32,000 nucleotides of DNA from Trichodesmium erythraeum IMS101. GTDB taxonomy: Bacteria; Cyanobacteriota; Cyanobacteriia; Cyanobacteriales; Microcoleaceae. Below, in pieces: positions 1-32,000 of this stretch. Numbering within the stretch: position 1 is the stretch's first letter; each line of letters starts with the position of its first letter. The position numbers and the translations under genes are program-made. The notes under the pieces were generated by a model. That model worked only from the letters and a program-made list of their open reading frames with translations. It ran no database searches and had not been told where the DNA came from. The stretch is from contig NC_008312.1 of the NCBI RefSeq assembly GCF_000014265.1, positions 2,040,001 through 2,072,000 of the forward strand, in the 5' to 3' direction.

Positions 1-455
1 TAGATTATTTATCTAAAATCTAATAACTAAGACGTTTGAGATGAATAAAACATCAATAAATACTATTAAGTAAATTATTTATCTAAAATCTAATAACTAA
101 GACGTTTGAGATGAATAAAGCATCAATAAATACTATTAAGTAAATTATTTATCTAAAATCTAATAACTAAGACGTTTGAGATGAATAAAGCATCAATAAA
201 TACTATTAAGTAAATTATTTATCTAAAATCTAATAACTAAGACGTTTGAGATGAATAAAGCATCAATAAATACTATTAAGTAAATTATTTATCTAAAATC
301 TAATAACTAAGACGTTTGAGATGAATAAAACATCAATAAATACTATTAAGTAAATTATTTATCTAAAATCTAATAACTAAGACGTTTGAGATGAATAAAA
401 CATCAATAAATACTATTAAGTAAATTATTTATCTAAAATCTAAAACCTAGACATT
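1..455. repeat. Tandem repeat, 70-bp unit, 6 full copies plus a degenerate partial 7th; may continue upstream of the window
   Basis: Units start at 1, 71, 141, 211, 281, 351 and 421 (partial). Unit sequence is taaattatttatctaaaatctaataactaagacgtttgagatgaataaa[a/g]catcaataaatactattaag. The only internal polymorphism is A/G at unit position 50, in the order A G G G A A. Copy 1 begins tagatt instead of taaatt. Confidence 0.95.
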
Positions 456-748
456 ATCTGCATTTTTCCCTCTTCAGGTAATGAATACACCAAAGTCAGC
501 AAAAATAATTGAAGGGTATTGTTTGGTATTTTTTTCCATGCATGAGAGCTCTGGAACTGATGATATATCAGGATTCTATATTTACTCAGCCAGACCTAAT
601 TGTTCTTACTTTTTATCACTCCCCCGCTCCTCTACTCCTCTACTCTTTCACTCAACAAAGTATAACAAAAACATATTAACATTAGTATTAGGTTTATTTA
701 CTGAACCTAATATACTTGGTAGTATCATAAAAATCTACCACCTCAAAC

Positions 749-1705
749 CTACTCTTCTTCAATAAATTCACAAATTTGTTTATCCACATAATTATCATCT
801 ACATTTTTAGTAATTAATTCTGCCAAAATTCCTAAAGATATTAACTGTACAGAAAGAATAATACACAAAATTCCAAATAAAAATAAAGGGCGATTACCTA
901 TCGGTCGAATCTCCATAAACCAAAGTACAATTAAATATCCCAAAGATGTCATTCCTATAACACCAAATAATAATCCTAAACTACCAAACAAATGACCTGG
1001 TTTATGTAAATAATAAGTAGTTACTAAAACTGTTAATAGATCAATAAATCCACGAGTATAACGTTCTAAACCATACTTGGATTTACCCTTTGTACGACTA
1101 TGATGTTCTACAACTACTTCAGTAATTTTAAATCCTAAACTATGAGCTAATACCGGAATATAACGATGTAATTCTCCATAGACCTTTATACAATCTAATA
1201 CCTCTTTTTTATAAGCTTTTAAGCCACAATTAAAATCATGTAATTTGACTCCAGTTAAAACCGATGTAACTCCATTAAATAATTTCGAGGGTAATGTTTT
1301 AGAAAGAGGGTCATTACGATGTTTTCGCCATCCAGAAACTAAATCATATCCTGACTCTAACTTTTCCAAAAATTTAGGTATTTCCGCAGGATCATCTTGT
1401 AAGTCTGCGTCTAAAGTAAAGATAATATTTCCTCTAGTTTTTTTAAATCCAGCAGATAAAGCAGAAGATTTACCAAAGTTTCTTCTTAATCTAATTCCTT
1501 TGACTTGACGGGGGTGTTTTTTGATTAATTTATTAATCTCTATCCAAGAGCGATCGCTACTACCATCATCCACAAAAATGATTTCATAATTATCAATTTT
1601 TCCTAAATTCATTACATCCAAAATTCTCTCAAACAAGGGTTTGATTGTAACTTCTTCATTATAAACAGGAATTACAAAACTGAGGTATATATTAAATATC
1701 TCCAT
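749..1705 (-). CDS. Family 2 glycosyltransferase, polyprenyl-phosphate sugar synthase type (ArnC/GtrB/DPM1-like)
   Basis: 318-aa ORF. N-terminal GT-A fold motifs VIPVYNEE, FVDDGSSD and TLDADLQDDP (DXD). Two C-terminal hydrophobic helices (LFGSLGLLFGVIGMTSLGYLIVL and LFLFGILCIILSVQLISLGILAEL), typical of lipid-carrier-charging GT2 enzymes. Confidence 0.85.
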   Translation of the reverse strand: MEIFNIYLSFVIPVYNEEVTIKPLFERILDVMNLGKIDNYEIIFVDDGSSDRSWIEINKLIKKHPRQVKGIRLRRNFGKSSALSAGFKKTRGNIIFTLDADLQDDPAEIPKFLEKLESGYDLVSGWRKHRNDPLSKTLPSKLFNGVTSVLTGVKLHDFNCGLKAYKKEVLDCIKVYGELHRYIPVLAHSLGFKITEVVVEHHSRTKGKSKYGLERYTRGFIDLLTVLVTTYYLHKPGHLFGSLGLLFGVIGMTSLGYLIVLWFMEIRPIGNRPLFLFGILCIILSVQLISLGILAELITKNVDDNYVDKQICEFIEEE

Positions 1706-2044
1706 AAAATAAATAAGAGGGAATTGGTAATAGGAAATACAGAGAATTAATTAATAATTTCTGGTTCATAGTTAATTTTATTTTTGATTTTCGTAAAAGT
1801 CTATTATTCAATCTTAAATTATAATTTTCAAAACTATATTGACGACTTTTTATACTTATTAAAACGGTAGTTATGCGTATATAAACCGTAAATTATTTGT
1901 GAAAAAAATACTATGACATAAGCATAAATTTTTCTATTTAGGATTGTTCTAGTAATTGAAAATCAGGATTAACAACATTAGACAAGGGAGCCAGATACTC
2001 CCAGTATTGTTGTAGCTAACCAAAATAATTACAATAGACTACCA

Positions 2045-3895
2045 TTATAATGCACTACCACCATCAAAACTATGTTTATTTGTTAAAGCTATCCAATCTT
2101 GACGATTTTTCAACTTAACATAAGCTGTTAGAATTTCCTTGGCTGAGATTTGAACATTCTCTTGACTTTCGAGTTTTGACTTTTCACTTTTGACCTCAAT
2201 ATATCCTTTCCAACCTGAAAATTCATATTCTGCTCCTAATAAATTTGCTACATCAGCACGAGGAAAACCAGACATTCCAAAACCTTTTACTACATTTTCT
2301 TGATTCAAAATAGCAATACATTTAATCTGAACATTCTCTTGACTTTTTACTTCCCAGTTTGAAGGAGGTAATAGTGGGTCTGACTTCCTAGCTTGGGAAG
2401 AGTAAGAGGGGAGTTTACTTTTAACTTTACTAACCCATCCATTTACTCTTGCTGTAGTTGGAGAAAATTTAGTCACATTATCAAAATATCCCTGCCAATT
2501 TTCTGGCAGTTTTCCAGTTAATAAATTAGAATTAATTTTCTCATCCAAATTAGCACAAAAATTATCCTTTTTTATATCTCGATTAAAAGGTACTAAACTA
2601 TCAGATTTCAAAGCATCTACTAACCCTAAAAAAGCAGCAGGTCGGTTACCAACTTTCTCTTGAATTAAAGTCGGATCTAAAACTCCTATTTGTAAGGATA
2701 ATGCTACTAAAGGTTGAAAAGTTGCCCGATGAGCAATTTCTTTAAAAGTTTCTGTACCTACTCGATACATTAATATAATCAAAATAGTCAAAAGTGCCAC
2801 TAATGGAGCAACAAAATACCATTGTCTTCTTGGGGTAAATTGTTGTTGTTTTAACCATAAAAAAATCAGAATAATTAGACTTAACCAGAATAGAGCAGGT
2901 AGGGTTCCGTAACGAGAAGCGATCGCTTGTTCTATTCCAAACCCAGAACGACTAACAGCAGCCATCAAAGCAGTACCCAAAGTATAAATTATTATTGATA
3001 ACCAGGGCAACCAATCTTGAGGATAAATTATAAATAACCAATAAATTAAAAATATTCCTGCTAAAACTAATCCTACCCAACCTATTGCCAAAGCCAGGGA
3101 AATATTATGAGTAAAAATTGCTCCTAAATAAATAGGAATGTAAGTAACTATATCAAGAAAATTCAGTTTAGATAATGAGGGATGATGAGAGGGTGTTGTG
3201 TAGGTGATAAAATAAATACCTATTACTAAAACAGAAAAAAATAGATAAGAGAAAGTCAACTTTTTTGGCAATTTATATAGAATGGCAACTCCACATAATA
3301 TAGGCCAAATTCCTAGAGCGGTACTATAACTAATACATCCTAAAATTCCCAAGGTTATACTAGTAATAGCAAATCTATTTTGTTGAGATTCTAGTAATTT
3401 TTTGACGCAAAAAATTGAGGCAATGACAAATAAATTAGCAATTACCCAATGTACTCCACTATATCCGCGCATCCAGTTATGAGCAGCAGCAGGGGTAAAG
3501 TTAAAAACTGAGATAAATAAAATTAGTAAGAAAAGTATCGGACGATGTTTTTTGAGAGTATTAGGTACTAAGATTTTTAATAAAATTCCCTGAACACAAG
3601 CTAGGAAAAATGTAGTTAGACATAACCCAATATTGGAACCTTTAGTAATAACAATATTCAGGGCATAAATTATGGCAGGAATTAAGACAAAATGTTCATT
3701 TGCCCGAAAGATCCAGTCAAAAATATTAGTGGAGAAACCATCTATAGAATAGATATTTTTAATCATCCACCAATAATCGAAATTTAGTAATTCTCCCGCC
3801 TTTGATATCATAAAAAGTACATAAAAAGCAGGTAGTAGAATTGTGATAATTGTGAGGATTATAAAATTAACTTCTGATTTTTTTTTTGCTAACAT
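2045..3895 (-). CDS. Polytopic integral membrane protein with a C-terminal soluble domain; putative GT-C-type glycosyltransferase; paralog of 17447..19189
   Basis: 616-aa ORF. About 12 hydrophobic segments over the first 400 aa, followed by a hydrophilic tail of about 200 aa. Colinear motifs shared with the 580-aa ORF: EHFVLIPAII vs HHRILIPKLI, and AAHNWMRGYSGVHWV vs VQHQNWLWGFTLFWF. Lies next to a GT2 lipid-P-sugar synthase gene. Confidence 0.6.
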   Translation of the reverse strand: MLAKKKSEVNFIILTIITILLPAFYVLFMISKAGELLNFDYWWMIKNIYSIDGFSTNIFDWIFRANEHFVLIPAIIYALNIVITKGSNIGLCLTTFFLACVQGILLKILVPNTLKKHRPILFLLILFISVFNFTPAAAHNWMRGYSGVHWVIANLFVIASIFCVKKLLESQQNRFAITSITLGILGCISYSTALGIWPILCGVAILYKLPKKLTFSYLFFSVLVIGIYFITYTTPSHHPSLSKLNFLDIVTYIPIYLGAIFTHNISLALAIGWVGLVLAGIFLIYWLFIIYPQDWLPWLSIIIYTLGTALMAAVSRSGFGIEQAIASRYGTLPALFWLSLIILIFLWLKQQQFTPRRQWYFVAPLVALLTILIILMYRVGTETFKEIAHRATFQPLVALSLQIGVLDPTLIQEKVGNRPAAFLGLVDALKSDSLVPFNRDIKKDNFCANLDEKINSNLLTGKLPENWQGYFDNVTKFSPTTARVNGWVSKVKSKLPSYSSQARKSDPLLPPSNWEVKSQENVQIKCIAILNQENVVKGFGMSGFPRADVANLLGAEYEFSGWKGYIEVKSEKSKLESQENVQISAKEILTAYVKLKNRQDWIALTNKHSFDGGSAL

Positions 3896-5013
3896 AAATA
3901 GGAATACAAGACAGGAATTTTGCCACAGATTTACAGATTAATTTGAAACAGGTTAATCTTTGTTATGCTACTTAGAATGTTTGAAAAAAGAATAGACTTG
4001 ACTAGTGGTCTGTCAAAGAGATTTTGTGGATAATTTTTTTCTAATTACTCCCTTTTTTAACTAGGAGGTTTTCCTTCTCCAAAATTAGTAGTCAACTTCG
4101 GGAAAAAATTTTTATTTTTGACCCTAATATTGATAAATTTGAATTTAATTTATTTGGATTTTACAGAGAAAATAACTTTTTCTATTTTTTGAGACTAAAA
4201 AATTATGCTCCTAGAGTTAAAACAAAATATTGTCGTTTTATTATCATTTTTTTATCACCTAAATTTTTACTGAAAATATATTTTATTGTCTATTTAAGTA
4301 GAGAGTCTTAAAATTTTACCCCTATTATTTTCAAACCAATATATTCCTTGTTTTATTTATTTGAAAGTAAAACCTCAGTAAACATTCATGATTATTATGT
4401 ACAAAAGTGAAATGTTTAGACTTTTTTGTAACTCTTTTATTTGCGGTTTATCTTCATTAAAAATTACGTTCTTCAAGCAACTTACTTGTTTTATATTAAC
4501 AAATTTTCTTTGATTTATGGCAAAAATATTTCTGAGTATAACATCTTACTAATATAACACTTTACTACTAATAAAACACCAAGTTTTTTTCAGACTCTTT
4601 ATTTACCCTGATTTATGAACTGTCTATCCTAATTTTGAATATAGGGATAATTTTTATTTTCAAACTTTTATCCTCCAAAGGCAGTAATTATTCTCGTCAG
4701 AGCAGTATCCATGAATCTGATCTATTTCTTGATATCTACTAATTAGCCTTTCTACTTTTGCTAAATCTTTTAATGAATTAAATAGCTTAACTTTAAAGAT
4801 AGGAAGCTTGTCTCTAACGTGTCTAAATTTGTCACAAAAAATTATTATCCTCGGCATAAAAGATAAGAATTCAGCTATTAACAAGTAAATTTTAGCTTTG
4901 AGGATAAATTTTAATTTTCCCTCAGTCGAGGTATAGTATTACTTCCTTACAAAATAATACCTGTAGACCAAATACTAATAATTAAAGACACAAAATATTT
5001 CTGGTACAGCTAC

Positions 5014-7569
5014 TAATAAATAGTAATATAATTACCTGGTGAACCTGTTACCTCTTTCATTGTTAGAAGTACAAAAACAAAGATAAATTTGCCAACTTTA
5101 TCCTCTATTAATTGACTAATATCCAAGTCATTAAAATTAATAATCCCGTGTTTAACCACATTCTATATGAAAGTCAAAAGGTCGATTTAAGTCTTCAGCA
5201 GAAATAGCTTCAGTTCCCCAAATATCTGACCCTACCATCACTATTTTTAAGGTAGATAAATAACGACGGCTATTAATATCAGGTCTAAGCCTTCCATTAA
5301 TAAATAGTAATATAATTACCTGGTGAACCTGTTACCTCTTTCATTGTTAGAAGTACAAAAACAAAGATAAATTTGCCAACTTTATCCTCTATTAATTGAC
5401 TAATATCCAAGTCATTAAAATTAATAATGCCGTGTTTAACCACATTCTATATGAAAGTCAAAAGGTCGATTTAAGTCTTCAGCAGAAATAGCTTCAGTTC
5501 CCCAAATATCTGACCCTACCATCACTATTTTTAAGGTAGATAAATAACGACAACTATTAATATCAGGTCTAAGCCTTCCATTAATAAATAGTAATATAAT
5601 TACCTGGTGAACCTGTTACCTCTTTCATTGTTAGAAGTACAAAAACAAAGATAAATTTGCCAACTTTATCCTCTATTAATTGACTAATATCCAAGTCATT
5701 AAAATTAATAATCCCGTGTTTAACCACATTCTATATGAAAGTCAAAAGGTCGATTTAAGTCTTCAGCAGAAATAGCTTCAGTTCCCCAAATATCTGACCC
5801 TACCATCACTATTTTTAAGGTAGATAAATAACGACAACTATTAATATCAGGTCTAAGCCTTCCATTAATAAATAGTAATATAATTACCTGGTGAACCTGT
5901 TACCTCTTTCATTGTTAGAAGTACAAAAACAAAGATAAATTTGCCAACTTTATCCTCTATTAATTGACTAATATCCAAGTCATTAAAATTAATAATCCCG
6001 TGTTTAACCACATTCTATATGAAAGTCAAAAGGTCGATTTAAGTCTTCAGCAGAAATAGCTTCAGTTCCCCAAATATCTGACCCTACCATCACTATTTTT
6101 AAGGTAGATAAATAACGACAACTATTAATATCAGGTCTAAGCCTTCCATTAATAAATAGTAATATAATTACCTGGTGAACCTGTTACCTCTTTCATTGTT
6201 AGAAGTACAAAAACAAAGATAAATTTGCCAACTTTATCCTCTATTAATTGACTAATATCCAAGTCATTAAAATTAATAATGCCGTGTTTAACCACATTCT
6301 ATATGAAAGTCAAAAGGTCGATTTAAGTCTTCAGCAGAAATAGCTTCAGTTCCCCAAATATCTGACCCTACCATCACTATTTTTAAGGTAGATAAATAAC
6401 GACAACTATTAATATCAGGTCTAAGCCTTCCATTAATAAATAGTAATATAATTACCTGGTGAACCTGTTACCTCTTTCATTGTTAGAAGTACAAAAACAA
6501 AGATAAATTTGCCAACTTTATCCTCTATTAATTGACTAATATCCAAGTCATTAAAATTAATAATCCCGTGTTTAACCACATTCTATATGAAAGTCAAAAG
6601 GTCGATTTAAGTCTTCAGCAGAAATAGCTTCAGTTCCCCAAATATCTGACCCTACCATCACTATTTTTAAGGTAGATAAATAACGACAACTATTAATATC
6701 AGGTCTAAGCCTTCCATTAATAAATAGTAATATAATTACCTGGTGAACCTGTTACCTCTTTCATTGTTAGAAGTACAAAAACAAAGATAAATTTGCCAAC
6801 TTTATCCTCTATTAATTGACTAATATCCAAGTCATTAAAATTAATAATCCCGTGTTTAACCACATTCTATATGAAAGTCAAAAGGTCGATTTAAGTCTTC
6901 AGCAGAAATAGCTTCAGTTCCCCAAATATCTGACCCTACCATCACTATTTTTAAGGTAGATAAATAACGACAACTATTAATATCAGGTCTAAGCCTTCCA
7001 TTAATAAATAGTAATATAATTACCTGGTGAACCTGTTACCTCTTTCATTGTTAGAAGTACAAAAACAAAGATAAATTTGCCAACTTTATCCTCTATTAAT
7101 TGACTAATATCCAAGTCATTAAAATTAATAATGCCGTGTTTAACCACATTCTATATGAAAGTCAAAAGGTCGATTTAAGTCTTCAGCAGAAATAGCTTCA
7201 GTTCCCCAAATATCTGACCCTACCATCACTATTTTTAAGGTAGATAAATAACGACAACTATTAATATCAGGTCTAAGCCTTCCATTAATAAATAGTAATA
7301 TAATTACCTGGTGAACCTGTTACCTCTTTCATTGTTAGAAGTACAAAAACAAAGATAAATTCGCCAACTTTATCCTCTATTAATTGACTAATATCCAAGT
7401 CATTAAAATTAATAATGCCGTGTTTAACCACATTCTATATGAAAGTCAAAAGGTCGATTTAAGTCTTCAGCAGAAATAGCTTCAGTTCCCCAAATATCTG
7501 ACCCTACCATCACTATTTTTAAGGTAGATAAATAACGACGGCTATTAATATCAGGTCTAAGCCTTCCAT
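5014..7569. repeat. Tandem repeat, 284-bp unit x 9, more than 99% identical, non-coding
   Basis: Units start at 5014, 5298, 5582, 5866, 6150, 6434, 6718, 7002 and 7286, an exact 284-bp period. I found only three variable sites. The ORF track has no ORF on either strand between 4885 and 7579. Confidence 0.97.
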
Positions 7570-7789
7570 AATTAAATATTTGACTATTTTTGGCTTTTTT
7601 TTAAGGAATCAGACTATCCCATTCTTTTCCCCAGTAATTACTATTACCTGTGTAAAAAATAACTATATTCTATTATTTTATTCGAGCTATTTTTTGCTTT
7701 TTTTTATTGCTCCTTTAATTATGATTAATGGTAATAATGATCCAGGAATTATTACCATTACCTTGGGGAATTGGTAAACTTTCAAATCC

Positions 7790-8341
7790 TCAATAAGCAT
7801 CAATATTTAACAACACTCTCCTAGTGACATACTCTAACTCTCCAATTTTTTCTACTCCCAATTTATTGAAACCATAGGGTGTTCCAAAGTATTCTAAAAA
7901 GTTACCATTATCAAAATATTTTCTTTGATAAGTATTGACGCCAATATAACCTAAACTATCAAATTGATTACCAACTTTACCTAACTCAGTAACCACATAC
8001 TCATGATGAGCAATAACTTCATTTCCTCCGGATAATTTATAGTTTAGTAGACCGGGAATTATTAATTTCCAATTACGTTTGCCAAATACCGGAGCATAAC
8101 TTTGATAACCATTATCAAGGATAGTAAATTTACCTTTTTTGACTAATTTTAGGGATTATAATTTTTTTTTATTATTAATCCAATTAACTGAACCTACTTC
8201 ATCATTTTTGACAAAAATTTAAGGGCTCTATCTCTCTATTAAAGAAAGTTCATCAGCCATACTTGAGGAATAAAAATTACAGATATTTGATAGGATAAAA
8301 ATAAGTAATCTGCTCAATTTTAAGTAATTAGAAATTTTCAT
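7790..8341 (-). pseudogene. Pseudogene of a small secreted hypothetical protein (184 codons, three in-frame stops, no frameshift)
   Basis: One continuous frame runs from the ATG at 8341 to the TGA at 7790. Translation: MKISNYLKLSRLLIFILSNICNFYSSSMADELSLIER*SP*IFVKNDEVGSVNWINNKKKL*SLKLVKKGKFTILDNGYQSYAPVFGKRNWKL...NIDAY. In-frame stops are TAG (8228-8230), TAA (8219-8221) and TAA (8156-8158). The N-terminus looks like a signal peptide. The ORF-track ORF 7790..7996 is only the tail of this frame. Confidence 0.55.
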
Positions 8342-8532
8342 TGAAAATATTTTAAAACTTGGTTATCCTCAGCAAACAAAAGTATCATATATCTACAGCC
8401 GTTTTGCAAGTATTGGAGGTACAAAATTTTAGAACTTTAGGGAATAGAAAATAAGAAGTAAGGAAAGAGATTAATTTTAAGCTGGAGGCACTGATAACTG
8501 ATAACTAATAACTGTTCCCTAAAATTATATAA

Positions 8533-8567
8533 GCATTCAGCTATTAGCAGTCAGCTTGAGCGCTTTT
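8533..8567. repeat. Short dispersed repeat (gcattca...tagcagtcagcttgagcgctttt family)
   Basis: The 14-mer gcttgagcgctttt (8554-8567) recurs inverted at 22377-22390. The 12-mer tagcagtcagct (8545-8556) recurs inverted at 22761-22772. An imperfect inverted partner lies at 8655-8685 (agctgatagctgagggctgaatac), directly after the thioesterase stop codon. Confidence 0.6.
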
Positions 8568-8694
8568 CCTAGGTCATGCTGGGAAAAATATAAATAAAGC
8601 TAATCATTTTTTTCCTATCAGACTTTTAATTCTTCTGGGAGGCTAATTTCTCCTTCTAGCTGATAGCTGAGGGCTGAATACTTACATAATTATC

Positions 8695-9450
8695 TCATAT
8701 AAATTTTAAGATTGCCTCAATTAAAACTTTTGGTTGTTGTTGGAAAAACATATGACCTCCTGGAAATTCATGTAAGGCAAAGTTACTAATAGTATGCTGT
8801 TCCCATTGAGATAACTTTTGCTTACTAACTTCTATATCATCTGTACCTCTAAAAGCAACGATAGGAAACTCAAAGGGTGCTTCAGGAAAATAAATATATT
8901 TTTCATTGAGGGTAAAGTCAGCTCGCAAAATAGGTAAAAATAATTCCATTAAGTCTTGGTTTTGCAGGACTGCCTCAGGGGTACCACCGTATTCACGCAA
9001 TATGGAAATTAAGATCGGATTAGGTGCTTGATGACGTAGGTTATCAATAGGAATATGAGGAGGGCGACGACCAGAAACAAACATATATTTAGGAATAGGA
9101 AGTTTTTGCCTGCGTAGTTGACGAACTACTTCAAAACTTATTAATGCGCCGAGACTATGCCCGAAAAATACAAAGGGGTATTCTGTAATTAGGGGTTGTA
9201 ATTCTTGAATTAATGGAGATAAGAGGTCATCCCATTTGGTAATCAGGGTTTCTTTGATTCGAGTTTCCCTTCCTGGTAGTTGTATAGCGCAGACCTCTAT
9301 ATTTGAAGGCAAGTATTTTCCCCAGAGGCGAAAAAGAGTAGCACCAGCAGCAGAAGGGTGAAAACAGAATAAACGTAGTTGAGGTTGAGGACAAGGTTGA
9401 AAGATTTTTATCCAAGGAGACGGAGTAGCAATAGTATTCATTAGCTCCAA
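8695..9450 (-). CDS. Type II thioesterase (alpha/beta hydrolase, GrsT/RifR-like)
   Basis: 251-aa ORF. Nucleophile elbow GHSLGA in FFGHSLGALISFEV. N-terminal pattern RLFCFHPSAAGATLFRLW...IEVCAIQLPGRETR is typical of editing thioesterases in NRPS/PKS clusters. The ORF-track start is TTG at 9450; the ATG at 9441 (MNTIATPSPW) is the more likely start. Confidence 0.8.
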   Translation of the reverse strand: MELMNTIATPSPWIKIFQPCPQPQLRLFCFHPSAAGATLFRLWGKYLPSNIEVCAIQLPGRETRIKETLITKWDDLLSPLIQELQPLITEYPFVFFGHSLGALISFEVVRQLRRQKLPIPKYMFVSGRRPPHIPIDNLRHQAPNPILISILREYGGTPEAVLQNQDLMELFLPILRADFTLNEKYIYFPEAPFEFPIVAFRGTDDIEVSKQKLSQWEQHTISNFALHEFPGGHMFFQQQPKVLIEAILKFI

Positions 9451-9483
9451 ATTTAAATCACAAAAATTCTAGCTGTCAAATTG

Positions 9484-10365
9484 TTAATTGGTTACAGCAG
9501 CTAACTGCTTTAACATTTGCCTCAAACTATTTAACCAGTATGGAGGATGGTTTCCCAAAACTTTTGAAATTTTGCCACTATTCAAAACTGAAAAGGCAGG
9601 TCGTTTTGCTGGAGTTGGATACTCGGCAGTAGTAATGGGAACTACTCGTTTTACCTCTAAAGGAAAACCCAGTTTTTTTGCTTCCTCAAAAATAGCCATA
9701 GCAAAATCATACCAACTAATAGCTCCACTATTTGTATAGTGATAAGTTCCATAAGTTTGGGAATTAAGATGAGGAATAATTTGAGCGATCGCCTCTGCTA
9801 AGTCTCCAGTCCAAGTTGGGCAACCGACCTGATCATAGACAACCCTTAATTCTTCTCTATCCTTACCTAAGCGCAACATAGTTTTGACAAAGTTACCTTT
9901 TCCATAGGCTCCATAGACCCAAGCTGTTCTGATAATAATATGATTAACTTCTGTTTCTCGAATTGCCTCTTCTCCAGCTAACTTAGATTTACCATAAATT
10001 CCGAGGGGGTTAGTCAAGTCGGTTTCTGTGTAGGGCCTGCTTTGACTACCATCAAAAACATAGTCGGTGGAAATGTGTATTAAGGTTGCCCCCAACTTTT
10101 TTGCCTCTTTTGCCATAATTCCAGGAGCGATCCTATTGACAGCATCAGCTAATTCTGGTTCCTTTTCAGATTTGTCAACTGCTGTATAAGCTGCAGCATT
10201 GATAATTAGTTCTGGTTGAACTTGGCCTATAAGTTGGGAGATAGCATTGGAGTCTGCTAGGTCTAAGTTTTCTCGCCCCACTACTGATACTTCTCCTATT
10301 TTTTTGAGAGGTGTTTGTAGCTGGTTTCCTAGTTGTCCGTTAATACCTGTTAATAAGATTTTCAT
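9484..10365 (-). CDS. rfbD: dTDP-4-dehydrorhamnose reductase
   Basis: 293-aa ORF. Rossmann motif MKILLTGINGQLG. STDYVFDG and the YGKSKLAGE catalytic YxxxK region. Overall colinear with RmlD/RfbD. Confidence 0.9.
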   Translation of the reverse strand: MKILLTGINGQLGNQLQTPLKKIGEVSVVGRENLDLADSNAISQLIGQVQPELIINAAAYTAVDKSEKEPELADAVNRIAPGIMAKEAKKLGATLIHISTDYVFDGSQSRPYTETDLTNPLGIYGKSKLAGEEAIRETEVNHIIIRTAWVYGAYGKGNFVKTMLRLGKDREELRVVYDQVGCPTWTGDLAEAIAQIIPHLNSQTYGTYHYTNSGAISWYDFAMAIFEEAKKLGFPLEVKRVVPITTAEYPTPAKRPAFSVLNSGKISKVLGNHPPYWLNSLRQMLKQLAAVTN

Positions 10366-11547
10366 TGGTAATTTTTCGTGACTAAGTTTCAGTTAAATTT
10401 TTCGATTTTATTTTGATTAGATTTGAAAAAAATGATTTTTAGCTTAGAGTTTTAACTCCCTATTCTATTCTTTAATTAGCATAACTTCAACCTTCTATTG
10501 GCTCCATGATAATATTAACTGGGAGAGGGATCTATTTTTTGTAAAAGCTTATTTTAAGATTTTTATCAATTGTAATTATTCATAATTTTATAGAAGCATA
10601 TTTTTGAATTTATTTAATTGGATGAGTAGCAATTTATAAGTAATTAGTCTAGTTTTAGGCAAAGTCTATTTTTGATATTTTTGTAGTAAAATTTAATTTT
10701 TTTGCCACTTATTTTAATGATTATTTTGGTTCAGTAGTTAAATAGTTATTATGGTTAATATTTAGATGTTTTTCTTTTTTATTTTCCTCCGATTTTTTTT
10801 ATCTAAGTATTCTATCAAGTTGCTAATATCTGATTGTTATGGCTTCATATTTATTTTTTTACTCTCCTTGCTTAACTATCTGTTCTCAAGTCAAAAATAT
10901 TTTTCTAAAATAACTAGCTGATACTTCTTGAATAGGAATAATCAATTTTATAAAACATATACATCTGTTCATGGTAGTAATAAGACTCAACAAGATAATT
11001 CTCCGAGCAGAATATCTAGTTATCTACCTAGATATTAGGATTCGTTTCTATTAAATAATTGAGTTTTAAATAACCATATACTTAAAAAAACTTTTCATAC
11101 AACTCTGAATAAAGAATTGGCTGCCAATACTTTCTGAGTTATTCAAGGTTAGACTGAGTTTTTTCTAATATGTATATTTTACTAATTTCCAGTTAACTAA
11201 TCAAATTCCTGAAAATTATCTCTTGTATAATTAACTATATCTCTATCTACATCTGTATATAAGAAAATTCCCTTTAGTGCTTCTGATTAATTATTCTCTA
11301 TATTTGACTCAGTCGTTAAAATATATCTAAATATATCATCCTTATTTAAATAAAAAATTAACTGAGAAAAAAGTAGAAAAGTATAATCTAGTAGTAATTA
11401 TAGAAAATATATCAAATCATCAACACTATCGTGTTACTTACTCATAATAATCACCTAAAATTAAAATATAAAAAACATAATAACACTCTCTTACCTAACA
11501 AAATAAACCATATTTATGAGCATAATTTTTTCTTTTGCTTTTGGCTT

Positions 11548-11991
11548 TTACCTTAGAATTAAACCCTCATATTGAGGTACAGAATAATTAGTAATCTTAT
11601 ACAAAACATCCGCAGTTTCAGACACTACTAAAAAACCATGAGCAAAACCAGGGGGCACCCAAAGTTGTCGTTTATTTTCTGCACTTAAACAGCACCTACC
11701 CAACTTACCAAAATTAGGAGAATTTTTCCGAATGTCTATAGCAACATCAAATATTTCTCCCAAAACTACTCTTAATAATTTACCTTAAGCTTGTTGAATT
11801 TGATAATGCAAAGCTCGAAGTAAACCTTCACTATAACGAGAATGATTATCTTGCACAAATTCGAGATTTACTCCTGTTTTTTTGGAAAAATTACGTTAAT
11901 TAAAACTCTCCATAAAAAAGCCATATTCGTCTCCAAAAACTTTTAGTTATATTAATAATACTTCAGGAATTTATGTTTCAATTACATTCAT
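11548..11991 (-). pseudogene. Truncated, nonsense-riddled tandem duplicate of rfbC (first ~147 codons plus ~60-80 nt of upstream sequence)
   Basis: Colinear at the nucleotide level with 12230..12659. Same frame throughout, no indels. Four in-frame TAA codons: MNVIET*IPEVLLI*LKVFGDEYGFFMESFN*RNFSKKTGVNLEFVQDNHSRYSEGLLRALHYQIQQA*GKLLRVVLGEIFDV... The matching codons in the intact copy are GAA, GAG, CAA and CAA. Confidence 0.9.
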
Positions 11992-12113
11992 TTTTTTGAC
12001 TTCAGTTAATTTAATTTCATAGAATAAGGAAGATAAAATATAGCACTACTATTGCAATACTATTTATAAAACTTATAAAGCGTAGACTTAAGTAAATCCC
12101 TTTTGTAGAGTAT

Positions 12114-12659
12114 TTACATCAAATCAGCCTCTTTCAAAGTTGTACCATCTTTATCTTTTTGAGACAATTTTACCTCAATTCCATTTATTGGCCAACTAAT
12201 CCCAATTTCTGAATCATTCCACAGAATTGAACGCTCATATTCAGGTGCATAATAATCAGTAGTTTTATACAAAACATCCGCAGTTTCAGACACTACAAAA
12301 AAACCATGAGCAAAACCAGGAGGCACCCAAAGTTGTCGTTTATTTTCTGCACTTAAAAGATAGCCTACCCACTTACCAAAATTAGGAGAATTTTTCCGAA
12401 TGTCTACAGCAACATCAAATATTTCTCCCAAAACTACTCTTAATAATTTGCCTTGAGCTTGTTGAATTTGATAATGCAAACCTCGAAGTACACCTTGGCT
12501 AGAACGAGAATGATTATCTTGCACAAATTCGAGATTTACTCCTGTTTTTTCGGAAAAATTACGTTGATTAAAACTCTCCATAAAAAAGCCACGTTCGTCT
12601 CCAAAAACTTTTGGCTCTATTAATAATACTTCAGGAATTTCTGTTTGAATTACATTCAT
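12114..12659 (-). CDS. rfbC: dTDP-4-dehydrorhamnose 3,5-epimerase
   Basis: 181-aa ORF. Cupin-fold RmlC hallmarks FGDERGFF, RGLHYQ, QGKLLRVV.GEIFDVAVDIR and VPPGFAHGF. Confidence 0.92.
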   Translation of the reverse strand: MNVIQTEIPEVLLIEPKVFGDERGFFMESFNQRNFSEKTGVNLEFVQDNHSRSSQGVLRGLHYQIQQAQGKLLRVVLGEIFDVAVDIRKNSPNFGKWVGYLLSAENKRQLWVPPGFAHGFFVVSETADVLYKTTDYYAPEYERSILWNDSEIGISWPINGIEVKLSQKDKDGTTLKEADLM

Positions 12660-12679
12660 TTTTTTGACCTCATTTTTTA

Positions 12680-15600
12680 TAAAGGATAAGGAATAAGGTA
12701 AATACTATTTATTTTTTCCAAGTTTACAATTCTCCTATCCATAAATCAAAGACTAATTTATCTAGTAAAAAAAAATTAAACCAGGAAATTGATAATAAAA
12801 AATAGAACAAAACCTACTGATCATACTTTAATCTATTCAAAATAGATCCCAGACTCATTAAATTACTGGTTAGCTTTAATTTTACATCAGAAAATTCACT
12901 TTTTTCTACATCTAATTTTATCGTCTTTAGGAATAAATAAGAAATCAGTAAATTTTTCTATTGCTTGATAGGGAATAGGGAAAATCAAGTGAAAATTCCT
13001 TTAAACTTATTACCAAAAAGTTGATATTTTTAGACTCAATAGGAAGAGATAACAGAAAATATAAAGACACTGGAAACTGTTAGATAATAACTGTAACTGG
13101 TAACTGTTAAATAATAACTGTTACTACCTCTTGTTTTTCAAGCTTATAACTATCCTATCCATAAATTAAAGACTAATTTATCTAGATTAAAAAATTGAGA
13201 AATTGAGAGAAAAAAAGAGAACCAAATCTGCTAATAATACTTCAATATATTCAAAATATATCTCAGAATCATTAAATTACTGGTTAGCTTTGATTCTACA
13301 TCAGAAAATTCACTTTTTTCTACATCTAATTTTATCGTCTTTAGGAATAAATAAGAAATCAGTAAATTTTTCTATTGCTTGATAGGGAATAGGGAAAATC
13401 AAGTGAAAATTCCTTTAAACTTATTACCAAAAAGTTGATATTTTTAGACTCAATAGGAAGAAATAACAGAAAATATAAAGACGCTGGAAACTGTTAGATA
13501 ATAACTGTTAACTGTTAACTGTTAAATCATAACTGTTACTACCTCTTTTTTTTTCAAGCTTATAACTATCCTATCCATAAATTAAAGACTAATTTATCTA
13601 GATTAAAAAATTGAGAAATTGAGAGAAAAAAAGAGAACCAAATCTGCTAATAATACTTCAATATATTCAAAATCTATCTCAGACTCATTAAATTACTGGT
13701 TAGCTTTAATTTTACATCAGAAAATTCACTTTTTTCTACATCTAATTTTATCGTCTTTAGGAATAAATAAGAAATCAGTAAATTTTTCTATTGCTTGATA
13801 GGGAATAGGGAAAATCAAGTGAAAATTCCTTTAAACTTATTACCAAAAAGTTGATATTTTTAGACTCAATAGGAAGAAATAACAGAAAATATAAAGACGC
13901 TGGAAACTGTTAGATAATAACTGTTAACTGTTAACTGTTAAATCATAACTGTTACTACCTCTTTTTTTTTCAAGCTTATAACTATCCTATCCATAAATTA
14001 AAGACTAATTTATCTAGATTAAAAAATTGAGAAATTGAGAGAAAAAAAGAGAACCAAATCTGCTAATAATACTTCAATATATTCAAAATCTATCTCAGAC
14101 TCATTAAATTACTGGTTAGCTTTAATTTTACATCAGAAAATTCACTTTTTTCTACATCTAATTTTATCGTCTTTAGGAATAAATAAGAAATCAGTAAATT
14201 TTTCTATTGCTTGATAGGGAATAGGGAAAATCAAGTGAAAATTCCTTTAAACTTATTACCAAAAAGTTGATATTTTTAGGCTCAATAGGAAGAGATAACA
14301 GAAAATATAAAGACGCTGGAAACTGTTAGATAATAACTGTTACTACCTCTTTTTTTTTCAAGCTTATAACTATCCTATCCATAAATTAAAGACTAATTTA
14401 TCTAGATTAAAAAATTGAGAAATTGAGAGAAAAAAAGAGAACCAAATCTGCTAATAATACTTCAATATATTCAAAATCTATCTCAGACTCATTAAATTAC
14501 TGGTTAGCTTTAATTTTACATCAGAAAATTCACTTTTTTCTACATCTAATTTTATCGTCTTTAGGAATAAATAAGAAATCAGTAAATTTTTCTATTGCTT
14601 GATAGGGAATAGGGAAAATCAAGTGAAAATTCCTTTAAACTTATTACCAAAAAGTTGATATTTTTAGGCTCAATAGGAAGAGATAACAGAAAATATAAAG
14701 ACGCTGGAAACTGTTAGATAATAACTGTTACTACCTCTTTTTTTTTCAAGCTTATAACTATCCTATCCATAAATTAAAGACTAATTTATCTAGATTAAAA
14801 AATTGAGAAATTGAGAGAAAAAAAGAGAACCAAATCTGCTAATAATACTTCAATATATTCAAAATCTATCTCAGACTCATTAAATTACTGGTTAGCTTTA
14901 ATTTTACATCAGAAAATTCACTTTTTTCTACATCTAATTTTATCGTCTTTAGGAATAAATAAGAAATCAGTAAATTTTTCTATTGCTTGATAGGGAATAG
15001 GGAAAATCAAGTGAAAATTCCTTTAAACTTATTACCAAAAAGTTGATATTTTTAGGCTCAATAGGAAGAGATAACAGAAAACATAAAGACGCTGGAAACT
15101 GTTAGATAATAACTGTTACTACCTCTTTTTTTTTCAAGCTTATAACTATCCTATTCATAAATTAAAGACTAATTTATCTAGATTAAAAAATTGAGAAATT
15201 GAGAGAAAAAAAGAGAACCAAATCTGCTAATAATACTTCAATATATTCAAAATATATCTCAGACTCATTAAATTACTGGTTAGCTTTGATTCTACATCAG
15301 AAACCCCACTTTTTTTCAAAGCAAATTTTATTCTATCTAGGGATAAATAAGAAATAATTAAAGTGTTATTTTGGTTGATAATGAATAGGAAAAATTAACT
15401 GAAACTTCCTTTAAAATTATTACCAAAAAGTTGATAATTTTAGAATCAAGAGTGAGAGAGAAAATAAAATATAAAGAAGCTGAAAACTGTTAGTAAATAA
15501 CTGTTAACCGTTAACTGTTAACTAATAACTGTTACTACCTCTTTTTTTTCCAAGCTTATAACTATCCTATCCATAAATTAAAGACTAATTTATCTAGATT

Positions 15601-16359
15601 AAAAAATTGAGAAATTGAGAGAAAAAAAGAGAACCAAATCTGCTAATAATACTTCAATATATTCAAAATATATCTCAGACTCATTAAATTACTGGTTAGC
15701 TTTGATTCTACATCAGAAACCCCACTTTTTTTCAAAGTAAATTTTATTCTATCTAGGGATAAATAAGAAATAATTAAAGTGTTACTTTGGTTGATAATGA
15801 ATAGGAAAAATTAACTGAAACTTCCTTTAAAATTATTACCAAAAAGTTGAGGAATTTAGAATCAAGAGGGATAGATAAAATAAAATATAAAGAAGCTAAA
15901 AACTGTTATTAAATAACTGTTAACCGTTAACTGTTAACTAATAACTGTTACTACCTCTTTTTTTTCCAAGCTTATAACTATCCTATCCATAAATTAAAGA
16001 CTAATTTATCTAGATTAAAAAATTGAGAAATTGAGAGAAAAAAAGAGAACCAAATCTGCTAATAATACTTCAATATATTCAAAATATATCTCAGACTCAT
16101 TAAATTACTGGTTAGCTTTGATTCTACATCAGAAACCCCACTTTTTTTCAAAGTAAATTTTATTCTATCTAGGGATAAATAAGAAATAATTAAAGTGTTA
16201 CTTTGGTTGATAATGAATAGGAAAAATTAACTGAAACTTCCTTTAAAATTATTACCAAAAAGTTGAGGAATTTAGAATCAAGAGGGATAGATAAAATCAA
16301 ATATAAAGAAGCTAAAAACTGTTAGTAAATAACTGTTAACCGTTAACTTATAACTGTTA
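12680..16359. repeat. Tandem array of 9 units (388-420 bp). Each unit is a decayed copy of the last ~90 codons of the methyltransferase gene plus its downstream spacer
   Basis: The landmark caag(c/t)tt recurs at 12719, 13139, 13555, 13971, 14359, 14747, 15135, 15551, 15967 and 16376. The last occurrence is inside the real CDS. Periods are 420, 416, 416, 388, 388, 388, 416, 416 and 409. The units align colinearly with 16360..~16630. Confidence 0.95.
13501..13540. repeat. Heptamer microsatellite (AACTGTT)n, STRR-like; one tract per unit of the 12.7-16.4 kb array (representative copy)
   Basis: Sequence ataactgttaactgttaactgttaaatcataactgttact. Units of 388 bp have a shorter tract (ataactgttact), which accounts for the 28-bp (4 x 7) length difference from 416-bp units. 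A similar tract, ctgataactgataactaataactgtt, lies at about 8491-8516. Confidence 0.85.
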
Positions 16360-17220
16360 TTACCTCTTTTGCCCCCAAGCTTCCAATTCTCCTATCCATA
16401 AATTAAAGACCAATTTATCTAGATTAAAAAATTTAGAAATTGAGAGGAAAAAAGAGAACAAAACCTGCTGATAATACTTCAATCTATTCAAAATATATCC
16501 CAGGCTCATTAAATTACTAGTCGGCTTTGATTCTACATCAGAAAATCCACTTTTTTCCAAAGCAAATTTTATCGTATCTAGGGAGAAATAAGTCAAGTGT
16601 TCTGTTGGTTTATAATGATACCAAAAAGACCCTAATAATCTATGCCAAAACCCTCCCACATTTGGAGTAGTAATAAAAATCCATCCTCCAGGTTTCAAAA
16701 GTTGATAAGCTGCTGTTAATTGAGCAATAGGATCTGTCGTATGTTCAATCATATCTTGCAACATAATCAAATCAAAAGAATTAGGTTCAAAACTATGATT
16801 AAACAAATCCCCTTGATGTACAGATAAGCCCCTACTTTTAGCAAAATTTACTGCATATTCTGAGACTTCTAAACCTTGAGGTTTATCCCATCCTAAATCT
16901 TTTGCTTGCTCCAAACAATCACCTAAAGCACAACCCACATCTAATAATAAACCTTGACCAAAAAGTTTTTTCTCTGCTTTTAATAAACGTTTACGAAAAG
17001 TCTGATTATTAATTTTCATCCCTTGGAAATAATTAGAATATCCTCCTTTAGGGAAATCGTTATTATAATAACTTTCCTGATAAATAGTAGTAGGATTTAC
17101 TGGCGGATTATTATCCCATACCATACCACATTTAGAGCATTTTGCTAATAGATAGTTATCCCCTGCTTTATAATAGTTAAACTTGTTTGTATGACATAAG
17201 GGGCAATAATTTTTTTGCAT
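16360..17220 (-). CDS. Class I SAM-dependent methyltransferase with an N-terminal Cys4 zinc-ribbon
   Basis: 286-aa ORF. CPLCHTNKF...CSKCGMVW zinc-ribbon. Motif I LLDVGCALGDC, plus LIMLQDMIEH and LKPGGWIFITTPN. Its last ~270 nt are the master copy of the downstream tandem array. Confidence 0.85.
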   Translation of the reverse strand: MQKNYCPLCHTNKFNYYKAGDNYLLAKCSKCGMVWDNNPPVNPTTIYQESYYNNDFPKGGYSNYFQGMKINNQTFRKRLLKAEKKLFGQGLLLDVGCALGDCLEQAKDLGWDKPQGLEVSEYAVNFAKSRGLSVHQGDLFNHSFEPNSFDLIMLQDMIEHTTDPIAQLTAAYQLLKPGGWIFITTPNVGGFWHRLLGSFWYHYKPTEHLTYFSLDTIKFALEKSGFSDVESKPTSNLMSLGYILNRLKYYQQVLFSFFLSISKFFNLDKLVFNLWIGELEAWGQKR

Positions 17221-17446
17221 AATATTTGGATTAAAATTACTTATATTATGATATTGGGGATAGCTATATTAAAATTTTAACCTCAATATTACCAGTGAAC
17301 GTAATCCATCTTCACATATCAAGTGATTTTTAGAACACTAAGTATTTTCAGCCACTTTTCAGAGACTTCTGCTATTAGCCCTGAAGTTCATTTATGGGAA
17401 ATTTTGGTGGTTATTATTATCTTATCTGTTTAAATTAAAATACTAG

Positions 17447-19189
17447 TCAAGACTTTTCTACCCTGACATTAACTTCATTGTTTAATTTAACAAATTCTTG
17501 TTTATTAGGGTTATAAACCCAAGCTTTAATAACAGTTTCTCCTACAGGTAAAGATTTCGCTGAAAATTTTACTTTCCATCTGGCTCTACTATAAAGTTTT
17601 GACTTCATAACTTTAGCAATATCATAACTCTCTAAGTTAACAATAGCATTAGCAAAAAAATCTTGATTATTACCAGAAGAAAGTAACACTAAGTTAGGTT
17701 GTTCTTTTCCATCAGGTTGAATTGCCCAACCTCCCAAATTTAGAGTTTCTTCACCTTTAATAATTAGAGGTTTTGCAGTTGTTTGAGGATGATCTAAATA
17801 ACCATAATTTTGTTTTGGTTGTTTGATAAATTGTAGATTTTGAGGAAATTCTCGCCATCCGAGTTTTGCCATAATTTCTGCACCTCGTCTGACTAGCCAA
17901 GTTTTGCCATTCATTAACACTAAACAACTATCTGGAGATGTTTTTATAAATTCTGAATCTTCTAAATAGTTAATTATTTCTAGACATTCTTTCCGACTCT
18001 CAATATAGGGAAAACTTAATTTAATATTCCTCACAACATAGAGGGAGTTTATGAGCATAATTCCTGTGATTGCAACAGCTAAAATTTTATATATTAATAA
18101 ATATTTTTGTTGCTTTTGTATAAACAAAGCCAAGAGATAAACTAAAGAGATAATTAATAATATTGATGTGGTTGTATATCGGGAAGAAGTCATAGCATTT
18201 TCCACCCCATATTCTGCTCTACCTACAGAAATAGATAGAGCAGAAATTATAGAAAATGTACCTATTGTTAACCAAGGAATAGTAGGAGGAAAAAAAGTTA
18301 GTTTATACAAAGGTTTCTTGAGAAAGTAATATGTAAAAAATAGGAAACTAGAGAATAATATTAATCCTGTTAAAATTGCAGGTATGGGAAGTCTAACTAG
18401 AGGTAAACCTATAACGGCTAAAAAATAATTTATTATCAAAAATGGTTTTTCTGTAAATAAAAATGGTTTTGGTTCGCGAATTGGATTGAAGTTAATTGCG
18501 TAGATAATACATGAAACTACAAACAGTAAGCTCCAGATCACTAGTCTAGTAATTTTTTGTTTAGCTTTCCCTTCTATAGACAATATTGACGGAATTAAAA
18601 CTAGCCAAGAAAATAATCCTTGTATTAATGTAAAACTTCCGATAAAACAAAATATTGCTGCTAGAAATATTCTTCTTTTTGCCGATATATTCTCTAAGAC
18701 ATGAATCAAATATACCGCCATTATTAAACATAAGTTTGTGAGAAACCAAAATAGAGTAAATCCCCATAACCAGTTCTGATGTTGTACTAGGGAAAATAAA
18801 AATAGACAGCTTAAAATATTTGCTATATTTATAATATTTTGATTTTGATTATGAAAGTTAATTTGGGCTATTTTACAAACAGCAAAAAATGTGATGATGA
18901 CAAAAATTACACTACAAATTATTTCAGCTTGAGTGTTCCATTTAGTGGCAAAAGCTAAGGCAGTAATGATTAATTTTGGTATTAATATTCTGTGATGTCC
19001 GTGTACTGTGAAAAAGTCAAAAAATGTGGCGTTTCCTTCAGCAACTTTCTCAAATATAGGGGTTAATCTCCATTGGTCCCAGTAGGGAACATTGACACTA
19101 AAATTAGCGAGAAACCAAAGGAGTAATAAGACTGGAAAAATATATAGGGTTACTAATAATATTCTGGTTCGGGAAAATATTTTTCGCAT
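17447..19189 (-). CDS. Polytopic integral membrane protein with a C-terminal soluble domain; putative GT-C-type glycosyltransferase; paralog of 2045..3895
   Basis: 580-aa ORF. Multiple transmembrane segments, then a hydrophilic C-terminal domain (GGWAIQPDGKEQPNLVLLSSGNNQDFFANAIVNLESYDIAKVM...IKAWVYNPNKQEFVKLNN). That domain is colinear with the tail of the 616-aa ORF. Confidence 0.6.
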   Translation of the reverse strand: MRKIFSRTRILLVTLYIFPVLLLLWFLANFSVNVPYWDQWRLTPIFEKVAEGNATFFDFFTVHGHHRILIPKLIITALAFATKWNTQAEIICSVIFVIITFFAVCKIAQINFHNQNQNIINIANILSCLFLFSLVQHQNWLWGFTLFWFLTNLCLIMAVYLIHVLENISAKRRIFLAAIFCFIGSFTLIQGLFSWLVLIPSILSIEGKAKQKITRLVIWSLLFVVSCIIYAINFNPIREPKPFLFTEKPFLIINYFLAVIGLPLVRLPIPAILTGLILFSSFLFFTYYFLKKPLYKLTFFPPTIPWLTIGTFSIISALSISVGRAEYGVENAMTSSRYTTTSILLIISLVYLLALFIQKQQKYLLIYKILAVAITGIMLINSLYVVRNIKLSFPYIESRKECLEIINYLEDSEFIKTSPDSCLVLMNGKTWLVRRGAEIMAKLGWREFPQNLQFIKQPKQNYGYLDHPQTTAKPLIIKGEETLNLGGWAIQPDGKEQPNLVLLSSGNNQDFFANAIVNLESYDIAKVMKSKLYSRARWKVKFSAKSLPVGETVIKAWVYNPNKQEFVKLNNEVNVRVEKS

Positions 19190-20079
19190 TATTCAAAAGT
19201 TGGCAGATAGCTTTTATAAATATTACCTTAAAGCGAACTTGAAAGTCCCGTCTCTTTAGAGCTATATAGCAATATAGCTAAATCAAATTTATATTTATGA
19301 TTTGCTAAAAGTTTCTATCTCTATTTCCCCAAGTGAGTCAGACTGGATAAAAACTTCTATTGTCTATCTATGCAACAATAGAGATGAATTATTTCGTAGA
19401 TAGTGAGACACAAAAGAGGCGATCGCTTCTTATTTGTCTATTCCTTTTTTTTCCATTTATTTACAAATAGGAGCTTAAATTTTATCATCAAAATTAGGGA
19501 CTTCAAATGTTCATAATAACTTTTTGCTCTGGACTCTAAGCTAATCTATCTAGATATGCTTGAACAGCAATTTTACAACCTATTCCTAGTAAAGTGTAGT
19601 ATGGTAATTATAGTATATTGGCTGAATAAGAATTAAAATTATATTCCAGACTTCAAAAACTATTTAAAAAGCTAGTACTACTGTATTTATAAATCACTTA
19701 ATGCGCTGTATATAGTATTTATCAAGGAACAGTTTGTACAGTTTTTTCTTCTTTTTTATACCCTGTTTTTCTTGCATACTACTCTTTAAGGAACTTTGCA
19801 TGGGGTTCCCCTACTAAAACAAATAAATTTTGTACCTCAAAAGTATGGGATTTTCTATATTCTTAACTCATAGCTGAATGATGAATTTTACTTATCAAGT
19901 TACCTCTCTATTCAACCTAATTTAAAATTTAATTTTTCAAGCCATAATATACAAGTTATAAGTTTTATTTTGTCTGAGTTGTCATCAAAAACATTACAAC
20001 TAATATGATTTTGTCTTATAATGTAGTTAATTTGAATAATTAAAGATATCAACATATACTATAACTAAAATAGTAGTAA

Positions 20080-20560
20080 GCCCTGGGATAAAAATTGGAA
20101 AATTATTAATAATATTGGTGGCGGTGGTCAATGTCAAAATAATCTAGTTGAACCTAAAAATAATTCGTTTCCAGCTCATCAATAGGTTCTCAAAAAACTT
20201 AACAAACAAAATAACTATGAAAAACTTTCAAGAATGCATAGAAGAGTAGCTACTCTAACTATATATTTATTGGCTAGGAATACCAAGGTTAATTGATTGA
20301 AATTCACAACTTTGAAGTCAGATAATTTCTTTTATCTGGTAACTGAATTTATACCCAGAGATACCTTATCTAATTTTATTAAAACAGAAGTAATAAATAT
20401 TTTTAATGGGATAAGTTTGATAATATAATTATCACATAATCTTAACTATTGCCATCAAATATCGATAGTAAATAAGATATTAAGCCAGATAATATCATAT
20501 CAAAAATAACGAGATTAGCACCCCAGTATTAATATATTTTGGGATTTATTTAATCTCATC
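20080..20560 (+). pseudogene. Relic of a Hanks-type Ser/Thr protein kinase (N-lobe to DFG motif); multiple stops and at least two frameshifts
   Basis: Gly-loop NNIGGGGQCQNNLVEP starts at 20108. Hinge region FFYLVTEFIPRDTLSNFI (20327-20380) is in the same frame as the Gly-loop but separated from it by in-frame stops. Catalytic loop DIKPDNII (20476-20499) is in another frame. VLIYFGI (20526-20546, DFG degraded to YFG) is in a third frame. The relic stops about 80 nt short of the 3' end of the amidase gene. Confidence 0.65.
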
Positions 20561-20637
20561 AGTTATATATTTATATAAATAATAGTATTTATCACTTAAA
20601 TAAATATAAAAGCTATATCTATAATTTATTTTCAATT

Positions 20638-21978
20638 TTATAAAGGACAAGGTAAAGGATTAATAATGCTACTGATCTGGTTAGCAATTGTTAAAAGCTT
20701 TTGATCATTTCCATAGTTTCCTACTAATTGAACACCAATAGGGAGCCCCTTAGAGGATAAAGTTAATGGGATAACAACCACAGGATAACCAGTTAAATTA
20801 AATAAGGTTGTATAAGCACCGATCGCTTGAAAATATGGATAACTTTTTCCCTCTATATCTATATCATTACCAAAAGGAAAACGAGGAAAAGCAGGAAAAG
20901 GAACAACTGGAATTAACCAAATATCAACCTTCTGAAAAAATAGGGCTAATTGATTCATAATCATTTGACGTTTTTCAAGAGCAATCATATAGTTTTTCTG
21001 CTCATCTTTTGGCGTTGAAGGATTAAATTCATAGCTTAAAATATTTCTATAAATCTCCCAAACTTCATCCATATTGATTTGAGAAAGATTTCTATATTCT
21101 AGCTGATAATCTAACTCAGATAAAACATCAATAACTGTTTTAATAGCTTTTTTAGTTTCAGAACAACAAGGAATATTACCGAAACCATAAGACCATACAA
21201 AGCCATAAGAATTTAAACTAGAAAATGAGTTAATTTTTTCATTTAATCCTTGATGATTACTTTCTTTTATGACCGAAAAACATAACATTAAATCTTCAAC
21301 TGATCGTCCCAAATATCCGACATTTTGACAATGATTAATTGTTAAAGGATTACCCGGTAATTCAGGAATATGACCATAGGTTGAAACCCTCTTTTCTGTT
21401 GCTTTAATGGTATAAATACCACAAAAATGAGCCGGAATTCGAAGCGACCCTCCCAAATCACTTCCTATGTCAAAAACCGATAATTGAGCAGCGATCGCAG
21501 ACCCACCTCCTCCTGTACTTCCCCCTGGTGTATAGTCTAAATTCCAAGGGTTATTTGTGCGACCAAATAAAGGACTATTGGTTTGAAAATCTCCGGTTAA
21601 TTTTGGGGTATTAGTCTTACCTAAAATAATAGCGCCGGCTGCTTTTAATTTTGCTACAACCGTTGCATCTTTTCGGGGAATATAGTTAGCTAAAGGTTCA
21701 TAACTACAAGTTGTTCTCAGCCCTTTCGTTTCTAAACTGTCTTTAATAGTAATAGGAACTCCGTGTAAAGGTCCAAAACATTTTCCTTTTGCTAAGGCAC
21801 GATCTGCTTTTTTAACCTGTTGATCAACTTGTTCTGGATCGAGAGTAATAATAGCATTTAATTGAGGGTTATAGTAAGAAATACGTTGAAGATAAGCTGT
21901 CACTACTTCTTCACAAGAAACCAGGCGTTCACGAATTATTTTTGCTAAGGTATGGGCAGATAAAGATGTTAATTTCAC
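20638..21978 (-). CDS. Amidase signature (AS) family amidohydrolase
   Basis: 446-aa ORF with a GTG start. AS motifs GVPITIKDS (catalytic Lys region) and GGSTGGGGSAIAAQLSVFDIGSDLGGSLRIPA (Ser-cisSer region). Confidence 0.85.
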   Translation of the reverse strand: MKLTSLSAHTLAKIIRERLVSCEEVVTAYLQRISYYNPQLNAIITLDPEQVDQQVKKADRALAKGKCFGPLHGVPITIKDSLETKGLRTTCSYEPLANYIPRKDATVVAKLKAAGAIILGKTNTPKLTGDFQTNSPLFGRTNNPWNLDYTPGGSTGGGGSAIAAQLSVFDIGSDLGGSLRIPAHFCGIYTIKATEKRVSTYGHIPELPGNPLTINHCQNVGYLGRSVEDLMLCFSVIKESNHQGLNEKINSFSSLNSYGFVWSYGFGNIPCCSETKKAIKTVIDVLSELDYQLEYRNLSQINMDEVWEIYRNILSYEFNPSTPKDEQKNYMIALEKRQMIMNQLALFFQKVDIWLIPVVPFPAFPRFPFGNDIDIEGKSYPYFQAIGAYTTLFNLTGYPVVVIPLTLSSKGLPIGVQLVGNYGNDQKLLTIANQISSIINPLPCPL

Positions 21979-22597
21979 TTTAATTAATCATCATTGGTAT
22001 GTCTATCAGTTGTAAAATAAAATAGGGGATTAAAAACTATAGATTTGAATGCCAATACAATTCTAATTTTTAGTCATTATTCTATCTAGCTTTAAGTGCA
22101 TCTTTAAAAACTTCCAAAGTAATTCTATCTGTCATCTTTGTACATATATATCTACTCTATATTTATCACTTACTCCTTCCTAAATTGTCAGTATTCAGCG
22201 ATAAGCTATGAGTTATGAACTCATTATATTGGAAGGAGGAATTAGTCTCTAAGGAAAATTAAAAAGTTATGTTTAGACAGCATAACCTTTGTATCCCATT
22301 CCGTATTTTAGGAAAGGTAAGGTAAGAACATGTAATTGGTCATTAGGTAACCTTAGTAGTTGTTTGGCAGTTATTCAAAAGCGCTCAAGCAGAATGAATG
22401 CAGTGCTCAATGATTTAAGGTAAATTAGTAGTTAATCTAAATTATATTCAGTCACCTAAATCAGTCTACAATGGCTCAAATGCTAGATATATCAAGGAAC
22501 AAGTTGATTAAAAGTAAAACCTTTACTTTATCTGTATTTGATGTTATTTTTAATGTTTTATTTTGCTAAATTACCCATATAAAAAAAAGAACTCAAA

Positions 22598-22633
22598 CCT
22601 GGACTTAAACATTATACTTGCAGCAAGTCCAGG
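22598..22633 (-). terminator. Candidate bidirectional intrinsic terminator downstream of the HlyD-family gene
   Basis: Perfect 9-bp stem cctggactt / aagtccagg with an 18-nt loop. Minus-strand downstream context is tttgagttctttttttt. Plus-strand downstream context is atttttct. Lies about 150 nt past the stop codon at 22784. Confidence 0.45.
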
Positions 22634-22783
22634 ATTTTTCTCATCGGGTTAAGTATATTTTCTGAGCCAATATAGCAATAATCAAAGAACTTTACAATAT
22701 AGACTAGTAGTTAATCTTAAACTTTTGAAATATTTGCCACTATTGCCTATTTCCTGCTATAGCTGACTGCTAAAAGCTGATAG

Positions 22784-24964
22784 TTAATTAACATTAGTCA
22801 AACTCTTAAACTTGCCAGTAAACCTATTAAAGAACAACTCTAAAACAGTCCGCTTACCAACATTAATATTAGAGTTAATTGCCATACCATTCTGTAAGCC
22901 AATTTCCAGATCATTCTCATTATCCAGAACAAATGTTTGGCGTTCTAAATCAATTGTAGTTTTAAAAGAAAAATAAGGTCTTCCTGCTTCTTGGTCTGGT
23001 GGCATAGCATCATCACTAATAGAAATAACCTCCCCAGTCACAGTTCCAAATTCATTAGCAGGTAAAGCTTCAACTTGTACTTCTACAGGTACACAGTCTA
23101 CATCACTTAAACCTAGTTTTTCCCTATTTTCTTTTAACTCCGGACAAGCACATTTTTTACCTGCTTCACATGCAATAACCTCTCCACCAGCTAACTCTTC
23201 GTCGTGATAAGGTTCTAATTTTTTGCGTTTATCATTTAAAGCTTTTAACACCAGAGCAACATCTTTATTCTGAATATAAACTACTGCTTTCAAACCTTCA
23301 TCATCATCCAATACTGTCAGTAAAGGTTGAGTTTGTTGTGCCTCATAAGAAGCATCCTCACATCTTTCTGGTTGAATATCTCCTGGCTTCAAAACATCAT
23401 TAATAACATATTGACAGATAGGGTCTGTCTTAATATCTAAAGAAGATTCTTCTTTAGTTGTAGGTTGTAAATCAAAAATCACCCCAGAAACTGGTGACTT
23501 TAAAACTTGATTATCACGAGCTTCTTCTAACTTTTCTATTTGAGCATTAACTTCAGTCAGTCGCTTGTTATTTTCTAATTGTAAGCGAGTAAATTGAGAA
23601 TCTATTCTGGAAATTTCTCTACCTTCATTTTCAGCAATTCTGGCATAAAGTTCCCTTGCCCAAGCATCTCTTGTATTTTTTAATTGTTCTCTAGTTCTAT
23701 TAATAGATACATTTAAACGTTGTTGTTCTAACCTAATACGTTGCACTTCTGCTTGACGCGCCTTAACCTCTCCTTCTCGGGCATTAATATCAGCTTTTCT
23801 AGAATTAATTTCACCCTCGCGAGTATTAACTTCTCCCTCTAAATTATTAAGGTCCGCCCTACGAGAATTTACTTCTCCTTCTCTAGCATTAATATCAGCT
23901 AACCGAGAATTAATTTCTCCCAATCTAATATTTATTTCTCCTGCCCTTGACTGTATTTGGTCTTGTTGTCTTAAGAGCTCACTTTCCCCACGAAATACTT
24001 CTTGTTCTTGACGTTTTTTTTGCAGTTCAGCCATAGCTCCTTCTTCTACCAAAGGAGATATTTGCTCTAGAATTCCTTGGTTAGAATCTAATACTTGTCC
24101 TGATTTATCTAATTGCCCCTTTGCTAGCTTTAATTGTTCTTGAGAATACTTTAATTGTGCCTGAGTATTGTTCAGTTGTTCTCTGGCAAATTTCAGTTGT
24201 TTTTCTGTATTATTTAATTGTTCATAAGCATAAGTTAGCTTTTGCTTACTATTATTTAATTGTTGTTTAGCAAATTCTAATTGTTGTCTAGAATATTGCA
24301 ATTGATCTTGAGCAACCCTTAATTGTTCTGTTGCTGCTTCTTCCTGTTTTTCTGCTTGTTGAAGTTGTTTTTGTAGTTCTCGAACTTGTAATTCTACAGC
24401 ACCTACACGAGAATTATATTCAGCCTTGTAATTGATATATAATCCTTGTAAACTTCTGTCAATATTCACAAAACGACCTCTGTTTAAATAAAGTTCATCA
24501 ATTAAAGCGCCATAGGCTTGGTTTTCTGATAGTCTAGTTTGTCTTTCTTGAGCAAGTTTTCGCAAATCTGAAGGTAAATCTCTAGGAACTTTACCATTTA
24601 ATACTTCCTCATAAAATTTATTTTCTCTTTTGAGAGTTTCTTTTAACTTAATTGCCGAACCTAAATCTGCACTGGGAGCAGTAGGGCTAAAAGTTAATAA
24701 TGGTTGATTTTTTTCTACCCGATCACCATTTTCTACATGAAGTCTAACTACATTTCCACTGGTAGGAGCTTGGACATCTATAGAACCATCTTTAAGTTCT
24801 AATTTACCTGTTGCCGGTACAGCTTGGTCTATCTCGGCAAAGTAAGCCCAGATAATAGCTGAACTAGTCATAATCATAATCATCCAGAGAAATAGCCGAG
24901 ATAATATAGCTGGTTTCTCTAAAATTATTGGTTGTTCTTTTAATGATATTGATTTATCTTGCAT
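22784..24964 (-). CDS. HlyD-family membrane fusion / periplasmic adaptor protein with a greatly extended coiled-coil
   Basis: 726-aa ORF. N-terminal TM helix LFLWMIMIMTSSAIIWAYF. Lipoyl-like half motifs GKLELKDGSIDVQAPTSGNVVRLHVENGDRVEKNQPLL and LKSPVSGVIFDL. About 380 aa of heptad-rich helix lies between them. Confidence 0.85.
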   Translation of the reverse strand: MQDKSISLKEQPIILEKPAILSRLFLWMIMIMTSSAIIWAYFAEIDQAVPATGKLELKDGSIDVQAPTSGNVVRLHVENGDRVEKNQPLLTFSPTAPSADLGSAIKLKETLKRENKFYEEVLNGKVPRDLPSDLRKLAQERQTRLSENQAYGALIDELYLNRGRFVNIDRSLQGLYINYKAEYNSRVGAVELQVRELQKQLQQAEKQEEAATEQLRVAQDQLQYSRQQLEFAKQQLNNSKQKLTYAYEQLNNTEKQLKFAREQLNNTQAQLKYSQEQLKLAKGQLDKSGQVLDSNQGILEQISPLVEEGAMAELQKKRQEQEVFRGESELLRQQDQIQSRAGEINIRLGEINSRLADINAREGEVNSRRADLNNLEGEVNTREGEINSRKADINAREGEVKARQAEVQRIRLEQQRLNVSINRTREQLKNTRDAWARELYARIAENEGREISRIDSQFTRLQLENNKRLTEVNAQIEKLEEARDNQVLKSPVSGVIFDLQPTTKEESSLDIKTDPICQYVINDVLKPGDIQPERCEDASYEAQQTQPLLTVLDDDEGLKAVVYIQNKDVALVLKALNDKRKKLEPYHDEELAGGEVIACEAGKKCACPELKENREKLGLSDVDCVPVEVQVEALPANEFGTVTGEVISISDDAMPPDQEAGRPYFSFKTTIDLERQTFVLDNENDLEIGLQNGMAINSNINVGKRTVLELFFNRFTGKFKSLTNVN

Positions 24965-25158
24965 TTTTTTTCTCTTTTAATATATTAGGAAAAAGGAGTA
25001 AGCAGGAGGTATTTAGGAATAGTCAGGCAAGGAAAAGTCTTTTAGAAAAAAGTCGGAGGTTAGTCGTCATTAACTATTAGTGCTCCAGCAAAACTATTTA
25101 TCTATTTAAATTATTTGTGCTTTTTAAAAGGCAAAGAATTCAGCTTGTATAAATAAAT

Positions 25159-25176
25159 ATGCAATTAATATTGCAT
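25159..25176. promoter_or_regulatory. Palindrome ATGCAAT-TAAT-ATTGCAT in the 309-bp ABC-HlyD spacer (candidate operator)
   Basis: 7-bp perfect inverted arms around a 4-bp centre. It lies about 195 nt upstream of the HlyD-family start codon, within an unusually long intra-module spacer. Confidence 0.25.
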
Positions 25177-25273
25177 GACAACTTCAGTAGCTTCTTTTAC
25201 CCCTCCTAATTTTTAATAATTTAGGAATTGTGCTGAAATTTTCTTTCTCCTTACTCCTTCTTCCTCCTCCAAA

Positions 25274-28273
25274 TTATTGTTGAGATTCTTGTTGTTGATA
25301 AAGGCAGAAATAACGCCCTTTTACTCCCATTAATTCATCATGGGTTCCCTGCTCTACCACCGAACCTTTATCCATCATTATGATAGTATTAGCATTTTTT
25401 ACTGTTGTTAAACGGTGAGTAATAAAAAACACTGTTGTATTGGTAAAAGCCTCAGCTAAATTCTCTCCAACCTGACGTTCAGAACTGTAATCTAAAGCGC
25501 TAGTTGCTTCATCTAATATCAACAATTTGGGATTTTGTAGAACTGTCCGAGCAATTGCAATTCTTTGTCTTTGACCCCCTGACAAAGAAGCTCCTCTTTC
25601 TCCCACCATTGTGTTATAACCACTAGGCAAATTCATAATAAAATCATGAGCAACTGCTATCTTAGCGGCTCGAATAATTTCATCAGTCGTTGCATCTGGA
25701 TTTGTCAAAGCAATATTATCTTGAACAGTACCATTAAACAGAAGAGTATCTTGTAAAACCACCCCAATTTGACGGCGTAAAGAGTATAGTTCTACCTTTT
25801 GAATATCATATCCATCAATGAAAATTCGACCAGAAAGTGGAGGATATAAGCGTTGCAATAACTTCATTAGTGTACTTTTTCCGGAACCACTCAACCCCAC
25901 AATACCCACAAAATGACCAGCAGGAAATTCCAGATTTATATTTGCTAATTGTAAAGGTCCGCTTTGAGTAAACCTGAAGCAAAGTTCCTCAAATTTGACA
26001 CTGCCATTAATTGGTGGCATATCAATATTATTCCGGTCTTCCTCATCTACTTCCGCTTCAGTATCTAAAACATCTCTTAATCGTTCAATTGACATTCCTA
26101 CTTCTTGGAAACTTTGCCAAACACTAACAAAACGGAGCAATGAACCTGTCACATTACCAGCAATAATTCGGAAAGCAATTAATCCCCCTACAGATAACTG
26201 ACCATCAATAACTAAATAAGCGCCAACCCATAAAAGCGCTAATCCTGAAAGTTTATTTAAAAATGTACTAATAGAACTAGAAGTAGTTTGAGTAAGAACA
26301 GTATTAAAACTAGCAGTCATAAATCTAGTATAACGGGATGACCATTCCCAACGAGACTTCAATTCTAAATTTTGCGCCTTAACAGTTTGCACACCATTTA
26401 GTACTTCTACCAAGTATGACTGAGAATCTGCATAACGTTCTGCCTTTTTCCGTAGTAACCTTCTGACAATAGGAGAGTTAATTAAAATAATACCAGCAAA
26501 GAAAGGTACTCCAGCCAAAGCAACCGCCGTCATTAATGGGTTGAGAGTCAACATTACAGCAACATAAATTACTGAGAAGACCGCATCTAAAACCACTGTT
26601 AAGGCTGTGCCTGTCAGAAAATTCCGAATATTAGCTAATTCTCCAATTCTACCTACCAAATCACCTACCCGGCGATTATCAAAATAAGTGAGTGGTAGAC
26701 GAAGTAAATGGTCAATTACCTCTGAGCTAAGTTTGACATCTATACGGTTAGTAGTATCTACAAATAAGAAAGTCCGTAGACCTCCCAACAAAGCCTCAAA
26801 TAGAGCCACTAATAACATCAAGATTCCCAGAACATCCAAAGCCTCAATATTACGTTGCCCCATCACTTTATCGATGATAATCATCGTCATTAGAGGGTTG
26901 ACCAAGCCAAATACCTGTACAAAAAATGAGGAAATCAAAACCTCAATAAATACTGTGCGATGTTCCATCAAAGAAGGAACAAACCACCAAAAACTAAACT
27001 GTTCCTTCTGCTCAGTTTTTGGTGCTTCTAGTAGTAGAATTTGTCCTGACTCTCCCCAAATTTCCTGGAACTCACCTGGTTTGAGACGACTTAATCCTGA
27101 TTCTGGACTCCCAACGACAATTTCTTTTTCTGTAATACTATAAAGTATACCAAAACTATTTTGCCATTCAACTAGAGCTGGTGCTCTGAGTCGAGGCACT
27201 GCTGATGCCGACACTTGTGCTAGTTGACCCGTTAATCCCATCATCTGAGCGATCGCCCCACAAGCCTGCATAGACACTCTACCTGCTGTGCGGATCTGAT
27301 TATCCAATACTCGACGAATTACGTCCCGGCGAAACCTGAGGCCAAAATGTTTGGCTAGCATCTGAAAGCAAGCTAAAGGAGCTGCTATTTGTCCTTTAGC
27401 TCGAAAAATTGGGTACTTTTTTGATGAAGTATCTTGAGCCACAGTAGGTTCTGATGGACGTGCTGGTGCTAGGGGAACCTTAGATAAATCCAAGGGTACC
27501 AGTTGACTAGTTTCCGCCCAATTTTCTATTGTTTGTTCCTCATCTTGTTGTTCAGGTAATCCGATAATTCTTGCACCTCTTGGCCCTTCTATTTTAATAG
27601 ACCTACCTGTTCCAGCTCTATCCAAAACTACTTGAGAACCTGAAGGAAAATCTCCTACTACCCCACTACTAACTAGCCATATTTTTTTTTTGTCGAGGAT
27701 CGAAGCTATTTCTATGGTTTTGTGGTCTCCTTTCGGTAGATTTACTACTACAGTATTTTGGACAACATTTTGAGCTAGTTGTTTGAGGTTATTATTTACT
27801 TCAGCTCTTCTATCAAATTCTTGGCTTAGTAGTTCAAATACTTCACTTATTGCTGGACTTTCGAGAAAGACTGCTCCAAATTCTGGTTCTACTTCTAGTA
27901 TTGCCAAAAAATCTGCTGCTGGTAAAGTAATAGCGATTAAGTCTGTGGAAGCGAGTGCTGTTTCACAAGGCATCCCTCGTAGCAACCCGGCCCAACCTAG
28001 AATTTCTCCTGGTCCTGCTAATTGCAAACTGATGTGACGTTGCGATCGCTCCTCATAACCTAATACTCGTGCCTGACCCTGATAAATAATTGCTATCTGG
28101 TTTGGCATTTTTTCCCTTTCAAATAGTGGTTGGCCAGCACGGTAACCTAGAAGTTGACACTTTTCCACTAATTGAGTTCTCAGAGCATTTTCTGAAAGTT
28201 TGTTAAATGGTGGCTTATTTGCCAGAAATTCTTGTACTTGTACTCTTGATATTGTCGAAGAAGGAGTAGCCAT
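25274..28273 (-). CDS. ABC exporter of the HlyB / bacteriocin-exporter class: cNMP-binding-like domain + C39-like domain + 6-TM domain + NBD
   Basis: 999-aa ORF. aa ~20-135: cyclic-nucleotide-binding fold (IYQGQARVL...GPGEILGWAGLLRGMPCETALA). aa ~290-415: C39-peptidase-like domain (AAPLACFQMLAKHFG). TMD at aa ~430-720. NBD with Walker A GLSGSGKST, signature LSGGQRQRIAIAR, Walker B LLILDEATSALD and H-loop ITHRL. Confidence 0.9.
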   Translation of the reverse strand: MATPSSTISRVQVQEFLANKPPFNKLSENALRTQLVEKCQLLGYRAGQPLFEREKMPNQIAIIYQGQARVLGYEERSQRHISLQLAGPGEILGWAGLLRGMPCETALASTDLIAITLPAADFLAILEVEPEFGAVFLESPAISEVFELLSQEFDRRAEVNNNLKQLAQNVVQNTVVVNLPKGDHKTIEIASILDKKKIWLVSSGVVGDFPSGSQVVLDRAGTGRSIKIEGPRGARIIGLPEQQDEEQTIENWAETSQLVPLDLSKVPLAPARPSEPTVAQDTSSKKYPIFRAKGQIAAPLACFQMLAKHFGLRFRRDVIRRVLDNQIRTAGRVSMQACGAIAQMMGLTGQLAQVSASAVPRLRAPALVEWQNSFGILYSITEKEIVVGSPESGLSRLKPGEFQEIWGESGQILLLEAPKTEQKEQFSFWWFVPSLMEHRTVFIEVLISSFFVQVFGLVNPLMTMIIIDKVMGQRNIEALDVLGILMLLVALFEALLGGLRTFLFVDTTNRIDVKLSSEVIDHLLRLPLTYFDNRRVGDLVGRIGELANIRNFLTGTALTVVLDAVFSVIYVAVMLTLNPLMTAVALAGVPFFAGIILINSPIVRRLLRKKAERYADSQSYLVEVLNGVQTVKAQNLELKSRWEWSSRYTRFMTASFNTVLTQTTSSSISTFLNKLSGLALLWVGAYLVIDGQLSVGGLIAFRIIAGNVTGSLLRFVSVWQSFQEVGMSIERLRDVLDTEAEVDEEDRNNIDMPPINGSVKFEELCFRFTQSGPLQLANINLEFPAGHFVGIVGLSGSGKSTLMKLLQRLYPPLSGRIFIDGYDIQKVELYSLRRQIGVVLQDTLLFNGTVQDNIALTNPDATTDEIIRAAKIAVAHDFIMNLPSGYNTMVGERGASLSGGQRQRIAIARTVLQNPKLLILDEATSALDYSSERQVGENLAEAFTNTTVFFITHRLTTVKNANTIIMMDKGSVVEQGTHDELMGVKGRYFCLYQQQESQQ

Positions 28274-28439
28274 TTAGTTTATGTTATTTCACTATAGTTG
28301 GGAGATAACTATTGATTTTCCCTAATTTTTATATATTTGGGTATTTATATGATTCACTAGAAAATTGGGTCTGCTAAACTTTTTGAGGGACTTTTGCTAA
28401 GATTTCTGTGCCATAGAATATGCTATGTTCTTTAATTAT

Positions 28440-28800
28440 TTGCAAGGGGGCACGCCTCCTTCGGAGGAGACGCCTCTTGCAGAGGAGCTTTGCTTTAGGC
28501 ATATCTAGGAATTTGTTTTCTTACCCTTTACCCCTGCCGTCCAAAATCTGAATTTTGGAGAGGTATATTTCCGGCCACGGGTATGAAACCCATTTCATGT
28601 CGCGTTTGATCTGCATAGCGATAAGGAAAATAAAACTAAAATTATAAACGGACGCGGAGGAACCCGCAACTTTCCCTTACTTCCCTTTCCTGGAGGGGGT
28701 GTGAGTGGGTTGGGGTAGATGCAGCATCCGAATTCAGGGTAAGCTTTGGGTCAGCAAAACGTCAACCCACCGAATATCTATAGCTCAGGATAAATTTCAC
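28440..28800. other. G+C-rich, hairpin-dense non-coding island (candidate structured RNA, leader or retroelement relic)
   Basis: My hand count gives about 47% G+C over 28441-28800, visibly above the flanking AT-rich intergenic DNA. Two tandem 18-nt hairpin modules: acgcctccttcggaggag and acgcctcttgcagaggag (28452-28487). Other stems: ccaaaat/attttgg (28541-28558), atgaaa/tttcat (28583-28598), gcgg/ccgc (28654-28667). Long-range 8-bp pairing gtgggttg (28705-28712) with caacccac (28763-28770). Confidence 0.5.
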
Positions 28801-28828
28801 CATCTAATACCCGAAGAGGATCTCAACC

Positions 28829-29584
28829 CTAAACTTTTACATCTGATACATCTGAACCTAATGGCTTCAAAAGCCCAATTTTTCCTATTTGTTCTCGTAT
28901 CCAATTTTCTAATAATTCGTCCATTAGACGCCGACGCATTGAATCATCAAGCTGTGCTGGGATAAATTTTTCTAACCTAATAATTACTGTCCATTCTGTT
29001 AATGGACGTGGAGCCCAGATTTGCCCTGGTTGACTTACTGATAAAATTTTGCTTATAGAAGGATGTGGTTGAATTAGGGGGACAGGGCCTAACAACCCTC
29101 CTGTTCGCCCTTCTGGGCCTTCTGAATATTCACGAGCAACTTCGGCAAAAGTTTGCTCTTCTTCTACTATCCGAAAGTATAGTTCATGGGCTAAACCAGG
29201 ATTTTTTGTTCGAATTAGAGAATATACTACTTGGTCTAAGCTACTCTTGCGGGTGAGAAAATATCTTTCTACTTGATTTTTCCAAGTTTGTTGTTTAAAT
29301 TTTTCTAGCAATACTGGCCTAATTGCCATTTCTTCTAGTTGTTCTTGGGTCATGTTTTGGCTTTTTAGCCATGCTTGTTTAGCTTCGGGGTTATTTAATT
29401 GGTATTGAGTCTCAAATTTTTCTAAGGCTGTTGTTTTTTCCTTTTCTGTGCAAGTCAAGCTAGCGATCGCTTCGTCAATTATTACCCCTCGTAAAAAATG
29501 AGGCATTAACTGATAACGTTGTAATAGCGATGGGATATCTTGGGCTTGCAATAATTTATCACCTATTTGAAATAATCCTGTCAT
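28829..29584 (-). CDS. Parvulin (PpiC-type) peptidyl-prolyl isomerase-like protein, no signal peptide
   Basis: 251-aa ORF. The C-terminal half matches the parvulin pattern F.E.A..YSE.P....GG.LG........P.......L..G.I..P: TFAEVAREYSEGPEGRTGGLLGPVPLIQPHPSISKILSVSQPGQIWAP. The N-terminal ~130 aa are helical and chaperone-like. Confidence 0.7.
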   Translation of the reverse strand: MTGLFQIGDKLLQAQDIPSLLQRYQLMPHFLRGVIIDEAIASLTCTEKEKTTALEKFETQYQLNNPEAKQAWLKSQNMTQEQLEEMAIRPVLLEKFKQQTWKNQVERYFLTRKSSLDQVVYSLIRTKNPGLAHELYFRIVEEEQTFAEVAREYSEGPEGRTGGLLGPVPLIQPHPSISKILSVSQPGQIWAPRPLTEWTVIIRLEKFIPAQLDDSMRRRLMDELLENWIREQIGKIGLLKPLGSDVSDVKV

Positions 29585-31941
29585 TTTTTATCTCTCCAAC
29601 TAACTTGCACTATTCTTTTTAATCTAGTTCTCTGTAAAAGGTAGTGCCAAATAGTTTACTGATTCATTTTTTTTTATTGCTTTATGTTTATTTATTAGAA
29701 AATAGATAATTTACACCTATGAGCTCACATATTACAGTTTTTAATTATTCTCTAGAGTCTATTCTAACTCTTGTAAATAATAGCTTTTAGCTCTACTGGT
29801 TATAAATAATGGTAATCAGAATCTACTCTTTCTGGATCATAACATTCTCTTACTACTCAAGCATAAAAACTAAATTGTAGGACATGGCCGACTTTTTTTG
29901 TTTCTTTATTTATTTATGATGATTAATAATCTTTTTTAAGAGGATATTTGTAAATCAACACTTAAACACTAATTCCAGCCATTGCCATGTTTTCTGTCAT
30001 ATATCTGTAAATTTTAAAAAAATGAGCTTAAGAAAATGTATAATTAATTTTGTCAAGCTTAAAATATTAAATCCTGGTGTAGTCAACCGACACATCTAAA
30101 ATTATGTAATTAGCTTATCTAAAGTTGAGGAACGAAAACCAAGCAAAATAAGACACATGTTGAGTTTGAGTTCATTTTATCAAAGCCTACATTTTTTAAT
30201 TGCCTTAGTCCATTAGGGTATACTAGATGTAGATTCGCCCATTAAACTTAATAATCTCTGTGATTCATCATAACTTGCCTATATGTAAGCTGTAAGCAGA
30301 CCTAATATATTTTTTTTAGTATACCTTCTAAGAGTTCTCCTATTTGCTTTAAATAACCATAATCATCTAAAATTTTAGTCTTTAGAGGCAATCTTTTGTC
30401 AAACTTTTCCTGATTATAACAACATAATTTTTGTTTGTTTATAATGCTAGGCTTAACTTAATATATTATTTATAAGTATGAATAATTAATTCCAGCAATT
30501 CTTGTTATTTTAGTAAAGTTTCTATTTATCTTTCTTTTAACTCCTCACGTTTTTTTGAACACACACCATCAGTATTTATACTAACCAAAACTCTAGTATT
30601 AAGAATAATTTTATACAATGACAAAACACTAAAATTGAGGCTTATTTACTGAGCAATGTTTTTTAGACTGTAATTGTAAAACTTTAGGATCAGATATTAC
30701 TGTTTTGCCTAGAAATTATAATATCAGGCCTCAAGAAGGAAAACGGAAATTGGAATAAAAAATAAATCTTGAGGAAAACAAGTTTATATTTCAACAATTA
30801 CCCCTTATTGAAAAAAAAGAGGACTTAAGCCTTACAGCATATTCGGTAAGTAATGTGCAACAACTAACAGGGTAAATATTTTTTACAAGTTTACCATTCG
30901 TAATTCCCATATTCCCTAACCCCTACTCCTATGACCCTAAAAAAATCAACATAACTACCTAACATAACAACCCAGGAGTCGTAAATTCAATATATATTTA
31001 CATTTTAGGAGTCGCTACTAATATTGTATGCGACGTTCGTAAAAAAGATAAACAATTCACACCCTCAGTGGATGCTAATGATGAAAAAAATTATTCTACC
31101 TGTGTTAATTACTTAATCGTTTAAGTTTCAAATTAAAAATAGCATTAAATAGCATTTATTTTTAACCCTTGGTGTAAGAATAGTTTAATAACTCATAGCT
31201 AATATTTGATAGCTGATGGTTAAATGCTAACAAATCATACTTATTTAAGAAAGTTGTAATTTAATAGTTCAATTAAGAATAATGTTATAGGAAAAAAAGT
31301 TTACTTTACCACAATTAGTAGTTTTTTTAATCAGTAGTCCCATGAATGTGGTGATATTTATTTATAAGTAGACCCCTTTCATTGTCAATAGTTTAACTGC
31401 AAAAATCATTACTTGTGCATCACTACCCTTTAATCAATGAGTTATAGTTATACATCCATCTCTGCCCACCTTTCAAGCTATGCTTTATAAACATCTTTAT
31501 TAACATAAAACTTGACAAAACAGAGAAGTTATGTGCTTTTCATTAAATAGATATTTTAGGAGAATAGACTTACTTAATTAGAGGCTTTTCTCACCTATAG
31601 CTAGGTCTATTACATCCAATGTCCCGACCCATGCTAAAGACACGGGGAGAGAAGTTTTTGATAAATTATATAAAACAGTGAGATGTTTAATTCAATTTCT
31701 CCTCATATAACTTTCAGCATTTCCGTGCTGGAATGCTCCCCAAACAACTATCAGCTCAAGTCAAAACTATTCGTGATCAAGCATTGTAATTTGATAAATT
31801 TCCTAACACTTTTTTGTAGTCTTATAGTGTTGGGAAAAATGTGTGTTTTTCTTGCATAAAAATGTATAAAAACAATATAAAAATTGTGGATTTTGTTGTT
31901 CCCTATTTCTGATTTACTAATTGATTCAATAAAAAGCAAAA

Positions 31942-32000
31942 ATGCGAATATTATTTACAATTCCTCATTTTTTCAACCCAGAAGGTAGCGGGCAACATGG
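31942..32000 (+). CDS. 5' end of an ORF running off the window (MRILFTIPHFFNPEGSGQHG...)
   Basis: ATG at 31942, open to the window edge. Only 19 codons are visible, so no product call is possible. Confidence 0.3.
   Translation, partial: MRILFTIPHFFNPEGSGQH

Follow-up and report, generated by a model that had tools for sequence, protein, structure and literature searches.

[quoted passage not shown] Sequence comparison strongly supports the identification of this array as the amplified 3′ tail of a long-dead cyclase-family (PF04199) gene. In our view, with a probability of roughly three in four, the array is dead DNA that was amplified in tandem recently and within this lineage, in VNTR-like fashion, and has no function of its own. 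The array is real and young and probably specific to the IMS101 lineage, and it is most likely neutral, that is, junk DNA.

A unit-by-unit comparison revealed no indels, and Tandem Repeats Finder (TRF) placed the array at 5014–7578 (period 284, 9.0 copies, 99% matches, 0% indels, score 5053). Nine copies of 284 bp at 99–100% identity cannot have arisen by chance; the exact count of nine has the finished IMS101 sequence as its sole source. Variation among the units is confined to four nucleotide positions in three sites. The states at unit position 132 are, from unit 1 to unit 9, C G C C G C C G G; both edge units (1 and 9) have GG at positions 255–256, where units 2–8 have AA; and position 77 is C in unit 9 only. 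The nine units and these three sites had been listed in the initial annotation, and both TRF and the unit-by-unit comparison confirmed them. The distal edge unit, unit 1 (5014–5297, minus strand), has the haplotype T77/C132/GG. Interior units 2–8 (5298–7285, minus strand) all carry T77 and AA255–256, with G C C G C C G at position 132, while unit 9 (7286–7569, minus strand), the edge unit joined to the remaining pseudogene, carries C77/G132/GG255–256. The array edges are sharp: a tenth register differs at 69% of positions, and identity to the 284 bp on the left is only 35%. No ORF of at least 60 aa is present on either strand between 4884 and 7580 and every unit has the identical frameshift, in agreement with the earlier description of the array as non-coding and satellite-like.

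The parent gene was identified only via a large protein search, as Pfam gave no match at threshold for the peptide stitched together from the unit or for that of the flank. The protein search gave 46 homologues, nearly all PF04199, and the best of these, a ‘cyclase family protein’ of Trichodesmium sp. MAG_R04, matched with E = 2.4e-107 at 67% identity and 100% coverage. Two minus-strand open stretches quoted in the initial annotation were found verbatim in the array and correspond to residues ∼258–302 and 304–351 of a 351-aa cyclase-family protein. Using tblastn, residues 254–302 and 304–351 of one homologue (P0003) matched in every unit, in two frames. Each unit comprises the last ∼94 codons (residues ∼258–351) and the first 2 nt of the stop codon on the minus strand; at the 3′ end of unit 1 these form the ‘TA’ of a TAG stop codon that is completed by the left flank. 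The remainder of the dead gene adjoins unit 9, at 7570–8341, and homologue residues 1–302 and 304–351 map to 8341–7288. The copy from which the array derives, a kynurenine-formamidase-like pseudogene of the cyclase family (PF04199), spans 7286–8341 on the minus strand, with an ATG at 8341 and unit 9 as its 3′ tail. With the parent identified and the rest of the dead gene in place, the suggestion that the array descends from an amplified, decayed gene fragment is strongly supported.

The lesions of the pseudogene are extensive, comprising eight in-frame stops, a one-codon insertion and a frameshift near residue 303, and residues that are invariant in four inspected homologues are replaced (GNQFDSLGY in place of GTQFDGLGH). 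The pseudogene is homologous to the PF04199 family over its full length and sits at a conserved chromosomal position, but its reading frame is broken, so it is no functioning member. In Okeania, Dapis and Trichodesmium MAG_R04 an intact, single-copy cyclase gene directly follows the thioesterase gene. The intact 351-aa gene starts 300–400 bp past the thioesterase in contigs L013 (Trichodesmium MAG_R04), L014 (Okeania), L023 (Dapis) and L027, and lies further downstream in L009 (Okeania) and L016. The annotated 68-aa ‘hypothetical protein’ Tery_1342 (7790–7996, minus strand) is an open stretch within the cyclase pseudogene, and its annotation should be corrected to a pseudogene fragment. For Tery_1341–1344 we found no literature.

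Exactly one unit is present in seven gap-free wild contigs from different metagenome samples (L002/L036, L004, L005, L006/L034, L035, L038 and L039), a copy number read from assembled contigs, in which short-read assemblers can collapse arrays and which, being taken longest first, are biased toward those passing through the locus. The flanks are 99.1–99.9% identical to the window in six of the seven, with L038 more divergent (left flank 97.2%), and at least four haplotypes are represented. All seven contain combinations unseen in IMS101 (the left flank with C77, or AA with the right flank in L035), and thus they are not plain collapses of an IMS101-type array. The haplotype of unit 9 is identical in L002/L036, L005 and L039, while L004 has one extra change. 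Since it matches the commonest wild single-copy allele, unit 9 can be regarded as the ancestral state, and the earlier remark on an edge-versus-interior pattern was correct in this respect. Unit 1 has kept the ancestral GG, with T77 and C132 derived, and units 1–8 are each just 1–4 nt away from unit 9, the parent copy to which the array is attached. Every wild contig has stop codons identical to those of the IMS101 pseudogene, from which it follows that the gene died before it was amplified. Recent amplification had been offered as one reason for the high identity of the units, and it is supported by the single copy in wild contigs with a flank difference of 0.1–0.9%; nothing indicates selection.

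Multiple copies were seen in scaffolds with flanks 100% identical to the window, which contain unit–unit junctions (CCAT followed by TAATAAATAG) and a 100-N gap. Five scaffolds with IMS101-identical flanks have at least two to three copies plus the gap. These multi-copy scaffolds are LEEM17-1 from three samples and GCA_018457135.1, a second isolate assembly that is probably GBRTRLIN201 and contains at least three partial copies. As the junctions recur in separate short-read assemblies, the array is no artefact of one reference assembly. Exact patterns searched in genome_contigs, JGI metagenome_contigs and viral_contigs gave 0 unit or junction matches; a within-unit control pattern was absent from the same scans, so this zero says nothing on wild copy number.

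The array is bounded by a short direct repeat. The left copy, TAATAAATA (5014–5022, plus strand), is the start of every unit, and the right copy, TAATTAAATA (7569–7578, plus strand), consists of the last base of unit 9 and the right flank. The two match except for a 1-nt indel, giving the imperfect direct repeat TAAT(T)AAATA. Both are also present in wild single-copy alleles (e.g. contig L002), and the repeat is therefore older than the duplication. We propose that in the T. erythraeum ancestor the 351-codon cyclase gene downstream of the thioesterase Tery_1343 was already dead (eight stops, frameshift), and that the IMS101/GBRTRLIN201 lineage subsequently acquired a head-to-tail duplication of the final 284 bp of this gene. 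To judge from the junction sequence, slippage or illegitimate recombination between TAATAAATA and TAATTAAATA probably produced the founding duplication. Growth to nine copies may have followed through unequal exchange at homologous units, between sister chromosomes or among the multiple copies of the chromosome, as suggested by the occurrence of all four combinations of states at 132 and 255–256 among the units, the uniformity of units 2–8 at 77 and 255–256, the fully ancestral state of one edge unit with the ancestral GG kept in the other, and an apparent 3-unit block duplication. The array would be tolerated, given that T. erythraeum keeps much non-coding DNA, and weak minus-strand transcription is probable, by read-through from Tery_1344–1343 into the pseudogene.

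The order of states at position 132 had been taken to suggest amplification of an 852-bp trimer. One unequal exchange offset by three units would yield such a C-G-C-type pattern, and five of six lag-3 comparisons match at this single informative site. This is equalled by 12 of the 126 arrangements of five C and four G (P = 0.095), and P rises to 0.21 if lags 2–4 are allowed. The lag-3 pattern is thus present but not significant (P ≈ 0.1), and the trimer remains only a hint.

The ancestral unit has five CpGs, two of which, at 77 and 254, have disappeared from the interior units, and two of the three variant events destroyed a CpG. Differentially methylated cytosines in IMS101 are all in CpG (PMC7947765), and most of the few unit differences would be C-to-T transitions at CpGs, which carry m5C in IMS101. 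Wild alleles are likewise polymorphic at three of the four variable array nucleotides (77, 255 and 256; P about 1e-5 when counted by site and 4.5e-4 by event). The interior AA at 255–256 restores a Cys codon conserved in intact homologues, which leaves the direction of change at this site ambiguous. Gene conversion from an intact paralogue was rejected as the source of the Cys codon, there being no T. erythraeum paralogue among the homologues found. A UV-type CC-to-TT tandem mutation was likewise dropped, as an intermediate AG allele occurs in the wild (L030 and L034) and the site is a CpG. Contig L035, from a different lineage, has the interior-type haplotype T77/G132/AA, and the variants shared with it could mean that alleles were exchanged or that the array is older, instead of CpG mutation having recurred.

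An older array, kept uniform by concerted evolution since before the T. erythraeum lineages split, would make the wild single copies collapses or secondary contractions. The wild polymorphism at 77, 255 and 256 and the T/G/AA haplotype of the diverged L035 favour such an age, and the neighbouring 416-bp array is clearly old, with units that have 67–75% protein identity to their parent and 95–96% to each other. We nevertheless judge it very improbable for the cyclase-tail array. It would need all seven gap-free contigs, with their four or more haplotypes, to have collapsed, and in a de Bruijn graph an array of identical units would be expected to break MEGAHIT contigs at unit boundaries instead of giving a single clean copy. 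The variable sites held in common lie in CpGs, which are known to mutate readily when methylated, and the units are only 1–4 nt from the parent copy to which they are attached. Less credible still, to the point of being negligible, is the view that the array comes from misassembly or belongs to a mobile element. The unit–unit junctions in five independent scaffolded assemblies led us to reject an artefact. The unit corresponds to the tail of a chromosomal gene in syntenic position; it lacks terminal inverted repeats, has no further copy elsewhere in the 32,000-nt window, and is unmatched in 72,556 plasmids, 50,697 phage records and the IMG/VR contigs. An assembly artefact and a known mobile element had been named in the initial annotation only as findings that would refute its reading; nothing in favour of either was seen, and there is no mobile-element signature.

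Two further explanations give the array a function. In the more plausible of them, which we still regard as unlikely, each unit has a TSS and produces a small RNA, with copy number setting dosage. A precedent exists in the same genome: the Tery_0080 array, seven repeats of the 3′ part of an adjacent gene, accounts for 44.7% of primary reads, and the share of non-coding TSS in T. erythraeum is unusually large (PMC4143802). The gene-tail architecture is common to the cyclase array, the Tery_0080 array and the 416-bp array at 12712–16592. Against this, a promoter/terminator consensus scan found no promoter-like or terminator-like site within a unit (seven promoter-like sites in the region versus 22.5 expected), and the missing consensus promoter argues, if weakly, against per-unit transcription. 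The unit has 0 Rfam matches at gathering thresholds, and its RNA folding is not unusually stable on either strand (z-scores −0.69 and −1.00 versus shuffles). The locus is absent from the top-20 and three further verified transcripts in Table 1 of the primary transcriptome (PMC4143802), and a 2025 expression table, covering protein-coding genes only, has no feature inside the array. The unit is purely dead coding sequence, whereas the Tery_0080 repeats have extra non-genic sequence that holds the TSS, and one copy apparently suffices in wild lineages. The alternative of selection for a cis effect, with the array acting as a spacer, insulator or attenuator between the rfbD–thioesterase unit and Tery_1341, or persisting as an adaptive remnant acquired in culture, we find improbable. 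Its appeal lies in the position of the array between expressed minus-strand genes: Tery_1342 is transcribed at about 25 CPM (about 120 CPM/kb) and Tery_1343 at about 145 CPM/kb, with expression falling about 7-fold from Tery_1342 to Tery_1341 (about 18 CPM/kb). Moreover, the multi-copy state occurs only in assemblies with flanks identical to cultured IMS101. But GCA_018457135.1 is also multi-copy, so the state is not private to one IMS101 culture. The unit contains no intact gene, and hence classical dosage selection is inapplicable; it has no terminator-like element, and the expression of the neighbours with and without the array is undistinguished.

The closest known system is the Tery_0080 array of T. 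erythraeum IMS101 (Pfreundt et al. 2014, Sci Rep 4:6187; PMC4143802), where each of seven tandem repeats carries the duplicated 3′ portion of the neighbouring reverse-strand gene. Both arrays consist of a few near-identical head-to-tail repeats (seven there, nine here) in the same genome, both have units containing the 3′ part of an adjacent reverse-strand gene, and in both the edge repeats diverge more than the interior ones. They differ in repeat length (736–973 bp versus 284 bp), and in that the Tery_0080 repeats have extra sequence without any similarity that bears the very strong TSS, whereas the cyclase units are only gene tail, with a dead parent and no evident promoter or high expression. 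The cyclase-tail array belongs to a repeat type known from earlier work on the IMS101 genome and is a young instance of it. Within the window, the 416/388-bp array (12712–16592) is built on the 3′ ∼80 codons of the minus-strand methyltransferase Tery_1346 (16360–17220). It likewise lies directly downstream of its parent gene and overlaps the 3′ end of that gene, distinguishes edge from interior by unit length (416 bp at the ends, 388 bp inside) and is collapsed in short-read assemblies. In contrast to the cyclase-tail array, it is far older relative to its parent, which is an intact, live gene, and its unit includes about 180 bp of non-genic sequence with runs of the heptamer TAACTGT.

Outside this genome, the array resembles bacterial amplification and VNTR loci. 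In Salmonella and E. coli, amplification begins with RecA-independent duplication between short direct repeats and continues by RecA-dependent unequal exchange. As at such loci, the founding segment has a short direct repeat at either end and the units keep one exact period; closely related strains appear to differ in copy number, and the array is young and apparently unstable. Classical amplifications involve whole genes kept by dosage selection, while here a piece of a pseudogene is amplified with no evident selection, and typical VNTR units are shorter than 284 bp. A eukaryotic satellite (e.g. alpha satellite) is also a non-coding tandem array with a homogenised interior and ancestral or divergent edges, and a possible 3 × 284 bp block would add to the likeness. 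The cyclase-tail array differs from it in having nine copies rather than thousands, in belonging to a bacterial genome where it has no structural chromosomal role, and in a higher-order period that is without statistical support (P = 0.095).

In itself the array is an ordinary neutral amplification. Its wider interest lies in the origin and persistence of non-coding DNA in an organism of the oligotrophic ocean, as the Trichodesmium genome is about 40% non-coding. The locus presents one route at nucleotide resolution, from a dead gene tail and a 9–10 bp direct repeat to growth to 2.6 kb within the divergence of one species; the unamplified allele apparently still segregates in the ocean. Three arrays now have gene-tail architecture (Tery_0080, the Tery_1346 methyltransferase-tail array and the cyclase-tail array), and they prompt the hypothesis, open to test, that tandem arrays in IMS101 are seeded preferentially at gene 3′ ends. 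It is conceivable, though we think it doubtful, that T. erythraeum has a recurrent and possibly directed process that turns gene 3′ ends into tandem arrays. Were this so, the nine-unit array would be an early, still polymorphic stage toward what has become the most abundant non-coding RNA of the cell, and a natural snapshot of the birth of an ncRNA array from a gene tail. The array could also be used as a VNTR strain marker for T. erythraeum lineages.

The 284-bp array is young and VNTR-like: a dead cyclase-family gene had its 3′ tail amplified, probably in a single lineage. Tandem Repeats Finder reported a single array at this location (5014–7578), with a period of 284 bp, 9.0 copies, 99% matches, no indels and a score of 5053. 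Registers of 284 bp cut from position 5014 gave nine units, each differing from unit 2 at three positions or fewer, with the count of nine being that of the reference assembly alone. The variable sites are unit position 132 (C G C C G C C G G across units 1–9), unit positions 255–256 (GG in units 1 and 9, AA in units 2–8) and unit position 77 (C in unit 9, T in all other units). Beyond the ninth unit, the following register mismatches at 196 of 284 positions, and the register preceding unit 1 shares 35% identity, so the limits of the array are sharp, at 5014 and 7569 (genome coordinates 2,045,014–2,047,569). The offset of 2,040,000 between window and genome coordinates follows from the placement of Tery_1341 at 2,042,045–2,043,895 in the published expression table, and window proteins are identical to IMS101 ABG50656 (Tery_1341), ABG50659, ABG50660 and ABG50661. 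The initial annotation had described the period, the nine units and the three variable sites correctly in every detail; the two minus-strand peptides it read occur verbatim in the units and, as it stated, the array lacks open reading frames, with none of at least 60 residues within 4884–7580.

A 280-residue query, assembled from open stretches in one unit and in the right flank, matched 46 homologues, nearly all with PF04199 and some named kynurenine formamidase. The best was a ‘cyclase family protein’ from Trichodesmium sp. MAG_R04 (E = 2.4e-107, 67% identity, 100% coverage). Using tblastn against the region, residues 1–302 of P0003, a 351-residue Okeania homologue, mapped to 8341–7433 in one frame and residues 304–351 to 7431–7288 in a different frame, while the residue pair 254–302/304–351 was repeated eight further times at a spacing of 284 bp. 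This mapping identifies 8341–7286 (minus strand) as a full-length pseudogene and the array as its last ~94 codons, arranged head to tail. Descent from an amplified, decayed gene fragment had been proposed from the sequence; the parent is this cyclase-family pseudogene, which abuts the array and whose homologue P0003 has tblastn matches in every unit.

Eight stops interrupt the frame of the pseudogene, which also has one inserted codon and, near residue 303, a frameshift that is common to all units. Residues invariant in four inspected homologues are replaced, GTQFDGLGH having become GNQFDSLGY. The unit terminates two bases into the stop codon, with interior junctions reading TAT TAA/TGG and the last copy TAT TAG, its G supplied by the flank. 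Tery_1342 (7790–7996), annotated as a ‘hypothetical protein’ of 68 residues, is a mere open stretch within this pseudogene, and its annotation needs changing. Okeania, Dapis and Trichodesmium MAG_R04 each carry one intact copy of the cyclase gene immediately downstream of the thioesterase gene, a position equivalent to that in the window. The early stop codons are identical in all metagenome-derived T. erythraeum contigs, so the gene was dead before its tail was amplified. Among wild contigs (L002, L004, L005, L006, L030, L035, L038 and L039), pseudogene positions 7570–8341 differ from IMS101 mainly in the length of poly-A runs, with the frame shifted differently by lineage (for example KKKL*/KKKF and KKKQKIARIK/KKSKK*). 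This variation is continuing decay of an already dead gene.

In bacteria, short direct repeats can give rise to duplications through slippage or illegitimate recombination. The left boundary of the array reads GCTAC/TAATAAATAG and the right boundary TTCCA[T/AATTAAATA]T, and the 284-bp segment is flanked by TAATAAATA and TAATTAAATA, which are identical except for a one-base indel and are both already present in single-copy alleles. Judging from these boundaries, which bear the signature of such an event, the founding duplication probably arose by slippage or illegitimate recombination between the bracketing repeats, and copy number then probably grew by unequal exchange.

Contigs carrying the locus were gathered from many samples by look-ups with two window proteins. 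Scaffolds matching IMS101 were found in LEEM17-1 (three samples) and in GCA_018457135.1, probably strain GBRTRLIN201, with flanks that match the window at 100% identity across 3.2 kb plus 3.9 kb. These contain unit–unit junctions together with a 100-N gap, that is, at least two to three copies, which rules out an artefact of the reference assembly: the array is real. Seven gap-free wild contigs from other samples carry exactly one unit each, between left flanks that are 99.4–99.9% identical to the window (97.2% in the divergent lineage L038) and right flanks that are 99.1–99.7% identical. At 77/132/255–256, the haplotype of unit 9 (C, G, GG) is present in L002/L036, L005 and L039, and in L004 with one extra change; L006/L034 has C, G, AG, L038 has C, G, AA and L035 has T, G, AA. 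An eighth contig, L030 (C, G, AG), has a 100-N gap within the unit and is thus not gap-free.

The simplest reading is that the single-copy state is ancestral and common in the ocean, that the ancestral sequence survives in the edge unit still joined to the pseudogene, and that amplification took place in the IMS101/GBRTRLIN201 lineage, in agreement with recent amplification, one of the readings first offered for the near-identity of the units. The wild single-unit contigs may instead be collapsed arrays, but these would have to differ in composition from that of IMS101, where T77 marks the unit at the left flank and GG the unit at the right flank, so that the wild contigs are not simple collapses of an IMS101-type array. 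Scans of JGI metagenomes and GTDB were uninformative, with the junction and the control pattern both absent. Positions 77, 255 and 256 are polymorphic among wild single-copy alleles too, an overlap far beyond chance (~1e-5 by site, 4.5e-4 by event). Its simplest explanation is recurrent mutation at methylated CpGs, with exchange of alleles or greater age of the array as alternatives. The ancestral unit contains five CpGs (at 77, 134, 170, 251 and 254), and those at 77 and 254 are lost from interior units. Every differentially methylated cytosine in IMS101 lies in a CpG context (PMC7947765), which makes m5C deamination a plausible cause of both losses. The direction of change at 255–256 is ambiguous, because AA restores a Cys codon conserved in intact homologues.

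Among the units, the states at 132 and 255–256 occur in all four combinations. This requires exchange within units, an expected outcome of unequal crossing-over. The interior is uniform and ancestral states persist at the edges, fully in unit 9 and at 255–256 in unit 1, the classical edge effect of tandem arrays. The initial annotation had also seen a hint of an 852-bp trimer. At the only informative site, five of six lag-3 comparisons match, a score that 12 of the 126 possible orders of five C and four G reach (P = 0.095, or 0.21 with lags 2–4 allowed); the hint is compatible with the data and not significant. Starting from C G C C G G, one unequal exchange offset by three units would yield the series seen here.

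The array is most likely neutral, and the searches for signs of function came up empty. No Rfam family reached threshold in the window, a consensus scan placed neither promoter-like nor terminator-like sites within a unit (seven promoter-like sites in the region against 22.5 in shuffles), and RNA folding on both strands was no better than in shuffles (z-scores −0.69 and −1.00). A mobile element was rejected, as there are neither terminal inverted repeats nor similarity to plasmids, phages or viral contigs. The pseudogene is transcribed: expression is ~145 CPM/kb for Tery_1343 upstream, ~120 CPM/kb for Tery_1342 within the pseudogene (~25 CPM over 207 nt) and ~18 CPM/kb for Tery_1341 downstream of the array, which makes weak minus-strand read-through into the array likely.

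We found no paper on this locus, which adds to a kind of array already described in the IMS101 genome. The Tery_0080 array comprises seven tandem repeats of 736–973 bp and accounts for 44.7% of all primary reads (Pfreundt et al. 2014; PMC4143802). It shares its architecture with the 284-bp array and with the 416/388-bp array at 12712–16592. The 284-bp array differs from the Tery_0080 array in that it is a gene tail only, has a pseudogene as parent and is absent from the published list of abundant transcripts. As a third case, the 284-bp array suggests the 3′ ends of genes as seeds of tandem arrays in T. erythraeum, and it offers both a dated, nucleotide-level example of Trichodesmium non-coding DNA gain and a usable strain marker.

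The 416/388-bp array has 416-bp units at both ends and 388-bp units inside, bearing out the edge-versus-interior likeness noted earlier. Nine decayed copies of the final ~80 codons of the adjacent methyltransferase gene (residues 206/209–286), together with ~180 bp of other sequence, make up this array, which overlaps the 3′ end of the intact parent (16360–17220, minus strand). Its copies have 95–96% mutual identity within 416-bp blocks and 67–75% protein identity to the parent, indicating an old array evolving in concert; in all short-read contigs it is collapsed to ~1–2 units. In each 416-bp unit, the heptamer TAACTGT recurs about five times in a row (14-bp period AACTGTTAAATAAT; 13069–13125, 13489–13538, 13905–13954, 15485–15534 and 15901–15950). 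This run looks like an iteron or binding-site cluster, and the 388-bp interior units seem to lack part of it.

Another local duplication, now a pseudogene, is a partial rfbC copy (11554–11991, minus strand; residues 1–146, 82% protein identity), just downstream of intact rfbC (12114–12659) and 92.7% identical in DNA to 12223–12672; the splitting of ORFs here varies among wild contigs. A 70-bp-period array (4–443; 6.3 copies, 99% identity), which may be cut by the window start, lies ~300 bp downstream of the 3′ end of a glycosyltransferase gene (749–1705, minus strand). Tery_1341 (2045–3895, 616 residues) and a 580-residue ORF (17447–19189) are large membrane proteins flanking the sugar-nucleotide genes; neither matches a Pfam family, and the two are distantly paralogous, with 23% identity across ~340 residues (E = 2.6e-10) and with Tery_1341 named ‘Glycosyltransferase RgtA/B/C/D-like domain-containing’ in UniRef. 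Two intergenic stretches of more than 1 kb (3896–5013 and 10366–11547) are free of ORFs, with stops throughout all six frames, in agreement with the ~40% non-coding fraction reported for the IMS101 genome.

Follow-up and report, generated by a model that had tools for sequence, protein, structure and literature searches.

The methyltransferase-rfbC interval

The window analysed here is a stretch of 32,000 nucleotides from Trichodesmium erythraeum IMS101 (NC_008312.1:2040001-2072000). An intact methyltransferase gene lies in it within a cell-surface polysaccharide cluster that includes rfbC, rfbD and a glycosyltransferase gene. Between the methyltransferase gene and rfbC, nine head-to-tail units (U1-U9) fill positions 12703-16359.

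12114-12659, minus strand: rfbC (dTDP-4-dehydrorhamnose 3,5-epimerase); Pfam dTDP_sugar_isom, E = 6e-74
12660-12702, minus strand: rfbC leader, 43 unique nt with the ribosome-binding region (…AATGAGGTCAAAAAAATG), outside the repeat
12703-13122, minus strand: U1, distal unit, 420 bp
13123-13538, minus strand: U2, 416 bp
13539-13954, minus strand: U3, 416 bp
13955-14342, minus strand: U4, 388 bp, four heptamers shorter
14343-14730, minus strand: U5, 388 bp, four heptamers shorter
14731-15118, minus strand: U6, 388 bp, four heptamers shorter
15119-15534, minus strand: U7, gene-proximal subfamily
15535-15950, minus strand: U8, gene-proximal subfamily
15951-16359, minus strand: U9, gene-proximal subfamily; pseudo-copy 15951-16226, spacer 16227-16359
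16300-16359, no strand assigned: heptamer tract (AACAGTT/TAACTGT type) directly after the stop codon; Tandem Repeats Finder (TRF) periods 7 and 14
16360-16628, minus strand: template of the pseudo-copies, the gene's last 269 nt (~89 codons plus stop); the unit alignment ends at ~16628
16360-17220, minus strand: methyltransferase gene, intact, 286 aa, class I SAM-dependent; Pfam Methyltransf_23, E = 2e-23

The number of units given in a preliminary description of this DNA was recovered. An anchor motif occurs ten times at spacings of 420/416/416/388/388/388/416/416/409, and the tenth occurrence is the methyltransferase gene's own 3' end at 16360, hence nine units. TRF reported an array at 12712-16592 with periods of 416 and 388 and matches of 90-96%. 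In each unit, ~276 nt run colinear with the final 269 nt of the methyltransferase CDS (16360-16628), and 112-140 nt of spacer follow; read in gene orientation (U7-U9), the order is spacer followed by pseudo-3' end. The alignments thus reproduced the anatomy first proposed, in which every unit combines a pseudo-copy of the gene's 3' end with the spacer that lies downstream, and in all units they run from the stop codon (16360) to ~16628. Local alignment scores between units and gene were 149-187 versus 13.5 +/- 2 for shuffled sequences (z = 67-88); the best match of the gene tail elsewhere in the window scored 18-20. The gene-proximal copy had been described as colinear without indels, but every unit carries a frameshifting 7-nt insertion (CTTATTT) near the 5' boundary that is found in no functional gene, and U1 carries a further 6-nt insertion.

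The gene itself is intact. An exact-sequence look-up identified its product as ABG50661.1 / WP_011611040.1 of T. erythraeum IMS101 and a neighbouring 580-aa protein as Tery_1349. The 286-aa sequence recurs unchanged in 98 blocks of assemblies, and the orthologues are full-length (284-290 aa, query coverage 100%). In its 5' and 3' halves alike, differences from them fall preferentially on third codon positions, and the 3' tail is no more diverged than the 5' part. T. erythraeum contigs carry the rfbC leader with 100% identity, and array-less Dapis, Okeania and Trichodesmium relatives have it in the corresponding place with 81-93% identity. Since these 43 nt separate U1 from the ATG, the 5' region of rfbC is not wholly repeat-derived as had been thought.

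Composition and descent of the units

The division of the units into two subfamilies, U7-U9 and U1-U6, was borne out by the alignments and identities, and U1-U6 have a derived 5' block in common. Over the gene-derived part, identity to the gene is 80.2% for U1, 82-84% for U2-U6 and 86.9% for U7-U9. Among themselves U7-U9 are 98.5-100% identical (100% between U8 and U9) and U3-U6 are 100% identical; U2 is 95.4% identical to U3-U6, and U1 is 85-87% identical to U2-U6. The tails of U2-U9 end in AAGAGGTAG, resembling the gene of their own genome (AAGAGGTAA), but U1 differs and ends in AAATAAATA, as does the only pseudo-copy of the relative L013. These two also have the derived states ATTTCCTG and TTTGATTTATGG, the tail AAAAAATAAATA and the junction to the rfbC leader in common. 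U1, the distal and oldest pseudo-copy, is thereby shown to be orthologous to the one in L013. The motifs GGTTTTG and GAATTG are common to the gene and U1 and absent from the orthologues and the L013 pseudo-copy, indicating that some exchange between gene and copy occurred. The gene-like states attributed to the distal unit were confirmed, and so was the suggested homogenisation of the interior, where U3-U6 are completely identical over the gene-derived part. A tree of the units had been named as a check; in the identity matrix and the tree, the window units and the L013 pseudo-copy cluster apart from the genes, and this grouping together with the common CTTATTT insertion argues for shared descent of the pseudo-copies.

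The translations with in-frame stops were reproduced, and stops are present in every unit (2-5 per unit). Differences between units and gene are spread evenly over the three codon positions (11/5/11, 11/8/14 and 14/11/17), compared with 6/1/10, 7/2/13 and 6/2/14 for the functional orthologues. With these stops, the frameshifting insertion and the even distribution of substitutions, the pseudo-copies are dead.

The spacer showed no significant similarity to the methyltransferase gene body. L009, L013, L029 and L033/L034 have a homologous native intergenic region, and the spacer corresponds to the single-copy methyltransferase-rfbC intergenic region of array-less relatives (74-75% identity in L009, 76-79% in L029). 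Gene tail and intergenic region are contiguous in L009 and L029, matching the order within the unit. The heptamer tract that follows the stop codon of the gene recurs in the corresponding place in each unit (for instance at 15485-15534, 13905-13954 and 13075-13123), and the relatives have orthologous (CAGTTAT)n tracts 3' of the stop codon. It forms a hairpin in the predicted RNA structure, and differences in heptamer number explain the periods of 416, 409 and 388 bp. A second type of heptamer tract, TTCCCTA, precedes the rfbC leader.

The repeat junction lies at the 9-mer TATCACTAT or one heptamer beyond it. This 9-mer is present in the gene (codons W-Y-H-Y-K) and again at the end of the spacer or intergenic region; it marks both end-points in the unduplicated L009, where its second occurrence lies 367 nt downstream of the one in the gene, and in L033 and L034, whose terminal spacer retains it. 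The junction reads …CTAT/AAACC… in every duplicated lineage, and in the junctions an extra heptamer stands between the 9-mer and AAACC. By our estimate, chance alone should give about two 9-nt matches between a gene of 860 nt and an AT-rich spacer of 170 nt, so the 9-mer derives its weight only from its position at the junction.

The ancestral state can still be seen: wherever a related locus extends beyond the methyltransferase gene, rfbC follows that gene after a gap of 47-663 nt, in most cases with no pseudo-copy. Copy number across lineages is 0, a remnant, 1, ~3 or 9. L013 has exactly one pseudo-copy. L029 has a 45-nt remnant without the 7-nt insertion, so the same short homology may have given rise to the duplication on more than one occasion. 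The sister lineage L033/L034 has its own array, consisting of gene tail, spacer, full pseudo-copy and spacer, then 88-nt pseudo-copies each with spacer (one in L033, two in L034) and the rfbC leader; a whole number of copies ending in spacer is what tandem duplication predicts. In the window and in L013 the last pseudo-copy joins the rfbC leader almost directly, with no terminal spacer. A 29-mer from the interior units had 0 matches in JGI metagenome contigs.

Tandem arrays are numerous across the locus in relatives, and arrays that start inside gene 3' ends are found at other genes of the same cluster in both the window and the relatives. A second array in the window (284 bp x 9) is made of the last ~284 nt, including the stop codon, of a dead cyclase-like gene and has a TATTTA-type match at its junction. 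A 70-bp array nearby repeats intergenic DNA of which L013 has a single copy. In the 284-bp and 70-bp arrays the same process as in the methyltransferase array is at work nearby.

Origin of the array and competing explanations

Head-to-tail repeats, a contiguous single-copy source, a junction at a short repeat, and variation in copy number and length together with concerted evolution (interior units 95-100% identical to one another and 82-84% to the gene) are features of a tandem duplication, and these were found here. We consider it quite probable that short-homology duplication gave rise to the array, a non-coding tandem amplification now in decay, which expanded by unequal crossover and was partially homogenised.

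We infer the following order of events. An ancestor shared by T. erythraeum and some of its relatives would have duplicated in tandem a segment of ~410 nt (the terminal 269 nt of the methyltransferase gene, the heptamer tract and ~100 nt of native intergenic DNA), with end-points in, or one heptamer past, the 9-nt direct repeat. End-points at short direct repeats are the usual route of short-homology duplication. The first copy would have stayed on the intact gene, and the second would have decayed, gaining stops and, by slippage, the 7-nt insertion. Gene tail and pseudo-copy would then have formed 269-nt direct repeats ~416 nt apart, between which unequal homologous exchange in the T. erythraeum lineage could have produced chimeras with the 5' part of the pseudo-copy and the 3' tail of the gene. 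Further unequal exchange would have led to nine units and a homogenised interior, the distal unit keeping older states, and slippage in the heptamer tracts may have given rise to the length classes of 416, 409 and 388 bp. Selection presumably keeps the methyltransferase gene itself clean. As the array ends in U1 and not in spacer, the simple model needs an additional deletion, of ~150 nt and common to this array and L013; otherwise the array could have begun with a templated insertion into the TTCCCTA heptamer tract. Judged by predictors that are weak, the array would appear to have no selected function and is probably tolerated bulk; in the one comparable array studied, that at Tery_0080, every repeat has a strong transcription start of its own. 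About 40% of the T. erythraeum genome is non-coding DNA.

That the array is multi-copy is supported by independent assemblies. In three scaffolds of T. erythraeum (L035, L001 and L003) a 100-N gap lies inside the array; the flanks, 98.1-100% identical to the window, comprise the gene, U9, U8 and part of U7 on one side, and on the other U1 and rfbC. Contig L044 spans from within U2 through U1 to rfbC at 99.8% identity, and four contigs (L040-L043) begin inside the array, at the window's U3. The count of nine rests on a single assembly, and the exact copy number is uncheckable from sequence alone since U3-U6 and U8/U9 are 100% identical. An artefact, either a real array with a wrong number of units or the mis-join of a collapsed repeat, could be suspected from the identity of four units over their gene-derived part, from short-read contigs that contain only 2-3 units, and from the fact that none of the independent assemblies compared spans the array. 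We regard it as very unlikely, given that the set of units is not clonal (it has two subfamilies, three length classes, and specific variants in U1, U2 and U7), that the three scaffolds match the window up to the gap on both sides, that five contigs break inside the array as is usual for a genuine long repeat, that other lineages have arrays at the same site, and that ABG50661.1 belongs to a 7.75-Mb contig, i.e. a finished chromosome. Hardly credible, in our view, is a set of silent cassettes of the pilE/pilS or vlsE type, from which gene conversion into the gene's 3' end would vary the protein or, by way of the stop codons in the units, switch sugar methylation on and off. The layout is alike, with promoterless partial 3' copies in tandem beside an expressed gene, the cell-surface polysaccharide cluster is a common target of phase variation, and the states shared by gene and U1 indicate some exchange; however, the copies are of low diversity (U3-U6 identical, U8 equal to U9), all have the frameshifting 7-nt insertion and 2-5 stops, class I SAM-dependent methyltransferases are a family taken as cytoplasmic and not surface-exposed, and the protein is unchanged in the 98 assembly blocks, its tail under purifying selection like the rest.

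The units could also form a non-coding RNA locus like the array at Tery_0080 in the same genome, each with a promoter and a discrete antisense or sense transcript. Such an RNA might act in trans, and one conceivable target is the methyltransferase mRNA, whose 3' end it would match with 80-87% complementarity; alternatively, U1 might supply the promoter of rfbC. The Tery_0080 array has one transcription start site (TSS) per repeat, on the strand opposite to the gene fragments, and its RNA of ~260 nt accounts for 44.7% of primary TSS-assigned reads (Pfreundt et al. (2014), Sci Rep 4:6187, PMC4143802); the function of these RNAs is still called unclear in a review. A sense promoter-like motif, TAGAAA-N18-TAAAAT, is present in each of U1-U6 (for example at 12908-12879), that of U1 lying ~210 nt upstream of the rfbC ATG, and the matching position in the gene has TGGAAA-N18-TAGAAT (16559-16530). 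Against this reading, the motif was undetected in U7-U9, promoter-like sites were not enriched (23 versus 29.4 +/- 5.8 in shuffles), the array matched no Rfam family, and fold stability on the two strands was unremarkable (z-scores -1.7 and -1.3). The substitutions in the units look unconstrained, the pseudo-copy is lost or truncated in relatives, and none of the 23 TSS in Table 1 of PMC4143802 (the top 20 plus three) lies near ~2.1 Mb, a rough estimate of the position of Tery_1348. We therefore hold an RNA locus to be unlikely, though deserving of some weight. The notion that rfbC is preceded by nine copies of the gene's 3'-end signals found no support: 0 intrinsic terminators were predicted across 12000-17400, and the promoter-like sites were those already mentioned.

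Relation to known systems

A general mechanism of tandem amplification in bacteria is short-homology duplication followed by RecA-dependent unequal crossover. The methyltransferase array resembles it in its direct copies of a single-copy segment, short-repeat junction, lineage-variable copy number and interior concerted evolution. Amplifications obtained in the laboratory usually measure kb to Mb, comprise whole genes, are selected for dosage and are quick to collapse; the array, in contrast, has units of 0.4 kb, is non-coding and has aged to 13-20% divergence from the gene. True cassettes, as in Neisseria pilS/pilE and Borrelia vls, likewise consist of tandem copies of an expressed gene close by, promoterless and truncated at the 5' end, but they are diverse, readable in frame and directed at surface antigens. 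Filamentous cyanobacteria reportedly contain short tandemly repeated heptamer sequences (STRR; Mazel et al. 1990). Similarly, heptamer tracts (AACAGTT/CAGTTAT and TTCCCTA) flank the duplicated segment and vary in number, although here the heptamers are a component and likely slippage site, not the 0.4-kb unit.

A mobile element (MITE or IS) was rejected, as no meaningful inverted repeats were found and the unit occurs nowhere else in the window. A diversity-generating retroelement, which is active in T. erythraeum (PMC4143802), also places a copy of a gene 3' end outside the gene, but as one copy and not nine. Such an element was rejected here: A stands in the unit at no more than about half of the mismatches (13-21 of 27-42) and T at many others, a pattern consistent with AT-biased decay and not with adenine-specific mutagenesis, and no reverse transcriptase was found among the ten largest ORFs of the window.

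The closest counterpart is the 7-unit array of IMS101 whose repeats each contain the 3' part of Tery_0080 (Pfreundt et al. 2014, PMC4143802), and the belief that no such system had been described does not stand. Both arrays are in the same genome, both are multi-kb and head-to-tail against the 3' end of a reverse-strand gene, and in both each repeat carries the 3' part of the gene on the gene's strand. The Tery_0080 array has a mapped TSS per repeat and an extremely abundant RNA of ~260 nt. Its units are longer than those of the methyltransferase array, 736-973 bp compared with 388-420 bp. The non-genic remainder of the Tery_0080 units had no similarity in any genome, and the authors suggested alien DNA brought in by mobile elements (PMC4143802); in the methyltransferase array, on the contrary, the non-genic part is native intergenic region. 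An array of this kind has thus already been reported once in this genome, and such arrays are common in its relatives.

Structure of the array between the methyltransferase gene and rfbC

The methyltransferase gene lies in a cluster for cell-surface polysaccharide and export, all on the minus strand, which includes a GT2 glycosyltransferase, a thioesterase, rfbD, rfbC, the methyltransferase gene, an amidase, an HlyD-like protein and a C39-peptidase ABC exporter. Its protein is identical to ABG50661.1 / WP_011611040.1 of T. erythraeum IMS101, and a 580-aa neighbour is Tery_1349; no tRNA genes were found in the window. Tandem Repeats Finder placed the array between this gene and rfbC at 12712-16592, with periods of 416 and 388 and 90-96% matches. 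An anchor motif was found ten times, with spacings of 420/416/416/388/388/388/416/416/409 nt, giving nine units (U1 to U9), each a pseudo-copy of the gene's last 269 nt plus a spacer. The tenth occurrence lies within the gene itself, on the minus strand.

Features of the array region (unit starts set by the anchor motif)
12114-12659, minus strand, rfbC
12660-12702, leader before the rfbC ATG
12703, start of U1
13123, start of U2
13539, start of U3
13955, start of U4
14343, start of U5
14731, start of U6
15119, start of U7
15535, start of U8
15951, start of U9
16360-17220, minus strand, methyltransferase gene (286 aa)

As the preliminary description had proposed in reading the units as copies of the gene's 3' end, a multiple alignment showed all of them to be colinear with the coding sequence from its stop codon (16360) to about 16628. 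Identity to the gene over the copied stretch is 80.2% in U1, 82-84% in U2-U6 and 86.9% in U7-U9. The similarity is not the chance resemblance of AT-rich DNA, since local alignments of unit and gene scored 149-187, against 13.5 +/- 2 for shuffled units (z = 67-88); the gene tail's best other match inside the window scored 18-20. The two subfamilies recognised earlier, U7-U9 and U1-U6, were recovered from alignment and identity, as were the gene-like character states of U1 from the alignment. U3-U6 are mutually identical over the gene-derived part, and so are U8 and U9. The number of heptamers is the only difference between the 416, 409 and 388 bp classes; the heptamer (AACNGTT) is almost palindromic, and structure prediction shows its tract folding back on itself. 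Two details had to be revised. The colinearity is not free of indels, as a 7-nt insertion is found in every unit close to the 5' boundary of the copied segment, with an extra one of 6 nt in U1, and the 5' region of rfbC is not wholly repeat-derived, the 43 nt before its ATG being unique, non-repeat sequence. The observation itself was confirmed, and its structural interpretation was largely right.

The methyltransferase is full length relative to its homologues (284-290 aa, covering 100% of the query), so its C-terminus is ancestral and it is the repeat that derives from the gene, not the reverse. Identity to orthologues in the tail versus the 5' part is 92.9% vs 90.7% for one orthologue (L007) and 91.0% vs 93.2% for another (L011), and differences between the gene and its orthologues are biased to third codon positions, tail included. 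Because the tail is as conserved as the 5' part and shares this bias, the gene is judged intact and under constraint. Every unit has 2-5 stop codons in the gene frame. The shared 7-nt insertion is a frameshifting duplication of CTTATTT, absent from every functional orthologue. Differences between unit and gene by codon position are near even (11/5/11 in U9, 11/8/14 in U3, 14/11/17 in U1), and those between the gene and functional orthologues show a third-position excess (6/1/10, 7/2/13, 6/2/14). By their stop codons, the insertion and this pattern of substitution, the pseudo-copies are dead.

Three independent T. erythraeum scaffolds, one from GCA_018457135.1 (L035) and two from colony metagenomes (L001, L003), have a 100-N gap in this array and another in a second, 284-bp array of the window.

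Positions of the 100-N gaps
L035, 7656-7755 and 13375-13474
L001, 11322-11421 and 17317-17416
L003, 11738-11837 and 17214-17313

These gaps fall exactly at the two large arrays, so neither was resolved in those short-read assemblies. On the gene side the scaffold flanks run through U9 into U8 or U7 with 99.7-100% identity, and on the rfbC side through U1 to rfbC with 98.1-100%. One contig (L044) leads from inside U2 through U1 to rfbC (99.8%), four (L040-L043) begin within the array at the window's U3, and others follow a collapsed path of 2-3 units with both subfamilies present. A 29-mer from the interior units had no matches in JGI metagenome contigs. Since independent scaffolds and contigs enter or break inside it, the array is genuine and has multiple copies in nature; the count of nine comes from one assembly.

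Origin and growth of the units

The spacers do not significantly resemble the part of the gene body that lies upstream of 16628. A spacer made of decayed upstream gene sequence was considered, and local alignment to gene positions 16595-16900 did give z of about 5 for proximal spacers and about 1.4 for distal ones; this candidate was rejected, since the alignment only extends the known homology to about 16628. The spacer matches the single-copy methyltransferase-rfbC intergenic region of two array-less relatives, with 74-75% identity to Dapis sp. BLCC M172 (L009, 162-nt gap) and 76-79% to a Microcoleaceae metagenome-assembled genome (L029), and therefore both halves of the unit are native, contiguous DNA. 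Every Dapis, Okeania and Trichodesmium locus that extends beyond the methyltransferase gene keeps the order methyltransferase then rfbC, the gap between the two being 47-663 nt. These intergenic regions open with CAGTTAT/AACAGTT-type heptamers right after or overlapping the stop codon, and close with TTCCCTA-type heptamers before the conserved rfbC leader. Heptamer tracts (CAGTTAT/AACAGTT, GATAATT, TTCCCTA, CCATTAT) occur clade-wide directly after stop codons and before the next leader, as seen in intergenic regions of L009, L013, L015, L016, L026 and L029, at window positions 16300-16359 and at the same place in each unit. The tract includes the stop codon in L013 and L029.

In the unduplicated L009, the 9-mer TATCACTAT is present within the gene (TGG TAT CAC TAT AAA) and again 367 nt downstream, where the intergenic region ends. 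The junction between spacer and pseudo-copy reads …CTAT/AAACC… in every duplicated lineage, at or one heptamer past the 9-mer, which the last spacer of L033 and L034 retains. Several intermediate states were found. Exactly one pseudo-copy is present in L013, a metagenome-assembled genome with a 91% identical methyltransferase. In L029 a 45-nt remnant of one lies between TTCCCTA repeats. L033 and L034 (90% nucleotide identity) show gene tail, spacer, full pseudo-copy and spacer, then short copies (88-nt pseudo-copies, each with a spacer, one in L033 and two in L034) and then the rfbC leader; Tandem Repeats Finder reported repeats of 410 bp x 1.9 and 249 bp x 3.0 in L034. The 7-nt insertion is present in all pseudo-copies whose 5' part survives.

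By identity, the window units and the L013 pseudo-copy cluster apart from functional genes. U1 and the L013 pseudo-copy have derived substitutions in common and an identical junction to the leader, so that U1 is orthologous to it and predates the T. erythraeum expansion. Both end in AAATAAATA. U2-U9 end in AAGAGGTAG, resembling T. erythraeum's own gene (AAGAGGTAA), as would be expected if the gene tail had undergone unequal exchange with the old pseudo-copy.

Ordinary duplication and unequal exchange are the most likely explanation of the array. A stretch of about 410 nt would have been duplicated at short homology and the extra copy would then have decayed; in T. erythraeum, unequal exchange would have enlarged the array and partly homogenised its units, with selection keeping the gene-attached copy clean. 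U2-U9 would be chimeras, with a 5' part from the pseudo-copy and a 3' part from the gene, produced by unequal exchange of the gene tail with the old pseudo-copy. One detail does not fit the simplest history: the last pseudo-copy in T. erythraeum and L013 adjoins the leader with no final spacer, so the history must either add a deletion of about 150 nt common to both or begin with a templated insertion into the TTCCCTA tract. As the 7-nt insertion is missing from the L029 remnant, duplication at the same short homology may have happened more than once. Other known routes to repeated gene ends were set aside: a mobile element, since neither terminal inverted repeats nor further copies in the window were found; a diversity-generating retroelement, since the mismatch spectrum is not adenine-specific; and a silent-cassette system, on its defining features.

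Other arrays in the cluster

Further repeats in the window
4-443, 70-bp x 6.3 array, 99% identical, extending past the window start
5014-7578, minus strand, 284-bp x 9 array of the last ~284 nt (~95 codons), including the stop codon, of a cyclase-like gene
7285-8341, minus strand, cyclase-like pseudogene with several stops, parent of the 284-bp array
11554-11991, minus strand, degenerate second rfbC (residues 1-146, 82% identical), directly downstream of intact rfbC

The nine copies of the 284-bp array are 99% identical, each unit ending exactly at the stop codon and each copy retaining a 48-aa ORF (…GSPGNYITIY, then stop); a short TATTTA-type match is found at the junction. The cyclase-like gene is intact in L029 (352 aa, 13980-15038). 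All nine copies share a frameshift at residue 304, so the amplification followed the death of the parent gene. The 70-bp unit is single-copy in L013 (10114-10167; 82-84% identical), 40-95 nt after the stop codon of a glycosyltransferase gene, and is present in L025 too; from this comparison the array is an amplified stretch of native intergenic sequence and contains no gene fragment.

Among the related loci compared, the cluster's intergenic regions very often contain tandem arrays, with periods of 60-420 bp. In relatives, orthologues of a 616-aa gene (window 2045-3895) are followed immediately by 2-5 repeats of their last 120-165 nt (period about 150 bp), and the last 69 nt of a 368-aa ORF are repeated directly downstream in L025. 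A gene 3' end is included in the first unit at four loci and a 5' end in two weak cases; these are too few to claim a 3'-end bias. Many Okeania, Dapis and related genomes have a 138-bp array of 2-14 copies downstream of rfbC, with up to 14 in Okeania sp. KiyG1, and the window has the rfbC pseudo-copy where those relatives carry it. Two Okeania loci (L019 and L024) have two full tandem rfbC copies. A fragment of a Y1-transposase (PF01797) gene is found just upstream of the methyltransferase gene in two related lineages and is absent from the window.

Repeats and gene fragments at related loci
L007 15840-16271, tail repeats of the 616-aa gene orthologue
L013 7653-8066, tail repeats of the 616-aa gene orthologue
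L015 18518-19124, tail repeats of the 616-aa gene orthologue
L025 10492-10781, tail repeat of the 368-aa ORF
L024 12970-14901, 138-bp array
L020 12006-13519, 138-bp array
L021 11923-14491, 138-bp array
L034 3666-4219, 138-bp array
L013 2592-2925, 138-bp array
L031 5404-5791, Y1-transposase fragment
L032 3287-3571, Y1-transposase fragment
L033 149-433, Y1-transposase fragment
L034 167-451, Y1-transposase fragment

Possible function and comparison with the Tery_0080 array

No intrinsic terminators were predicted in 12000-17400, and promoter-like sites are not enriched (n=23 vs 29.4 +/- 5.8 in shuffles). A known RNA family or RNA structure was also considered and rejected, as the Rfam search matched no family and fold z-scores were -1.7 (sense) and -1.3 (antisense). 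The motif TAGAAA-N18-TAAAAT is repeated on the sense strand of U1-U6, its counterpart in the gene being TGGAAA-N18-TAGAAT; as a hypothesis only, a start site set by the U1 motif would fall near 12870, some 210 nt ahead of the rfbC ATG. Nothing that could be computed points to a function of the array.

T. erythraeum IMS101 was already known to harbor an array of this kind, so the earlier statement that no such system had been described does not hold. In the Tery_0080 array there is one transcription start site per repeat, on the strand opposite the gene fragments, and 44.7% of the primary reads assigned to start sites come from the resulting RNA, which is about 260 nt long (Pfreundt et al. 2014, PMC4143802). 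A later review considered the function of this RNA still unclear. Table 1 of the same study (PMC4143802) lists no start sites near ~2.1 Mb, the position of Tery_1348 being estimated from locus-tag spacing, and no mention of Tery_1346 to Tery_1349 was found in the literature searched. We consider it improbable that gene-tail arrays (Tery_0080, the methyltransferase gene, the dead cyclase-like gene and the 616-aa membrane protein orthologues) form a recurrent, lineage-specific class of locus in Trichodesmium and its relatives, kept for per-unit promoters and abundant RNAs. Under that doubtful reading, such RNAs, identical or complementary to the 3' end of the parent gene, would be trans-acting regulators, or the units tandem promoters for the downstream gene. 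As it stands the locus is ordinary for the clade, and it would gain regulatory interest if its units were transcribed like the Tery_0080 repeats.

The locus offers a clean natural record of the birth and growth of a bacterial tandem array, since unduplicated, one-copy, remnant, small-array and nine-copy states are all preserved among related lineages and the homology at the junction can still be seen. Tandem arrays built of native gene tails and spacers, and not of foreign DNA, occupy about 6.7 kb of the 32-kb window, which helps to explain the makeup of Trichodesmium's unusually large non-coding fraction. The methyltransferase array is a further case of the kind already described in T. erythraeum. 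The non-genic part of the Tery_0080 repeats had no similarity, and Pfreundt et al. (PMC4143802) suggested alien DNA brought in via mobile elements, whereas the non-genic part of the methyltransferase array is demonstrably native and such an import is unnecessary.

Follow-up and report, generated by a model that had tools for sequence, protein, structure and literature searches.

A HlyB-like type I export module with a parvulin-like partner in Trichodesmium erythraeum IMS101, likely serving large surface proteins

The locus and its genes

What is exported by a gene cluster that joins an ABC transporter and a HlyD-family adaptor to a protein resembling a folding factor, and has neither a substrate gene nor a TolC gene beside it? 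In the 32-kb stretch of Trichodesmium erythraeum IMS101 DNA analyzed here (the window), three intact genes follow each other on the minus strand in the order parvulin-like, ABC and HlyD:

28829..29584, minus strand: parvulin-like gene, 251 aa (GenBank ABG50666.1; ORF and Pfam Rotamase)
28274..28828, minus strand: spacer between the parvulin-like and ABC genes, 555 bp
25274..28273, minus strand: ABC exporter gene, 999 aa (ABG50665.1; ORF and Pfam)
24965..25273, minus strand: spacer between the ABC and HlyD genes, 309 bp
22784..24964, minus strand: HlyD-family membrane fusion protein gene, 726 aa (ABG50664.1; Pfam HlyD_3, 41.5 bits, cut-off 22.2)

A previous sequence-only reading had given the same coordinates (29584-28829, 28273-25274 and 24964-22784), strand and spacer lengths, all of which are exact, and its domain assignments, including the cNMP and parvulin folds, are borne out by Pfam bit scores above the curated cut-offs against which they were judged. 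The triad is under purifying selection, with dN/dS values of 0.10-0.18 (0.11-0.12 for the parvulin-like gene and 0.11-0.18 for the HlyD gene).

The reported lack of cargo-related genes near the module can be extended to the whole window: the RTX nonapeptide is absent from every frame of the 32 kb, the only match to the GG-leader pattern lies in a 15-codon ORF, and none of the nine scanned ORFs of at least 90 aa outside the module genes matches an outer-membrane-factor family in Pfam. This supports the earlier proposal that the cargo is encoded elsewhere, which then also holds for TolC. Cargo and TolC genes that lie away from the exporter genes are normal for type I systems.

The ABC exporter

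Four domains are recognized in the ABC protein:

27893-28144, minus strand: cNMP-like fold, aa 44-127 (Pfam cNMP_binding, 39.4 bits, cut-off 27.5)
27026-27376, minus strand: degenerate C39-like domain, aa 300-416 (Pfam Peptidase_C39, 37.0 bits, cut-off 22)
26150-26947, minus strand: transmembrane domain, aa 443-708 (Pfam ABC_membrane, 159 bits)
25499-25948, minus strand: nucleotide-binding domain, aa 776-925 (Pfam ABC_tran, 121 bits)

The top NCBIfam model is TIGR01846 (type_I_sec_HlyB) with 725.2 bits, 0.35 below its cut-off of 725.55, and the closest relative of solved structure is Escherichia coli HlyB with 563 bits (the peptidase-containing transporter PCAT1, 356-358 bits), which supports the view that ABC and membrane fusion protein form a type I-like exporter. 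In the C39-like domain, the catalytic Cys, His and Asp are changed to Ala, Ser and Ser, and the oxyanion Gln is replaced as well. The catalytic Cys is missing in 76 of 76 orthologues and in all 19 diverse family representatives, and the earlier term "C39-like" holds for a domain whose whole catalytic triad is absent throughout the family. The N-terminal fold aligns with the cNMP-binding domains of CRP, PKA and channels, and its phosphate-binding cassette carries Trp at the ribose-contacting Glu of GE(L)A(L) and Cys at the phosphate-contacting Arg of PR(S/A)A.

The parvulin-like protein

This protein matches Pfam Rotamase with 30.7 bits (cut-off 21.7; 6.5e-7). It has no signal peptide, and to this extent the proposed cytoplasmic location is supported. 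In the AlphaFold model (pLDDT 83), the parvulin domain has a helical chaperone module on its N-terminal side and a helix on its C-terminal side, and Foldseek matches the model best to PrsA and SurA (E 2e-9 to 3e-7). The likeness to this family lies in the predicted helical chaperone module that is wrapped around the parvulin domain. However, PrsA and SurA have export signals and work outside the cytoplasm, whereas the protein discussed here has no such signal and also lacks the parvulin catalytic residues. S122, G156 and T199 occupy the catalytic His, Cys(Asp) and His positions, and S122 and G156 are invariant at the first two of these even in relatives of 25-34% identity. As the catalytic residues are missing, a chaperone is favored over an isomerase, and a role as holdase for the cargo is plausible.

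The adaptor

Residues 16-114 and 628-711 of the HlyD-family protein align to E. coli HlyD of entry 7SGR and correspond to the N-terminal transmembrane/lipoyl part and the C-terminal beta-barrel, while the middle is an expanded coiled coil of about 500 residues. The match to TIGR01843 (1.2e-34) stays under the model cut-off, and the GenBank name "Chromosome segregation ATPase-like protein" of ABG50664.1 is a misnomer. The coiled coil contains a repeat tract:

23735-23941, minus strand: heptad (21-nt) tandem repeats

Conservation and genomic setting

The order parvulin-like, ABC, HlyD is kept in 80 of 80 related Oscillatoriales loci wherever the contig reaches, and it is also found in Synechococcus lacustris, on two picocyanobacterial-type contigs and at two further metagenome loci, so that the expected linkage of the three genes holds among close relatives and in distant picocyanobacteria. 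The chaperone is not universally linked, as a parvulin-like gene is absent within 10 kb of the ABC gene in Synechocystis PCC 6803, the only counterpart that has been studied by experiment, and the ABC gene of Aphanothece stands alone beside a Wzy_C gene.

The module is surrounded, in the window as in relatives, by GT41, GT2, GT4, epimerase and rhamnose-pathway genes. Two further features lie in its neighborhood:

17447..19189, minus strand: Tery_1349, multi-pass membrane protein of 580 aa with a C-terminal beta-sandwich (100% identity match)
30317..30486, minus strand: decayed glycosyltransferase relic, disrupted by a frameshift and by in-frame stops (blastn; tblastn E 4e-5)

Tery_1349 carries the UniRef name "YfhO family" (100% identity) and has no Pfam match; its model (pLDDT 80) weakly resembles the GT-C enzymes AftB and STT3 in fold, and it is probably a GT-C/YfhO-like glycosyltransferase. 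In 57 of the 80 related loci its counterpart follows the HlyD gene immediately, as the conserved fourth gene; in IMS101 the two are kept apart by an amidase gene (20638-21978) that is lineage-specific. The relic is the 3' end of a multi-domain glycosyltransferase gene (GT4+GT2+GT41) that is intact in 73/80 related loci and in most relatives lies directly 5' of the parvulin-like gene. Candidates for cargo adjoin the module elsewhere: the locus of one relative encodes a giant Big_9/Cadherin protein, a TolC-like OEP, Rotamase, ABC, HlyD and a giant TPR/GT41 protein, and in another relative a HemolysinCabind protein is next to the module.

Known counterparts

As in the module, the C39-like domain of E. 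coli HlyB/HlyD/TolC is degenerate, the HlyD-family adaptor is adjacent and TolC is unlinked, and HlyB, the best match of solved structure, aligns over the membrane and ATPase domains. In contrast to HlyB, the IMS101 ABC protein has about 290 extra N-terminal residues with the cNMP-like fold, and the His that is kept in the C39-like domain of HlyB is Ser. The IMS101 adaptor is about 250 residues longer than E. coli HlyD, which has 478 aa, and the module adds a dedicated cytoplasmic chaperone-like partner, while its operon includes no cargo gene.

Over residues 14-995, the ABC protein shares 50% identity with the Synechocystis "HlyB family" protein BAA18265, which has the same architecture of cNMP, C39-like and ABC parts and likewise carries Ala at the catalytic C39 Cys. 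From its name, its length and the HlyD-type gene after it, we take BAA18265 to be Sll1180. Sequence comparison then suggests that the IMS101 ABC and HlyD genes are the counterparts of Sll1180 and Sll1181. In both organisms the HlyD-type gene is directly downstream of the ABC gene; the adaptors differ in length (583 aa in Synechocystis, 726 aa in IMS101; 27% identical), and Synechocystis has a TolC-like gene 8 kb away, whereas the IMS101 window has none. For Sll1180/Sll1181 together with the TolC homologue Slr1270, export of the S-layer protein Sll1951 has been reported (Agarwal et al. 2018, as cited in PMC11594277 and PMC11171426).

HetC of Nostoc PCC 7120, a group II long-type transporter, has the same three-part N-terminus and ABC architecture. 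It is an active peptidase that keeps its catalytic Cys347 and His420, which are Ala and Ser in the IMS101 protein, and its cNMP-like domain is indispensable in vivo and is stabilized by ppGpp, GTP and GDP, not by cAMP or 2-oxoglutarate (PMC10986499).

The module as a whole has already been described across cyanobacteria, and in this respect the finding is for the most part ordinary. Wang, Fewer and Sivonen (2011) found a rotamase, a "long-type" ABC protein with CAP_ED and C39 and a HlyD protein as the "group I" cluster in nearly every cyanobacterial genome, with one such cluster in T. erythraeum IMS101 and only 0.35 precursors per cluster (PMC3140520). The gene content ("SurA" rotamase, long-type ABC of CAP_ED + C39 + ABC, HlyD) is identical, modification enzymes are likewise absent and precursor genes few or absent nearby, and we see no structural difference. 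The long-type transporter is said to go back to Dirix et al. 2004, reference 20 of Wang et al. As judged from the sequences, the C39 triad is absent family-wide, and the "bacteriocin" functional label of this cluster is probably wrong; the group I "SurA" protein, lacking signal peptide and catalytic residues, is neither periplasmic nor an isomerase. The earlier statement that function, ligand and cargo had not been worked out was therefore too strong, given the published cluster (PMC3140520), the export of Sll1951 reported in PMC11594277 and PMC11171426, and the GenBank name that already identifies the architecture. What is added here is the loss of the C39 triad and of the cNMP Glu and Arg, the lack of catalytic residues and of a signal peptide in the parvulin-like protein, the kept gene order and the glycosyltransferase setting.

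Proposed function and alternatives

We consider it likely that the module is the T. erythraeum copy of the cyanobacteria-wide "group I/long-type" HlyB-like type I exporter for large surface proteins, probably glycoproteins. The cargo class is suggested by analogy with relatives alone, because the window holds no cargo, TolC or RTX gene. In the mechanism that we infer, including the cargo class, the role of the chaperone, the ligand and why the adaptor is long, an inner-membrane machine made of ABC dimers and the HlyD-family adaptor would dock onto a TolC-type channel encoded elsewhere and export large uncleaved S-layer, RTX or adhesin proteins, probably glycosylated and also encoded elsewhere, in one step. 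The parvulin-like protein may act as a cytoplasmic, catalytically dead PrsA/SurA-like chaperone that keeps the cargo secretion-competent or passes it to the C39-like domain, which without its protease triad could serve as cytoplasmic docking site for unfolded cargo, as in HlyB. The cNMP-like fold at the N-terminus might have a regulatory role and bind a different ligand (ppGpp/GTP, if HetC is a guide), or its role might be structural only, and the adaptor, with its very long coiled coil, could reach across the thick envelope that filamentous cyanobacteria have.

A bacteriocin exporter that cleaves a double-glycine leader and pumps out a small peptide would agree with the Peptidase_C39 match, the GenBank name "ABC bacteriocin/lantibiotic exporters", the class of Wang et al. 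2011 (PMC3140520) and the paralogue HetC with its active C39 domain (PMC10986499). However, the catalytic residues and the oxyanion Gln are replaced here and in the 76 orthologues and 19 representatives, the 32 kb contain no GG-leader gene beyond the 15-codon match, group I clusters average 0.35 precursors (PMC3140520), and HlyB is favored both by the models (725 bits for TIGR01846, 373 for the bacteriocin model TIGR01193) and by the structures (563 bits, PCAT1 356). This makes such an exporter very improbable, and export of GG-peptides is largely refuted by the missing C39 triad. Secretion switched by cAMP or cGMP on the N-terminal domain, as the ligand gating of the sequence-only reading might be understood, is a slightly less remote option, but still an unlikely one: the cNMP_binding score (39.4 bits, cut-off 27.5), the alignment with CRP, PKA and channel domains and the in vivo requirement for the HetC domain (PMC10986499) speak for it, but the canonical Glu and Arg are Trp and Cys, and the HetC domain was stabilized by ppGpp, GTP and GDP and did not bind cAMP (PMC10986499). 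The exporter is probably not cAMP-gated.

The surroundings could also suggest that the module is the export arm of a polysaccharide-biosynthesis cluster and carries a glycan or glycolipid, as glycosyltransferase, methyltransferase, epimerase and rhamnose-pathway genes lie around it here and in relatives, a probable GT-C protein is the conserved fourth gene, and the Aphanothece ABC gene adjoins a Wzy_C gene. Yet it is established that HlyB-type transporters carrying a C39-like domain, and the HlyD adaptors of type I systems, export proteins; a chaperone of the PrsA/SurA type suggests that the client is a polypeptide, and GT41 enzymes are protein O-glycosyltransferases. Furthermore, giant adhesin or RTX genes adjoin the module in relatives, and protein export by the Synechocystis counterpart is reported (PMC11594277, PMC11171426). 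We therefore think that glycan export is quite unlikely, and favor the type I exporter for large surface proteins.

Intergenic regions

Two hairpins were noted outside the coding regions:

28667-28648, minus strand: terminator-like hairpin in the spacer between the parvulin-like and ABC genes
22581..22633, minus strand: putative intrinsic terminator downstream of the HlyD gene (9-bp stem, 18-nt loop, T-rich tail; read by eye)

The 555-bp spacer had been called structured, which does not hold: its folding z-score is -0.16, and 44 of 100 dinucleotide shuffles fold at least as well. It is poorly conserved, with lengths of about 10-615 bp in relatives, and in close relatives only 50-215 nt beside the ABC start are conserved. 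The previously proposed terminator after the HlyD gene was found again by eye as a hairpin with T-run about 150-200 nt past the stop (stem 22633-22625/22606-22598, tail 22597-22581), and it was missed by the automatic scan because of its 18-nt loop. The spacer between the ABC and HlyD genes, which is about 50-70 bp long in most Microcoleus loci, is bracketed in IMS101 by a 19-nt inverted repeat (24987-25005/25247-25265).

Organization and annotation of the exporter module

The module is best read as a type I exporter of the HlyB type, whose cargo would be large surface proteins or glycoproteins and which would use an unlinked TolC. The triad is real, intact and under selection, and its three minus-strand genes are separated by spacers of 555 bp (parvulin-like to ABC gene) and 309 bp (ABC to HlyD gene). 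ORF coordinates, protein lengths and spacers are exactly those of the sequence-only reading. Pfam backs all of the domains named there (Rotamase; cNMP_binding, Peptidase_C39, ABC_membrane and ABC_tran; HlyD_3), and the candidate terminator placed beyond the HlyD gene is recovered as a hairpin with a T-run 150-200 nt past the stop. Four proteins of the region match T. erythraeum IMS101 entries exactly.

Genes of the module and the adjoining amidase gene, with GenBank names
29584-28829, minus strand: parvulin-like ORF, 251 aa; ABG50666, "conserved hypothetical protein"
28273-25274, minus strand: ABC exporter ORF, 999 aa; ABG50665, [quoted passage not shown]
24964-22784, minus strand: HlyD-family adaptor ORF, 726 aa; ABG50664, "Chromosome segregation ATPase-like protein"
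20638-21978, minus strand: amidase gene between the HlyD gene and Tery_1349; ABG50663, "Amidase"

The name of ABG50665 implies that the genome annotators, in an annotation that we take to date from 2006, had already recognized the domain fusion that was flagged from the sequence, and the adaptor was mis-named as a chromosome segregation ATPase because of its coiled coil.

The ABC exporter and its two N-terminal domains

Pfam domains of the 999-aa ABC protein
aa 44-127: cNMP_binding
aa 300-416: Peptidase_C39
aa 443-708: ABC_membrane
aa 776-925: ABC_tran

The ABC protein is a half-transporter with a six-helix ABC_membrane domain (2.3e-46) and a C-terminal ABC_tran ATPase (6.4e-35). Its top NCBIfam model is TIGR01846 type_I_sec_HlyB, with a score of 725.2 bits that falls 0.35 bits short of the NCBI curated cut-off of 725.55. 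Several traits of an HlyB-type exporter are present, namely the membrane and ATPase domains, a C39-like domain without the catalytic cysteine and an adjoining HlyD-family gene. The competing label is that of a bacteriocin exporter with a C39 peptidase (TIGR01193), and the Pfam match and the GenBank name both point in that direction. In the alignment with PCAT1, however, the oxyanion Gln and the catalytic Cys are each replaced by Ala and the His and Asp each by Ser, while the remaining cysteine corresponds to the non-catalytic one, the second of the DCGxxC motif. The catalytic Cys is also missing from all 76 orthologues from related loci and from all 19 diverse full-length representatives in a MAFFT alignment, in which a single true peptidase-type sequence, serving as control, carries it. 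Among solved structures, HlyB is matched with 563 bits (residues 395-995) and PCAT1 with 356-358 bits. Together with the replaced residues this speaks against a bacteriocin exporter, for which GG-leader genes were not found nearby either, and the sequence comparison argues for an HlyB-like domain that would have a docking role in its degenerate form.

The N-terminal domain (cNMP_binding, PF00027) scores 39.4 bits against a Pfam cut-off of 27.5 and aligns to solved cNMP-binding domains, and its presence had been taken to mean gating by a cyclic nucleotide. In its phosphate-binding cassette, the canonical G-E-L-A-L reads G-W-A-G-L and the canonical P-R-S-A reads P-C-E-T, so that neither the Glu of the ribose contact nor the Arg of the cyclic-phosphate contact is kept; the "P-C-E" motif is found again in most family representatives. 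In HetC of Nostoc, a long-type transporter likewise composed of cNMP, C39 and ABC parts, the cNMP-like domain is essential; ppGpp, GTP and GDP bind to it, whereas cAMP and 2-oxoglutarate do not stabilize it (PMC10986499). Because the cassette Glu and Arg are lost, and in view of the HetC binding data, gating of the ABC exporter by cAMP or cGMP is unlikely, and the domain would rather be regulatory with a ligand other than a cyclic nucleotide. The likeness to HetC does not extend to the C39 domain, since the HetC peptidase is active through Cys347 and His420 (PMC10986499), where the protein studied here has Ala and Ser. The descriptions "cyclic nucleotide-regulated" and "bacteriocin exporter" are both at odds with the residues present.

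The parvulin-like protein and the adaptor

The Rotamase domain (PF00639) of the parvulin-like protein scores 30.7 bits, with a cut-off of 21.7. Its AlphaFold model (pLDDT 83) has its best matches in the foldases PrsA and SurA (E 2e-9 to 3e-7), and in Foldseek the parvulin domain superposes on SurA domain II, PpiC and Pin1 with an rmsd of 1.4-2.6 Å over 102-110 aligned columns. When the protein is aligned to SurA P2 and to hand-entered sequences of Pin1 and Par10, S122 falls at the first catalytic His, G156 at the Cys/Asp position and T199 at the second His; the place of S122 was set by eye, as this part of Pin1 and Par10 stayed unaligned in MAFFT. The position of T199 is M or F in close relatives, and S122 and G156 do not vary, not even in members of the family from distant loci with just 25-34% identity. 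Since the N-terminus is not hydrophobic, the model resembles PrsA and SurA and the catalytic residues are replaced, the protein is best described as a putative cytoplasmic, isomerase-dead and chaperone-like protein, which would be a partner of the exporter. The published name "SurA" for the rotamase protein of such clusters consequently misleads on both location and activity. To our knowledge, no dedicated chaperone for type I secretion has been described, and we know only of the general chaperone SecB, which serves HasA.

The adaptor matches the HlyD_3 and biotin-lipoyl families of Pfam, and its top NCBIfam model is TIGR01843 type_I_hlyD (1.2e-34, under the cut-off). Both ends of the adaptor can be aligned to E. 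coli HlyD, over 100 residues at the N-terminus and 85 at the C-terminus. The approximately 500 residues between them form a coiled coil that includes seven 21-nt (heptad) repeats, in register, at 23735-23941, and adaptor length differs among lineages.

Length of the HlyD-family adaptor
Trichodesmium, Okeania and Dapis: 726 aa
Microcoleus: about 668 aa
Synechocystis: 583 aa
Picocyanobacterial-type loci: 415-449 aa
Two short metagenome loci: 320-329 aa

A long adaptor hairpin would span a thick envelope. One family representative, P0166 (750 aa), has a cNMP-like N-terminal region that is apparently joined straight to an HlyD-type adaptor and not to an ABC protein, which may be a genuine fusion or else an artefact of assembly or gene calling.

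Conservation of the triad and relation to described systems

With one genome scanned per species, relatives of the parvulin-like protein are encoded in at least 572 stretches. The best 80 of these are all from Oscillatoriales-type genomes and, wherever the contig reaches, all have the parvulin-like, ABC and HlyD genes in this order on a single strand. For all three genes, dN/dS is 0.10-0.18 in comparisons with Dapis, Okeania and a Trichodesmium MAG. Among seven ABC representatives of deeper lineages, five have the parvulin-like gene immediately 5' of the ABC gene (Synechococcus lacustris, the metagenome loci L085 and L087, an AT-rich contig and a picocyanobacterial metagenome contig), and Synechocystis and Aphanothece have none beside it. 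The linkage whose loss had been named as fatal to the idea of a module is kept, though not universally.

The architecture is already known, both from GenBank annotation and from the literature since at least 2011, when Wang, Fewer and Sivonen distinguished seven groups of C39-ABC loci in cyanobacteria (PMC3140520). [quoted passage not shown] The triad agrees with this definition, as it consists of rotamase, CAP_ED/C39/ABC and HlyD genes without modification enzymes. The PteB/EbfG biofilm system of Synechococcus elongatus was considered as the closest system and is ruled out, as it belongs to group III and to the short type.

A probable counterpart is found in Synechocystis PCC 6803. According to the passages of PMC11594277 and PMC11171426 that cite Agarwal et al. 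2018, the S-layer protein Sll1951 of this strain is reportedly exported by the ABC protein Sll1180, the adaptor Sll1181 and the TolC homologue Slr1270. A search with residues 1-430 against cluster representatives led to a 1011-aa protein that is 50% identical to the Trichodesmium ABC protein over residues 14-995, and whose 90% cluster includes the PCC 6803 "HlyB family" protein BAA18265. The gene of the latter is taken to be sll1180, going by name, length and neighbor and not by locus tag. It has the same Pfam architecture, the 583-aa HlyD-type gene directly after it and a TolC-like OEP gene 8 kb off, but unlike the Trichodesmium locus it has no parvulin-like gene within 10 kb. At the level of sequence, the ABC protein shares full-length similarity and architecture with the presumed Sll1180, and the pairing with an HlyD-type gene is the same. 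In literature searches, neither Tery_1349 nor Tery_1351-1353 was matched as a locus tag, and nothing relevant came up on a link between GT41 and type I secretion. As the module had been described and annotated before, and as functional data exist for two relatives (HetC and the Synechocystis system), the statement that its function, ligand and cargo had yet to be worked out does not stand; of the sequence-only reading, the structural description is right, whereas this statement is not and cyclic-nucleotide gating is unlikely. The discovery value is accordingly small, and the worth of the re-examination is corrective, as it concerns the exporter labels and the mis-annotated adaptor in GenBank.

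Glycosyltransferase flanks and candidate cargo

Further features of the window
~30317-30486, minus strand: relic of the C-terminal end of a GT4+GT2+GT41 gene, with a frameshift and in-frame stops, in the 2.4-kb ORF-free stretch 29585-32000
17447-19189, minus strand: Tery_1349, 580-aa multi-pass membrane protein with a C-terminal beta-sandwich, next gene downstream of the amidase gene
16360-17220: methyltransferase
12114-12659: RmlC
9484-10365: RmlD
8695-9450: thioesterase
2045-3895, minus strand: 616-aa multi-pass membrane protein with a soluble C-terminal domain and no Pfam match
749-1705: GT2

Clustering of all ORFs from the 80 related loci showed that 73 of the loci have a multi-domain glycosyltransferase of about 1270 aa (GT4, GT2 and GT41) immediately before the parvulin-like gene and 57 a Tery_1349 homologue right behind the HlyD gene, many of the latter continuing with a GT2 and an NAD-dependent epimerase gene. 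The conservation of these glycosyltransferase-bearing flanks across the 80 loci is a new observation of this analysis. Trichodesmium and its closest relatives (L001 and L004) appear to have lost the upstream multi-glycosyltransferase gene. The amidase gene occupies its position only in Trichodesmium and is missing there in all 80 related loci, which suggests a lineage-specific insertion into an otherwise conserved row of genes. In loci L017-L080, the Tery_1349 homologues are found at about 16.1-18.1 kb.

Tery_1349 has no Pfam match up to E = 1 and is named "YfhO family" in UniRef. The membrane domain of its model (pLDDT 80) has its best matches in the GT-C enzymes AftB and STT3, but these are weak (TM 0.3-0.36, E 0.01-0.1), so that its assignment as a GT-C enzyme stays tentative. 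The 616-aa protein has a build like that of Tery_1349 and may be a paralogous GT-C-like enzyme in this glycan gene region. Both were tried as cargo and ruled out, as they are multi-pass membrane proteins. Gene decay is known for the T. erythraeum genome, and the low coding density of 1-17220, with ORF-free stretches at 3896-8694, 10366-12113 and 12660-16359 between the sugar-pathway genes, is consistent with it.

The sequence-only reading had seen no GG-leader, RTX or outer-membrane-factor gene nearby, which motif and Pfam scans bear out for the 32-kb window. RTX repeats are absent in any frame; the only GG-leader match in six frames lies in a 15-codon ORF and is not credible, ORFs of at least 20 aa in 21900-32000 contain no candidate, and none of the nine other ORFs of at least 90 aa scanned belongs to an outer-membrane-factor family. 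Rfam and tRNA scans of the window were likewise without matches. Neither a TolC-type partner nor a cargo with a C-terminal signal is thus present in the 32 kb, while relatives have OEP, giant adhesin or RTX genes alongside. In L085 (Ga0247841_10000147, 1-19051), a giant Big_9/Cadherin_5/DUF5801 protein (>3778 aa) is followed by a TolC-like OEP, Rotamase, the cNMP/C39-like ABC protein, HlyD and a giant TPR/GT41 protein (>3385 aa). Here the type I locus is complete, a candidate cargo included, and it is a good model for cargo and glycosylation. In L087, a 944-aa HemolysinCabind protein adjoins the pair, and in S. lacustris GT41 and TPR genes lie upstream of the triad.

Because protein-type glycosyltransferases repeatedly accompany the module, we infer that the cargo would be a glycoprotein. 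A more far-reaching proposal is that a dead, signal-less PrsA/SurA-like chaperone is dedicated to the type I system and, with the GT41 neighbors that the module has from Oscillatoriales to picocyanobacteria, would serve to glycosylate, hold and export surface glycoproteins under gating by a ppGpp-like alarmone through the cNMP-like domain. We consider this combination rather improbable. If the link between chaperone and glycosyltransferases is functional, it would explain how abundant cyanobacteria such as Trichodesmium and picocyanobacteria build glycoprotein surface layers, and it would add a new accessory part to an otherwise minimal type I secretion machine.

Intergenic spacers

The 555-bp spacer, which had been called structured, has the same folding energy as its shuffles (z = -0.16) and is poorly conserved in sequence, with conservation confined to the stretch beside the ABC start. 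Its length in relatives ranges from about 10 to 615 bp, and in picocyanobacteria the parvulin-like and ABC genes overlap. On the minus strand, 160 nt past the parvulin-like gene, a terminator-like hairpin is present at 28648-28667, and the otherwise AT-rich spacer also holds an imperfect, GC-rich palindrome at ~28440-28490. Because of these two elements, the parvulin-like gene of Trichodesmium may be transcribed apart from the ABC gene.

The spacer between the ABC and HlyD genes is 309 bp long here as compared to ~50-70 bp in most Microcoleus loci. A 19-nt inverted repeat (24987-25005 and 25247-25265, 89% complementary), of which the window holds no second copy, frames nearly all of it and may be the trace of a small inserted element.

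What the first reader, a model, noticed from the sequence alone, without database searches (positions are those of the whole stretch)
28440..28800. G+C-rich, multi-hairpin island in the 555-bp gap between the parvulin-like gene and the ABC exporter gene
Within a very AT-rich intergenic context, this ~360-nt block is about 47% G+C by my hand count. Sub-blocks near 28441-28500 and 28681-28740 are above 55%. It is packed with complementary segments:
- two tandem 18-nt hairpin modules, acgcctccttcggaggag / acgcctcttgcagaggag (28452-28487), closed by ttgcaag...ctttgc
- ccaaaat-ctga-attttgg (28541-28558)
- atgaaa-ccca-tttcat (28583-28598)
- gcgg-aggaac-ccgc (28654-28667)
- an 8-bp long-range helix, gtgggttg / caacccac, enclosing 50 nt (28705-28770)

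It lies where a 5' leader of the exporter operon, or a 3' element of the upstream gene, would be transcribed. Candidate identities are a riboswitch or leader controlling secretion, an independent sRNA, or a fragment of a group II intron or retroelement. I cannot assign it to a known family by eye.

A 31-codon minus-strand sORF sits inside it at 28616-28521 (MQIKRDMKWVSYPWPEIYLSKIQILDGRGKG).
Basis: seen in the sequence. Interest (0 to 1): 0.65.

Follow-up and report, generated by a model that had tools for sequence, protein, structure and literature searches.

The report
Decayed IS605-type transposon fossil
The G+C-rich, hairpin-rich block between the two genes is the eroded remnant of a small IS200/IS605-family (TnpB-type) transposon that entered this spacer in an ancestor of Trichodesmium; it is an ordinary relic of selfish DNA, not a riboswitch or leader RNA.

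Summary
Window 28440-28800 is 47.4% G+C in a 31% window (99.9th percentile), and every listed hairpin is present. Predicted folding is no better than shuffled sequence on either strand, and Rfam gives no match.

The window comes from Trichodesmium erythraeum IMS101. Other Microcoleaceae have only 113-121 nt between the same two genes. Trichodesmium carries an extra 469 nt (28358-28826). On the plus strand, antisense to both genes, its two ends match the left and right ends of IS200/IS605-family tnpB elements found in Okeania and relatives:
- Right end: nhmmer E=1e-18.
- Left and right ends against intact 1.4-kb elements: the two best hits in the window, collinear and on one strand.

The tnpB gene is gone apart from five recognisable codons. 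The G+C-rich part corresponds to the transposon's guide-RNA (omega RNA) scaffold, which is 53-59% G+C in other copies.

Across Trichodesmium species the element changes as fast as or faster than synonymous sites, and its terminal hairpin is eroded (3 of 9 pairs). The 31-codon sORF is not conserved. Only about 84 nt next to the exporter start codon is conserved.

Verdict: a fossil of a known kind, of low interest. One point is unexplained: a local hotspot of divergence between close strains.

The parts
28829..29584 (-). Parvulin-like peptidyl-prolyl isomerase gene (251 aa), upstream neighbour. Its stop codon lies 2 nt from the transposon's right end.
   Evidence: ORF; Pfam Rotamase and homologues named peptidylprolyl isomerase; exact protein found on the 7,750,108-nt T. 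erythraeum IMS101 chromosome.
28644..28826 (+). Right-end (RE) remnant of an IS200/IS605-family tnpB element. It holds the last recognisable tnpB codons (N-G-R-G-G, 28647-28661) and the former omega-RNA scaffold, and ends in ...GGATCTCAA.
   Evidence: nhmmer profile of three non-Trichodesmium copies hits 28644-28829 (+) with E=1.2e-18. A profile of three intact 1378-nt elements hits 28751-28826 (+) at its very last positions, E=0.0025. Alignments. G+C is 0.49 here against 0.53-0.59 in other copies. Covariance model R1 gives only 13.2 bits, E=0.14. The terminal hairpin keeps 3 of 9 pairs.
28438..28643 (.). Interior of the fossil, where tnpB once lay. It holds the two 18-nt hairpin modules (28452-28487), hairpins at 28540-28559 and 28583-28598, and the 31-codon minus-strand ORF (28616-28521). 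No recognisable coding remnant.
   Evidence: No homology outside the orthologous Trichodesmium loci. tblastn with TnpB fragments and Pfam are not significant. The sORF has 5 amino-acid changes against 1 synonymous change versus L008, a frameshift in L009 and no ATG in L012. The hairpin modules are present but diverged in three Trichodesmium lineages.
28358..28437 (+). Left-end (LE) remnant, starting TAGAAAATTGGGTCTG... The LE hairpin is eroded.
   Evidence: Second-best nhmmer hit of the intact-element profile (model positions 36-116 to window 28351-28428, +, E=0.17), collinear with the RE hit. Multiple alignment with the LEs of L022a, L022b, L016 and the Trichodesmium orthologues.
28353..28357 (+). 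TTCAC immediately 5' of the LE: the presumed transposon-adjacent motif (TAM) of the insertion site.
   Evidence: Intact copies have TTGAC or TTTAC at the same position before CAGAAAATTGGG / CGAAAAATTGGG. No target-site duplication is visible. This is an inference from 6 copies, not an assay.
28274..28357 (-). Original (pre-insertion) spacer: the conserved 5' region of the ABC exporter gene, probably its 5' UTR/RBS and perhaps its promoter.
   Evidence: 99% identical to L008, 89% to L019 and 88% to L012, above the 77-83% identity at 4-fold sites. About 50-75 nt is also conserved in other genera.
25274..28273 (-). cNMP-binding / C39 peptidase / ABC exporter gene (999 aa), downstream neighbour.
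   Evidence: ORF; Pfam cNMP_binding, Peptidase_C39, ABC_membrane, ABC_tran.

Best explanation
**What it is.** Window 28358-28826 (469 nt) is the fossil of a non-autonomous IS200/IS605-family transposon of the tnpB-only type. Its sense strand is the plus strand, antisense to both neighbouring genes.

**How it arose (inferred from what is known of the family).**
- In an ancestor of the genus Trichodesmium, a single-strand 'peel-and-paste' event placed the element 3' of a TTCAC motif. The site was an originally ~86-nt spacer, and the right end landed 2 nt from the PPIase stop codon.
- The tnpB reading frame was then lost through internal deletion and decay. Both ends eroded, so the element can no longer move.

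**Why it looks the way it does.**
- In this family the last ~190 nt (the end of tnpB plus the right end) encode the structured, G+C-rich omega-RNA scaffold and the subterminal hairpins used by the transposase.
- The G+C island and many of the hairpins are leftovers of those parts.

**What it does now (inferred).** Most likely nothing sequence-specific. It lengthens the PPIase-exporter spacer from about 86 to 555 nt.

**Shown versus inferred.**
- Shown: homology of both ends, absence from relatives, lack of constraint, erosion of structure.
- Inferred: the insertion mechanism, the TAM, and non-function.
For: 1. **Organism.** Exact PPIase and ABC proteins lie on the 7.75-Mb IMS101 chromosome.
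2. **Extra DNA.** The gap is 113-121 nt in other Microcoleaceae (L004-L007). In three Trichodesmium lineages it is 555, 417 and 543 nt, with the same flanks.
3. **Other copies of the core.** A 24-nt core of the block recurs in Okeania sp. SIO2F4 in an unrelated 1.6-kb intergenic region (L016). It also recurs in metagenome contig L022, next to a tnpB gene.
4. **L022 carries tnpB.** Pfam hits are HTH_OrfB_IS605 2.5e-20, OrfB_IS605 7e-29 and Cas12f1-like_TNB 2.6e-15. L022 also holds an internally deleted copy.
5. **Intact relatives exist.** TnpB proteins of 394-400 aa are abundant in Okeania, Dapis, Hydrocoleum and related Microcoleaceae.
6. **Right end.** The nhmmer profile of the three non-Trichodesmium right ends hits window 28644-28829 (+), E=1.2e-18.
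7. **Both ends against intact elements.** The profile gives, as the two best hits in the window, its last 76 positions at 28751-28826 and its LE positions 36-116 at 28351-28428. Both hits are on the plus strand and in the right order.
8. **Composition.** The right-end region has 0.53-0.59 G+C in other copies, against 0.35 for the tnpB body. It is 0.49 in the window.
9. **No constraint.** LE, interior and RE are 66-78% identical where they align at all, against 77-83% identity at 4-fold sites. Only the non-element flank is 88-89% identical.
10. **Erosion.** The terminal RE hairpin keeps 9/9 pairs and -12.6 to -16.9 kcal/mol in L022b and most tnpB-linked copies (8/9 in L027 and in the short copy L016, -13.2 to -13.8). 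The window has 3/9 pairs and -1.7 kcal/mol. The covariance model scores the window lowest of the four orthologous Trichodesmium copies, 13.2 bits.
11. **A second fossil.** Another copy of the same family lies about 10.7 kb away in the same genome (L001 10-158).
Against: - No protein-level remnant of TnpB is statistically detectable in the window. The best match is 'KTKIINGRGG' against 'QSETLNGRGG', E=0.07 in a tiny database.
- The interior 28438-28643, which holds the two 18-nt hairpin modules, has no homologue outside the orthologous loci. Its origin is open: decayed tnpB or a later insertion.
- The LE match alone is weak (E=0.17). It is convincing only together with the RE match and the alignment.
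- The TAM and the exact boundaries are inferred from six copies.
- Transcription was not examined, so residual expression of an omega-like or antisense RNA cannot be excluded.
- Divergence between close strains is about 7-fold above 4-fold sites. That is more than plain neutrality predicts.
Confidence: 0.88

Rival explanations
1. The fossil's right end is still expressed from the plus strand as an omega-like guide RNA. It would either be used in trans by a TnpB encoded elsewhere, as proposed for PATE-like elements, or act as an antisense RNA over the 3' end of the PPIase mRNA.
For: - The block is homologous to the omega-RNA/right-end region of tnpB elements.
- Meers et al. (doi 10.1101/2023.03.14.532601) note that protein-less PATE-like elements often encode omega RNAs that would act with TnpB in trans.
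- Pfreundt et al. 2014 (PMC4143802) report that 115 non-coding transcription start sites in IMS101 drive transposase pseudogenes and IS elements.
- The sister lineage L008 keeps a better scaffold (30.2 bits, E=9e-6).
Against: - In IMS101 the scaffold helices are broken: 3/9 pairs in the terminal hairpin, the GAGC/GCTC hairpin lost, and the closing helix hit by a G-to-C change.
- There is no purifying selection across species.
- No close intact TnpB from T. erythraeum appeared among the 120 best homologues.
Confidence: 0.07
2. The inserted DNA has been co-opted as a spacer with regulatory effect. It would terminate PPIase transcription (the T-rich stretch after the gcgg/ccgc hairpin on the minus strand) and/or supply a promoter, so that the exporter is expressed independently in Trichodesmium.
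For: - A terminator-like site lies on the minus strand at 28667-28648, followed by TTTATAATTTTAGTTTTATTTT.
- The spacer has stayed long (417-555 nt) in three Trichodesmium lineages.
Against: - The terminator-like stem is weak (6 pairs including G-T, 3 G-C). It is simply the reverse complement of the tnpB 'NGRGG' codons.
- No minus-strand promoter-like site was found in the gap.
- The element is not conserved above the neutral rate; only the pre-existing 84-nt flank is.
Confidence: 0.08
3. A cis-acting riboswitch or structured 5' leader of the exporter mRNA, or an independent conserved sRNA on the minus strand.
For: - The position is upstream of the exporter gene and the G+C content is high in an AT-rich genome.
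- One compensatory-looking event exists in the hairpin CGUCUCCU-CCGA-AGGAGGCG. An ancestral A.C mismatch became G-C in IMS101 and A-U in L008.
Against: - No Rfam match.
- The minus-strand folding z-score is -0.39.
- The block is absent from other genera with the same gene pair.
- It is largely unalignable between Trichodesmium species.
- The long-range helix and hairpins are not kept in L012 or L019.
- The single compensatory-like event can also arise by template switching within an imperfect palindrome.
Confidence: 0.02
4. The 31-codon minus-strand ORF (28616-28521) encodes a small protein, for example an exporter substrate.
For: An ATG-to-stop ORF exists.
Against: - Against L008 there are five amino-acid changes and one synonymous change.
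- L009 has a frameshift in the ORF.
- The start codon and frame are absent in L012-L015 and L019.
Confidence: 0.01
5. A fragment of a group II intron or other retroelement.
For: T. erythraeum has many group II introns (PMC4143802).
Against: - No match to any Rfam intron model even at E<=10.
- Both ends match IS200/IS605 tnpB elements instead.
Confidence: 0.01

Closest known systems
Protein-less or internally deleted IS200/IS605-family elements (PATE-like elements; Meers et al., doi 10.1101/2023.03.14.532601)
   Same: - It keeps a left end and a right end homologous to those of tnpB-carrying elements and has no transposase gene.
- The right end corresponds to the omega-RNA region.
- Related copies are dispersed in unrelated contexts (L016 two copies, L022 two copies, and a second fossil in T. 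erythraeum).
- There is no visible target duplication, and a conserved pentanucleotide sits before the LE.
   Different: The window copy is eroded: both subterminal hairpins are degraded, and it has been fixed at one site since before the Trichodesmium species split. It is a fossil rather than a mobilisable element.
tnpB-only elements of the IS200/IS605 family in Okeania, Dapis and Hydrocoleum (L023-L030; TnpB of 394-400 aa)
   Same: - LE motif CAGAAAATTGGGTTT...GACTTTTT.
- RE ending GGATGTCAA.
- 'ETLNGRGG' codons followed by the structured right end.
   Different: - The window lacks the ~1.1-kb tnpB body.
- Its right end belongs to a sub-type with a 55-70-nt G/C-rich expansion, seen in L016 and L022b but not in the intact copies recovered here.
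TnpB omega RNA (reRNA) guide-RNA genes
   Same: Derived from the same DNA segment. The family consensus has 40 predicted pairs, 6 of them with compensatory changes.
   Different: - The structure is not kept in the window (13.2 bits, E=0.14).
- No adjacent TnpB.
- Expression is unknown.
- This omega-RNA type is not in Rfam; even the other copies scanned, including intact tnpB elements, give no match.
IS relics in T. erythraeum intergenic DNA (Pfreundt et al. 2014, PMC4143802)
   Same: That paper attributes 10.3% of the non-coding genome fraction to IS elements, many of them transcribed. This locus is one more case.
   Different: I could not check whether this particular relic or any transcript from it was listed there; the supplementary tables are not held.

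Membership tests
IS200/IS605-family element (non-autonomous / fossil) | Right end homologous to the right end of tnpB-carrying elements | tested here: met
   nhmmer E=1.2e-18 at 28644-28829 (+). The profile of intact elements gives E=0.0025 at its last 76 positions.
IS200/IS605-family element (non-autonomous / fossil) | Left end homologous, on the same strand and in the right order | tested here: met
   Model positions 36-116 match window 28351-28428 (+), E=0.17. This is the second-best hit in the window and is collinear with the RE hit. Alignment.
IS200/IS605-family element (non-autonomous / fossil) | Insertion 3' of a short conserved motif (TAM), without target-site duplication or terminal inverted repeats | tested here: inconclusive
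   TTCAC lies before the LE in the window; intact copies have TTGAC or TTTAC. The junctions TTCAC|...TCAA|CCCTAA show no duplication. The TAM of this sub-family has not been determined experimentally, and only 6 copies were compared.
IS200/IS605-family element (non-autonomous / fossil) | Presence in relatives of the same sequence linked to tnpB, and dispersed copies | tested here: met
   L022a tnpB carries three Pfam domains. Intact loci L023-L030. Copies occur in unrelated contexts in L016, L022 and L001.
IS200/IS605-family element (non-autonomous / fossil) | Absence from the orthologous site in related genomes (an insertion polymorphism between genera) | tested here: met
   The gap is 113-121 nt in L004-L007 and shares only the ~50-75 nt next to the exporter start codon.
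Mobilisable IS200/IS605 element | Intact subterminal hairpins at LE and RE, and a tnpB and/or tnpA gene | tested here: not met
   The RE hairpin keeps 3/9 pairs and -1.7 kcal/mol, against 8-9/9 pairs and -12.6 to -16.9 kcal/mol in the non-Trichodesmium copies. The LE hairpin is eroded. No TnpB remnant is detectable by Pfam or tblastn.
Functional TnpB omega RNA gene | Conserved scaffold secondary structure | tested here: not met
   Covariance model R1, built from six non-Trichodesmium copies, gives 13.2 bits and E=0.14 in the window, against 30.2 bits in L008. Helices are broken by IMS101-specific changes.
Functional TnpB omega RNA gene | Transcription and processing; a cognate TnpB in the genome | not testable with these tools
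   The supplementary transcription-start tables of PMC4143802 are not held. The complete IMS101 genome could not be scanned.
Riboswitch / cis-regulatory leader | Match to a known family, or conservation with covariation at orthologous loci on the mRNA strand | tested here: not met
   Rfam gives no match. The minus-strand z-score is -0.39. The block is absent in other genera and largely unalignable between Trichodesmium species.
Group II intron fragment | Similarity to intron domain models | tested here: not met
   No Rfam match at E<=10 in 28200-28900.

The most novel reading that the evidence does not exclude
The fossil is not inert. Its interior and right end form a local hotspot of change: 22 substitutions in 389 nt between two T. 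erythraeum-clade lineages that differ by under 1% elsewhere. This could mean that relics of TnpB/omega-RNA elements undergo ongoing ectopic conversion with other copies, or RNA-guided cleavage and repair. It could also mean that a still-expressed omega-like antisense RNA acts on the PPIase-exporter locus.
Probability: 0.07. Interest if true: 0.45.

Novelty: new member of a known kind. Interest (0 to 1): 0.15.

Why it matters
- It removes a false candidate for a secretion riboswitch or sRNA.
- It shows concretely how part of Trichodesmium's famously large non-coding fraction arises. Here a transposon fossil inflates an ~86-nt spacer to 555 nt.
- It is a practical warning for RNA hunting in AT-rich genomes. 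The guide-RNA ends of TnpB transposons mimic structured-RNA genes in composition and hairpin content, and this omega-RNA type is missing from Rfam.
- The profile and covariance model built here could be used to mask such relics genome-wide.

Tried and rejected
**Searches that found nothing**
- Rfam at gathering thresholds on the whole window, and at E<=10 on 28200-28900.
- blastn of the gap against PLSDB plasmids.
- Repeat search inside the window and the first loci: no second copy of any part of the island.

**Ideas tested and dropped**
- Dispersed short hairpin repeats as the source of the island. The hairpin modules have no copies outside the orthologous loci.
- The sORF as a gene.
- A TnpB coding remnant by Pfam and tblastn: not significant.
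- A consensus fold of the first 190 nt on the gene strand: weak, -12 kcal/mol, with only three effective lineages.

**Technical problems**
- A first MAFFT alignment wrongly suggested that the thiebautii-clade middle region was unrelated. Local alignment later showed partial homology.
- One alignment was spoiled by wrong coordinates for L022a and was discarded.
- P0133 could not be located.
- The transcription-start tables of Pfreundt et al. are not held.

**Limit of the genome scan**
- The genome-contig scan did not return IMS101 itself. The window region is probably masked there.
- So the copy number in IMS101 is known only from the one extra fossil seen in L001.

Full report
**Observation**

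Both flanking genes are on the minus strand. The parvulin-like PPIase runs 29584..28829 and the cNMP-binding/C39/ABC exporter runs 28273..25274, leaving a 555-nt gap at 28274-28828.
- The block 28440-28800 is 47.4% G+C, against 31.1% for the window.
- That value is at the 99.9th percentile of all 361-nt windows.
- Predicted folding energy does not differ from dinucleotide shuffles. The z-scores are -0.39 (minus) and -1.62 (plus) for the block, and -0.16 and -1.40 for the whole gap.
- Rfam gives no match at gathering thresholds for the whole window, and none at E<=10 for 28200-28900.

**Source and comparative picture**

The exact PPIase and exporter proteins occur on a 7,750,108-nt contig, the size of the Trichodesmium erythraeum IMS101 chromosome. 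Their cluster mates are Trichodesmium and Okeania proteins (genome size from PMC4143802).

I retrieved the same gene pair from relatives, with these spacer lengths:

| Source | Loci | Gap (nt) |
|---|---|---|
| Identical contigs | L001, L002 | 555 |
| Second erythraeum-clade lineage | L008-L011 | 555/556 (96% identical) |
| Trichodesmium MAG_R04 | L019, L020 | 417 |
| Thiebautii-type lineage | L012-L015, L018 | 543/544 |
| Okeania | L021 | 458, unrelated sequence |
| Okeania | L003 | ~558, middle unrelated |
| Other Microcoleaceae | L004-L007 | 113-121 |

Across genera, only the 50-75 nt next to the exporter start codon is conserved.

Within Trichodesmium, the 84 nt at 28274-28357 is 88-89% identical. 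The rest of the gap is 66-78% identical where it aligns at all. Identity at 4-fold sites of the flanking genes is 77-83%. The block is therefore extra DNA specific to Trichodesmium and shows no sign of purifying selection.

The 31-codon ORF has five amino-acid changes and one synonymous change against L008. It has a frameshift in L009 and no start codon in L012.

**Identification**

A scan of one genome per species with a 24-nt core from the best-conserved part of the block returned three hits:
- the orthologous locus in a thiebautii-type MAG;
- one chance hit;
- a copy in Okeania sp. SIO2F4 (L016), inside an unrelated 1.6-kb intergenic region. There the similarity extends over about 190 nt, window 28826-28640.

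The metagenome scan returned contig L022. In it the same sequence lies at the 3' end of IS200/IS605-type tnpB genes.
- One copy is a fragmented full-length tnpB. Its Pfam hits are HTH_OrfB_IS605 2.5e-20, OrfB_IS605 7.3e-29 and Cas12f1-like_TNB 2.6e-15.
- The other copy is internally deleted. It keeps the first 38 and the last ~60 codons plus both ends.

Intact relatives of 394-400 aa are numerous in Okeania, Dapis, Hydrocoleum and related Microcoleaceae. I fetched three distinct intact elements, L023, L027 and L028.

All copies share these features:
- a left end, CAGAAAATTGGGTTT...GGGCGACTTTTT, preceded by TTGAC or TTTAC;
- the codons for ...ETLNGRGG;
- a structured right end terminating in GGATGTCAA.

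**Match to the window**

All matches are on the plus strand, antisense to the two genes.
- A profile of the three non-Trichodesmium right ends hits 28644-28829 with E=1.2e-18.
- A profile of the three intact 1378-nt elements gives two best hits in the whole window. Its last 76 positions match 28751-28826 (E=0.0025). Its left-end positions 36-116 match 28351-28428 (E=0.17). The two hits are on the same strand and in the correct order.
- The left-end alignment with six other copies is convincing by eye.

The element therefore spans 28358 (TAGAAAATTGGG..., preceded by TTCAC) to 28826 (...GGATCTCAA). That is 469 nt, ending 2 nt from the PPIase stop codon. Removing it leaves an ~86-nt spacer, close to the 113-121 nt seen in genomes without it.

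Of tnpB, only the N-G-R-G-G codons (28647-28661) can be recognised. Protein-level tests are not significant. The interior 28438-28643, which holds the two 18-nt hairpin modules, has no homologue outside the orthologous loci.

**Why it is G+C-rich and hairpin-rich**
- In intact elements the last 190 nt are 53% G+C, against 35% for the tnpB body. The short derivatives reach 56-59%, and the window's right end is 49%.
- This region has a consensus structure of 40 predicted pairs, 6 of them with compensatory changes. That fits the omega-RNA scaffold and subterminal hairpins known for this family (general knowledge; Meers et al.).
- Rfam has no model for this omega-RNA type. Even the other copies scanned, including intact tnpB elements, give no match, which explains the negative Rfam result.

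**State of the copy**
- The terminal right-end hairpin has 9/9 pairs and -12.6 to -16.9 kcal/mol in L022b and most tnpB-linked copies (8/9 in L027 and in the short copy L016). In the window it has 3/9 pairs and -1.7 kcal/mol.
- IMS101-specific changes also destroy the GAGC/GCTC hairpin and hit the closing helix.
- Covariance model R1 scores L008 at 30.2 bits, L019 at 16.8, L012 at 15.3 and the window at only 13.2, E=0.14.
- The same insertion, with the same flanks, is shared by three Trichodesmium lineages. It therefore predates their split.
- A second fossil of the family lies about 10.7 kb beyond the PPIase gene in the same genome, outside the window (L001 10-158).

The conclusion is an old, immobile, decaying element.

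**Comparison with known systems**

The block works like, or rather once worked like, the protein-less or internally deleted IS200/IS605 derivatives called PATE-like elements. Those often retain an omega RNA.

It meets the homology, dispersal and insertion-polymorphism criteria of that family. It fails the criteria for a mobilisable element or a functional omega-RNA gene. Pfreundt et al. already attribute 10.3% of the IMS101 non-coding fraction to IS elements, so the kind is known and this is one more member.

**Unexplained**

Between IMS101 and the L008-L011 lineage, 22 substitutions fall in 28438-28826. The comparison regions show far fewer:
- 0 of 80 in the left end;
- 1 of 84 in the conserved flank;
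- 8 of 2400 in the upstream intergenic region (Fisher p=2e-13);
- 4 of 475 at 4-fold sites (Fisher p=3e-5).

Both lineages carry derived states. In one hairpin, an ancestral A.C mismatch was repaired differently in each lineage.

Candidate causes are ectopic conversion from other copies, a short recombination import, template switching in imperfect palindromes, or decay of G+C-rich DNA in an AT-rich genome. None was tested.

**Verdict**

The regulatory-RNA interpretation is not supported. The block is a fossil of an IS200/IS605-family tnpB/omega-RNA element. Interest is low, apart from the divergence hotspot and the practical lesson for RNA screens.

Noticed in passing
window 28438-28826 versus L008-L011: Local divergence hotspot between two erythraeum-clade lineages: 22 substitutions in 389 nt, against under 1% in the flanking genes, the left end and a 2.4-kb upstream intergenic region. 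All 22 involve a G or C in at least one lineage.
   Followed up: partly
window 28455-28474 (minus-strand hairpin CGUCUCCU-CCGA-AGGAGGCG): An ancestral A.C mismatch (kept in L019 and L012) became G-C in IMS101 and A-U in L008. The two lineages made independent pair-restoring changes on opposite arms. This could reflect selection or template switching within a quasi-palindrome.
   Followed up: partly
L001 10-158 (same genome, about 10.7 kb beyond the PPIase gene, outside the window): A second decayed right end of the same IS family in T. erythraeum (nhmmer E=6e-11; covariance model 25.5 bits).
   Followed up: partly
window 5014-7585, 12717-16667 and 1-560: Three large tandem arrays in AT-rich non-coding DNA: 284 nt x9 at 97-100% identity, 388-416 nt x10, and 70 nt x6. 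Each unit carries short ORFs. They lie in the same region as a C39-peptidase ABC exporter and an HlyD/AprE-like gene. It was not checked whether they encode exporter substrates or abundant ncRNAs such as those reported for other IMS101 arrays.
   Followed up: no
window 23735-23941: A 21-nt periodic repeat (7 units) inside the HlyD/AprE-like gene at 22784-24964 (minus strand).
   Followed up: no
window 26936-27625: The only other stretch of the window as G+C-rich as the island (up to 48.5%). It lies in the exporter gene between the cNMP-binding and C39 domains. The exporter stretch overlapping and just downstream of it (27300-27999) is also more diverged between lineages: 14 differences versus L008 in that 700 nt.
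   Followed up: no
L012-L015, between the element's left-end flank and the conserved 5' region of the exporter gene: The thiebautii-type lineage carries about 94 nt of extra sequence that is absent from the erythraeum-type and MAG_R04 lineages.
   Followed up: no
L016 5146-5201 (minus strand) and L016 6529-6712: The Okeania SIO2F4 contig holds a sub-threshold RAGATH-18 match (33 bits, E=0.009; RAGATH-18 is an RNA linked to IS607 TnpB). It also holds a second right-end copy of the IS family studied here.
   Followed up: no
L021 3751-4208 and L003 2928-3485: Okeania genomes also have long PPIase-exporter spacers (458 and ~558 nt), but with unrelated content: AATTCTA/TAATTAA-type repeats in L021 and a GGGTCGTAGCT(A/G)CGCTA direct repeat in L003. 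This spacer seems to be a recurrent landing site for extra DNA.
   Followed up: no
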